Source: Takakia lepidozioides (taxonomy: Eukaryota > Plantae > Bryophyta). Taken from it: a stretch of DNA of 64,000 nucleotides. The notes below the pieces were generated by a model that saw only the letters and a list, made by a program, of their open reading frames with translations, did not search any database and was not told where the DNA came from. Position 1 is the first letter of the stretch, and the number at the start of each line of letters is the position of its first letter. The position numbers and the translations under genes are program-made. Below, piece by piece: positions 1 to 64,000 of this stretch. The DNA lies in the NCBI GenBank assembly GCA_030704615.1, contig CM060734.1, forward strand, positions 558,001-622,000, written 5' to 3'.

Positions 1-30
1 GATTAAAGGAGAAAGCAAACATTGGCAAGA

Positions 31-556
31 CTCTCAAACTACCTTGCGTCAACGCAAGGTTGTTTGATGAGCTTTAGCAGTTCCAGAATCCATGCAGACG
101 GACACTTGAGGTTGTTTCTTGGGCTGGCAATTTTCGGAGTGAAGGAAAAACGAGCCATTGGTTGTGCTCTCAAACAACCTTGCGTCAACGCAAGGTTGTT
201 TGATGAGCTTCAACCTTTCGAAAAAACTCTTCAGAAGGACACAGGCTTGCAACCCGAACCAACCTTGCGTTGACGCAAGGTTGATTGTGGGATTTGCAAC
301 GGTGGGAAAACAGATAATGAATGGCCGAAGCAGACATGGACGATACATTTGAAACAACCTTGCGTCAACGCAAGGTTGTTTTGTGGCATTCAAAGGGCAA
401 TGTTTTTCTCAATTGTCTGTGTCTGTAACCTGAATCAACCTTGCGTTGACGCAAGGTTGATTCAGGTTGTCTTCACAGAATCATGTTCTTGTCAATCAGT
501 CTATATTCGAGCATTCCAGCAACCAGCAAATCGACCTTGCGTTGACGAAAGGTTTT
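31..556. repeat. Array of 6 palindromic repeats ACCTTGCG-TCAA/TTGA-CGCAAGGT separated by non-repeating spacers; probable DNA-transposon subterminal repeats
   Basis: Cores at 41-60, 177-196, 262-281, 357-376, 438-457 and 534-553 (degenerate). Spacings are 136, 85, 95, 81 and 96 bp, with mixed loop orientation. The fifth copy has about 19-bp arms. Confidence 0.85.
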
Positions 557-1779
557 ATTGCTATCTACCAGACAGACTAAAACTTAGCTGTGGCAACTGG
601 TACGTCATACATACCTCTGCTTGCTTCTTTGCAGCGCTCGAAGACACACCTCCCGTCTGACTCGTCTCCTTCAATTCGTGTGGTAGGATCGGTCCCAGAA
701 GATCAGGCTGGTGGGTGACAAAACCACGAACTTCAAGCTCCGTTGTCTCTTCCATTACGCGAACCATCGGGGACTGTTGTCTGAGTCCTGCCCAGGGTTC
801 CTCCTCTCCACCCTCAAAAGACTGAAGCTCGTTGGGCTCCTTCTATACGGCGGCTAAACCCTCTGGAGACTGCCGCACAACAGCTCCTCCGGCCTCTCTC
901 TCTTCAGCCTCAGCCTCCCCCTCTCCTCCGGCCTGTCCCACCCCGGTGTCCTCTCCCAACATGAGTTCCCTTCGGATCTTCTTCATTCTCTCCTTTGCCC
1001 GCAACCTTTGTTTGCTAGATGTGAAGTACAGAGTTTGGCGACGCCTTCTCCTAGCTCGAGAGGGAGTCTCACTATCGTCATGATCTAGGATTGCAGAGAG
1101 GGAGAGAAATAGTGGTGCGAGAAAGACGAAAATCACTTGCCTCTCCCCCTCCCCTACTGCGCCAAGATGTCATCTTCATGGAGAAGCGGCATGGTTGTGT
1201 GGAGTATCTGCATGCAAGACACGTCGTCCCTGTACGGTCAAGAGTCGAGCTAAAATAAGGTTATTTTAGAATAGAAGTACGGTCCTGGGAAATTTTTGGT
1301 TGTCGCTTCGGTGGTGGTGGCTTCTCCATGTCATTTGCTCATTCAAAACAAATGAATGAAAACAAGTAGAGCAATCTCATCCGACCTGCTTTTCATCTCT
1401 ACTTATGACACATCACATCTTAAGATAGAATGAACGGGTGGCTGGACAGCTGGTGTCTGAAGAAAACCGTTGGATACAAGCAGTTATTGATTACATAAGA
1501 TGCCTTGTAAGATGTGTAATGTGGATGGATGAGGATAGATGGCCTGGTGCAAATTGCAATGAAACTGCTCATCCACCTTGCCGTACATCGGCACTAACGT
1601 TCCAGTATGGGCGCGTCGATCATGTTGTTTGATGCTATCCCCAGACGTACGGCTCGTTGCTCCAGTGTTGGCACACTTTGTTGGACACTGTTCCCGTACT
1701 CTTCTCTGCTTTACGAATGGCTCTCACAAAAGACTTGGTAAAATTCTAATGTCCTTACAAATCTCTCCCCCTCACCAAA

Positions 1780-2237
1780 GTGCCAAATGCCAATGGGATG
1801 GCAACCGTTGGAGAGGATGTCCTCTGTAGAAGCTTGGATCTGCAAGTTGGAACTGTGCATGTGGAGAAAGAAGTGCATGACTCCGCCGGTAGAGTCGACA
1901 GCATGATGATTCTGGAGCCATTTGTGTGCGAGGACCGTGTTAGACAATGGAGAGTTCCAGCAGGCACTTACCGCGTGCATGGGGATCAGCGACGTTTGTC
2001 CGCAGGTTCTACACTCACTCCAGGAACTGCCGCTTCGGTGGCTCCGGCCTTCACACCTGCTACAATCAAAAAAGAGGACACCAGCACATCGACGGCTTTT
2101 GTTGATCTCTCGGAAAGCTCCGGTGACGAAGACATCTCTGAGATTCCACCACCTCTAACACATCTATCTTCTTTTGAAGAACCAAATTTGCAGGAGATAG
2201 GTAGTGTCGTTCCAAAGTTGCAGTCTATGAAAGGCTT
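1780..2237 (+). pseudogene. ORF of unknown function, probably transposon-associated, interrupted by Gypsy copy 1
   Basis: The 164-aa ORF runs into the TGTCA terminus at 2238. No family recognised. Confidence 0.3.
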
Positions 2238-2564
2238 TGTCAAGTTATTTTACCACAAGTATGAAACTAGCTAGGAAATAGCTAGCTTTTACATATTGAC
2301 ATTTGGGATTGGCCCAAGTGTCAATCCAGGGGTCAAGGCAGATTTAGGCCCTGGAGTGGTTATCTTCACGGCAAGCGCAGGAGGCTCATCTTTCTCGAGT
2401 TGAGCCTCACCGCGCCTAGCTATGGCGCCGTAGTGTGGATTCCCCATGGCGTGGGGTGCACTTGGCTTGACTTGTATTTGAGTGATGAGGTTATATATGC
2501 ATGAGTTTATGCTTCAGCTTTGTGAGCTCGCATGAGCTTGTGCTTGTATTCTTCTTCTTTATCA
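2238..2564 (+). repeat. Terminal repeat A (327 bp, TGTCA...TTATCA) of the DNMT-Gypsy
   Basis: Colinear end to end with 37321-37740. Shared blocks: GGAGGCTCATCT..AGTTGAGCCTC hairpin, GTGGATTCC, CTTGACTT, TGCTTCA..GCTTTG, terminal TTATCA. Confidence 0.75.
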
Positions 2565-2580
2565 CTCGAGAAAGATGAGC
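2565..2580 (+). promoter_or_regulatory. Putative self-priming primer-binding site
   Basis: CTCGAGAAAGATGAGC directly follows repeat A and is the exact reverse complement of 2384-2399 inside A. There is no TGG-starting tRNA PBS here. Confidence 0.65.
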
Positions 2581-3274
2581 TCGTATCTGTGAGTGCCAAA
2601 TACGAGTTAGTTGTAGCACTTGTGGTTTTTGCTTGAGGATGAGAGAAACCAGGTTGTTATGCAAGGAGCACCGTGGAGCCCTTGGTTGTTAGAAGCGGAG
2701 GCGATGTGGGTTGCGAGGTGGTAGACTTTGGCATTCGATCTTCAGCTTCAAAGATGAAAGCACCATGCTGCAGGTAATTCCAGAGCACCTTGATGGTTTC
2801 AGATTGTGTACATGCATGAGCAAGCACGATTGGGAAGATGACCGGTCAAGAGCAGGTTATAGTGGCTTTGGTGGCAAAGTTGAGAATTGGACTTGGGAAT
2901 GCGAGCTTTCATTGTGTGAAGGATTGCAAGACCAAACAAAAGGGCTGATTTGGCTTGGGGAAAATCAGTGCACTTTGTGGAGTATGATGAGATTGGGTTT
3001 CAATCTCGAGCTTCAGCATTGAGAGGGCTCTTGTCATGGCAAGAGCAGGGCTGGAACAGGAGCTAAGAGGTGCAGCAAGGCCATGGAATGTGCACCTAGG
3101 GTTTCAGAGCTTGGAAGAAGAGCTCTTGCACCACAAGATGAGTGTCTTGTGGCTGGAAATGTAAGCCTTAGGGTTTCAGGAGCTTGGCAAAGGCTGTGGA
3201 GTGCTTAGTCCTGTCTTAGAGAGCATCAAGGAGCCAAGGAGCCAAGATAGGGGGTTGATACCTCTTGTGTTTAG

Positions 3275-3665
3275 GGGTTGCATGTGTGGAGCATGTATTC
3301 AGCTCATTGAAGCTTCCATCTTCAAGCTTGGAGGGCAAGCAAGGAAGATGGAAGGGCTGACTTCCCTTATGTGAGGGCAATGCATGTATGGAGCATGCTT
3401 TCAGCCTGTTGAAGGCTTGTACTTTCAGGTTTGGGAGTGCAAGAAATGAAGGAAGGGGCTGGTTTCCCTGTAGGGCATGTGTGGAGCATGCTTTCAGCCC
3501 GCTGAAGCTTGTATTTTCAGGTTTGTGGGTGCAAGAAATGAAGCAAAGGAGCTGATTCTCTTATGGTGAGAGTGAGGCATGTGTGGAGCATGCCTTCAGC
3601 CCATTGAGGCTCTTGTTTTCAAGCTTTAGAGAGCTAGAACGGAAGGGCTAGGGCTGGTTTCCACT
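3275..3665. repeat. About 4 copies of a ~100-bp tandem repeat in the DNMT-Gypsy leader
   Basis: CATGT(G/A)TGGAGCATG recurs at 3281, 3383, 3476 and 3578. It is mirrored at about 63600-64000. Confidence 0.8.
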
Positions 3666-4111
3666 TGGGGTGAAATAAAAGCACTTGTAAGGCATATGTG
3701 AGTTGGGGTTTCAACTTCAAGCTTGAAGGGAGCACAACTCTTGAAGCAGCAGGTGCAGGGGCTAGATTAGGTGCAAAGGGCATGCTATGGTCAAGAAAAG
3801 CACGTAAATGAGTGCCTACAAGGGCTGGAAGTCATCCATGTTTGGTTAGTCGCCATAGGGATCAATGGCGCTGTTTTGTGAGTTAAAAGGAAACTTGTGC
3901 ACTTAGTTTCGGTTGCAAACATCTTCCTTTGGAATTAGAGCTACTATTGGTGGTGTGTGGGGGCCACAAAGAGCAAGAATACCTTGCTGATTTCCTCACA
4001 GCCGCCATAGCTCGGTGCAAAGAAGCCTAGAGTCCAAGAGACACAAACCCTAGCTTGGCGTGGCTAAACCCCTTGGAAAAATGGCTAAACTGTCATGAGT
4101 GGCCATGGATG

Positions 4112-4520
4112 GGGCTGTGACGGGCTGTGACAGGCTGTGATAGGCTATGATGGGTTGTGACGGGTTGTGACGGGCTGTGCCCTGTGGCCTGTGGGGCTGT
4201 GACGGGCTGTGACAGGTTGTGATGGGCTGTGAGGGGTTGTGACAGGATGTGGCCTTTGGGGCTGACCCCTGTGACCTGTGTAGGGCTGTGAGGGGCTGTG
4301 CCTGTGGCCTTTGGGGCTGTGAGGGGCTGTGACAGGCTGTGCCTATGGCCTTTGGGGCTGTGAGGGACTGTGACAGGCTGTGACCTGTGGCCTGTGGGGC
4401 TGTGACGGACTGTGACAGGCTGTGCCTATGGCCTTTGGGGCTGTGATGGGCTGTGATAGGCTGTGACCTGTAGCCTGTGTGGGGTTGTGACGGCTGTGAC
4501 CAGTGGTCTGTGTGGGCCTG
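4112..4520. repeat. GGGCTGTGAC-type minisatellite in the DNMT-Gypsy leader
   Basis: Many degenerate 10-bp units with higher-order blocks. The reverse-complement version lies at about 62650-63150. Confidence 0.9.
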
Positions 4521-5453
4521 TGCTAGTCTGTGGTGGCCCGTGTTGACATGTGGACGGCCTATGCTAACTCGTGGAGACACTGGTGGACTGCCTGAGGACT
4601 AGCATGCGGTCTTGAAGGCCAAATTTTGAAGCTCGTGGAGGGCGGTTTGAGGAGTATCTTCATGATATTTCCATGGTCATGCAAGTGAGGGAAGAGAGGA
4701 GAAAAAGAGTGTTGGGATGAGGGCATGCTGGGTTTAGGCATTGCTTTAACTTCTCTTCCTCGTAGTTTTCCACCCTCTCATTAGGCCAAGACCTTTCCAT
4801 AGGTGGAGGCAAGAGTCAGTCCGTGTTTGGGCTAGGGTGTCCTTGCAGGAGCAACACCGTGGAGATGTTTTTGGTGTGGGGGAGTTGTCATTTTGATTTC
4901 TTGTGTTTGGATCCCCTCCATACCTGCATGCTTGACTGTGCGCCATGTTAGTTTTGTGTGGGCGCTTGTTTTTATAGGTGATTGGTCCGGATTTGATCAC
5001 CGGCCAGTCCTAGAGCATGCTGTCGATGGTGAGGCTGGGGTGATGACCAGTCAGACTATCATTGTTTCTCCTGTGGTGAGGTTGGAGGTGATGACCAGCC
5101 AACCATAGGAGTGCTTGCGGTGGATGCAGGTGCAAGTGTAGGCTATGTTAGGAACCTAGTATTCCAAACCATAAGCCGCAACAAGTTCTCTACCCGGTTA
5201 CCTTGTGGAGAGGGGGTTAGGGACATGTTCATAACCGGTTGAGTGACAGTTTGTCAACAGGGAGGTGCCACTAGTTGCTGGGGACAGTGCCGGTTCAAGC
5301 ACTAGCGATACTAGTGGGTACACGAGACGAGGTGTGCGGTTTAGGCCACCTACACCTCATGTGTCTTCTACGGAAGGTTCTGATGCAGATTGTGAATCAG
5401 GAGGACTCACACCGGCGGTGCAAATTGTTTCCTTGCCATTGTTATGGGACACA

Positions 5454-8032
5454 ATGGACGAGATGTATGGAGCTACCAAGGGGCCACGAAGGTACTCTGG
5501 GGCGGTGGGCACCATCGAGTTGGATGATTTTATCGAAGAGTTTGATAGTTGGTGTGATTTGCAGCAAATGCACAATCCACAATTATTTACGCCTTTCATG
5601 GCATGGAAGGGGCTGTTTCAGCACCATGAGGGGCCACCTATGGATGATTACCATGAGTTCAGGTAGGGGCATGAGGTTGAGATTGAGGAGTGGAGGATGT
5701 ACTGGTCACCCGACTATGTCTCCATCACTAGGGGCACTAGAACCACGAGGGCAATGGCTACACCTGCCGCTGCACCGGCAACTTCAACATGCAACAGTGG
5801 GACTAGTGGGACTGGTGGTATGGTAGCTACAACGTCCACCCAAGCCACTACCGCACCAGCACCAGTACTTGTGCCTGCCTTCAACCCTATTGTGGAGTTC
5901 TTCGAAGAGTTGAGAGGGAACTACCAAGGGGTGAGGACAGAGAAGTTGCGGAGCTTGCAAGAGTTCCAACGGAAGCCTATTGAGAGCTTGAGGGAGGCTT
6001 TCACTCGCATGAGGCGCTTGATAAATGTAACCCAAGGGGTTACAGAAGCTCAGGCAGTCCAATTATGGTATGAGATATTGGACAAGGAGCTGAGGAAAAG
6101 GGTGCAGGATGCAACTCTCCTACAAGCGGCCCAACCCACCTTAGCAAATGTGTTTTTGCTGGCAGAGCGGATAGAGCTCAACATGGTGGAGGAACGAGTG
6201 GTCATGGTAGGATTTGCTAAGGAGACACCACGGGGTAGTGGTGCTCCTAGCCAACCACTACCTCAACGTGCTCAAGGCAACAAGGGGGCTCAGGTGAAGC
6301 TCAGGGAAGGACAGAGAGGACCTCAGATGCAGGGGTCTCTCCCTTCATTTGCAGGCCAACAACGGGCAGAGGTGGTGTATTGGACATGTGGAGGACCCCA
6401 TGTCAAGAAGGATTGCCCAGAAGGAGGCAAAGGGCCGGCACATGCACAGCCTGCACAGTTGCAGTGTGGGCATTGTGGCAAGCACGGGCATGGAGAGGCC
6501 CAATGTTATGGTTTGCATCCTGAGTTGCGCCCAGGCCAGTTCCAAGGGAACATTGGTGGCCGGGGGCGAGGTGGGGCAGCCCAGAGAAGACAAGGTGGCC
6601 AGGCACGAGGTGTAGGCCAAGGGCAAGCTCAACATGGCCAAGGATGCGGAGGTCAGGGTGTTGACCAAGGCATGGCCAACCGGCTTCAGCTGCTAGAGCA
6701 GAGACTCGCTGCCATGACTACAGCTCAGGTGGTACCGGCTCCAAGGCCGGATGGTCCACCTCCTGCTCCTGAAGGAGGAGATATGGGAGGCATGGGATTC
6801 ATGTGCGGAGCAGCACTACCACTAGTGCAGGTGGAGTCTGCTGCAGCCGTGACTCGAGGAGCAGCACGAGGTCCTGAGCCACAAGGTGCAGAGGTGGAGT
6901 TGGATCCACAGCGTGGGGAGGCAAGCCGTCAGGCTAGGCTTCCTCAGTCATTCACATTGGCGGAGACAGTGTCGACACCATCTATGGCACCTAGTTCTCG
7001 CCCGATTGTTACCGAGGCGGAGGTTATTATGCCATTGGGGAGAGCTACACGGGTAGCACCACTACCTAGTGTTGCCAAGGCTACGGCAGCTAGTGTGTTG
7101 CTAGGAGCGGCCACATCTGTGTGCCAGGCTCCATTGTTCTCGGCTACCATGATTGCGACGCCGGGGGTAAGACCAACTGAGGTGTTCAGGCTGGCAGCTA
7201 CACTCTGTGAGAGTGGGGAGGTTACTTCATCTTCTGCGGAGATAGTGAGAGGTGTAGTGCCGAAGGGATCCTCGGATTTGAGGGTCAAGACTGCCACGAC
7301 GGCGCCATGGCAAGCTGCAGCTGCCAGGTTGATGGAGCTGCCAGCTAGGCCAGCCATTGAGTGCGCCATGGTGACACCTGGAGTTGTCATGTTAGACAAC
7401 CATGATGGCATTTTCTGTTTGAGTGGACCGGCAGGCAAGAGGTATCGGCCACTGCGGGTCTTGTTGGACTCGGGAGCTCAGCCATTGATGCTGGGCAGAG
7501 CTGCTATTGCAAGCTTGGGCCTCACGGAGGCGGATATGGAGCCTTGTCTTTCCAGATACAGACATCTCTGGGAGGATCGGAGCAGGCTCGGGGCATGACA
7601 CGGCGTGAGTTGGCTATCAGACTACGGCCGGATCACCCTACAGATGGCTCAGTGATGCGAGTCAAGGCCATTGTGACAGACGCGGTCTCATACAATGTTC
7701 TGGTTGGTGGGGCAGTGTTATACCCCATGGGCTTCACCCTGGATTTTTGGGAGGAGTCAGCTTCCTATAGGCCTGGATGGCAGTCAGGGGAGGGCCGGCG
7801 TGTACAGCTCCCTGTGACGTTCATAGGAGGAGTTGCGGTTGCCCAGTGGGGCAAGATGCCGACACTAACAGCATTCACAGCTGCAGTGTGTTGGCCTGGA
7901 GAGTTGCATGAGGGCAACGCTCATTCAGAGGATGACACACCTCTAGGAGAGCAGGTTGACATGTATCGTATGGCGGAGTTGCCTGCCATGGTTGCTCAGA
8001 CTCCATTGTGGGGCTCGAGCAAGGATTTGTAG
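5454..8032 (+). pseudogene. gag: Gag plus aspartic protease of DNMT-Gypsy copy 1
   Basis: Gag-like segment FQRKPIESLREAFTRMRRL, CCHC knuckle, VLLDSGAQP. Premature TAG at 5664 and 8030; frameshift at about 7545. Confidence 0.85.
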
Positions 8033-8182
8033 CGGGTTGCTGATCGACGGGTGCAACAAGCCTGGGTAGAGGCTTTTGTACCGTCAGGAGAGGAGGACAG
8101 TGCGGGGATTGCACCAGGACCACCTCAGTTGTCACCATTGGACACCACCCCGATCGTGTGACATTATCCGGATGAAGGCAGT

Positions 8183-9115
8183 TGTCTTCGAGACTTGTTT
8201 GGCGGGATCAGCACCGGATTGGCTGCTGTGTTACAGGCAGGTGTACGAGTTCGGCGTTACATGTATGTGGAGAGGGATGAGACTGCACGACGCGTTTCAC
8301 TTCGCCATGTTGCTCAGTTGGTGCAGCAGTACCCTAAGTTGTTGCCGGTGTCTGCAATTCGTGGATATCAGCAGGCCTTGCCAGCAGACATTTCGTTGCT
8401 GGGGGCGCATGATTTGGAGCGGGTTGGCTCCATTGATCTGGTAGTGGCAAGTTGGCCCTGCCAAGGGCATTCATCAGCCGGGCATTGCAATGGATTGCGA
8501 AACTCGAGGTCGGGTCTGTTTTGGGAGATGATACGGGTTTTGCGCCACTTGCAGCTTCATCAAGCTGTATCTCCAGCATATATCTTGGAGAATGTGCCAT
8601 TGATGGGCGATTCTTGGGCCAGGGTGATGGCCAATGTGCATCAAGTCCGGTCGTGGCTTGGGTCAGCAGTGTTGCTAGATGCAGCTGCAGTGGGGTCACG
8701 GGCTCATCGTCCCCGGCTATGGTGGACTAACTTGATGCCACCCACACTGCTCAAAGCGTGCATTTGATGGGGTGCAGCGACCAACACACCTCACAGTGGA
8801 TAGCATTTTGGACACAAGGAGGCAGTCTCAGCGTGTGAGACACGATGACCGTTCACCTTTGGCAGTGGTCAACAAGGTGGGTCAACCACGAGCAACATTA
8901 CCTACACTGCTCAGCTTCACAGGATCGCATGCTTTCCGTGATAGTGGACCTCGCCTCCTGTGGGATGCTCAGTTGCAGCAGTTAGTGGAGCCTAATGCTG
9001 ACGAGTGTGAGCGGGCAATGGGTTTTACCATTGGTACCACGGCGGTGCCGTCTCTTTCTGAGGCATCACGTCGTCAGGTGTTGCGGCAAGTAATGGATCT
9101 CAATTGCTTGACCTG
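8183..9115 (+). pseudogene. DNMT3-like C5 cytosine DNA methyltransferase domain inside the Gypsy pol (copy 1)
   Basis: Motif I DLFGGI, II YVERD, IV SWPCQG (catalytic Cys intact), VI ENV, VIII DAA..HRPRLWWTNL, IX ERAMGF, X region, all in linear order. One frameshift at about 8760. Confidence 0.92.
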
Positions 9116-9519
9116 GATTATCAGCTTGGCTATGGTTGAGCAACGCAGAGTGCGGAGTACACTTCCCTCGCTGGTCTCTCTGCCTACCGAGACGGTACAG
9201 GCAGTGAGTGGGGCGAGCATGTGAGGACCACGGGGTGCAGGCATCCATGGCATACGTGGGAGGTGCTCGAGGTTCAGAGGGAGTTGGCAGCCAAGTGACG
9301 GTGATGGATGAGGTTGGGGATTTTTCTCGGGTTGAGGAAGTCCTCGAGGATGAGATGATGGGGCAGGATGAGGCCTTGTCATTGACTGAGCGGGTAGGGA
9401 GTACTGCTAAAGAGGTTGCAACATAGCAACCACTGGACGCGTCCTCTATCTCTAAGCCCACTGGACTTAAGGTTGCAGTTACGGAGGACAATTGGGAGCC
9501 TGACATTGGACCCATTGTC

Positions 9520-10920
9520 ACCGGAGGAGAGAGACGACGTATACGACGGTTCCTGAGGGCTTACATGAATTGCTTTATTTTCAGTTTGAAGGATTTGGGA
9601 GCATTGAAGGGTCAAGAGATCCGTATTGAGTTGGCCACTGACACGTCAATCTTTCGGAGACCCTATAGATACAGTGACATGGAGAGGTCTTTGATTCAGA
9701 TGAGGACTCAAGATCTTTGGTAGGCTGGTTTGGTGGAACTTTTTGGTGGAGAGTATGCTTCAGCCACAGTGATGCCAGCCAAGAAGGATGTCTATGGCAA
9801 TTGGACGGAGAGACGTATGTGCGGTGATTACCGGCCTGTAAATCATCAGACCAAGTCCGATAAGTATGCCATGCCAACACCAGAGGAGATCTTTGATGCC
9901 ATTGGGCATGCTAAGGTCTTTAGCACTTTGGATTTACTATCCGGATATCACCAGTTGCCGATCAAGGAGGCGGACAAGCAAAAGACGGCATTCTGGGGAT
10001 CAATGAGCACGGCAAGGATTGCCTATATCAGTGGCGGTTCTTACCATTTGGGCTTAAGAATGCTCCTGCAGAGTTTTCAGAGAGTCATGGATACGATTCT
10101 AGCAGGGGTGGACTTTGCTCGGTGCTACATAGATGACATCATCATCTTTAGTGCTACGGTGGAGGAGCATGAGAGACACCTTCAGATGGTATTGGAGCGC
10201 TTGAGAGCGCACGGATTGAAGTTGCATCCGGGGAAGTGCAAGTTTTTCCACAACCAGATTGAGTATCTGGGTCACATGATATATCCTGGAGGATTGGGGG
10301 TACAGTAGACTAAGGTAGAGGCCATTGCACAAATTCCACGCCCCACGGATGTGAGCCGAGTTCGAGCTTTCATGGGGTTGACAAACTATTATAGACGGTT
10401 TGTCAAGGGATTTAGTGCCATTGCAAAGGCTCTAATCAAGCTGACCAAGGTGGACCAGGAGTGGCAGTGGGAAGATGAGCAGGAACGAGCTTTTCAAGAG
10501 CTCAAGGCGAGCTTGGCCTCGGCGCCTATCCTAAGACGACATATCAGGGGGCGTCCCTTTCAGCTGCATACGGATTGGAGCATGCTGGGGCTTGGAGCGG
10601 TGCTCACACAGGTGGATGATGAGGGAAGAGAGTTCGTAGTGGCTTATGCTAGCCGCTCAAACAACGCTGCAGAGGCTAAGTACAACTCATATGAGGGAGA
10701 GTGCTTAGCTGCAGTGTGGGCCGTGGCACACTTTCAGGTGCTATCTATACGGCAATCTCTTCACCTTTGTCATGGATCACCAGCCACTCAAGTGGTTGAT
10801 GGAGTCAGACAAGCTTACGGAGAAGCTTGCACGGTGGGCACTCATACTCCAGGAGTATGACTTTCAGGTTGTGCATCAACCGGGTTTGGTCAATCGGGAT
10901 GCGGATGGATTGAGTCGCAG
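9520..10920 (+). pseudogene. pol: Reverse transcriptase and RNase H of DNMT-Gypsy copy 1
   Basis: RMCGDYRPVN, FSTLDL.SGYHQ, PFGLKNAP, YIDD, LHTDWS, DHQPLKWL, RWALILQEYDF. Several stops and frameshifts. Confidence 0.93.
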
Positions 10921-11723
10921 TACTATGTTTCCCACACAGAAGAGCAGAGGTTTGCAACTGGGCTTGAGGACATTATGAGATTCGAGATGAATAATCAAAG
11001 GAAGAACCTCATGAGCGCGTTCGACAAACAAATCCGCATAGCAGATCCAAGTCTTGGCATAGAATTTCTAGAGCAGGTGAAAACATATTATGACAAGTAT
11101 GGCTCCAAGCCAGAAATGACCCAAGAGAAACTGCATCGTCTTTCCATATCAATGGTGGCCAATGCAACCAAAATCAGGTGGTTGGAGATCTGGAGGATCT
11201 CGCCTGAGCAGGATCTCGACGTGGACTCCAATTTTGAGTGTGAGTAAGTTCAGCTCTTGTCGTGCAATATATGTTGCATTTCCTTGTGTCATTCCCGTTC
11301 GACAGATGGTTGCTTACATTGTCTATTTCTGCATGATGACATCTACCACCATTCCTCTTCTTGCTTTCCAGAGTTCGGCACCAGTCATCAAATCAGCAGA
11401 CACCTTTCGATTTCCAAGGATACTACATGACCCCAAGTCCCCCTAGAGCTTACCGCTTGCCGGTTTACGCGGAAGCATGCGCACGGGTGTTGTCCCAACA
11501 AACAATGTATTCGCCTCTCCACGGGGGTCATGGAAGAAAAAAACATCACGGATGGGCTGCTGTGTTTATAGATGATATTGCTGCAGACTCTGGAAGTGGT
11601 TCTCTGAAACCTCCAGTAGTTCGTGAGGTTCATGTACAGAGGCTTAATAAATTGTGTGTTGGTGTTGCAAGCATTGCCAAACTGTTTTTCAAGTTCTTCG
11701 CGCGTTCCCGAAAGTACAGTTAG
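10921..11723 (+). other. Probable spliced coding fragment of unknown function
   Basis: ORFs 10975-11247 and 11361-11723 are separated by an intron-like GT..TTCCAG segment (about 11240-11370). No family recognised. Confidence 0.25.
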
Positions 11724-12074
11724 GGATTGCCTGAGGTAGGTCTTGAGATTCCAGCATTGGAAAATGTTTGTGGGTTGGAATGAATGAATTACTTTGCAAA
11801 AAAAGGCTTTGCTGTTAATATTCAATTCTCTAGCGGGCGATCTCTTCATTCCAAAATCATGTCCTCCATCCTAAACCATCCACAAACCTTCCATTGTTCC
11901 TCGGCCGGAAAGAATATTAATGTGGGGGCGATGAAGAGGGTTCAAAAAATAAGGACATAGGCGACAACCGATCCGTGGAAATGGGGGGGGGGGCACGGAA
12001 TTAGGGCCTGTACACGTGGATGCTTGCTGACGTGGCGTGAGCCTAGCCAGGCTCACGCGCAAGCATTCCCCGTC

Positions 12075-13509
12075 CACTTATTTGTGGGTGATACGGGATA
12101 GCCTTTCGGTGTTTGATGGAAAATGCTGCCATCATTTCCTCGATGACATCGTTGATGAAGTGAGACCCCCGGTCACTCACTATCTCCTTGGGACATTCAA
12201 ATCTGGATATGATGTAATTCGTAAATGAAGGCCGCTGTCACTTGAGCGCTAGCTTTTTTTACCCCCTTTGCTTTTGCCCACTTGGTCAGATATTCGGTGG
12301 CTACGATGATGTAACGATTTTGGCGACTTGATGCGGGGTGTACTTCCCCTACATAGTCGATCCTCCACTTCTCAAACAGAGCAACATAGAGGGTGGGTAC
12401 TAACGACATTCCAAGCCTATTATCCTTTTTAGCGTACCTCTGGCAGGAGTCACATTTTTGCACATACATGTGTGCATCCTTGAACATGGAGGGCCAGTAG
12501 TATCCTGCCCTTAAAACTTTTTGCACTGTGAGCCGCCCTGCAAAGTGACCTCCGCACATGCTATCATGGGCCGACTCTAAGATATGGGGAGCCTCCTTTG
12601 GAGTGACGCATCGCCTCAAGAGTCCATCCAATCCCCTTCTACAAAGCTGCCCTCCCACCAGGGCAAACTTCATGCTACGCAATCGAAGTCTTCTTCATGC
12701 GTGTAGATCCAATCATGGAGGGTATTCCAGTGTACTCAAGTATTGAGCAATGTGCTCATACTATGGAGGAACCGACTCTTTGGAGAACAGGAATGCATCC
12801 GGAAAATCATTGTCAATAGGCTCGTCCCCTGTCTTCTCTGATAATCGCGAGAGATGGTCGGCTTGAGCATTAAGCCTCCCTGGCTCGTAGACTACCATGT
12901 AGTCAAATTCCTGGAGTAGAATGACCCACCGTGCTATCCTTCCTGTCAAGTCGGGTTTGTTGATCAAATATTGCAGTGCCATGTGATCAACAAAAAATGT
13001 GAATGGGGTCTCTAGTAAATAGTGCCGATATTTCTTTACGGCAAAAATCATCCCCAGAGTCTCCCGCTCTGTGGTGCTGTACCGAGTCTCAGCAAATGTC
13101 AGCTGTCAACCAGCAAAAGATATTGGATGATCATGGCCATCAGCATCTGGTCGACAAATGGCACATCATACTGCCACTATTGAAGCATCAACGTACACAT
13201 GAAAGGGCTTGTTCTAATCTGGAGTTGCCAAAACTGGGGCTGTCACCAAGCATTGCTTGAGCGTCTCAAAGGACTCTCGACACCCTGCATCCCAGGAAAA
13301 TACTTGGTTCTTCTTCAATAAGCGAGTCAGAGGTAATGCCTCGGCTGCATACTTGTCCATAAATTTCCTATACCACCCTGTGTGGCCAAGGAATCCTTTT
13401 GCCTTAGAAGATGTCTCGGGTGCGAAAAGTTTGACTATGGCGCTTACCTTAGCAGGATCTGTCATCACACCATCTCGGGACACGATGTGCTCTACCAACA
13501 GTCCATGTG
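12075..13509 (-). mobile_element. pol: Degenerate pol fragment (RNase H-integrase) of an unrelated Ty3/Gypsy element
   Basis: FLGHTGWYRKF, FFVDHMALQYL, RWVILLQEFD, integrase HHCC (HDSMCGGH...LRAGYYWP...CDSC), core IVATEYLTKW. Confidence 0.88.
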
Positions 13510-13775
13510 TGTCGCGCACCTCACTTTGGTAACTCCCCCTTTAAGTCATAATTACTCGCTTTGATGGGCGCGCCTAACTCCCAAACTGGCCGCCCGGCCA
13601 ACTCGAAGCTTCGGCTGCTCACTGGGGCATAACGGTCCGCCTCACTCCTCCACAAGACCTCCACCACTTTGGGCCTAGTGGAAATTCCCTTTGGTAGTTG
13701 GCAATCCGGAATAGCTTCCCACACCTTGGTCACTTTCCGGCTCGCACGCTTACTCACTAGCTTTTGGTCACCCAA
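13510..13775 (-). mobile_element. End of an element of the same family as the 58049-58752 insertion, cutting the Gypsy pol fragment
   Basis: Starts TGTCGCGCACCT and is a reverse-complement match to about 58505-58752. Confidence 0.75.
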
Positions 13776-14340
13776 CGACGCAATGGCGTGAGCGTACGCT
13801 CACGCAGGAGTGACATGGCGTGAGCGTCATGTCAGCATGCTGATGTGGCGGCAAATGATGATGTGGCACTGTCCGTCATCTGCCACGTCAGCATTAACAT
13901 GCGCCGCCTATAACCGAGGATGGTCCTATGACCGTGGAATTAATGCAGGGAATCTTGCCTAAATAGAATCAAGACTACCATGAGGCCTACAATTGTAGCT
14001 TCCAACATTGTGCAATTACAAATGCTTGTTTCACTTTTACAATTACGAGGACGAGAAAATATCCTCACAAAGTGTGCGCCATAGAGGCTGCCACGGGAAG
14101 ACCTTCCTCCCTCCTCAAATAACAATGAGAGTTAGGATCATCTTCAAAAGATGATTGTAGTGCATAGCGACAGCAAGACATGTAGACTTCGAACGGTGCA
14201 ATGACAAATGTGCTTTTAAAAGTTGCCACTCAGAGCTCACTTAGTATAGTTGGAGGCCATATCATTGCACCGCTAACGAATTGATGTGAATTACACATTT
14301 CAAATCATGGTCGTCCACATACCACATTGCATAGTTGATG

Positions 14341-15477
14341 CTACCCATGTGTTGTATCCCGCTGCAATAGAGTATCGACCTCGTTGAAACTCATAGTGGC
14401 CTGGTGAATGAAGTTGTCACGTTTCGGATCGCAAACCATCCTCTTCAAAAATATGAAATACAAATGTTTGCAGGGTATGAATTTACCTCTCTTGCCCAAA
14501 CTGGTTGATAGCATATTCACAAAATCAGGACATATGCAATTGGGGAAATTGGAAACCATGATGTCGTAGGTCCTGTCATGAACAGCAGATGTGGAAGTGA
14601 TGATTGTGAATACCCGACCATATCCTGGATCGGGTACTTCCGTGGTGCTTCCAACACGAGCTTGGAGCATTCTTGCGGACTCCACTTTGCCAAAGTGTTC
14701 AGCGGTTGGAGGGAAACGCCGAACGAGCTTTCCATCTCGTTTGGTTGGCCACAAGTTAGGATTTGCCGGGGGGACCCGGGAGGACGCAGAAGTAGTAGCA
14801 CATGCATGGAGTTGGGGTTGTCTCGCAAGGGAAAAGCCTGCCTCCTCCAGCATTTCAATCTCTTGAAATCTGAGATGTGTTCCCACCTTCACGGGCCAAA
14901 CGGTTGGAGGAGATGGCTTCATCACTACGGAAGGACGCACAGTTCCATGCACACATCTGGCACAATCATCTGCGCAGAACCAGAACTTGTGGTTCTTGGC
15001 TTCTGGTTGACCGTATGGACGCATCAAACCCGTGAAAGTCGGAGCAGGAGTTCGAGCACCACCTTTGGATATAGATGAAGTGCACTTATCAAAATTAGTT
15101 GCCCTGATCGCTATACATTTCACACGAGACCCTACACTTGTGCGTTCTATGTGCCAAATGTGGTCGGGGCATGCGGACTCAAGCACATCAAGGGGGTTGT
15201 TTCTCTCCTGCACCATTTCAGTGGCACTGTTTGATGCTGGAGCTTGCCGTCGTGTTGGAGGTTCCTCCACAATGGAGGTTCCGGACATGGAGCTGTCATG
15301 CAGGGGAACACGAGGCTTCGAGAAGTTATCACGGTCTGCCCTGTGTGAATCGGAATCCGAACCAGGTGGAGTGCTCAATTTCCTCTTACAGGAGCCGAAT
15401 CTCTCCTCCCCTTCACGATGTGGAACTCTAGAAACAAGTGGCGTTCCCTGAATGCTAGATCGTGAGCTTGGCAACAT
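14341..15477 (-). CDS. SWIM zinc-finger protein, probably from a DNA transposon (start uncertain)
   Basis: Open 378-aa frame with a C-terminal SWIM signature YDIMVSNFPNCICPDF...PCKHLYFIF, plus a FWFCADDCARC Cys cluster. Confidence 0.65.
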   Translation of the reverse strand: MLPSSRSSIQGTPLVSRVPHREGEERFGSCKRKLSTPPGSDSDSHRADRDNFSKPRVPLHDSSMSGTSIVEEPPTRRQAPASNSATEMVQERNNPLDVLESACPDHIWHIERTSVGSRVKCIAIRATNFDKCTSSISKGGARTPAPTFTGLMRPYGQPEAKNHKFWFCADDCARCVHGTVRPSVVMKPSPPTVWPVKVGTHLRFQEIEMLEEAGFSLARQPQLHACATTSASSRVPPANPNLWPTKRDGKLVRRFPPTAEHFGKVESARMLQARVGSTTEVPDPGYGRVFTIITSTSAVHDRTYDIMVSNFPNCICPDFVNMLSTSLGKRGKFIPCKHLYFIFLKRMVCDPKRDNFIHQATMSFNEVDTLLQRDTTHG

Positions 15478-15939
15478 GAGCCTATGAGCCCGTGAGCCTG
15501 CACAAGCTCACGTGAGCCCAACAGGAAAGGCCCTATGACCGCGAGAAGTAGACCTATAACCGCGGAAATCTGACCTATTTTGTGGGAAAATTGATCTATT
15601 ACCGATCTTTGTCTTAAATGCAATTGCATGCACTCTATTGATGACGTGAACTCGCGGTCTATTAGCCTAAGCTTAGATATGAGGAACTTTGTCCATAGCT
15701 GAGTAGCCAACATTTCAAAGAAGCTTCCAATATAGAAGTTTGGTGACAAAGACTGTCCAATTGTGGTGCAGACATATATCACCATGGTGAACCATTTGCT
15801 AAAAAATGATGTCTATCCAATAAGCAAGTGCAACAATCTAGACGGGCAGGCACAGGTTAAGCACAGACAAAGACGGGCGGCCCTGTCGCCATACGAGAAG
15901 AAGAGAGTTCTCTCCCCCTCGCCTTCAGGCCCGTATCCC

Positions 15940-17870
15940 CCAATCAATGTCCCCTTCTAGAGGGAGGGGCTCAGCAACATGCTCCCATGGAATCGCCTTC
16001 TCAGGCCTTCACCTCCAAAGAAGGATTGGAGAATGCCATACTCTTTTAGGAGCCCGTGGATAAGGATTACCCCCTTATCACTATGGATATTCAGAGTCTC
16101 AACAAATGGGTTTCAAGTATGGAGGAATGTGGAATTTTGGTTCACTTCCCCGGTAAGAAAGTGGATCAAGCGTTCGTAAGGGACTGGACGATCAGGAATC
16201 TAGGAGGCTAGAGTGAGCTCAAGCAGTAGTTCTGCCACACTAAAGGAAGAGGATTCTTCTCTATAGTTTTCAAGACTCAAGAGGCGGCATCCCAAGCTCT
16301 GCAACTCTAATATTCCCACTTACTTGGGTTTTAACCTCAATATTTTCCCATGGTCTTCCAAGATGGGGAACCGTAATGGTAAATTGTGGGGTCCCATAAT
16401 CATCTCTGTACCCTTCATTCCGGATCAATATCTAGTCAATCTTCCTGATATAGCAAACCATTTTGGGTTTTATTCAGGTTGTCTGGCTGTTTTGTATCCT
16501 CACATGTGCAGACATGAGAACTTGCGTCAGGACTTTGCTTGGAAAGACGTTACAATTGCCTCAAAACTTCATGAATCAGGATGTGTGGAAATTGTCATTA
16601 TGATGCCACAAGAGGCTTCTCTTCCAGATTTCATAAGGCTTCCCATAGACGAGGATGACAACTTCTATTCTATCAGGCTCATCAAAGATACTACAGCTTC
16701 CACAGCGTTTTAATGTGGGTGCGTTGGCCACATTAAAGCAGATTGTCCTTACAGCAAAAGGAAGAGATATCCTGCAATGAAGATCTAGCGGCTCCCACTC
16801 CGTTGGCACCACAACAGTACAACCCTCTTCACAAGGTCAAGATGACCCATTGCGGGAATAGTGCTCTCCACGGTGAAGGGTCCTCATCACGTATTCCTGC
16901 TCTGGTGCCTTTGATTCTAATTCCGCGGAGGGGCTTCCGAGTTTTGTGGAGTGGATTTCCAGCAGAGGACCGCATATCTGCATTGGGAGACCTTCTTCCC
17001 AACCAACCTCAACTCTGAGTTAAGATTCCACAGTTCACGACAGTCATCTCAATGATATTGATGTCATTTAGTTCAGTCCTACACCGAGGGCTGCTAAAAA
17101 GCAACGTGATTCCATGGACCCAATGTGGCTCGAGGCGGGCTGCTAGGCTCCAACATTCACTAAAGGCAAGACCAAGGTTCATAAGTAGAGGTCCCCTCCA
17201 TCATCCCCTTCTCCACTCTACATCAAAGGGATCAACAAGCCAAACTCTTGGTTTAGCAACCCTAATATGATCACAAACATTGCAAGTAATCCTACGATTG
17301 CCAAGATTTGCTTGAGGCAAAAAACATTCCCTCTCCTTTCCCTCCCCGGATGCTCGTATCTGGATTCAACTGCTGATCAGAGCTTCTTGCGTAACCCCTA
17401 TGATCTTCCAAGGAGACCGTCCGCCCTCTCTCCTCATCAGGGGAAGACATGGAGGGAATGGAATCCCTATGGGTCACCACCAAAGATGTCAAGCATTCAT
17501 CGCCACCTGTCCACCCAATAGCAGCCCTGAGCCCATGTTAAAAATGAAGATTGAAGAATTCTTTCGGACCAATCTCCCCTACTACCAGCTGGCTCCCACT
17601 TCCAAAGTCACATGGGGTACTTCCTTGGAAGACCACCTTGGTCTTAGCTGCTCAACCTCTACCCAGATTCTGGCAGTTATCGAGGAGGCGGATGTCTACC
17701 TCACCCCACCTCCTTTGGGGGTCAGATGGATTCAGGAAATGTTCTCGCTAGACCCTAGGGCACACTACGACTTCAAATCGGAGATCGGGACACAATTCTT
17801 AATGGTTTTGCACTACTGGCAACACTTCTGGACTTGCAAATTGATGAGGAAAACCATAGGAATGAGCTTC
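15940..17870 (+). mobile_element. Highly degenerate L1-type LINE relic
   Basis: DUF4283-like GRGFFSIVFKTQEAA (about 16245), decayed knuckle GHIKADC (about 16725), many stops. Confidence 0.5.
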
Positions 17871-18382
17871 AACGGGAGACCTCCCGTCCTCCATTTAATT
17901 ATTTGAATCTTTGTTTTGAGATGAACATGCTTACAATGATGATGGGTTGAAAGTGTGAGTTGGCAGAAGTCCATTGAATATCTTTTCCATTGAACATCCC
18001 TATCCATTGAGCATAGGGACTAGAACAGATGATCTAGTGGAGATCTCCCTTCCTAGCTTTGACGGGAGACCTCCCGTCCTTCATTTAATTATTCATATCT
18101 CCGTTTTGAGACTAGACTGGCACGACACAATACTGATACCCAGATGATTAGAAGCATTTATTAGAGGACTTTCCCGAGTGCCTCCATATTCTTACAAAGT
18201 GATCCACAAGACTTTAGGTAACACACTGGCGATGTTATCTAAGATCTTGCAGATCACTTTGTAAGTATGGCAATGCACATACATGAAGTATGTCTCTGCT
18301 TTTGAATGCTCTTGCATTGCTTCAAACGATGATGGGTTGAAAGTGTGTGTTGGCAGAAGTCTATTGATGGGAGATCTCCCGT
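17871..18382. repeat. Repeat with GGGAGAYCTCCC palindromes; left part of the CACTA target
   Basis: Palindromes at about 17873, 18062 and 18368. GGTTGAAAGTGTG(A/T)GTTGGCAGAAGTC at about 17945 and 18335, and again at about 27982. Confidence 0.7.
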
Positions 18383-20249
18383 CACTACAACAAAAATCGG
18401 TTTTTTCCATGGTATGGGCGTCTCACACCTGTCACATTCCACGGCTTTTCTCGCGGCTTTGTGGATTGAGCCAAGGTGTGGGTCAAAATATGGCCTAAGT
18501 GTGGGGGTGTCCCACATGTTTACCACACCCCAGGCAAGAACGGTGTGAAAACAACCATGAGCGTGGCAGGGGTTGGCTTAGTTTACATAGAATGTTACAC
18601 ACCTGTGTAAAATGGGAACAAAGAATTTCCAGATTGTGGTGTATGGGGGACTGTGAGTACTGCTCTACAAACAGAATAAATTATGAACCAATATGGCCCT
18701 CGGAAAATGATCATGAGCTTCATGTTCATGTTCAGAACTCTATTATATATTCCACGTAATTATGTGAAGGTATTTTTAACTTAAATAATTCACATGTTAT
18801 TGTTCGTTGGGATATCCGTCCCTGTCCGCAGTGAGGTAAGCCTTATGGCAGCCTGAGGGCATCAAGGGTTTTAATGTTTTCCCCCTTCAATAATTCTAAT
18901 AAAATCCTACCAGGGATCTCTCCCTGTTCAGCGAAAAAAATAAAAATCACATAATGACATGGAATACATAATTATTTTATATAGTGCTGGGGTGCAAAAA
19001 GTTCAAAAGTTGCCTCGAATTTAGGGTTGCTAGCTCGCAGTGTACAGGGCTGGGACTTACTGTTTTTGGGGGCTTCTGCGTCTTCTTAGTGCCAAAGCAT
19101 CGTCGATCACAGCATCTTAAGCAGAGATCTTTGAGTTGAATCACTCCTGCTTCCACAGCAGAAGCAGCAGTCCAGGTTGGATTATCTGAGCTTTAGTGTG
19201 ATCCAGAAGTAAGTCTTGAAAGTGCACGGTTCTTGTTTGTACATGGAGAAGAGGTCTGTCACGTCAAGGAGGAGAATAGTCCCCTGCTTGAGGAGGAGGG
19301 CAAGGTCGGCGCTCATGGTTGCCATCACTCTCATAAGAAGCAGCCCGTGCTGAAGAACAAGTGGTAGGGCAGCGCGAGAGCATGACGATGATACTCCCGG
19401 TGTGGGAGCTAATCTTTTGGGCAGCATGCACCTGAGCGCAACCAGGATGCCATTGCTTACGTTGGAAACCTGGATTCCCAGGTGTTGCTTTCGTTCCCTT
19501 CTATTTCATTTCTCGTGCAAAATGTACTCGGGTAATTTCACTGGGGTTTGGGTTTGGGCCAGTATGGGAAAATGGCATTGATCCTGGGTATCATCCGTTT
19601 TAATGGGCTTTCTGTGGGGAGGGTAGCAATTATGACCATGAGCCATTAAGCTGAATGTTGTCCGCAGCCATGGACCCTGGTCGTGAGACCTCCATTGGAG
19701 TTGGTGGGGGGTTCCCTGTTCGTCAAATGGGATCTGTTTTTAAAAAAAAAAATCTTTCCGCTCTCTAACAAGAACGAAGGTGGGCAGGGAGCCTGATGGA
19801 AACTGAGTATGTTTCTTTCATGCATTTAGAAGCCTGGTGTCATATGTGCTGATTCAATGCCCGCATATAGAATCACTTGAAGGAATTGTTACTTCCTGTA
19901 GTTTCCTCTCAACCACATCTCGTTGATGTCTTCAGAAGCTGGTAGGCATGGCAGAGCATAAGGTGAAGAAGCAGCTCTGCCTGTGAACTGTATGGTTTAA
20001 CAGTCAAAGCCCTAAACCCTGAACATCTCAGGAAGTGAACGCAACCTGGTAGCCATTTGTTTTGGTTGGGACAAAAAAATTCTGTCACTGTGTAATTCTC
20101 TCTGCGAGGTTTGCTGATGATAAATGTGGTCCTTAACACAAATACAATGGATGGTGGGTATCAATCTGCAGAATTCAAGTTTATTCAAGTCCCTTCACTA
20201 ATTCCCGTTCCTGCATGGTTGTGACTTTGTTTGGGCATGCTGGGTGCAG

Positions 20250-20338
20250 TGAACGCGTATGTGCCAAAAGATAGAGTCACCAATCTTCACTAGGGCTATG
20301 GCTTCGTGGAGTTTTGTAGTGATGATGATGCGGATTAT
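20250..20338 (+). pseudogene. SF3B4: Captured exon of splicing factor SF3B4/SAP49 (RRM1)
   Basis: [28 protein letters not shown], flanked by TGCAG acceptor and GTGAG donor. In-frame TAG where Gln is expected. Confidence 0.8.
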
Positions 20339-20688
20339 GTGAGCATGTCCTTAACACTCCCATGAATTTGCTTTGAAGATGAAGAAACCGACCATCCTTA
20401 GAATCTCATGTAGGTGCAAAGTGATTTGAAATCAGAGAGGACCAAACAAGGGACTTATTTGATAGTGGATTGCAGAAGAGGCACAATTGATAAAATCAAG
20501 CACTGCTAATGAAGGCTCCTTCTTCAACACATTTCACCCTGTTTTTGCCTCTTATCAAAATTGACCCTAAATTTCCATGTTGAATTTTGCAAGTTAGCTG
20601 GTTGAGTGAATCTAGTATGGAGTGACTTTGACATGATACTGCCAATGTGACAATAGGAAAGTATCCAAAAACAGGTAATAGATTGTAC

Positions 20689-23600
20689 TCATAAGACGTT
20701 GTTTGCCGTAGCCTTGTGGCCATTGACCCCGCGCCCAGTTTGAGCGGGAACAAAAGGGACAGAACCTACCTCTGTCAGGGGCTGACGTTGGTAGTAAGAC
20801 TTACCTCCATATAAAGAATTAATCCGGGTTTTCCAGATATCCTCTAGAAATCCCTTCACACAAGCATCAATCTGCTGTGTGTGATTTGCCCAAAAACTAG
20901 GCCTCAGGAGGGCCTGGGCTTTTGGCTCAGCCTCGAGACTTTCAAAGTTGGTAAACAGGGGTACAGGCACAATTCCCTTAATAGATTTGAAGAGAGCGTC
21001 TCTTTGGTGAGAGAACCCCGGACAGTGTATCAGAAAATGAATACTGTCTTCAGATTGCCCACACGACGGGCAATTGCACTCTCCCTTTCCTCTCTGCTTC
21101 TGTTTGCTGTTCAAAGGTAGGCTTCCTGCCCTGAGTTTAAATTTCAGTCTAGTGCCGAGAGTGGGTAGACCCTTGAGGTCATCCAAGATGTCCTCCCCCA
21201 CGTCACAGACTGGAAACAAGTTCAGGGAAGTTTTCTGCCTAACTTCATTTTCATCAGACAATCTCATGGCAACAGACATGGCTGAGGACACGACAGCCTC
21301 TAAGTCAGATTTATCCAGCAGGGTCAAGACTTGCGGATCCAGGTCCAGGTCCTTGAGGATCTCTTCTACTCTCTTCTGCCAGGACTTAGCCTGTTTGACA
21401 GGGCGGTCCTGTTTCCAAGATATAGAGTCGATTAACTTAGGATATCTGGTGTTGGGCATATGTTGCAGCTGACCCCACCATCTGACCTTGAATTCATCTC
21501 GTCGGGAGCTTAAGGACGGAATGCCAAACTCACCCCGAACAGCCACATTGGCTGTTTTGGAGCATGCTGACATACACTCCTTAAGCACCCCCACTTGAAT
21601 GGATTCTAGAGACTTAGCCTGGTTGGAGTTATCAACCCATATAGCAGATCCGTACTCCAAGGCAGGTCTAATAATGCGACAAAGCATGGTTTTCTTGACC
21701 TCAGAGTTGACCCCTCTGCAGTGGAAAAATTTAGTGAGCCCCAGAGCTTTGCCCTTGCCAGTTTGAACAACTTTCCGGATATGTGCATCCCAATTACAAT
21801 TGGAGGAGAACTCAACGCCCAGGTAAGTGTAGGAAGGGAGGACCGGGATCTCTTGGCTACCCCACTGCCACTTAAGATCACTTCCTCCCTCTCCTCTGTC
21901 GTTGAATGCTACCACTGCACATTTGCTGACATTAGCCTCTAGCCCCCAAAGATCAAAGTATCTCTTCGCGCAATCAATCAACTCCTGGAGATTGGTTGGA
22001 GTCTCCCCTATGCCTGCGAAGTCATCCGCAAACATAAGGGCTGGTATGGTGGTATCACCCACCCTTAACCCAAATCCCTCACTTTCCACATCCTCGAGGA
22101 GTTGATTGATGAAAACATTGAAGAGCAGAGGGGAGAGAGTACATCCTTGAGCTACACCTTGGTCTATGTCAAAGAAGTTGGACTTCTGTCCGTTAACAGT
22201 GACACAGCTTTTGGTGTGAGCATACAAGTTGTGGACAACTCTCCACATCTTTCCCTTGATCCCACAAGACCAGAGGCGTACCATAGGCCATCTCTCCACA
22301 CTGTGTCATAAGCCTTTTTGACATCCAGGAAAAAGACATAAGTGGGTTTCCCTTCTTTTTTCCTTCCCTGGATAATCTGGCTTAGAGTGAAGATATGATC
22401 CACACAGCCCCTGTTTCGCCGAAAGCCAGCTTGGCCTTCGTGGAAACAACTTCTAGACTCCAGATCAACCTCGAGACGAGTACTTATAACTCTGCAGAAT
22501 GTCTTGCCAACAGCATTGAGGAGCGTGATGCCACGGTAGTTCCCCGGTTCTTCTCTGTCACCCTTCTTGTATAGATTGACAATGACCCCCTTTCGCCAGC
22601 GAAAGGGGATCATTTCAGTCTTCCAGATAAGGTTAAAGAGGAGAACTAGGGCCTCTATCATGGGATCGCCACCGTGCTTGATAAGCTCGTTGACAATACC
22701 ATCAGGTCCACCAGCTTTATATCCATTTAAATGTTCAATTGCTTCCACAATCTCAGAAGAACTAATGGGAGCATTATAAGCCATTGAAATATACTCCAGT
22801 TCATCAGGGCTGTTTTGAATCATAGGAACAGTTTTTCCAACTGTGTCCCTCCATTCAGCAGAAGACCCCTCACTGTTAGACCTAGAAGTTCTGCCAAGGA
22901 TACTGTAGTGAGTTTCAAAGGTTTTGACAATGTCAACCGATGAAGTCACCACTGCACCTTTAGTAGTCTTCAGCGCTTGTACTTGCTGACCGTTTTTCGG
23001 TTTGTACAAACGTTGAAGGGCCAACCAGAATTTCTTGTCATTACCACCATGGTAGTTTGAGTTTATTTCACTGTATAACTTGTCCCAGTATAATTTCTTC
23101 TGAGACCTAACAAGCTGATTGATATCTTTACGGAGCTGGTAGTACCTCGCCCACAATTCTCTGTTGGTTTCCAAATTGCAGCACTCTTTATAGAGGGCTC
23201 GTCTCTCAGCTATCTTGAGTTTAATCTCATTAGTCCACCAATTAACTGCTCTACCGCAGACAATTAGTTTCCTCCCAATGATCTTGTCAGCCACGGAGGA
23301 AACGAAACTCTCCCAAGAGTCCACTGCTCTTTCGACTTCATTTCTTGCGTTAACAGAGCATGACTGAAGTTCTTGGAGCGATTGGACAAAATGAGGGAGA
23401 GCCTCTTGCAAGGCCTGGATGTACTCAGCCTTGACCTCCTCATTGTGGAATTTTTCTATGCGCCACTTCCGAATCGAACGTTTCACAGATCTCTTGGTGG
23501 TGGGAAAACACCTTTTGATCTCAGTCCAAACCAGGAAGTGGTCAGAGGTACCAATATCAGTTCTGTCGATCAACACATTGGCACACTGGGGGAACAAAAT

Positions 23601-25217
23601 TTTGTCCATTATGATATAGTCCACAATGGAACGTTCCCCAGTTTGGGGTTTCTCACGAGTCCACTGCACTTGGTCACCTCTTGTCCTGTTATTCAAGGTC
23701 AAAAGCTGAAGCTCTTCTAGACAGTTAATTAACCGTCTGCCATTAGAATTCAGCTCGTCCTCACCAAAAGGTCCAATGATATCGTCCTGATGGATCCCTT
23801 TGCCCACCCGGGCATTGAAGTCCCCCAATAGTACCACCTGACCTTTGGCAAGGAACGAAGCACAGTCCAGCTTTACATCTTCGAAGGCCTTGTCTGCATC
23901 AGCACTAAGGGTCCCCTCTGTGGGCATGTAAACACAACCAACAAAGAGGTCCTTTGTACTCATGCCGCCCTTCAAATTCAGTTTTAGCCAGATACTATGC
24001 TCGTACCTCAAACCCTTGTTGATAATTTCACAATTGTCAAACAAGAAATCACGGACAAAGAATCCGACCCCTTTTTGACCGCGTTTGGCAGAGGCTGCCT
24101 TGAGAGTACACATCTTACCTGCCCATTTATAACCAATGACATCTCCAACCAGTTTATCCGACGTTTCCCATGTTTCTTGCCCAGCACAGATATGAATATC
24201 ATTAGTCCGAAGAACTTGTCCCACTTCAAGTTGTTTCCTTTGGTTGGTCAACCCTGAGAAGTTGAAAGTGGCCAGCCGCAAGCCAGCCCTTTGCGTGTGA
24301 ATTGTTTGTCGTCTAGGTAGCTTGTGATTGCTCCTGGACGGCCAACCGTTCTGCAAAGGGGGGACAGTTACCCCATGTGTAGATTTTGCTTGTCTTGTGT
24401 AAACTTTGAGAATTGGTAAACCATTCAGGGTACCAAATCTTTCAGTTACACGACGCACAGGCTCCGCACACATAGGGGCAGATTGTCCGTCAGACTGCTT
24501 GGGGACAATTACCCCGTGTATAGATTTTGCTCGTCTTGTGTAGACTTTGAGGATTGGTAAACCATTTAGAGTACCAAATCCTTCAGGCTCTGCACACTTA
24601 GAGACAGATTGTCCATCTGACGGCTTGGGGACAATTACCCCGTGTATAGAATTTGTTCGTCTTGTGTAAACCTTGAGGATTGGTAAACCATTCAGAGTAC
24701 CAAATCCTTCAGATTCAGGACGTTCAGGTTCTGTACACTTAGGGGCATCTTGTCCTTCTGGCTGTTTGGATTCAACCTCATCCAGAGCATCAAACCGATT
24801 AGAAACTCTCAAGTTGAAGTTGTTGCCCTTGGTTGTCTTCCTAGAGCGCCCCATTGAATCACCAATGTCTAAGACCGCTCTCCAGCCAGTCAAGGGACGA
24901 ACTTCTTTGAGATTGAATTGATGCGGGACTCTATTAGAAGCACTTTTGGTCATTGCAACCTTCAACGTACCCCTGTTATCAAGTCTCGAGATGGTACCAT
25001 TAGCCATGAAATCCAAGCCTAAGCTAGAGCATGTAGTTTTAAAGGACACATCGTCCATCCTGGGATTCACCCCAAAAACTACACATGAAGCCCTAGATTT
25101 GGCATAAGTAACCAATTCCCAGGGATCACCCTGAGGAGTGTTGATGTTGATAGGAGCTAAATTTTTGATTGTTTTCGCAGGCCATAAGTTTAAGCACAGG
25201 AACCAACCCGAGCCCAA
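20689..25217 (-). CDS. LINE-A polyprotein (APE endonuclease, RT, C-terminal CCHC), with one frameshift at about 22278
   Basis: GDFNARVG, SDH, YRGITLL, QAGFR, QGCTLSP, FADD, CPSC..EDSIHFLIHC. The frame is continuous at this site in copy 2. Confidence 0.88.
24350..24745 (-). repeat. Three in-frame repeats of about 41-44 aa (FGTLNGLPILKVYTR...HGV.VP) upstream of the LINE-A endonuclease
   Basis: Visible in both the protein and the DNA. Confidence 0.85.
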
Positions 25218-25556
25218 GTGCCGAGTATGCTAGACAGAGCATACGACTGCCCAATTTGGGCGGAGGGGCTGCCCCCAAGCGGTAGGAGTCCGCTTGTTAC
25301 CATTCAGAGATCACACTCCAGGGAGTTGCAGGGAATGGCCCGTGTAGGCATATTCTAAAGAGGGAAAGGCCCCAAGCTTTCCAACTAAATCCAATGCACT
25401 ACCTTACCTGAAGCAAAGCGCTTCAGGTTGAAACAAACAAGGACACGAGGTCACAAGGCCGGCATTTAGTCACAGAGACATTCATGTACTCCCGTTTCAA
25501 GTCCACCCAATGTCAATAGGCTTCCTAGAGGACAGGGAGAGAAAACAGGTAATAGA

Positions 25557-25625
25557 GATGAGGAGAAGCTGTGGAATGAATACTTTTATGACCCCAGTCA
25601 ATGGTGGGACAACCGAGGCGAAAAG
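25557..25625 (+). pseudogene. Captured fragment of an organellar single-stranded DNA-binding (OSB) protein PDF motif
   Basis: EKLWNEYFYDPSQWWDNRGEK followed by a GT donor; matches the LW..FF..P..WWDNR..K consensus. Confidence 0.7.
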
Positions 25626-25649
25626 GTGTCAATTACCAGATATCATTCT

Positions 25650-26195
25650 AGGGTCATTCTGAACACTGCCCTGGTGACATGTATGCCAAATGTGGGTGCA
25701 TCGAGGATGCAAAGGGAGCGTTCAACACTATGGCTGAACGAGATGTGGTGTCGTGGAGGCTAGATATAACCTGCCAGTTACGGTTACTTGCAAAAACCTC
25801 AAATAACCGGCGGTTTTCATCAAATAACCGCAGGGGACAGAAGCCCTGTATGTAAATCATATTAATGGATGAAGGCTTTGGAGACCTATGAGCAGGGTAT
25901 GCACTGCACGGGCGTGGGATGGAGGCTTTGGAGACCTATGAGCAAATAATGAGGGAAGGGGTACTGAAGTCCGACCATATAACATTTGTGTGCGTTTGCA
26001 ATGCGTGTGCAAGCCTGGCAGCCCTGGAAAAGGGTAGAGGTCCATGGTTGCATCGTCAAAGCTGCAAATGTACCAGATGTCATTCTGAACACTCCCCTGG
26101 TGGACATGTATGCCAAATGTAATGTAGCAAGGATGCAAAGGGAGTGTTCAACAACATGGCTGAACAAGATGTGGTGTCTTGGAGTACCATGATGA
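25650..26195 (+). pseudogene. Rearranged PLS-class PPR gene fragments
   Basis: DMYAKCGCIEDAKGAFNTMAERDVVSW, DHITFVCVCNACASLAALEKG, LVDMYAKC; frameshifted. Confidence 0.85.
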
Positions 26196-26261
26196 CCACC
26201 TTCCCCGGTGACTCTCTCTCTCTCTCTGGGGTGAGTTTGGCATACCTTAAGCTTTTCACAT

Positions 26262-26645
26262 GATGAATTCAAGGTCACATGGTGGGGTCAGTTGAATTGC
26301 ATGCCTAATACCAGATATGGTAAGATATTTATAATCAAATATATTTCTTCGAAGGGAGACCGCCTGTTAACCAGGCCGAGTCTTGGCGGGAAAAGGTAGA
26401 TGAGATTTTGAAGAATCTAAATGTTAATCCTGATGATCACGAATTGACCCTACTGGATGAAGCTAACTTGGAGGGGCTTTGTCCAAAGCATCCTCTGATG
26501 CCCTCACACTGTCCGCTGGAAATAAAGTTAGGCATAAAACCTCCCTAAACTTGTTTTCAATCTGTGACATGGGCAAGGACCTTAAGGACGATCTCAATGG
26601 CCTACCTGCCCTCGTCACTAGACTGAAATTTAAACTCGGGGTGGG
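26262..26645 (+). mobile_element. Old diverged fragment related to the LINE-A 3' region
   Basis: Aligns by eye to about 42975-43335 (GATGAATTCAAGGTC...CTAGACTGAAATTTAAACTC). Confidence 0.7.
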
Positions 26646-27641
26646 AAACCACTAGTGCTAGAATCCCATGGCGCCCAAAGTAACTTGCATGAATGTTGCT
26701 GAAATCTCACAAGCACTCCTCCATAAGGGAACTTGTCAAAATGATGGTGCTATGGGATTTTCAGGCACAAAGGTCTACTGTGGGAGTCATGAAGGCTTTT
26801 GAGGAAAAAAGATCCATGAAATGTCAAGATCATCAAGGCAGCTGCAAAGGAGAAATGACTAGGGATGGGTGACTCAACCGACAGACGTGACTGGTCTTTG
26901 AAACTGGTTGATTCCGTTTGCTCCCATTTTCTTCCTTCTGTTAATTCCGATCGAGTATATTATGGTTGTTCCATTGCAAATTGGGTAGCCAAAAATAGAC
27001 TTGGTTGCTTGATAGGCGGTGGCAATACAGATGGTGACATTTCTTGTGTCAATAAAGTTTCTTTTGTGCATTCCTTGTTGTGATTTATCTTGGTAGTCTA
27101 CTTTCATCGATGTGTGCATGTCTTATTTATCTATGCGACATTGAGTAGTAGGTTATGAATGTAATGAATGACACTAATTGGCTCCACAACACCATGCATC
27201 AATGATGTGATTACATGTAGGAATTAATGTAAATGACACATGTCGGAATTTTAGAATGACACCAATCCATAGGCGAATACAATAGATGTCAAACATTTCA
27301 CATCCATGCACCATCCCCTGCACACCTGGCAGTGCCCACGGTAAGCACGTGTCTCAAAAGTGTGGGTTACATCACACAAACACTTGTCCAAGGTGTGATA
27401 TTCGACAGTGGAACATTCCACACTGACACTGGGCTTTGACATGAGCAATGGCTTATCTCACACGGCGTCCATGGCGTTTTCCACAGAGCCACCTAAGAGC
27501 CATGGCTGTCCACAGGTGTCCGAAAGGACAGGTCTGTTCTGACACCCCTGTGGTCTGTGAACTGGGGTAGATCCCACAAGAAAAATTGTGGAAAAAGCTG
27601 TGAAATGTGAAAAAACCTATTTGTTTTTGTTTGTAGTGCGT

Positions 27642-28105
27642 CGTCCTCCTTTGAATAGGTTCATCTGTGTCTTTTTCAATGTGTCCAGTTCGTAGAATTT
27701 GGATCATTCAAACCTTCTCCTTTCCGGTCTATTGACCATTGAAGTATTTTAGGATGAACCTCGCGCAGGACATGGCTGGCATGAAACACTATGATACCCA
27801 AGTGATTAGTAACATTCATTACAGGACATTTGGGAGTGCATCCAAAAACTTACAGAGGGTCACACAAGACTTTATATTACACAAAGGAGATGTAATCTAA
27901 AATCTTGTGTGGCTCGCATGTAAGTCTTGCCATGCACAAGCCTGAAATGTGATTGCTCTATCATTGCTTAAAATGATGATAGGTTGAAAGTGTGAGTTGG
28001 CAGAAGTCCATTGAACATCCTATCCATTGAACATCCCTTTTCATTGAGAACTGAAACCGATGATCTAGGGGAGATCTCCCGTCCTCCAGTGACGGGAGAT
28101 CTTTG
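27642..28105. repeat. Right-hand continuation of the 17871-18382 repeat
   Basis: 27770-28100 is similar to 18115-18380 and 17935-18075, with GGGAGATCTCCC palindromes. Confidence 0.7.
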
Positions 28106-29349
28106 TAGGTGCACAATTTCACGTGCGGGCTGTTTTTGGAATGTTTTTGAGGCAAGGAGAGCCGATTTGTACAGAGACAACGACGAAACATGACCCTTTG
28201 TATTGGAAACGGCGAAACATCGACATGGCTACAATGGAAGAGGTCTGCGATGTCCATGAAGCCAAAGCGCTCAGGAGTTTATATGACTAGGGTACCTACA
28301 AGGAGCAACAGGGCGTGCGATTCCAGTCGACCGTTCAAACATCTAGGGGCCGATTAAAACGACTGTAGGCAACAATTTGTTGCCCGTTCCTCACCTCAAC
28401 ATGCGATTCAAGCAGAGGCAAGTTAGGAGAGCTTGACCTCAACGACAAACTACCCGCTGGGTTATTCTTTCAACGACACGGTTGACAACAGTCTCGCAAT
28501 TCTAGGTAGAAATTTTCACGTTGCTTCAATACAGTCCATGAGGACGCTGGAGGCGTGGAGCACACATGCTCATGATACGATTTCATTTTCATGCTCAGAT
28601 AAGTCAGTGACAGGGATCAAGCATAGTGTCCCCTGTGTTTTAGTTCATTCATGCAAAACAGACACTGCAGTGCGGCAAGTAGTAGACTGCCGGCAGTGAT
28701 TTCTTTTTCCCATGAGGACAATTCCACCTTTTGGTATGATTTCAATTCCAGGGCTTCCAAGGAGTCTTGGTCTCCTACAAAAAATCCTAAAGAGGTTTTA
28801 TCCAGCGGTAGCCGCCGACTGGGATTTTGCTTTGTTAAGTACATTCAGCGGAATCAAGTGCTGTTTGTGGAGGGCTTTTTGTGAAAATGGAGACAAGATG
28901 ATGTGGAAGGAGTTTCAGCCCCTCGCGTCGATCTATTCCCGACCAAAAAATTATGCTACGCATTGAAACATAGTTTTCACGTGCAATTGGCGCTTGTTTA
29001 TTTTTTATGGTTGATGGTTGGACCACATGAACTTGAAGTTTTGTGGGTGTTTCTAGCATACCACAAGGGAGTTTGTGGTCAAGTTTCAAGATTTTGGGAG
29101 GAAGTTAGCAACAATTCACTATTTTTGAGGTTTTCGGACGACCGTGGCCAAGAGAAATTCATTTTGATGGGATTTTTGGGTCCACAAGAATCAGCACTGC
29201 CCCCAACTAGCTGGTTGGATGATTTATGCCACCTACCAACCAAGAAGTGGTTGATTGCCTATTCCATCCAAGGATTTTTGGATGTCATCCATTCTTTTTT
29301 TATAGTATTTGTAGTATAAATAGATTAGGATTTGAGCTTGTTCAAGGCT

Positions 29350-30608
29350 TCACTTTTGTTTTTTTGCTTGTTACTTGTTTGTTAGTTAGTTGCTTGAAGC
29401 TTGCTTTATGTTTTGGCTTGTTGTGGAATTCCTAGATTGCTTGTTGGCTTAGAGCTTAGCCTAGATGTTTTAGGCAAGCTTGGAGGAAGCATCTAGTTTG
29501 TGCCAGGGAGACTAGGGAGATCCTAGGAGCTAGTGTGTAAGGGCCAAGAGCCATTTTTATGTGAAAAAAGAGAGCATCTTCCCCAAAAAGCAAAGAGGTT
29601 TTATCATTTGAGAGTGTGGTGAGCCCTTGAGGAGTGAAGAGGAGGTAGGAGCAACAAACCCCTTAGAAGAGGTGAGCACTACCCCTTCCCTTCAAGTTTT
29701 GGTAGCCTACTTAGCCAAGTGACCCCCTTTGAGTGGAGAGAGGATAGTCCTAGCCCTTGTTCATGTGTGATGTATTTTGGTATTATCTTGCTTGTCCATT
29801 GTTGTTGGAAGCTTATATCTAACCTTAGCTTGATCCTAGCTACCTAAGGAGTATTAGGAGCTTAGGAAAGAGAGAGACTAACCCTCCTTAGTGGCCAAGA
29901 GGCCCAAGGAGTTGTCATTTTTATCTATGCTTTGTCTTTTGGCTTAAGAGTGGAAAGATCTAACTCCTAAAGAGCTAACCATGCAGTGAGATCTCTAGGA
30001 GGGGTGTGGGTTCTCTTTGCTGTTGGCCACTAGGTTTGATGTTCATGTTTGAAGCTAGCTAAGCATGCAAGGGAAGCTAACCCACTAATATTGGGTAGAT
30101 GCTTGCATAGAGCTTAGTGGGAAACTTTCTTTTGTTTTGTTATTTCATTTCATTTGGCACATGTGAGTGTAGCTTAGTGTGCACTAAGCCCTCTAGACTT
30201 GCCATTTATTTGTCTCTTTGTTACGCATATCACCTCCCCATAGGAGAGGAGCAAGGTGGAAGAGCTAGCAAATTTGTGATGTTTTTTTCAAGTTTATTTT
30301 GTCGCTGGAAATTTATTTTTCATGCATAACTAATTCACAAATAAAAAATCAGATCTAATATAGCCTCCCTAGCTTGGTTAAGCTATGGAGGACCATAGCT
30401 AACCCTTGGGAAGGTTAGGCTAGCCCCTTTGGGGTTAGCTTGGGGTTTATTTCTTTGTTTTTTTTAGGTGCAAGCAAAAGACCATGGATTCATGATGGGG
30501 CAATAGCCATGAGTTGGCTATTGGTTTGAAGCTGGCTGCAGGCCCCGCGGAATCCGCGGCGTTGACAACCCTAGCCCCCAAGCTGCTCGACAGCAGCCAC
30601 GCGGGGGG

Positions 30609-30639
<31 letters not shown>

Positions 30640-33600
30640 CGTGCTGGCCACCCAAGCGTACTCTGGCTTTACCCAGCGGTCTGTCGTTTTACCCGGGCAG
30701 CCGCGACCAGCGGTCCGTCGGCCCGCCCTACCACGTGCTGCCACTCTGCGTTGTGACCAGCAGGTAACCAGGATGGTCCGGACCAGTGGGTAAGAAATTA
30801 AGCGGGGGGGGTCTTAGCTAGGAAAATACTTTTGAATGGTTCTTGCCTTGTTCGATTGAGGGAGTGTTGAGATGTTGCCTCCTTAGGCTGGGTTGGGAAT
30901 TTGAATGGAAGGCGAAGGTCTTCGAGGCCTTCGTTTTGGTATGTCATAGGTGGTCAGATCGGAAATCGGCCGCTTGTCTCACACCGAGAGACCTTGCTCA
31001 CAAAAAGCGGATGATAAGTACAAAGCTTTTGGGAGGGGTAGAAGGGGGTTTGAAGTGGGAGAGGGAGTCATTTCCGGTTGCACCCAGCCTTAAAATGCAC
31101 TTAGATAAGGTGGAGGAACCAACAGCGGACCCACCAAAATATATTATTCATATGTGAGGAGCGCTTTTTGAGGAATGTGGAATAGTGGATGGTTAGGAAT
31201 GGATGGATGAGCGGTGGATGAGATAAGCAGTATTTCATCTGCAGAATGGATGTAGGACGGATGAAGGCAGGATGATAAATGCAGTTTTTCATCCATTGCA
31301 GGGATGAATGGTGGATGATATGTGGATGATAAATGCAGTTTTTCATCCGGTATTTTAACAAGTCATTTTAGCTCTAGGGGGGTTTGAACCTGAGATCTAG
31401 AGGCTAGGGGCTATGTATTAAAGGCTTAGGGGATTGTTTGGACCTATTAGCCTATGGTCCCACATCTTGATAATGGTTTTTGGGCAATGAGAGGGGGTTA
31501 GAGAATTATCTAGAGGCCAAGCCATGGATCATTGGAAAGCTTAGATGAAGTCCTACCTTATGCCTATTTTTCTAGAATTAGTGAATTTTCAGCCTTAGTA
31601 TTTAATTTTGAAGTGGGTTTTCTGTTTAGAAAATTACCAAAAAATAGGAATAGAGGTAAGTAAATCTAGGATTTTTATCTCTATTTCCTAATTATCATAG
31701 CTTGCCTAGGATAGTATTTTTTCCATTTCTCTTATCAATATCTAGTGCTAAAAAATAGCCAAGGGCCCTAGCAGCTAACGAAAAAATGGGATATTGTCCA
31801 GGTAAAGAGCTTTTTGGCTAGGCTAGGGTGTGCTCTCCCCTTCGGATAGCGGAAACGTAGGCGACCCCTTTGCACACACGTGCGATCCGGGGGCGCGTGT
31901 TGGTGAAGCAACCCAGACCTAAGCGGCTTGCCCTTAACGCTTTCGGCAACAGTCAATCCAGGTGAAGAAGATCTTCTGGGGACACCGACAAGCTCCGGGG
32001 TGAAGCCGTGTTAACCGTAATAAAGAAGACTTGGAAGGCAATCAGCTAGGAGTAGATTCCGTAGGAGACAACAAACGAATTATGCCCTGTGAGCGTAGGA
32101 GTTGAAACCTGCGTTTGCTGGTAGCTTAAGATAGCGAGAGGTAGTTCCCTCCATCGACCGTTGACCCTCCGCCAAGCTTAGTGACACACTTCACGGGTGG
32201 GCAGTTCTTGAGCCCAACCCATCTCGTCGCCGGACTCCAGGCCCCGGATCGACGTTAGCCTTCGTTTTCCCCGCGATTGTTGTGCGCGCGGCGAGGCTCG
32301 TCATATTAGTAGTGCGTCTGCCCATGGTCGTAGGTTGCTACTAACGGTGATTAGTGGTTGGATTTCACATCAACACGGATTGCTAAGGTTCGAAATGGTA
32401 CGCCCTGAACCTAGTTTTTCTTTGTACCAACGTGCATATCTTTTTGTAGGGTCTTGCCCTATCAAAAAGATAGACCTAGATGGTTGTTTAGGTTGTTGTT
32501 AATGTTTTCGAGCGATATTCTTGCTGTATAAGGATGCAGTATATGTATACAAAGCTCATTGGACAGAGAAGGCCGAGTTACTACGGCAGAAAACCTGCAT
32601 GGTCCGGTCATTGAAGAGGCACCATCTATTAAAGTGCTAGTATCTCTAGTCCGTCTTCAGTGATGGTCACAGTAGTGTCATCCCAACTGCCTATGCGTCC
32701 AGTCGTTGAGGTGCCTATTGTGGTGCCTATTGGATTGAGACCCTTGCGGATTCCTTCCAGTTTACCATATATTTTTGGAGAATCCCAGGAGAACCCTGAA
32801 GGCCACATTCAGAACTTCATGCAGGTATGTTGTTCAAATCAGACAGTGGATAATGCTTACTAGCTTATTTGGTTTCCCACCACTTTAAAGGGCAAGGCGT
32901 TGACCTGGTACTGGCAACAGCCCAACGATCATTTATTGTTTGGGACCAAATACGCGATGCGTTCATAAATCGATTTCGCGTTGTGCATCAGTTTACAAGT
33001 GTCTTAATGGCTTTGGCCAGAATTCGCCAAGGACCTACTGAAGAGGTGGCTGACTTTGAAGTCAAATTTCGAGAACTTATGAGGTTCCAAAATCCACTTA
33101 CTCCTTTGAATGATGCAGTGTTGAAAGATTGTTTTCTGATGTGGTTTGAGAGAGGCCATTCATTTTTATGTTTTGCAGCAGAAGCCTGCTACTTTGGTGG
33201 ACGCCATTACCAGCGGGAAGGAGTTTGATGATATATATCGACAAGTTCAGAGAGCGAAAATGCCCGAACTTGCGCTACTTTCCTATGTCGCAATGGATCC
33301 GGCTAATCTACCAATGACAACGGCAACAACAGCCTGTCCAGTATACACTAACTCTTTTCCAGCTCCACCTTTTGATTACCACATTGAGTCCATGGGTCCA
33401 GAGGAGGCACGAATGGGTCATATGGAATCTAAGATATCCTCATTAATGAAGACGATGGAATCAGTGGCAATCAATGAGTGTTATAGGTCACCAGGTGACT
33501 AACTATGTGGCACACAGAAATGTAGCACAAACAGACCCAGACTTGGGTGAGCTTTGGTGTTATCTTTGCAAAATCTTTGGTCATTCTTCAGACAATTGTG

Positions 33601-33930
33601 CTAATGATCAAGAGGGGCATTCAACCAAGTATCTAATCCTCCAATGTTGAGATGTTTTGATCAGGAAAATATCGATCATTGTGAGAAGTGTGGTATTTCA
33701 GGCCACAAGGTGGAGACTTGTTGGAAAGACACGATCTGTAGCCATTGCGGGAAGGTCGGTCATCCATCGGATAAGTGCAGAAGGAGACTCAAAGAGATTA
33801 AATGATCAACTTTTGTAATGCAGCAAGAGATCCACAAGAACAAGCAAAGGCACATACCCGGTGTCCGGACCAACATCATGTTGTCTGGTTGACATGATGA
33901 TGTATCTTCACATGTGCTATCTGCACATGC
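29350..33930 (+). mobile_element. 5' part (LTR/leader and degenerate gag) of another Ty3/Gypsy element; boundaries approximate
   Basis: Gag at about 32740-33800: ENPEGHIQNF, FPTTLKGKALTWY, WDQIRDAFINRF, and three CCHC knuckles (CYLCKIFGHSSDNC, CEKCGISGHKVETC, CSHCGKVGHPSDKC). Long non-coding leader upstream. Confidence 0.6.
30603..30639 (+). repeat. Poly-G tract
   Basis: About 36 G with one C interruption. Confidence 0.9.
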
Positions 33931-36838
33931 TGAGAAGGACCTATAGTCACCGGAGGAGAGAGACGACGTATACGGCGGTTCTTGAGGGCTTACAGGAACT
34001 GCTTTGCCTTCAGTTTGAAGGACTTAGGAGCACTGAAGGGTCAAGAGATTCGCATTGAATTGGCTATTGACACGCCAATCTTTCGGAGACCCTATAGATA
34101 TAGTGACATGGAGAGGTCCTTGATTCAGATGAGAACTCAAGACCTTTGGGAGGCTGGTTTGGTGGAGCTATCTGGGGGAGAGTATGCTTCAGCCACAGTG
34201 ATGCCAGCCAAGAAGGATGTCTTTGGCAATTGGACGGAGAGACGTATGTGCGGTGATTACCGGTCTGTAAATCGTCAGACCAAGTTCGATAGGTATGCCA
34301 TGCCAACACCAGAGGAGATCTTTGATGCCATTGGGCATGCCAAGGTCTTTAGCACGTTGGATTTACGATCCGGATATCACCAGTTGCCGATCAAGGAGGC
34401 GGATAAGCAAAAGACGACATTCTGGGGGATCAATGAGCACGGGAAGGATTGCCTATACCAGTGGCGGTTCTTACCATTTGGGCTTAAGAACGCTCCGGCA
34501 GAGTTTCAGAGAGTCATGGACAGGATTCTAGCAGGGGTGGAGTTTGCTCGGTGCTACATAGATGACATCATCATCTTTAGTGCTACGGTGGAAGAGCATG
34601 AGAGACACCTTCAGGGGGTATTTGAGCGCTTGAGGGCGCACGGATTGAAGTTACATCTGGGAAAGTGCAAGTTTTTCCACAACCATTGAGTATCTGGGTC
34701 ACATGTATATCCTGGAGGATTGGGGGTACAACAGACTAAGGTAGAGTCCATTGCACAGGTTCCACGCCCCACGGATGTGAGCCGAGTTCGAGCTTTCATG
34801 GGGTTAACAAACTATTATAGACGGTTTGTTAAGGGATTTAGTGCCATTGCAAAGGCTCTAACCAAGCTGACCAAGGTGGACCAAGAGTGCCAGTGGGAAG
34901 ATGAGCAAGAACAAGCTTTTCAAGCTCAGGCGAGGTTGATCTCGGCGCCCATCTTGAGACGACCTATCAGGGGCGTCCTTTTCAGCTGCATACAGATTGG
35001 AGCATGCTGGGCTTGGAGCGGTGCTCATACATGTGGATGATGAGGGAAGAGAGTTCGTAGTGGCTTATGCTAGCCGCTCAAACAACGTTGCAGAGTCTAA
35101 GTATAGCTCATATGAAGAAGAATGCTTAGCTGCAGTGTGGGCCGTGGCACACTTCAGGTGCTATCTATACGGCAATCTCTTCACCTTTGTCACGGATCAC
35201 CAACCACTCAAGTGGTTGATGGAGTCAGACAAGCTTACGGGGAAGTTTGCACGGTGGACACTCATCCTTCAAGAGTATGACTTTCAGGTGGTGCATCGAC
35301 TGGGTTTGGTCAATCGCAATGCAGATGGGTTGAGTCGCAATCCATGCACGAGCCAGCAGGATGACACTGGAGCTCGGTGGCATGGTGAGACGGACGAGGA
35401 GATGGTGCCCGGATGGCATGCATCTGCATTTCTGTGTATCTTGGCAGCGGAAGGCCAGGTTGGACCTGCAACAGGGATGACTGTAGATCAAGTGTCTGAG
35501 GACCCTGAGGCCAGCAATGAGCAAGGTGGCGCCAAAGATATACATGAGGATTCAGTTGTGTTGGACTACCTCCGCACTGGAGACACTGCAGCCACTGTGA
35601 CTGCCAAGGAGAGGGATCGGATCCTACAACGAGCCAAGAGGTTCAAGTGGAGGGGACACACCTGCTCCGAGTGTGGGAGGATGGTCGAGTGAGGATTGTG
35701 CCTCACCCAACACAGCGGACACGGTTAGTGCGGCATGCCCATGAGGAGTTGGGGCATTTTGGGGTGCGACGCACTCATAGTCTACTGCAGGGGCAGTATT
35801 GGTGGCGTGGTATGCACACAGAGGTGCAACAATTTGTGGCTAGGTGTATGGTGTGTGACAGGGTGCGTGCTTCATTCAACGCCCCTACTCCACAATTGCA
35901 CCCTCTTCCGATCATGGGATTGGGCTACAGGTGGAGTCTTGACTTCGCAGGGCCGTTGCCACCGACCATGCGCCCACAACAAGTACGTGTTGGTGATGGG
36001 GAGCACTTCTCCAAGTGGATTGAATTGGTTTCATTGCCTGATAAGGCTAGTGAGGGAGCTGCGTATGCATTCTTGGATTGTGTGCTTAGCCGATTCGGTG
36101 CTCCAGCTGAGGTACTCACGGACCAAGGGAGAGAGTTCTTGGGGGGAGTTTCAGGCTTTGTGTGACAAGGCCTTGACAGACCACCGCACCACTTCTCGGG
36201 ATCATCCTGAGGCCGATGGCTTGGCAGAGAGAGTTGTTCAGACAGTAAAAAGGGGTTTGCGCAAGTATGGCTTGCAGAAGGGACACATAGGAGATTGGGA
36301 CCTTCAGTTACCCTGGTTAGCCATGGGCTACAGGTTCAGCAAGCAAGCATCACTTGCCTCCTTCTCACCATACTTTCTTCTCTTTGGCCGAGAGCCGGAT
36401 TTGCCTACATCCATTCGCAGAGAAGCTGCTACAGTTTCTTAACCTTGACGATCCGGACGTGTGGGCACGTGCATGTGAGCAGCGTGCAGAGTTGTTCAAG
36501 AAAGTCATGCCCATGGCTTTCGAGAACCTTGCCATTGCACAACATCGTGATACGTTGAGGTATGCTACCATATGTGGTGGGGGCTATCGTCCTGGGGTTC
36601 GGAGATTCAACCCTGGTGACTATGTTTATCTGCAGCAGACTGCTCCTACGACCTTGGATGTGATTGCAAGACGTACTATTTTGAGGGTTCGAGAGGTGTT
36701 GCCCTCAGGAGTCTTGATCTTGGAGGGTCGGGATGGCATGATTTGGAAGGACCATGTGCGTATTGCGCGCCATGTCACATTCCAAATGTTGATGGAAGGG
36801 TTGACCCAAACCTGGCAGTGGTACCTGCAAGTTTGAGG

Positions 36839-36973
36839 TGCATGTTGTGTGAGTCTGCTAGAGGGGCAGCCACCATGCTGGTGTGTGATCAATGCTCTAG
36901 AGGTTGGCATATGGGATGCTTGACTCCACCTCTTGAGATGGTTCCTGATGGGGATTGGTTATGTCCGCATTGC
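36839..36973 (+). other. PHD finger (C4HC3) at the integrase C-terminus
   Basis: CMLC..MLVCDQCSRGWHMGCLTPPLEMVPDGDWLCPHC, stop at 36980-36982. Homologue at about 57775-57918 (-). Confidence 0.92.
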
Positions 36974-37237
36974 ATTGGATAGTGAGAGTGGATACAACCA
37001 TGGAAGGCTAACAAGAATGCAAGGCCAAGCTACTAGGAGACCAACACACGAGATCCTGACTCAAGTTCACAGATTGCAAGACGGCAACTAACGATGGGGT
37101 TGCTCTTGTACCCGCCTCTTGGTCTATAGAGTTTGAGTACAATAGGGACAGTGATAGAGGACTTAGTACGGCTGTGGCTATTACATCTTGTAGCTATCTG
37201 GAGTTAGAGGGACCTAACCACCAGCTAGGGGGGCGAT

Positions 37238-37826
37238 TGTGGTATAGCTTTCTAGGATTGTGTGCTTAGTGTGGTGGACAGCGATGTATGTTGTGGCACG
37301 ATGCTTAGGTGCACGACAGCTGTCATGGTTTTAGTCATGGTTATCTAGAATTACCTATTCTAGTTAACTAGGACATTTTAGATATTTATATTTATATTTT
37401 GTGTGTTGGGACTTCATTTGGTCTCACATGCCAAGTGAGGTGTCGAGCCTCACTTGAGACATGGAGATAGGTTTTCCCCTTGTGAGTGTTGAGGAGGCTC
37501 ATCTTCTTGTAGTTGAGCCTCCATGAGCTTCTTTCACCTCCATAGCTCTAGGTATTGAGAGGGAGTGTGTTGAGGGTTTTGTAGGGTGGATTCCTTTAGC
37601 AAATGTGCCCTTGACTTGACTTAGTTTATGTGATAGAGTGGATTTCACTTGGAAGGACTATGACTTGTTCTTCATGTGATTGCTTCATGCTTTGAGAGCT
37701 TTCATTGTCTTCTACTTCTCTCATTTCTCATCTCTTATCATTGTGGTATAGCTTTCTAGGATTGTGTGCTTAGATTGTGTGGTGGACAGCGATGTATGTT
37801 GTGGCACGATGCTTAGGTGCACGACA
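37238..37826 (+). repeat. 3' terminal structure B1 (37238-37318) - GC - A (37321-37740) - T - B2 (37742-37826)
   Basis: B1 and B2 are identical apart from a 4-nt indel and both run TG...GACA. A is homologous to 2238-2564. Confidence 0.85.
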
Positions 37827-39990
37827 CACGGGCAACTAGAGGTAGTTCCACCAATCCAGGAATATGTATATACGCGCCCTCCAAGACGATTCCATGATTT
37901 CGTGGTGGGTTTGTCTGAAGCTGTCTTAGAACCCACCACCTATGCCGAAGCATCTTGACACCCAGGATGGGTCGACGCCATGGAAGAGGAAATGGCCTCA
38001 ATTCACAAGAACGAGACATGGACTCTTGAAGATCTGCCCCCCAGTAGACAACCCATTACCACCAAATGGATCTATAAAGTCAAAACACATGCTGATGGAA
38101 CTACTGCCAAATTGAAGGCGCGTTTGGTGGCTTGTGGTTTCCAACAACGAGCAGGGGAGGATTTTGATGAGACCTACGCGCCGGTGGCCAAATACAACAC
38201 CTTGCGAGTTGTTACAGCACTAGCAGGTCAGAATGGTTGGCCATATTTCACTTTCTTAAACGGTGAATTGACAGAGGAAGTGTTTATCCAGCAACCTGAA
38301 GGCTTCGAGGGTAAGGGGAAAGAGAGCAAGGTTTGCAAGTTACGTGAAGCCTTGTATGGTCTTCGTCAGGCACCGCGTACCTGGTACACCAAAATAGAGA
38401 ATTACCTTCAAGAATAATGATTGAAGCGCACGAACTCGGATGGAAACTTATATTACTTCAGAGAAAGAGACAAAATTGTCCTACTCATGCTGTATGTAGA
38501 TGATGTTTATCTTACTGGTAACCATGACAACAAGCTGCAATGGATACGATCAGAGATCAAGAAACGCTTTGAGATGACAGACATGGGTCTAATCAAGCAC
38601 TCTCTTGGGCTTGAGTATTTCTTTCAACCTGAAGGGATCATTGTGACTCAAAGGGGCTACGCAGCCCAAATGCTGGAAGAATTTGGATATGGGCAATGCA
38701 ACGCAGCAGTCACGCCCATGCTCCCCGGGCTCAAACTCAAGATCGACATGGGAGCACCAGCAGTGGATACCCAACTCTATCAACGAATGGTTGGGAAGTT
38801 AAACTTTCTTACTCAAACACGGCCGGACATCTCTTTCGCCGTGAACATGGTGAGCAGATTCTCCAACCAGCCTCAAACCCCACACATGGACGCCATCAAA
38901 CATCTATTTAGATATATCAAAGGTACTGTGGATTTGGGGATTTGTTACCAGCGAGGGGAGGCAAGCATCCTCACTGGATACTCAGATGCAGACTGAGCCG
39001 ACGACCTCAACGATCGGAAGTCCACCACATGATATCTGTTCAGACTAGGTTCAAGTCCCATCTCTTGGGGAAGCAGGAAACAGCCATGCACGGCTCTTTC
39101 TTCGACAGAAGCTGAGTACATGGCTATGACTAGTGGTGCTAAGGAGGCGGTGTGGTTAAGAAGGCTTCTTTCACAACTACAATTCCTTGATGAGAAAGAA
39201 CCCACGCAGATGATGTGTGACAATCAAAGTGCAATCAAGCTGTCAGAAATCCAGTCTTTCACGACAGAACGAAGCACATAGAAATCCGTCACCATTTTAT
39301 TAGGGAAAAAGTCACAGGAGGAGAGTTGAAAATCAATCACGTTCCATCCAGAGATCAACTGGCGGACATTCTTACTAATCCATTGGGTCGGACCCTCTTC
39401 GAAGAGCTTCGAAATGAACTTAGCTTGGTGTGAACAATCGATTTATGAGGGAGTCTGTTTCTTGGTGGCTGTCTGGGTCTGAAAGGAGGAAACTTGTCCA
39501 CATATCGCAGCATAATGTTTCTCCGATGGCTAAACACTCCACTCTCTGCGCTGAGCAGATCTATTTTGGAGAACACCATCGTTGACATTATACTCACTTT
39601 GAAGTTGCAGCGGGCTGTCAAGCTTCTAAAGTTCGAGGGAGGGTGTTGGAGATGGAGATCCACAGCATGGTCAAGTAGAATTAACTCTTAGATGCTACTC
39701 TTAGATGCTACTAGTAGGTATAATATTTAGCACGTAAGTTAGCAGTTACACAGAGAAGCCACCCTGCGTAGTGGTGAGCCCAGTTAAGCTTAGCGATCTA
39801 TGATGACCACCACACTTAGTTGCTGCCCCACTCTCTGCAGGCTTGACCATCCAAGGGAGAACTTGGACTTCCCTGCAGAGCTGTTTAGAGCTTCAGTATA
39901 TAGTGGGCTCTTAGAAAGTTGGAAGTCAGACCTTTTTACAGTAAGCTCTCATTACCTGATCCACTTTAGATACCTGTCCTGAAGAAATCT
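37827..39990 (+). mobile_element. pol: Ty1/Copia 3' half (RT, RNase H, PPT, 3' LTR from 39644; LTR end uncertain)
   Basis: EPTTYAEA, KARLVACGF, LYGLRQAP, LYVDD, GYSDAD, SSTEAEY, QLADILT. PPT GAGGGAGGG followed by TGTTGG. Confidence 0.9.
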
Positions 39991-40199
39991 TGACTTGAAG
40001 TCATCTGCCTGGACTATACAAATTTGTGAAGGAGAGGATCGCAGCACCGGGGAAAATCTTGGAGATCACACTAACCGAAATTGCGTGTTCGAGCTTTCTT
40101 TCTCAAATCCATCTATTCAATTGAAGATGGGCAGGTTCTTGTAGCAGGTTGGTGTTCACTCTCTGTCTCTCTTTTGTCAGTGTCTTCTCCCTTACGATC

Positions 40200-43100
40200 A
40201 TGGACATCGCGCAATCCATATGCTCGAAATCCAAACAGAGTGAGTACAACACGTCTATGGTAGACAGTGGCAGGAAGCAACAGCAATGGGTTTATCCCAC
40301 TGCTGCCGGCCGCACCCTTGATTCCCAGCAGTGTGTTCCACGAGACCGTCAGCAACTCTCACCTCCCCACCACCAAAGACAAGGTTGGACCATACGAAAA
40401 GTCTTCAGGAGCGAAAACGGATCAGGAAGCTCATCCATCATCGATTCAAAACATTTGAATCAAGGAAGGAGGAGCGAGGAATTCAATCAAAGAACCTGGA
40501 AGAGCAACAGCTCAAGCTTTGCTCCTGGGGAGGCGAGTACAAGGCAGGTGGTGGGAGTCTCAGCACCCGCTGAGGCTGATGGGGGCAGCTTCTTCTCTGA
40601 ACGGAAGAGAGAGGCATGCAATCAGGAGAGGGGAATTAACGAATCATGTCTTTCAGGCAAGATTTATACTTGTGCACTGTGGAGAAATGACTCACAGTGG
40701 CCATCACTTGAGGAATCCCGACAGGGGCAGACTTCATTATGTAAGGCAGGCAGCCCAGCTGGGGGCCTTCCCACCATGGCACAACAGGGTTCCTCAAATG
40801 AGAATGCTGGTTCAGTAGAGGGGCGCAGAGAGGTTGGGGGTTGGTTGAGAGCTGCAGGAAAATCTGAACAACTTGAGAATAATTTCTTCGAAGAGAAGTG
40901 GCCTTCACTGTGGGAGTCCGATGAAACGCGAAGATCGGCTGAGAATTTCGGGTCTGTTGCACTTGGAGCGGGGAAGTTGGGATCAGGTTCATCAGACGTA
41001 GTTGTACATAAGCAAACAAGGCAACCTTTATGGGACTTAGGTGCAGGTTCATCCAACGTAGATATGCAGAATAAAAACAAATCAATTATCACAGGAAGCA
41101 GAGGGAGGTCCGATGCAAGATCTATGGTTATCAACAGGGGGAAGGAAAAGGCTTTGGGGAAGACAAGGGTGCCAGTGCTCTTAATGCTCAACAGGGACTT
41201 CGTCGTGGCATCTCCAGTGAAGGGGAATTTGCTGTTAACGATTGCATTGAGGGATCTCAGGAGGCGGAGGGAGCTAACCTACGGCTGGCAGTCAAGCAGA
41301 ATAATGAGCCAGCTCAGATTTGCGAAGGGGCGCACCAGGTTTTGGTGGGGCAGTTCACTGCACTTTCTTCGTTTCTGGGGTTCGGATTGGGACGAGATGG
41401 GCAGCGTGTCAAGTGTGAGAGCAATGCTGGTGGAACCTCCACCATCTCTGAGGTGGGTCTACGGCCACCAGCTCCCGTTTCCTCTCTCTTCACACTGTCG
41501 CTGAAGACTACTAAAGGTGCAGTGGTGACTTCATCGATTGACATTGTCAAAACCTTTGAAACTCACTACAGTATCCTTTGCAGAACTTCTAGGTCTAACA
41601 GTGAGGGGTCTTCTGCTGAATGGAGGGATACAGTTGGAAAAACTGTTCCTATGATTCAAAACAGCCCTGATGAACTGGAGTATATTTCAATGGCTTATAA
41701 TGCTCCCATTAGTTCTTCTGAGATTGTGGAAGCAATTGAACATTTAAATGGATATAAAGCTGGTGGACCTGATGGAATTGTCAACGAGCTTATCAAGCAC
41801 GGTGGCGATCCCATGATAGAGGCCCTAGTTCTCCTCTTTAACCTTATCTGGAAGACTGAAATGATCCCCTTTCGCTGGCGACAGGGGGTCATTGTCAATC
41901 TATACAAGAAGGGTGACAGAGAAGAACCGGGGAACTACCGTTATCACGCTCCTCAATGCTGTTGGCAAGACATTCTGCAGAGTTATAAGTACTCGTCTCG
42001 AGGTTGATCTGGAGTCTAGAGGTTGTTTCCACGAAGGCCAAGCTGGCTTTCGGCGAAACAGGGGCTGTGTGGATCATATCTTCACTCTAAGCCAGATTAT
42101 CCAGGGAAGGAAAAAAGAAGGGAAACCCACTTATGTCTTTTTCCTGGATGTCAAAAAGGCTTATGACACAGTGTGGAGAGATGGCCTATGGTTCTGCCTC
42201 TGGTCTTGTGGGATCAAGGGAAAGATGTGGAGAGTTGTCCACAACTTGTATGCTCACACCAAAAGCTGTGTCACTGTTAACGGACAGAAGTCCAACTTCT
42301 TTGACATAGACCAAGGTGTAGCTCAAGGATGTACTCTCTCCCCTCTGCTCTTCAATGTTTTCATCAATCAACTCCTCGAGGATGTGGAAAGTGAGGGATT
42401 TGGGTTAAGGGTGGGTGATACCACCATACCAGCCCTTATGTTTGCGGATGACTTCGCAGGCATAGGGGAGACTCCAACCAATCTCCAGGAGTTGATTGAT
42501 TGCGCGAAGAGATACTTTGATCTTTGGGGGCTAGAGGCTAATGTCAGCAAATGTGCAGTGGTAGCATTCAACGACAGAGGAGAGGGAGGAAGTGATCTTA
42601 AGTGGCAGTGGGGTAGCCAAGAGATCCCGGTCCTCCCTTCCTACACTTACCTGGGCGTTGAGTTCTCCTCCAATTGTAATTGGGATGCACATATCCGGAA
42701 AGTTGTTCAAACTGGCAAGGGCAAAGCTCTGGGGCTCACTAAATTTTTCCACTGCAGAGGGGTCAACTCTGAGGTTAAGAAAACCATGCTTTGTCGCGTT
42801 ATTAGACCTGCCTTGGAGTACGGATCTGCTATATGGGTTGATAACTCCAACCAGGCTAAGTCTCTAGAATCCATTCAAGTGGGGGTGCTTAAGGAGTGTA
42901 TGTCAGCATGCTCCAAAACAGCCAATGTGGCTGTTCGGGGTGAGTTTGGCATTCCGTCCCTAAGCTCCCGACGAGATGAATTCAAGGTCGTCAGCTGCAA
43001 CATATGCCCAACACCAGATATCCTAAGTTAATCGACTCTATATCTTGGAAACAGGACCGCCCTGTCAAACAGGCTAAGTCCTGGCAGAAGAGAGTAGAAG

Positions 43101-46100
43101 AGATTCTCAAGGACCTGGACCTGGATCCGCAAGTCTTGACCCTGCTGGATAAATCTGACTTAGAGGCTGTAGTGTCCTCAGCCATGTCTGTTGCCATGAG
43201 ATTGTCTGATGAAAATGAAGTTAGGCAGAAAACTTCCCTGAACTTGTTTCCAGTCTGTGACATGGGGGAGGACATCTTGGATGACCTCAAGGGTCTACCC
43301 ACTCTTGGCACTAGACTGAAATTTAAACTCAGGGCAGGAAGCCTACCTTTGAACAGCAAACAGAAGCAGAGAGGAAAGGGAGAGTGCAATTGCCCGTTGT
43401 GTGGGCAATCTGAAGACAGTATTCATTTTCTGATACACTGTCCGGGGTTCTCTCACCAAAGAGACGCTCTCTTCAAATCTATTAAGGGAATTGTGCCTGT
43501 ACCCCTGTTTACCAACTTTGAAAGTCTCGAGGCTGAGCCAAAAGCCCAGGCCCTCCTGAGGCCTAGTTTTTGGGCAAATCACACACAGCAGATTGATGCT
43601 TGTGTGAAGGGATTTCTAGAGGATATCTGGAAAACCCGGATTAATTCTTTATATGGAGGTAAGTCTTACTACCAACGGCAGCCCCTGACAGAGGTAGGTT
43701 CTGTCCCTTTTGTTCCCGCTCAGGCGCGGGGTCAATGGCCACAAGGCTACGGCAAACAACGTCTTATGAGTACAATCTCTTCACACTGTTCGACAACCGT
43801 GTTCAATTATCTTCTATGTCTGAAATATTTTTCTGCTGGAGTGTCAGTGGAAACATGTTCTCGTTAACTAGTATTTCCCCATTGTCAGTAATGATAAAGA
43901 GAGAAAGAGAGAGTCTAACTTAGAAAGAAACCTTGGAAGTTTGTCATCCAGGAAAGGTTCAAAGAACCTATAGGGCAAGGACGCATGTAAACAGTACACG
44001 AAAGAGAGCATTGGAGAAATGAAATGAAATGAAATGGTGCTTTATAACGTCCGCGGAAAGCTCGTAGAGCTTATGGGACAAAATGGAAGAAAACATGAGA
44101 GAGGAACAAATCCAGAAACCACAATTAATGTTCTAGCGATTGTCTAAGGGTGAAGGCCTTGTGTAGGTAGGCTGCCACGCATTTTTGATCCTCATAGTGA
44201 AAGACATCAGTGAGAGTTTGGGTTCCACTGAATAAACAGTGAAATCTCCCACGGATCTCGTAGTATAGAGGGCAGTAGAAGAAGAAGTGTTCTTCAGTTT
44301 CAATTTCCTTGCTGCGCCCTATGCAAGCTGGACATAGGCGGTCCTCCCGTTGCAGGTTTTCCCATCTGCCAGTCTCTATCCGTAGGTTGTGGGAACCCAC
44401 CCTGAACCGCCCCAATGCCCTCAAGAGGGAAGGAGATAAGGGTGCTGAAAGGTAATTTGGTCTCAAGATTCTATCATCGCGGAGCACCAAGAATGTCTCT
44501 CGATAGAAGTGGAGCTTTGTCGTGAGATTGGGTAGCATCCAAGTTCTCTTGACATGTAATTCCATAAGCTCTCTCCGAATGAGTCTGTTGCGGTCATGTC
44601 TGGATGTGATGTCCACCTCATCTGGGTTCATTGGTAATAGGAAAGCAGTAGAAAGTCCGTTACGTTGAAATAAACTGTCCACTCGAGCATACCAGGAGTT
44701 CCTGAAACTGCAGCTTTGAGCCTCATAGATGTTGTGAGGGCCCTTGCCACTAGCCCTTTGGGTGGAAGGGCCTGCAATCTATGGAGAAAGATTGTAAGCC
44801 TGAAGAGGGCCTCGGATTGCAATGGTACACATGCGAACTCTGCACCTAGGATCTGAGATGGAGTTGTGCTCCTGGCGCCAAGCATTGCTTGGAGAAAAGA
44901 TGACTGTAATGGTTCCAAATTCTTTTCCCACCAGGAGACAGGACACCAGGTGCCCAGAACTCACAACCATAGATGGTAGCAGGGCTGACGACGGTGTCAA
45001 ACAGCCACTTTTTGGTCGGGGGATGCCGCAGATGTATTTGCTTGCATTTGGCCTGAAGGCGGACGGAGGCCGCCTTACCTTTAGTCAACCTGTCCAAGGC
45101 AGTGGCTGCTGCATAGTGAAACTTGGGGGAGTGGATAACCAGACCTAGGTACCGGTATGATTTCACAATCTCAATTTCCTGCTGGTTGAAGATGAATCTA
45201 CGGTCAGCCTGGATCTTGGTCTTGCTAAGATTGACCTGCATCCCATAGTCTTTGCAGAACTGTTCCAAAATTTTGAGATGGCATTGCAGAAAGACCGGGG
45301 ATTGTGCCAAAAGGGCAACATCATCAGCATAGAGGAGATCTGATTGGGTTGGTCCCCCATCCAATGGGACCCCAACCCCATGGTTTTTTGATATGTAATT
45401 CTCCAAGGCGTCAATGTAGATCCCGAACAGGGTAGGTGAAAAGGGGGCAGCCCTGTTTGACTCCAATGTTGCTGTGGATCTCGGCTGAGAATTCACCAGC
45501 GACGTTGACCATGCCAGTGACAATCTCATACATAGAAGAGATGGCACAAAGGATGTCTGGAGGGACTTCCACTCTATGGAGCCGTTGGAAGAGAAGGTCC
45601 CGAGGAACTGAATCAAAGGCTTTGTGAAAGTCCACGAAGCAAACATAGACCATTCTTTTGTCATAGCGTGCACTTTCCACCATAACTTGAAGAGTGAAGA
45701 TGTGGTCAATAGTGGATCGGTTTCGACGGAAACCAGCCTGTCCCTCAGCACGAATGCGAGAGTACTCAGCCCAATCATCCAGTTCCATGGCCACTACTGC
45801 CCCAAACAGTTTAGCAAGTAATGAGGACACCATGATAGTACGATAGTTTGTCGGTGCGAGCCTGTCACCGCTCTTAAAAAGTGGGTGGATGATGCTCTTT
45901 GTCCACTCTGTTTGAAAGCCCCGTTGCACCACCTCATTGAAGAGGTTAGCTATAAAAGGGGCTAAAGTAGGTGCAGCATGCTTGATGAATTCACTCTGAA
46001 GTCCTGAAATGTCCACCGCTCTGCCATTTTGCAGCTTCTTGATTGCCTTACTGACATTGGCTGTAGTAAAGAGAGAAAAGTGAAGGGGTTTAGAGGTTAT

Positions 46101-49100
46101 AGGAGAAGGAGTTTGGGTTGGGGAATGGTACAAAGACTGTGCATACTCATGCCAGACATGAATGTCAGTGATTGGGGGGGGATCTCTATGAGGTTTAAGG
46201 AGGGACCAAAAAGATCGAGGAGAAAATCTGATTTTAGCAAGGAAAGAAGATTGCAACTTGATAGTGTAGGCTTGCTTTTTGGATCTAATGAGGGACTTAT
46301 AGTGCTTAAGAGCAAGATTAGTGGACTCTGGAGAAGAATTGGTATCAAGTAGTAAAAATTTGATGCGACGTCTAGCAGTCTTGCATTCCTCATCATAAAA
46401 TGGTGCGTAACGACGAGTGGAGAAGGGTGAGGAGGTAGATGGAAGGGTGACGGGAAAGGATCGCAGGGCTGAGTCCCAAAGGGCTTGAGTAAGCTGTGTA
46501 GCCTTGTCGTTAGGAGATGATAGATGTAGAATGGAAGGGAGGGTTGACGCTAGGTATGTTTCATACTCGGCGTCGTGTAAGTGAGAGAAAGGGGTATTAA
46601 AGTGGATACGTGGGTGTAAGGGAAGAGACGCAGAGGGGATCCTCACGGGGAGGGAGATGGAAGGAAATGCAAAGGAAGGGCAAGAGTGATCAGAATCCGG
46701 GTATCTCGTGATGTAAAAGGAGCTTATTCTATCAGGCTTGTTGGGGCTCCCCAAGAAATAGTCAACCACGCTTTGGCCCTTGTACGTGTGGCAAGTGAAC
46801 TGGCTAGAGGATTTGAAGTTGGTTGTTCCATTGTAAATGGACAGCCCCTGAGTTTCACAAAACTTGAGTAGATGGTGACCGTAACTTGTGATTTCGCAAG
46901 AGGAATCTGCACTTTGCCTCTCCAATTCCGTATGCGAGCGTTGGATGTGTAGAGGATCTGTGTGGTCGAAGGTGGGGGCCTGTAGTGATCCTGTACGGGC
47001 GTTGAAATCTCCAACCAAGAAAATGTCCGTTTGTGGGGTACGGAGACGGGCCATATCGTCTTCCAATGGAACATATGGTGAATCTGTTCGAATATGTAGG
47101 CCGTTGTGCGGAGATGCGAACGGAGCAAAATAACATCCCGCCAGCAGGATGTTGTAGCCTTTTATGTGACACCAAATGTACCTTGCCAGTGGGTCTTTGT
47201 ATGTGAAGGAGATAAGTGGGAGAAGCCAGTCAGCAAAGTAACAAGCCACACCTCCAGATCCTTTGAGACTTGTACGTGGACGAATCACTGATTGAAAGCT
47301 ATAAAAGGGGGGTCCTTTCCTTCATACGCATGAGTTTCCAAAAGAAAAAGAACATCACACTTGGAAAGAATATCTAGAAGCCCTGAGGGTGGCTCCACAA
47401 CGAGCCATTACAGTTCCATGAGCCAATGTGTAGATGTGAGCGTGCGTTGGTCTCATGGTGCCCCAACCCTTATTTAGAGCTAGAGGGGCGACGTTCGTGC
47501 TCTCGGACAATTACCCTCCTATCTCGGTACACGGCATAGTGCCCTTGAGCTCGAGCTTGCTTAACCTGCAAGAGTTGCGTCCGCATGGCGTTGTATTGCA
47601 AAGGGGTCAAGTCATCGTTGAGGTACATACCCTGACCTCTCAATTGAGGCCTCTGCCTGAGGACTCTATCCCGAGCACACTTGTCCTTGAATCTAATGAA
47701 GAGGATTTTGTGCTCTGAAGATCCTGCACGCCAAGCCCTTTCAATGCCACTCGCGCCCTGTGGGAGAGCAAGGTTTTGCTGAATAAGGTTGGTGGCAGCG
47801 TCAAGAGGGTCCCCCTCAGCAAGGCCCCCTAGCTTCCCAGTGACCCTGATGTTAAGGGCTTTGAAAGCTCGTTGCTGTTCCTCTCGCAAGGTAGCCGAGA
47901 CTGTTTCCTCCAGAGAGTGAGGACTGTTGTTGGATGTGCTCCCCTTAACTATATTAGCCCAGGAGGAGGCCTCTGCCTTGTGAGCTTGGAGCTCCCAAGC
48001 AATTGTAGACGTCGCAGTTCTGTGTGTTTCCAGCTCTTTGCTAAGGGATTCCACCTGCAGGTGGATGCTTGCTGTGAGGGGATCTGGGAGGCTCTTCTTT
48101 GTGAAGGTCTTCACTTCGCCTTCAAGTTTTGAAAGACGCGTATGTGTGGATTTGTCATTGAGATGTTTCGCCAGACCTTGAAGTTTGCTAGTGCACTCCT
48201 GAAGAGAGGCCTGCAAAACGCTATCCTGAACTCGCATATTGTTCTCCAAGTTTGTGTATTTGTCTGTCATGCGCTTCTGCCAGTCTTTGTCCAAGGAAGT
48301 TATGCGTTTCTGCCAATCTTTGTCCAAGGAATCCATGCGCTTTTCCCAATTTTTGTTGAGGGAAGCCATCCGCGTCTCCCAGTCTTTGTCTAGGGAAGCC
48401 AACCGCTCCTCCGCGTCATTATCACGGGTAGCGAGCACTTGCTGCAGAGTCTCCTCCGAGATGCATTTCGTTTGTAAGATGGAGATTTGGTCCCGAAGTG
48501 TTTGAACATCAGCTCTCCTTGTGGAGTACCGACGCAAATGAGAGGCTTGATGAGAGACAGGGGCAGGAAGAAGAAGTAGAGGGGAATCAGGTCGACGTGA
48601 GGGAGACGGGTAGTCTACCTCGTCGGCAGCCGTCCTTTGGCGTTTGGACGTCATGGTGTGGTGGAGATGGCGCTAGCGCGCCAACGCCCGTGAGCGCAGC
48701 ACCGACGTGCTGCCGCGCGCGCGCGAGAGAGAGAGAGAAAAAGAAAGAAAAGGAAAAAAGAAACGCCCACTGAGGAGAAGAGAAGTGAAATGAAATGGCA
48801 CAGAGAGAAATCTAACATTTGGTGTTCTTATCCAGCCTTATTTAATCGTGATCCTGCGTTGTTCCAGTCCTTGTCAGTGGAGTACTTTGCAAGAAGGTTT
48901 CAAGCCAAGGATGTAGTGATGGAGATGGAGGTGGAGTACTGCTCCATGAACTGGAAGAAGGTGGACTATATCTGCACACTGTATGGCAAGCGCGTGGGGG
49001 TTTCTGTTACGCGCGCAATGTCCTACCCCAACCCAAAGCTTTCTCTTCGGATGCAGCCTATCGGCTGCTTCATAAAAAGCTGTTTGGTTTGGTAAACTTG

Positions 49101-50342
49101 TCGAATCCCTCCCTTGTATTGATGCCCATATGTAAAATTATATTCCACATTCGAAGTGTAATCCACCACAGGTCTTGTAAAACTAGGAGCACTTGATCAA
49201 CATTGAACTAACCTCTTGAAGTGGACAAACTGTATTGACCAAGGTTCTTTAAGTAGTCGTGCAAGTGGGCGGTCTCATAAGTTAGATCAGGGAGGGTCAA
49301 CTGGTATCATGTGAGTTAATATCCCTCAAAGAAAAAGACACTAAGTTATGTACAGCCTTTAAGTTTGCTCGAGGAACAGTCAGAGTGCACTATTCAAAAA
49401 TGTTTGGCACAAACTGGGTGGTGATAACTGTGCAGGTGGTGGCGAGGCATGGCGTAGCAAAGAGGTACAGCTTCTCCCAGTGCATCCTCCATGTCTGGTG
49501 CGAAACTCAGAAAACAGCTAAAATTATGGAGGCTGATTACAAAGGTACATTGTCTCTCTCTCTCTCTCTCTCTCTCTCTCACGCTATCGGGCTTGTGCAT
49601 TGTCTATAAATCCGACAGGCGTTCAACAAAATGAAATCATCTAAGTTAAAATCTCTCTCTAAATTCTGGTTGCAAAAGAATCTACTTGCCCAACAATTTT
49701 TAAGCATCTTGGAGGTGATTTTAGCTGTCACATTTGTGTGCGGCACTCCCAATCAGTTCGAGAGATTGCAAGCACATAGTCTGTCCCTTACATTTATGCA
49801 CATCCCACGTTCATGTTCGATGATCTACCCTCACCGACCCATAACTTCAGAGCAATCTGGAATTCCCCCTGAACCGATGACACTATCTTTGGCGTTACAG
49901 GGAGTTTTTCGGGCTCAAGGGTGGGGATGCTCTAAGAGCTTCCCCACCCTACAATGAACCCAACACGCCAACGGAACTTTTAGGGTATGTGGGCAGGAAG
50001 ACGGCACTGAACCCTATATCCCATAAAAATCGAGCACTGAATATCGCTCCGTGCCCCAAACCCGAGCGCCATATTCAGTTAACGGAATACGTCCCTGAAT
50101 CCATGTCAGCGGGACTCTGAGCATGGCAGAGCGCGCGTCGATGCTTCCCGCCAGCAGCTTGGCAGAAATTTTACTCAATGAGGAGTGCATGACTGGTGTC
50201 AGGTGTTTTGGAGGACCTGGATATAACAGACGATGTGATCATGATCTTGACGGTGGCTGAAGGCTTCTACGCACGCCCCATCTTCTACGAGCATTGCCTC
50301 AACAACATCTGGACCTCAAATCCCTTGAAAGCAGCACGTTAA
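40200..50342 (+). CDS. AAC4-like protein (Dictyostelium AAC-rich mRNA clone AAC4 family); exons 40200-41452, 48868-49091, 49436-49544, 50203-50342
   Basis: Spliced C-terminus NAGGTSTISE|SLSVEYFARRF..EMEVEY..VDYIC..GVSVTRAM..LLHKKLFGL|VVAR..ILHVW. GT-AG introns with consistent phases (0, 0, 1). 1-nt frameshifts at about 41150 and 49036. Confidence 0.75.
41499..43775 (+). mobile_element. 5'-truncated LINE-A copy 2 in intron 1 of the AAC4-like gene
   Basis: Nearly identical to the reverse complement of 20683-22976. 14-bp TSD TCTCTTCACACTGT at 41485-41498 and 43776-43789. Confidence 0.93.
44125..47457 (-). pseudogene. LINE-B ORF2 (APE-RT-CCHC), frameshifted
   Basis: GDFNARTG, SDH, NYRTI, QAGFR, KQGCP, YADD, CPAC..ETEEHFFFYC, spread over several frames. 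Confidence 0.88.
47470..48654 (-). CDS. LINE-B ORF1 (coiled coil with four 11-aa SLDKDW repeats; RRM/CTD-like end YLNDDLT)
   Basis: Intact 394-aa ATG-started ORF upstream of ORF2. Confidence 0.85.
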   Translation of the reverse strand: MTSKRQRTAADEVDYPSPSRRPDSPLLLLPAPVSHQASHLRRYSTRRADVQTLRDQISILQTKCISEETLQQVLATRDNDAEERLASLDKDWETRMASLNKNWEKRMDSLDKDWQKRITSLDKDWQKRMTDKYTNLENNMRVQDSVLQASLQECTSKLQGLAKHLNDKSTHTRLSKLEGEVKTFTKKSLPDPLTASIHLQVESLSKELETHRTATSTIAWELQAHKAEASSWANIVKGSTSNNSPHSLEETVSATLREEQQRAFKALNIRVTGKLGGLAEGDPLDAATNLIQQNLALPQGASGIERAWRAGSSEHKILFIRFKDKCARDRVLRQRPQLRGQGMYLNDDLTPLQYNAMRTQLLQVKQARAQGHYAVYRDRRVIVREHERRPSSSK

Positions 50343-50724
50343 ACAGAAACAGCTCTCGCTTTGTGATTCAACTTGTATAGACTTGATACACACTCTTCCC
50401 CTTGTATATCCCCTGCATGAATATACGTCAATATTTTGTAAGATCCTGTAAATGTAATACTGGTTTCCCCGCATCAGTAAACTCTATTTTTTATTTATTT
50501 TATTTATTTATTTAGGTTCCTCAAAGAGGCCCGGGACAGAGGGCCCTCAAGAAATTTTATTTATAAGGAAATTTTGGATTAATATTATTATTATTATTTT
50601 GTTTGTTTCCAAGGAAACTGCCCCAGCAACTGGACCTTGAGGGGGAAAATAATTGGAGAACACTGAGAGTAATGTAAGAACTTAGTGCACCCCTGCAATC
50701 TCTGACAGGACCCGGTTTCGGTAT

Positions 50725-51186
50725 TTCAAATATTCCCCACCTCCCCTTTGAGTGACATGAAACTGAAGGGAGTGTAACTCCACTCAGGGTTACATGGCGG
50801 GAGTGTAAACTCCACTCGGGGTTACACTCCATTTGGAGTTAATGGGTTGCACAGCGGGGATTGTAACTCCACTCAGGGTTACACTGGGTTACATGGAAGG
50901 GAGTGTAACTCTACTTGGTGTAACTTGCACTTGGTCTCAAAATTTGACTAAGTATAAAATGGACTTAGAGAGGAGTTACACAAGACACTACCCAAGGTTA
51001 CACTAATTGGAGCTACAGGGACCCGGGGTTACTCTAGCCAGGGTTACATGAGTCACCCATGGGGCGTCGAACCCAGCACCTCACTGCCTATGCTGCAATC
51101 ACCTTCCTAAGTAGGATACTCACCCTTGCTAGCCAACCCTTTGCATTAATGTAATTAATAGTAAGAGGGGATGGGGAGGATTTGAC
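50725..51186. mobile_element. Possible MITE with internal GTAACTCCACTC..GGTTAC repeats
   Basis: Imperfect ~24-bp inverted ends and repeated TGTAAC/GTTACA motifs at 50773-51050. TSD not established. Confidence 0.4.
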
Positions 51187-52098
51187 AGGGGGCCCGCCAG
51201 AGGAGCCCGCCCTGCCCAAATCCGGCGAATGTACCTCAGATCGCACACGTCTTATATTATTCCTATTGTTTCCAAAATAATTGGCTTCTGCGTTATTATA
51301 ATTTGTTTAAAAAAAAATGGTAATTCTTAAAAACGGGTAAACTTTCAACCACGGTGAGCCTGTAGGGGTGACCTTGGATGGATGAAGTAAGTTTTTATTT
51401 TTTCTATAAATTGTCCTTTAAAAAATTAAAAATAAAGAGCGTATAGTTAATTTTAATTTTAATTTTAATTTTTTGTCATTTTAAAAGAGAAGGGCATACG
51501 TATAATTTTCTGAGCCGTGGGATGACCAATTGTACCCTTTAAAAAAAAAACAAAAAACAAATTGTACAGATCTACAGGTCTAGATTTTAGAAATTATTGG
51601 GAGAGCCGGGTTTGAATGGGAACGTGGTCGCCGTACTTGGCTGGGAGCGACCGGTGAATGCGGTTATTTGGATAACACGACCGGTGATGACCGGTAGCAG
51701 GAGCTTCATCTCTCTCCTCCTTCCTGTTGTGTCTGTGGAAGGATGCTTCACCGTTCGAGTCCTTGGTCGTGATTCTCGAAGGCCCTGCCTCTGTTGTGCA
51801 GAGAATTTGGGTGGATCTGAAGCGTTTCGAGGGTTTGTTTGTCTCAAGAAAGTTTCTTTTCCTTTGGCACGCATCGTAGGCTCATCGTTTCATCTCCTCG
51901 CTTGAGGCATCGTCATACTTGAGGCAGGCAACGTTTCTCTCCAGGTCTTTGGCTCGTTTCTGATATTCGTTGACCTGTACGCCTTTGTTCCTCGATAGAG
52001 AATCATACATTGGTATGGCGACCTGCTTATGTGTTCTCCTGCCACAGGGTTCACCATCTCTAGTAGTCCCACACCCGGGTCTTGTGCCTCCATCCACG

Positions 52099-52650
52099 AT
52101 GAGTGCACAAGGGTGGCAATTGTCTGCTGCCATTGCTCCACCTCACGTCTCCTGCAGTTCCAGGATGTGTTCTCCCTCTGTCTCCTGCTCTCAGGTTTCA
52201 TGTTTCCCTCGAAGCCCGGCCGCACAAAGGTGCAGCCTGTTCCAAAGCGCATTGCCAACGCAGATATCCGTGGCTCTCTCGGCATCCCCACTAGGAAATT
52301 TGTTCCCTTTGACAAAAAAAGCTGCTGTCAGGAGGGGGGAACGCCACGTCGTATGTGAAGTTGCTGCAGAGGTGGTCGGAGGTGCTCTATCCAGTGAAGG
52401 AGGAGAGCAGAAACTCGGGGTCGGTAGCAGAGTACGAGTGAAGGGTCCAGTGAAGGTTTTTCACATACCAAAGGTTCCAGAGTTTGAGCTTGATGGATTG
52501 GAAGGCGAAGTTAAGGATGTTCTAGGTACATGGAAGGGAAAGCCGGTGTCGGCCACTCTGCCTTACAAAGTGCAGTTTGACACAGAGATTGAGGGGCGGA
52601 AGGTTAAGTTCGTTGCTCATTTGAAAGACAACGAGTTTGAGGTTGTTTGA
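52099..52650 (+). CDS. FTRA: Ferredoxin-thioredoxin reductase variable chain, chloroplast precursor (alternative ATG at 52015)
   Basis: Ser/Ala-rich transit peptide, then VGSRVRVKGPVKVFHIPK..GLEGEVKDVLGTWKGKPVSATLPYKVQF..FVAHLKDNEFE. Intronless and intact. Confidence 0.93.
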   Translation: MSAQGWQLSAAIAPPHVSCSSRMCSPSVSCSQVSCFPRSPAAQRCSLFQSALPTQISVALSASPLGNLFPLTKKAAVRRGERHVVCEVAAEVVGGALSSEGGEQKLGVGSRVRVKGPVKVFHIPKVPEFELDGLEGEVKDVLGTWKGKPVSATLPYKVQFDTEIEGRKVKFVAHLKDNEFEVV

Positions 52651-54453
52651 AGTTGTTATGGGGTTGCAGTGGCGTGCACACGGAGGTGACCACTCCGGTG
52701 TTTTAGCAGGTATCCCAGGTCTGTGTTCTTTGTTGAATGAGCTATAGTAGGACCACCTTCATGTAAGCTAGCAATTGTTGTATGGCCTTGATACGATGAC
52801 ATGGGAGGCGATGCAGGAAATTGGATTGGACGCCGAACTTCGTCGAACTGTGGCTTGATTCGACCACAGGGAGAAGTTTTTGAAAGAGGGTTCTTGCCCA
52901 GTGCAGACTGACTGAGTCACCTATGGAGGGGGAGCATTTTGGATAAGTAGATCACCAAGAGCTTTGTAATGTTTAATTAAACTGGTTGGACTGTTGGATT
53001 CAGGCTGCATCAGGTTGCAATCCCCCTTCTGTTCATGTAGGTCAGCCACTTGGTCCAGGATAGATAGGTAAAGTTCCAAGCAAAGAGCTATTGGCTGTGT
53101 ATTGCTGTCAAGAATACGAGAAAATGGCAGATTGCTTGAAAAGGGGGACTACAGCTACAAATGCCAACATGGCTTCTGTCCCAAAGCTAGGTCAGGAGCT
53201 ATTCCTGCAGAGCCTCAGGGTAGATACAGGTCTCCACAAATTTCCACCTCAGAACATTGGAACACTTTCTCTCCTTTAGTGGGAACCTTACTATGAGTTC
53301 AAAAAAGTTGCGATGTTCATTTCCTTTCTGGGTAACTTCCAGACCCAGCCATGGCAACTCCTAAGCTTAATTGCATCTATGAAGACAAACAACAACATCA
53401 TCCACATGAATTCCATGGTTTATATCTATCCTGTTAGAAGATAATGCATGCAAGCTGCATTCTGTAGACCAAGATTGACTGCATTCACTGATAATGACTG
53501 CATGCAGCCCGTAACCCACCTTCCAACCTGTGTTGGGAACGATTGTAACATGAAGAACCAAAAGATCCTTCCAGCCAACCAGTGAGGAAACCCTGCACTA
53601 CATATCAGGTCCCAATGTTCTGCAGGATTGGAAAATGATGCTCTTCCACATTTCCTGACAATCCATAATCAATGACTGTACTAGCAGCTCATATAATGGT
53701 CAACTAGTTTGAAAGACATTTTGAAAAGGGACATTGTGACCTGTTGATTGTAGTAGCAGGCCTCACATGGTAGGTGGTGGTTGTGCACAGGTGTCGATGC
53801 AATTTAGTAGAGCAGGGCATATTTGGCTCTACGGATTTTCTTCCCGTGTGCGTGGAAAGTTTTTCATGTCAGATGCTTATGAGGATCATTTCAACCTTCC
53901 CAAGAGCCCGGACTCTAATGATCACTCACCCTCGTGTAATCTTGCTTCAAGTGCGTTGCTGGGTCTGGTGAATTTATGTTCTTTTCTGGCTTAGTTCTAC
54001 CCACTACCTCTTGTTTTTGTTGACAACTATGTGGAAATTCAGGGTCACACCATTGTAAAGAGCCTTCCAGAAATCATGTATCAAGAGAGAATCGTCTGTA
54101 CTAACTGATGAATGAGGCCATGCCCATTTCCTTGCACGGACGAGGGATAAATACATTGGCGACAACATTGGTTTCAACTACAGGAGTGTGTTATAAACAA
54201 GAGGTGCCATTGTGAAGGTTCTATGATGTAACTGGATACAGCCACATCGCAATAACTGGGTGTCTCATATATTAGAGGATGTTCTTGCGATTACGAGATA
54301 CTTGGAACAACTTCTGCCCCAAGTTACACAAGTTGAATAACAACATAACAACTTCAAACCTGAAATGAAAAGCTACCTGAAAAGCTACTAACTGGTGATC
54401 GGACACCAGATGTTTTTAGATGAATATACTACAGCTACTTGAGAATACATTAG

Positions 54454-56477
54454 CTACCTTCTGGGGGGCAATAATTCTGATAGCAACTTGAGAAGTGCGG
54501 GTGTTCCAAGAACACTGATCTCCAAACGCTCTGTAGTCGTGGCTCGTAAAAACAGTGCAATTGCAAACTGAGTGAGCTGCACCAGACAGCCACAAAACCC
54601 TTTATCAGTAACGGCATGAAGTGGAAATGATTCGGCATGAAACATATCCACCAAGTTACACATTCATTTTTGTTGGCATCTATATGGAATAGAAGCTGTA
54701 CAAGAGATTTACTAATATTTGCAGAGGATGAATTTTTTTAAAATATACTAGTTAGGATAATCCTTCCTGGTGGGGTTGCACCAGCATCTTGGAACTCCCA
54801 TAATTCTAGATTACATTTGCAGTTGACTGTAAAACAGCGCGGGCCGTCATCACTCTGTGCTCTATTCATCAACCAACCAACTGTCACCCATGACTAAGAG
54901 AGAGATGCGCACACTTTGTCGAAACTCCATACTATGGACATAGCTTTTGCAACATAAGGGGGATTTACCTCCGTAAGATAGAGGCGCGAGGACAAGAAGC
55001 CCTGCCAATAGTGAGGCTCCAGATCAAAGAAAGCGTGAAAGAATGTCTTGTTACAGCCAAGTCGAGCTGCAGCCACCACAAACCGGGGCTACTGTCATGC
55101 AGATTGTACTGATGACCAGCAAGTAGATGTATTAGATTGATATTGAATTGCCCCCTCAACAGGCAAGACCTCCGAACATGCAAGGACCATACCTTCAGAA
55201 GAATGTCCATGCCAAAACAGAAGAATGCGCGCTGCTGTTGTCTCTCCAGTGGCCACAAAGCTGCCCAGACGCCTGCAGCTAGTCTCCTTTTGGTGGAGAA
55301 GAGAACATCTCCAATGGCTCCTCCAATCTGCTGGATGAGGTATGCAATGCCCTTGAACTTGAGCTAATAGAGCTGCCAGCGGCGTAAGGGCAAGAGGACC
55401 CACCCAGTTGCCGAACAACAGCATCTGCCAGTATGGGTGCTGCTGCTAATGTTCTTGCCACCATGTACCCTGTCACGCAATTATCCCCAGTGTTTAACAA
55501 CAGTTCTCTGAAGCAGATATTGGCAACGTAGGGAGGCAGAAGAGCTGAGGATGTACTCATCAGTGCCATGCTTTGTCATTCAGATCGGAAGTGCCGTAGC
55601 TCTCCCACAGCCAGCAACATGTTCATTTGCATCTAGGGTGAACTATTGGATTCTATGCAAGCCGCAGACATTCAGAATGAAGCTGGGCAGTACTCAAGAG
55701 TATAAAGGGACTTATGAAAGAGGACAGGGCATTTAGTACCCGTCGAGGGATGGACCATGCCGGCAGTCCCGCCAATGCCTAACACTCTTTGAGGGAGGAC
55801 TGGGAGTGGTAGCCCATTGGAATGACACATGTTCTGAACAGATTACGGCACCGAAAAGTCCCCATTAGTATTATCCTTGACCTTTTCATTTACATATCTC
55901 GCCTTGGCTTCCATCAACCAGTACCTTGCCATTCATAATTTTTGAGCATTTCATTGTAGCATCTACACCCAAAATTTAAAGATGCGCTACGAACTGTATA
56001 GAAAGAAAGCAAATAAACTAAGTTTCTCACACAAGCCTCCAAATAGTTTCTCATTTCTTTACTATGCCAAGGTAGATGTATGATGACGAGTGCATCCAAA
56101 GGGTGTCAAGGAGCTCCTAACCAGTGTTGGGCCGGTATATGGGGGCACAAGCCTCCAAATAGTTTCTCATTTCTTTACTATGCCAAGTAGATGTATGATG
56201 GCGAGTGCATCCAAAGGGTGTCAAGGAGCTCCTAACCAGTGTTGGGCCGGTATATGGGGGCACAAGCCTCCAAATAGTTTCTCATTTCTTTACTATGCCA
56301 AGTAGATGTATGATGACGAGTGCATCCAAAGGGCGTCAAGGCTTCCAGGAATATTGAGAGCTCAGGTTACCTCTCACCAACCACCCCCACAATTCTGGGT
56401 CAGCAGGTGTTAAACATCTGAAGGCAGTACGCTGGAAATACGTACTCATCTTCTTCAATGCTACGCACGTTGATTCC
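54454..56477 (-). pseudogene. LCYB: Lycopene beta-cyclase, 3' half; exons 56477-56446, 55833-55740, 55469-55193, 55066-54969, 54576-54454 (pseudogene or assembly errors)
   Basis: GINVRSIEEDE|TCVIPMG..LPQRVLGIGGTAGMVHPSTG|YMVARTLAAAP..LWPLERQQQRAFFCFGMDILLK|LDL..FFDLEPHYWQGFLSSRL. GT-AG introns. Three 1-nt deletions (about 55812, 55281, 55046). 5' exons not found in the window. Confidence 0.88.
56030..56341. repeat. About 2.7 near-identical copies of a 115-116-bp tandem repeat in an LCYB intron
   Basis: Units start at 56030, 56146 and 56261 (CACAAGCCTCCAAATAG...). Confidence 0.92.
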
Positions 56478-56950
56478 AGTGTTGGACTGGTATACCTGGT
56501 TTAACCTAGGTATGGAATACAGGTATGAATATATATATTGAAGAACATACCAGTCGGGTATGAAAGAACCAGTGTACCGCGGTGAGTTCATGGCGAATGG
56601 AGGTAGGTATGAGTATATGTTAGTGCAGCTAGTTATACCCTGCACTACAATTTGGTTTATTCAATCCATGTTGCAATTTAGACTTCATTTGCTGTTTCGT
56701 GCTACTTTGGGTTACCTTTGCCTAGTGTTTCACGGCTTGGATTAAAATTAGCTATGTGCTAAATGACATTTATTTCTATGTATGGTGAGCTGTAGAAATA
56801 CCATACCAGTGCTCATACCCACAGTATCACTACAGAGAAAGGGCAATACTAGTACCATACTCATATACAGCCCAAAGTACAACTACTCATACCAGATTCA
56901 TACCCAAGTTGCTCATACCTGTATAGATACCTCTACCAGCCTACTCATGT
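56477..56950. mobile_element. Possible non-autonomous hAT-like element abutting the LCYB exon
   Basis: Starts CAGTGTTGG. GGTATGA motifs in the left half and TCATACC motifs in the right half. Right TIR decayed; no TSD found. Confidence 0.4.
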
Positions 56951-58048
56951 TCGTCGCGATTGGCTGGAACTGCCAGCCCGGCGGTTTCCAGCCGGTCATC
57001 CCACGATCTGCGGGGCTTCAATTTGAATTATTTTTTATAATCGTGGCCAATGGCGCCGCAACGAGTGCGCGTAGGGCCCACATTTTTCAAAGATGCATGG
57101 AATGTCGTGGACCCAGATCTGCCGTATTCAGTCCACTCATTCTTGCATCTACATACAAAGATATTGGAGCCCCATTGACAAAGAATACCTGCTCCATTAT
57201 GCAGTGGATTCACAACCCATGAATGGTTGTCAACAATCCTGACTGCAACGAAGAATTCCAGTTACCACAAAGAAAACCAACACATGTTAAGGAGTTGTCA
57301 TCAAAGACACTAAAACCCAAGCGGCCTGAAGCTACGAAGTCCAGTGACATTGTCGTGCGCATACATATTGCTACACAACTACATCGTTGTCCAAAACCAC
57401 ACAACACATGTGCACACCACACACTAGTATACCACTAGTCCACCACTAGGCTACAACTAGTCAGTCACTAGGCTGCCACTATGCTGCCCACTATGGCAGT
57501 CACTAGTCCACACAATCGCCCCCCTAGTTGGTGCTTAGGTCCCTCTAAGTCCAGGTAGCCACAAGATGTGATAGTGACCATAGCCTCACTAAGTCCTCCA
57601 CCACTGTTCCTACTACACTCAAACTCGATAGATCAAGTGGCCGGGTGCAAGAGTTGCCCCATCGTTAGTTGCCGTCTTGCAACCTGTGAACGTGAGCCTG
57701 GGATCTCGTGTATTGACTCCTATGAGCTTAGCTTCCCATGTCTTGTTAGCTGCCTCTAGTCATATCCACTGCCACTATCCCAAGCAATGTGGACACAACC
57801 AATCTCCATCAGGAATCTTCTCCAGAGGTGGTGTCAAGCATCCCATGTGTCAGCCTCTTGAGCATCGATCACACACCAGCATGGTGGCTGCCTCTTTGGT
57901 AGACTCACAGAGCATGCACCTCAAACCTGCAAGTACCATTGCCAAGTTTGGGTCAACTCTGCCATTGACATTGGGAAGGTGACATGGCGCACAATTACGC
58001 ACATGGTCCTTCCAAGTCACGTCATCCCGACCCTCCAAGATCAGAACC

Positions 58049-58752
58049 TGTCCCGGACCTTCGCCTTGAGGGCAGGGGGTTGGGACACAAAAGGGGCTGC
58101 CTCTGTGGTGGGGGCAGTAACAACAATAAATACGGAGGCTGAAGCACCCTTGAGTGCCCAAGGCACTCAAGGAGGCGGAGGCGCTCACTAGGTGGAACCC
58201 CGCACATCGGGTTGCGGTGGGGGTGGTTCCACGAGGAGTGGTGGTAGCTTAGTGGGACTTAGTGGGGGTGGCATAGGACTCACCATGGGGCGGAGATCTT
58301 GTGGTGGGAGTCGTGGGGAGTCTTGGGACTCATCACGGTCCATTGGGGCCGTGGTGGGTGGGCCAAGACTCACCGCGACTCACCACCGGGAATGGTGGGT
58401 CTTCGTGGTGGTTCGCCATTAAAGGATGGTGTTGTTTGTGAAACCCCCGCGGACAGTCACAAAAGTATATATAGGGAATAGTAACCCCGAGAACGGTGCA
58501 AGCCCGTTGGTGACAAAAAACTAGTGAGTAAGCGTGCGAGCCGGAAAGCGACCAAGGTGTGGGGAGCTATTCCGGACTGCCAACAACCAAAGGGAATTTC
58601 CACTAGGCCCAGATTGAGAGAGGGTCTTGTGGAGGAGCAAAGGGGGACCGTTATGTTCCGGTGAGCAGCCGAAGCTCCGAGTTGGCCCGGCGGCCAGTTT
58701 GGGAGTTAGGTGCGCGCATCAAAGCGAATAACTATGAGTTAGGTGCGCGACA
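58049..58752. mobile_element. 704-bp TGTC...GACA element (solo-LTR-like) inserted in the copy 3 integrase tail
   Basis: 5-bp TSD GAACC/GGACC (one mismatch) at 58044-58048 and 58753-58757. The flanks rejoin the copy 2 sequence. Confidence 0.85.
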
Positions 58753-60659
58753 GGACCCCTGAGGGCAACACCTCTCGAACCCTCAGAATAACACGCCCTG
58801 CAATAATATCCAGGGTTGTAGGAGCAGTCTGCTGCAAATAAACATAGTCACCAGGGCTAAACCTCCGAACCCCATGACGATATCCTCCACCACGTATAGT
58901 GACATACCTCAACGTATCACAGTGTTGTGTAATGGCAAGGTTCTCAAAAGCCATGGGCATAACTTTCTTAAACAACTCTGCACGCTGATCACATGCACAT
59001 ACCCACACGTCTGGATCATCAAGGTTAAGGACTTGAGCAGTGTCCCCACGAATGGCTACAGGAAAATCTAGCTCTCGGCTAAAGAGAAGGAAATATGGTG
59101 AGAATGAGGCAAGTGATGCTTGCTTGCTAAACCTGTAGCCCATGGCTAACCAAGGTTCCTGAAGATCCCAATCTCCTAGGTGTCCCTTCTGCAAGCCATA
59201 CTTGTGCAAACCCCTCTTCACCGTATGAACAACTCTCTCTGCGAAGCCATTAGCCTCATGATGATCCCGAGAAGTGGTGCGGTGGTCTCTCAAGGCTTTA
59301 TCACGCAAAGTCTAAAACTCCCCCAAGAACTCTCTTCCTTGGTCCGTGAGTACCTCAGCTAGAGCACCGAATCGGCTAAGCACACGATCCAAGAATGCAT
59401 ACGCAGCCCCCTCACTAGCCTTATCAGGCAATGGAACCAACTCAATCCACTTGGAGAAGTGCTCCACCATCACCAACACATATCTGTGGTCAAGACTCCA
59501 CATGTAGCCCAATCCCATGATCGGAAAGGGATGCAACTGGGGTGTAGGGGCGTTGAATAAAGCACGCACCCTGTCACACACCATGCACCTAGCCACGAAC
59601 CGTTGCACCTCTGTGTGCATACCACGCCACCAATACTGCCCCTACAGTAAACTGTGAGTGCGTCACACTCCAAAATGCCCCAACTCCTCATGGGCATGCC
59701 GCACTAACTGTGCACGCTGTGTTGGGTGAGGCACAATCCTCACCCGACCATCCTTCCACACTCGGAGCAGGTGTATCCCCTCCTACTTGAACCTCTTGGC
59801 TCGTTACAAGATCCGATCCCTCTCCTTGGCAGTCACAGTGGCTGTCGTGTCTCCAGTACGGAAATAGTCCAACACAGCCGAATCCATATGTATATCTCTG
59901 GCACCACCTGGCTCATCACTAGCCTCAGGGTCCTCAGACACTCCGTCTACAGTCATCCCTGTTGTAGGTCCAACCTGACCTCCCGATGCCAAGATACACA
60001 AAAAGGCAGATGCATGCTATCCCAACACCATCTCCTCGTCCGTCTCACCATGCCACCGAGCTTCAGTGTCATCCTGCTGGCTCATGCATGGATTGCGACT
60101 CAATCCATCCGCATCCCGATTGACCAAACCCGGTCGATGCACCACCTGAACATGTCTCTCATGCTCCTCCACCGTAGCACGAGAGACAAAGCAATTCCTG
60201 TAAGCCCTCCGGAACTGCCATATACGTCGTCTCTCTCCTCCGATGACAATGGGTCCAATGTCAGGCTCCCAATTGTCCTCCGTAACTGCAACCTTAAGTC
60301 CAGCAGACTTAGAGGTAGGAGACGCGTCCCGTGGTTGTTATGCTGCAACCTCTTGAGCAGTGCCCATTGCCTGCTCTGTCAATCGCAAGGCCTCATCCTG
60401 CCCCATCATCTCATCCTTAAGGACCTCTTCAACCCGAGAAGAATCACCAACCTCATCCATCACCGCCGCCTTGGCTGCCAACTCCATCTGAACCTCGAGC
60501 ACCTCCCACGTGTGCCATGGATGTCTGCACCCCGTGGTCCTCACCTGCTCGCCCTCACTCACTGCCTGTACCGTCTTGGTAGGCAGAGATACCATCAAGG
60601 GAAGTGCACTCCGCACTCTACGTTGCTCAACCATAGCCAAGCTGATAATCCAGGTCAAG

Positions 60660-61555
60660 CAATTGAGATCCATCGCTTGCCCCAACACGACGTGATGCCT
60701 CAGAAAGAGAAGGCACCGCCGTGGTCCCACTGAAAAAACCCATCGCCCGCTCACGCTCGTCAGCATTAGGTTCCACTAACTGTTGCAACTGAGCATCCCA
60801 CAGGAGGCCAGGTCCACTATCCCGGAAAGCATGCGATCTTGGGAAGCTGAGCAGTGTAGGTAGTCTGCACGTGGTTGACCCACCTTGTTGACCACTGCCA
60901 AAGGCGAACGGTCATCGTGTCTCACACGCTGAGACTGCCTCCCTGTGTCCAAAATGCTATCCACTATGAGGTGTGCTGGTCGCTGCACCCCATCAAATGC
61001 ATGCTTAAGTAGTGCGGGTGGCATCAAGTTAGTCCACCATAGTTGTGGACGATGAGTCCGTGACCCCACTGCAGCTGCATCTAGCAACACTGCTGACCCA
61101 AGCCACGACCGGACTTGATGCACACTGGCCATCACCTTGGCCCGAGAATCGCCCATCACTGGCACGTTTTCCAAGATGTATGCTGGAGATAGCTTGATGA
61201 AGCTGGTGCAAAACTCGCACCATCTCCCAAAACAGACCCAACCTCGAGTCTTGCAATCCATTGCCATGCCCGGCTGATGAATGCCCTTGGCAAGGCCAAC
61301 CTGCCACTACCAAATCAATGGAGACAACCCGCTCCAAATCATGCGCCCCCAACAAAGAAATGTTTGCTGACAAGGCCTGCTGATAGCCATGAACTGCAGA
61401 CACCGACAACAACTCAGGATACTATTGCACCAACTGAGCAACATGGCGTAGGGAGACGCGTCGTGCAGTCTCATCCCTCTCCACATACAGGTAACGCCAA
61501 ACTCGTACACCTGCCTCTAGCACAGCAGCTAATCCGATGCTGATCCCGCCCTTCA
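60660..61555 (-). pseudogene. DNMT3-like methyltransferase domain of copy 3
   Basis: YVERD, AGWPCQG, YILENV, HRPQLWWTNL, ERAMGF, GQAMDLN. Motif I partly deleted; one stop and frameshifts. Confidence 0.88.
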
Positions 61556-64000
61556 TCCGGATACTGCCACACAATAGGTGTGGTGTCCTATGGAGACAAC
61601 TGAGGTGAACCTGGTGCAATCCCTGCACTCTCCTCCTCTCCTGATGGTACAAAAGCCTCTACCCAGGCAAGTTGTACCCGTCGATCAGCCACCTGCTGCA
61701 AATCCTTGCTCGTGCCCCACAATGGAGTCTAAGCAACCATGGCAGACAACTCCACCATACCATACATGTCATCCTACTCTCTTGGAGGTGTATCATCCTC
61801 TGAATGAGCGTTGCCTTCTAGCAACTCTCCAGGCCAAGTCACTACAGCTGTGAATGCTGCTAGTGTCGGCATCTTGCCTCGCTTCAGCAACTAGTGACAC
61901 CTCCGTATTGACAAACTGTCACTCAACCGGTCATGAACATGTCCCTAACCCCCTCTCCACAAGGTAACCGGGTAGAGAACTTGTTGCGGCTTATGGTTTG
62001 GAATACTAGGTTCTTAACATAGCCTACACCTGCACCTGCATCCACCGCAAGCACTCCTATGGTTGGCTGGTCATCACCTCCAACCTCACCACAGGAGAAA
62101 CAATGATGGTCTGACTGGTCATCACCCCAGCCTTACCATCGACAACATGCTCTAGGACTGGCCGGTGATAAAATCCGGACCAATCATCTATAAAAACAAG
62201 CCCACACAAAACTAACATGGCGCACAGTCAAGCATGCAGGTATGGAGAGGATCCAAACACAAGAAATCATAACGACAACTCTCCCACACCAAAAACAACT
62301 TCACGGTGTTGCTCCTGCAAAGACAACCCAGCCCAAACCTGGACTGACTCTTGCCTCCACCTACGGAAATGTCTTGGCCTAATGAGAGGGTGGAAAACTA
62401 CGAGGAAGAGAAGCTAAAGCAATGCCTAACCCCAGCATGCCCTCATCCCAACACTCTTTCTCTCCTCTCTTCCCTCACTTGCATGACCATGGGAATATCA
62501 TGAAGATACTCCTCAAATTGCCCTCCACGAGCTTCGAAATTTGGCCTTCAAGACCATATGCTAGTCCTCAGGCAGTCCACCAGTGCCTCCACGAGTCAGT
62601 ACAGGCCGTCCACAGGTCAACACGGGCCACCACAGACCAGCACAGACCCACACAGATCACAGGTCACAGCCGTCACAGCCCCACACAGGCCACAGCCCCA
62701 CAGCCCATCACAGCCCATCACAGCCCCAAAGGCCATAGGGCACAGCCTGTCACTGCCAGTCACAGTCCGTCACAGCCCATCACAGCCCCACAGGCCACAG
62801 GTCACATCCATCACAGCCCTACACAGGTGACAGGGTCACAGCATTACACGTCACAGCCTCACACAGCCACAGTCACAGGTCACAGCCTGCCACAGCCGTC
62901 ACAGCCCCACAGGCCACCTGTCGCAGCCGGTCACAGCCCCAAGGCCACATGGCACACAGCCTGTCACAGCACGTCACAGCCCATCACAGCCCCACAGGCC
63001 AAAGGTCACAGCCTGTCACAGTCCGTCACAGCCCCACAGGCCACAGGTCACAGCCTGTCACAGCCCCAAAGGCCACAGGGCACAACCAGTCACAGTCCGT
63101 CACAGCCCATCACAGCCCCACAGGCCACAGCCTGTCACAGCCCATCACAGTCCCATCCATGGCCGTTCATGGCAGTTTAGCCGTTTCTCCAAAGGGTTTA
63201 GCCACGCCAAGCTAGGGTTTGTGTCTCTTGGACTCTAGGCTTCTTTGCACCGAGCTATGGCGGCTGTGAGGAAATCAGCAAGGTATTCTTGCTCTTTATG
63301 GCTCCTACACACCACCAATAGTAGCTCTAACTCCAAAGGAAGATGTTTGCAACCAAAACTAAGTGCACAAGCTTCATTTTAACTCACAAAACAGTGCCAT
63401 TGATCCCTAAGGCGACTAACCAAACATGGCTGACTTCCAGCCCTTGTAGGCACTTATTCACGTGCTTTTCTTGATCATAGCACGCCCCTTCACACCTAAT
63501 CCAGCCCCTGCACCTGCTGCTTCAAGAGTTGTGCTCCCTTCAAGCTTGAAGTTGAAATCCCAACTCACATATGCCCTATAAGTGTTTTTCTTTCACCCCA
63601 AGTGGAAACCAGCCCTAGCCCTTCCATTCTAGCTCTCTAAAGCTTGAAAACAAGAGCCTCAATGTGCTGAAGGCATGCTCCACACATGCCCCACTCTCAC
63701 CATAAGAGAATCAGCTCCTTTGCTTCTTTTCTTGCACCCACAAACTTAAAAATACAAGCTTCAGCGGACTGAAAACATGCTCCACAGATGCCCTACAGGG
63801 AAACCAGCCCCTTCCTTCCTTTCTTGAACTCCCAGACCTGAAAGTACAAGCCTTTAACAGGCTGAAAGCATGCTCCACACATGCATTGCCCTCACATAAG
63901 GGAAGTCAGCCCTTCCCTCTTCTTTGCTTGCCCTCCAAGCTTGAAGATGGAAGCTTCAATGGGCTGAATGCATGCTCCACACATGCATCCCCTTCACACA

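Follow-up and report, generated by a model that had tools for sequence, protein, structure and literature searches.

A Ty3/Gypsy retrotransposon family of mosses and liverworts with a predicted DNMT3-like cytosine methyltransferase between protease and reverse transcriptase

The question of why a retrotransposon should keep a cytosine methyltransferase dates from 2018 and has stayed open, in part because the hosts known so far are difficult to study. The closest described system is KnitGypsy-Dnmt3 of Klebsormidium nitens, a Gypsy element reported to carry an intronless Dnmt3-like domain that is unpermuted and evolves under purifying selection (Ka/Ks <0.2) (de Mendoza et al. 2018, PMC5890265). 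Its repeats are given as DIRS-like in arrangement, the order A-coding-B-A-B being stated for SymbioDIRS; its domain yielded no methylation in yeast, a result that the authors call inconclusive; de novo CG methylation in yeast is reported for the SymbioDIRS-Dnmt3 enzymes (PMC5890265). The family described here from a 64,000-nucleotide stretch of the moss Takakia lepidozioides (the window) is of the same kind as KnitGypsy-Dnmt3, with an intronless methyltransferase in a Gypsy coding region and split repeats. It differs in its land-plant hosts, its apparently far more numerous copies and the position of the methyltransferase before a conserved in-frame stop, where the paper describes a 'Pol polyprotein ORF'; a self-priming signal, a 4-bp target duplication and a junction palindrome do not appear in the portion of the paper's text examined. 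A K. nitens protein that may or may not be among the paper's copies (GAQ93235.1, P0120) has a zinc knuckle and a protease ahead of the methyltransferase and belongs to the same retroelement clade; it, too, ends shortly past the methyltransferase domain, after 12 residues.

Other systems share fewer features. SymbioDIRS-Dnmt3 of Symbiodinium likewise places a Dnmt3-like domain in a split-repeat retroelement, but is described with a tyrosine recombinase and a DIRS-type reverse transcriptase (RT), where the bryophyte family has a DDE integrase, a Gypsy RT and 4-bp duplications. Tf1/Tf2 and the Tf1/sushi-Tcn1 group resemble it in priming: their primer site is complementary to a stretch of the upstream repeat, with no tRNA site, but their LTRs are ordinary, Tcn1 has a chromodomain and the portions of the sources examined mention no methyltransferase, in contrast to the PHD finger, methyltransferase and split repeats found here (PMC7175516, PMC6317226). 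Animal DNMT3A and DNMT3B have the same fold and motif order, but identity to them and to plant DNMT3/DRM is about 20-25%, and the family enzyme lacks PWWP and ADD domains and occupies a long separate branch; DRM is circularly permuted. DAM-LTRs and EpiLTRs are also Ty3/Gypsy elements with captured DNA methyltransferases, but a preprint describes these as adenine methylases or a DNMT4-sister cytosine methylase, accompanied by chromodomains and absent from Streptophyta (bioRxiv 10.64898/2026.05.21.726589). The same preprint lists 'streptophytes (Gypsy-DNMT3)' as a known case, and it and a second later paper, in the text examined, say 'streptophytes' without species names. A literature search whose reach excluded most subscription journals found no paper on land-plant members. 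As far as the sources examined go, the kind is known from Klebsormidium, and what is added here is the land-plant members, the stop before RT and the details of the split repeats and self-priming.

Three copies in the window

Copy A lies on the forward strand and opens with the left terminal repeat A (2238-2564), which begins TGTCAAG, ends TTATCA and aligns with repeat A2 of copy C at a score of 87 (200 shuffles: mean 26, maximum 44). A predicted primer-binding site (2565-2580), without the TGG of a tRNA-type site, adjoins the repeat directly and is the perfect complement of a predicted self-primer at 2384-2399, where the RNA is predicted to start. Tandem arrays that are also present in copy B lie in the long 5′ untranslated region (3279-4500), with 102-bp units at 3279-3662 and 10/41-bp units at 4110-4500. 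The Gag region (5454-7376), with Met at 5454 and one stop at 5664, is homologous to the N-terminal parts of Marchantia ORFs (tblastn, 49% over 703 columns with P0004, Mp4g09160), and is followed by the aspartic protease (7377-7780; frameshift near 7547), a domain that gives a weak Asp_protease_2 match in Pfam in family relatives. The DNMT3-like C5 cytosine methyltransferase (8174-9140) carries motifs I to X in unpermuted order: DLFGG (I, 8192-8206), YVERDE (II, 8264-8281), WPCQG (IV, 8453-8467), ILENV (VI, 8582-8596), RAHRPRLWWTNL (VIII, 8699-8734), ECERAMGF (IX, 9003-9026) and QVMDLNC (X, 9087-9107). In the Pfam profile search it scores 45.7 bits against PF00145, above the cut-off of 22 (E 7.6e-12), and it sits between the protease LLDSGA (7461-7478) and the RT YIDDI (10126-10140), as the earlier note had proposed, a layout repeated across related loci. 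Beyond it are the conserved in-frame stop (9424-9432), where TAG (9424-9426) precedes CAA CCA and thus matches the readthrough context CAR-YYA, a Ty3/Gypsy-type RT (9490-10302; PF00078, 83.5 bits) with a stop and frameshifts, and RNase H (10303-10919; PF17919, 99.4 bits). The copy is truncated at 10919, without integrase or 3′ repeats. It also has stops at positions 8030 and 8159, its frame shifts near 8752, and RT and RNase H contain breaks.

Copy B occupies 57351-64000 on the reverse strand; its 5′ UTR leaves the window and its single B repeat ends at 57351. In order, it comprises the 5′ UTR, a deletion of gag-protease, the methyltransferase (60626-61550), the stop TAA CAA CCA, a deletion of nearly all of RT and RNase H, the integrase, a foreign insertion (58044-58750), the PHD finger, a polypurine tract and the B repeat. 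Its methyltransferase has several frameshifts and retains motifs II, IV, VI, VIII, IX and X at 61487-60659. The beginning of motif I, and with it LFGG, was lost through a 23-nt deletion, and the second Arg of motif VIII is Gln. The full motif set that had been claimed for both copies is therefore present in copy A, but not in copy B.

A third copy, C (33937-37826, forward strand), which the earlier note overlooked, runs from RT to PHD finger and 3′ repeats. It is 5′-truncated, downstream of the expected methyltransferase position, and has RT, RNase H, DDE integrase and a PHD finger (36833-36973; PF00628, 45 bits) at 33937-36976. Its 3′ end (37223-37826) consists of a polypurine tract, B1 (37238-37318), GC, A2 (37321-37740), T and B2 (37742-37826), the B1/A2 junction reading CACGACA GC TGTCATG. 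All window copies are dead, and the search for intact copies suggested earlier fails for both methyltransferase-bearing ones, A and B.

A constrained family trait

Marchantia, Calypogeia and Sphagnum have relatives at up to 77% identity, and Marchantia polymorpha has 21 annotated proteins of the methyltransferase-retrotransposon family. Land plants carry such elements, and the kind itself had already been described in Klebsormidium. From 80 metagenome loci, 66 were kept after the removal of two with fewer than 200 methyltransferase codons and of 12 near-duplicates; the set was gathered through a methyltransferase match, so copies without the domain could not enter the counts. The protease lies upstream of the methyltransferase in 51 of the 55 loci with room for it, and RT follows the methyltransferase in 44 of 51; the interquartile gaps are 405-406 and 553 nt. 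Methyltransferase and RT-RNase H trees agree (Spearman 0.90 for 13 elements of the protease-methyltransferase-RT layout; 16 of 19 strong splits common to both for 67 elements, after six proteins, one chimera plus cluster duplicates, had been left out). Contigs of sequencing run X1 gave 37,409 pieces filling all 30 bins of 7400-10900; this shows many divergent family copies, but the figure should not be read as their number or used to compare domains. Among viral contigs, the methyltransferase scan returned three distant loci (27-34%), kept out of the locus counts, and the RT-based scan found no match.

Taken together, window copies and relatives have the Ty3/Gypsy order protease-RT-RNase H-integrase with a DDE integrase, whose C-terminal end is a PHD finger in the moss and liverwort family as well as in the algal layout. 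The Pfam matches include rve and Integrase_H2C2 and no tyrosine recombinase, and an identity with DIRS, Ngaro or PAT elements was rejected on these grounds; the relatives scanned gave no chromodomain match, with a PHD finger instead. Judged from sequence, this is a Ty3/Gypsy family with close moss and liverwort relatives that carries a DNMT3-like methyltransferase between protease and RT, and the proposal of a family trait, as opposed to a one-off capture, is upheld by the bryophyte relatives, the fixed spacing in loci and a methyltransferase tree that follows the RT tree.

A structural model of relative P0002 (72% identical; pLDDT 93.5) has DNMT3A as its top match (E 1.4e-19), and its Z scores place the predicted fold closest to DNMT3: DNMT3B 28.9 (rmsd 2.6 over 278 residues), DNMT3A 27.6, M.MpeI 25.8, M.HhaI 22.7, DNMT2 22.5 and DRM2 9.5. 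An ESM Atlas search returned the generic family only. The assignment as DNMT3-like agrees with the best solved matches, DNMT3A/B by both sequence and fold, with DRM2 aligning over 136 residues; a DRM identity was rejected because the motif order is linear from I to X and not circularly permuted. The catalytic Cys is kept in 65 of 66 loci and the motif VI Glu in 59. In quick, midpoint-rooted trees built without plant DNMT3, DRM, DNMT1 or Dnmt5 rows, the retroelement domains group on a branch separate from animal DNMT3 and from two to three prokaryote/virus-type rows, and Klebsormidium and bryophyte elements share one retroelement clade (SH-aLRT 98-100). Monophyly of the protease-methyltransferase-RT layout is neither rejected (p-AU 0.225) nor established by these trees.

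Selection on the domain had been raised as a test, and the values differ with the sequences compared. Between copy A and the 66 loci, methyltransferase pN is 0.20, pS 0.72 (saturated) and pN/pS 0.28, with 0.22 for RT and 0.27 for Gag. Between copies A and B, dN/dS is 0.35 for the methyltransferase, 0.43 for RT and 0.24 for RNase H after masking, which biases downward, and 0.57 for the methyltransferase unmasked, a value inflated by out-of-frame codons. The range of 0.28-0.35 is clearly below 1 and above the Ka/Ks of 0.2 in the Klebsormidium paper, and across lineages the domain seems constrained about like the others. Within the decayed moss-type loci it looks less constrained than the core enzymes: the nonsynonymous/synonymous ratio of common shared changes is 0.61, against 0.21 for RT, 0.16 for RNase H and 0.13 for the integrase core, and close to 0.45 for Gag and 0.41 for protease, in a singleton-versus-shared test blurred by recurrent CpG decay.

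Stop codon, split repeats and self-priming

The stop is covered in 48 of the 66 loci (18 lack coverage), and TAG or TAA followed by CAA C is found in 47 of these as well as in copies A and B. The notion of a methyltransferase inside the polyprotein accordingly stands for the Gag-protease-methyltransferase frame, but not for RT, RNase H and integrase, which the stop sets apart. Marchantia and Calypogeia ORFs end 74-81 residues past the methyltransferase domain. The position of the stop suggests readthrough into RT-RNase H-integrase-PHD and, because it follows the methyltransferase, production of the enzyme probably equals that of Gag, predicting a Gag-level amount per particle. No such stop is present in Closterium or in several algal-type relatives, so Gag-level expression would not be needed in every lineage. 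Copies A and B have CAA CCA, in keeping with CAR-YYA, the TMV readthrough consensus (PMC2194720), but the sequence in 44 of 48 loci is CAA CCC, which departs from the consensus by one base, and splicing or another bypass is therefore possible. One X12 contig, which is RNA only by guess, spans 9054-10896 without interruption and speaks weakly against splicing at the stop.

The element ends in split repeats, A-coding-B-A-B, instead of two identical LTRs. Ten loci have both ends: four show A-coding-B-A-B, six A-coding-B and none a B before the first A, the split arrangement being seen in L041, L072, L076, L079 and the 3′ end of copy C. Target duplications, scored on these ten loci since the window copies are truncated, measure 4 bp and are perfect in six, have one mismatch in three and a damaged left end in one. 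The B/A junction is near-palindromic, contains one CG and two CWG sites and is identical in copy C and distant moss-type loci. The self-primer complement of copy A matches at 16 of 16 nt (none of 100 shuffles gave two matches), which points to Tf1-like self-priming. The same spacing holds for a different 12-mer pair in 16 of 24 loci, with at least 10 of 12 matches in 14 of 24 (controls average 7.3-7.8); the best match is away from the shared position in eight, among them L009, which has the same 12-mer 13 nt closer.

Possible roles of the methyltransferase

On balance we favour, by a modest preference, a mechanism in which the first frame, Gag-protease-methyltransferase, ends at the conserved stop, RT, RNase H, integrase and PHD finger are probably produced by readthrough, and the methyltransferase, packed into particles at Gag level and perhaps released by the protease as the earlier note proposed, likely methylates cytosines in the element's new cDNA. 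The RNA would start within repeat A and then self-prime as in Tf1; the cDNA would carry B and A at both ends, joining of the ends would create an A2/B2 junction, and the integrase would cut at the near-palindromic B/A junction. The new copy might thus arrive methylated like host repeat DNA and escape sensing or nucleases. This scheme builds on the observed domain order and stop, on catalytic residues that most copies keep intact, on the shared descent of methyltransferase and RT, and on the split repeats and 4-bp duplications. The activity of the related SymbioDIRS-Dnmt3 enzymes speaks for it; the failure of KnitGypsy-Dnmt3, the nearest enzyme to have been assayed, to methylate in yeast speaks against it (PMC5890265).

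The enzyme could instead act once it is inside the nucleus, methylating the insertion site or genomic copies and so silencing the element or seeding heterochromatin. The PHD finger that ends the integrase in both the moss/liverwort family and the algal layout would then guide it, by analogy with the ADD domain of animal DNMT3. C-to-T-type changes between copies A and B, more frequent at CG (0.10) and CHG (0.08) than at CHH (0.035), would fit, as would the CHG and CHH methylation reported on KnitGypsy-Dnmt3 copies (PMC5890265). Such decay is, however, the outcome of host methylation on any plant repeat, the stop lies between methyltransferase and PHD finger, which would be expected in separate proteins, and Symbiodinium elements are reported to be methylated independently of DNMT carriage (PMC5890265); nuclear action is thus conceivable, but we hold it unlikely. 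Rather doubtful is an end switch, whereby methylation of the B/A junction would let one junction escape cutting and would yield a viable A-coding-B-A-B copy, not a dead-end A-coding-B. The junction shared by copy C and distant moss-type loci, the co-occurrence of split repeats and DNMT here and in Klebsormidium (PMC5890265), and the four-to-six division of end forms with no B-first form agree with it, but A-coding-B could also come from B1 x B2 recombination or short-read assembly collapse.

That the domain acts on RNA, or binds nucleic acid in the particle without any catalysis, we rate as improbable: the predicted Gag-level production is that of a structural protein and the Klebsormidium domain did not methylate DNA in yeast (PMC5890265), but catalytic residues are kept across lineages and the P0002 model lies nearer DNMT3 (Z 28.9) than DNMT2 (Z 22.5). 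A mere passenger, a captured or nested gene decaying neutrally, has almost no probability left. The broken state of copies A and B and the weaker constraint than on RT in moss-type loci might suggest one, but the fixed spacing, the agreeing trees and the 70-74% identity retained where synonymous sites are already saturated largely refute it. The position is the same in Closterium and Klebsormidium, and the nearest phage methylases are only 24-31% identical. A nested insertion was rejected on the fixed spacing across loci, and a recent phage capture on the distance of those nearest phage methylases.

Returning to the packaged, cDNA-methylating enzyme, the most far-reaching version is a long shot: an old green-plant lineage, abundant to this day in bryophytes, in which every Gag is loaded with methyltransferase, cDNA methylation decides where the integrase opens an end-joined intermediate that has two identical internal junctions, split repeats and methyltransferase form one mechanism, and the element contributes de novo methylation to Marchantia and mosses that has so far gone uncounted. 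A self-priming integrase element that inserts via an internal junction would be a replication route of which no description was found in the literature searched. Element-borne methyltransferases would add to the five host enzymes given in a Marchantia methylome paper (PMC5784723), and since the family occurs in Marchantia polymorpha, a model with methylation mutants, the question of why a retrotransposon keeps such an enzyme becomes testable.

Family copies and their surroundings in the window

Three broken copies of this Ty3/Gypsy family, which carries a C5 methyltransferase (MTase) between protease and reverse transcriptase (RT), are found in the window. Copy A (+ strand, 2238-10919) encodes Gag from 5454, a protease at 7461, and RT and RNase H as far as 10919, as located by six-frame translation, Pfam and motif mapping, with the MTase at 8174-9140 (PF00145, 45.7 bits); it is interrupted by stops and frameshifts, and its integrase is missing. 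Copy B (- strand, 57351-64000) is 89% identical to copy A across 7850-9576 and is without gag-protease and nearly all of RT/RNase H. The earlier note had reported a full set of MTase motifs in both copies, which holds for copy A, where every named motif occurs in linear order, but only in part for copy B, which retains motifs II-X and has lost the beginning of motif I to a 23-nt deletion. Copy C (+ strand, 33937-37826), 92% identical to copy A in RT/RNase H, provides the integrase, a PHD finger (45 bits) and the 3′ end. Decayed gag-like sequence upstream of it (32700-33800, +) does not match the Gag of the family, and copy C may have inserted within another element. A Copia-type RT lies immediately past the right end of copy C (37959-38993, +).

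Other repeats also occur in the window. An unrelated Gypsy element with RNase H and integrase occupies 12073-13777 (-), and 238 nt adjoining it match (89%) the insertion at 58044-58750 that splits the copy B integrase tail. LINE elements with endonuclease and RT are present at 20677-25229 (-), 41499-43781 (+), 44846-48672 (-) and 26228-26650; two of them, in inverted orientation, are 98% identical over 2.3 kb and are therefore young. A 42-nt repeat whose core is a near-perfect 22-nt palindrome occurs six times at 36-570, spaced 81-136 nt apart, and a 115-bp unit is tandemly repeated at 56030-56341 (2.7 copies, 97% identity). The sole host gene among the ORFs scanned is a single-ORF ferredoxin-thioredoxin reductase variable chain (51964-52650, +). 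Its search gave three hits, led by Sphagnum (65% identity) and Physcomitrium (62%), a weak pointer to a bryophyte as the probable host.

Affinity and distribution of the methyltransferase

The assignment of the enzyme as DNMT3-like is borne out by P0002, a modelled relative whose best solved match is DNMT3A by sequence (E 6e-12, against 1.6e-4 for DRM2) and DNMT3A/B by predicted fold. In quick trees covering retroelement domains, animal DNMT3 and prokaryote/virus-type sequences, the MTase domains of green-lineage retroelements all fall in one branch, separate from the other two groups. A search with the MTase domain recovered 47 proteins (Marchantia polymorpha 21, Calypogeia fissa 2, Sphagnum 2, Closterium 3, others 19), and a metagenome scan confirmed 133 stretches, of which 80 were kept and 66 were left once short and near-identical ones had been removed. 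These loci closely resemble the Sphagnum proteins and share the order Gag-PR-MTase-RT-RH-IN-PHD with almost invariant spacing; copies devoid of the MTase cannot appear among them, because the domain served as search bait.

A wider search gave 269 clusters at E <= 1e-30, and the best 150 of these contain two layouts. The MTase precedes RT in the window family, Closterium and Klebsormidium (GAQ93235.1), and it lies between RNase H and integrase in the chlorophytes Scenedesmus and Chlamydomonas eustigma and in proteins from many other sources. The second layout, exemplified by P0099, P0201, P0235, P0055, P0202 and about 50 other proteins, combines the same MTase family with a PHD finger, forms its own branch in the MTase and RT trees, and is not described in the accessible parts of the literature surveyed. 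Monophyly of the MTase-before-RT layout is compatible with the quick trees (p-AU 0.225) but not demanded by them. MTase and RT-RH trees are concordant across the 67 elements with both domains (Spearman 0.70) and across 13 elements of the MTase-before-RT layout (0.90); 16 of 19 strong splits are common to both trees, each of which separates the two layouts. Concordance of this sort is inflated by near-copies, but it excludes a one-off insertion and upholds the earlier note's view of the domain as a family trait. Two DIRS-type RT proteins, P0040 and P0041, also carry a related C5 MTase, the former together with a Dam-like adenine methylase (PF05869), giving two methylases in a single ORF.

Elements of this kind are already known. 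KnitGypsy-Dnmt3 shares with the window family a Dnmt3 domain and split, DIRS-like repeats, and no activity was found for it in yeast; Marchantia and Physcomitrella are absent from the main text of that study (de Mendoza et al. 2018, PMC5890265). The case is cited under 'streptophytes' by Sarre 2025 (PMC12344493) and in a 2026 preprint (bioRxiv 10.64898/2026.05.21.726589), and MTase-bearing retroelements of this kind are not mentioned in the accessible parts of Yaari 2019 and Neumann 2019. Within the literature covered, subscription papers and figures excepted, no account was found of land-plant members, of the stop codon before RT or of self-priming in MTase-bearing Gypsy elements.

Element ends and predicted self-priming

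The terminal repeats, here A and B, are arranged as A-coding-PPT-B-A-B in four full metagenome loci (L041, L072, L076, L079) and as A-coding-PPT-B in six (L019, L025, L033, L044, L046, L048), and full loci are flanked by 4-bp target duplications, six perfect and three with one mismatch. In the window, the 3′ end of copy C is B-A-B and that of copy B a lone B, while the first repeat of copy A is a diverged A. Copy C and the metagenome loci have the same B|A junction, CACGACA GC TGTCATG, whose two halves are the two termini of the inserted element. The functional LTR would be B+A, with cDNA ends being joined and the integrase opening an internal B|A junction; the A-coding-B-A-B form alone has the predicted transcript start repeated on its 3′ side and could go through a further round of replication.

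In copy A, the sequence just 3′ of the first repeat A complements a stretch within A (16/16 nt, fold z -7.3), and a different complementary 12-mer pair takes its place in the metagenome loci. Tf1 likewise primes through a stretch complementary to sequence inside its upstream repeat (PMC7175516), and self-priming of the window family is predicted from this sequence arrangement. The terminal repeats at 2238-2564, 37238-37826 and 57351-57514 are strongly divergent although the coding regions are 88-92% identical, which indicates that several subfamilies coexist; repeat B measures 81-85 nt in copy C and about 165 nt in copy B. Short A-PBS-B remnants with the entire coding region absent (L058:13289-13570, L059:5538-5819) are possibly a non-autonomous derivative.

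The in-frame stop and the proposed role of the enzyme

About 95 codons past motif X lies an in-frame stop. Of the 48 loci spanning the site, 47 have either TAG or TAA here, with CAA C next to it. The ORF ends at the matching position in Marchantia and Calypogeia and is open through it in Closterium and several others. Copies A (TAG CAA CCA) and B (TAA CAA CCA) match CAR-YYA, the tobacco mosaic virus readthrough consensus (PMC2194720), from which most metagenome loci are one base off. This context suggests that the stop is probably bypassed by readthrough, the main alternative being splicing.

Most decayed copies still have their catalytic residues: among the metagenome loci, the catalytic Cys is present in 65/66 and the Glu in 59/66. 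The second Arg of motif VIII is present in 41/66, with Gln or a stop in the remainder, as expected from CpG decay. Compared with these loci, the copy A MTase has a pN of 0.20 at saturated synonymous sites, like Gag and slightly above RT. Constraint on the MTase appears lower than on RT, RNase H and integrase among moss-type copies, which argues against a strict requirement in each recent lineage. A domain carried merely as a passenger is considered highly improbable, and an RNA-directed or non-catalytic role is also doubtful. Rather less unlikely is a methylation switch at the B|A junction, and an enzyme acting on the target, or on copies in the genome, stands somewhat higher, as a minority possibility. 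The most likely reading, at a little better than even, is that the MTase would be packaged in bulk into particles and would methylate newly made cDNA, which would then reach the host looking like host repeat DNA. If readthrough does occur at the stop, MTase output would be at the level of Gag, far above that of RT and integrase.
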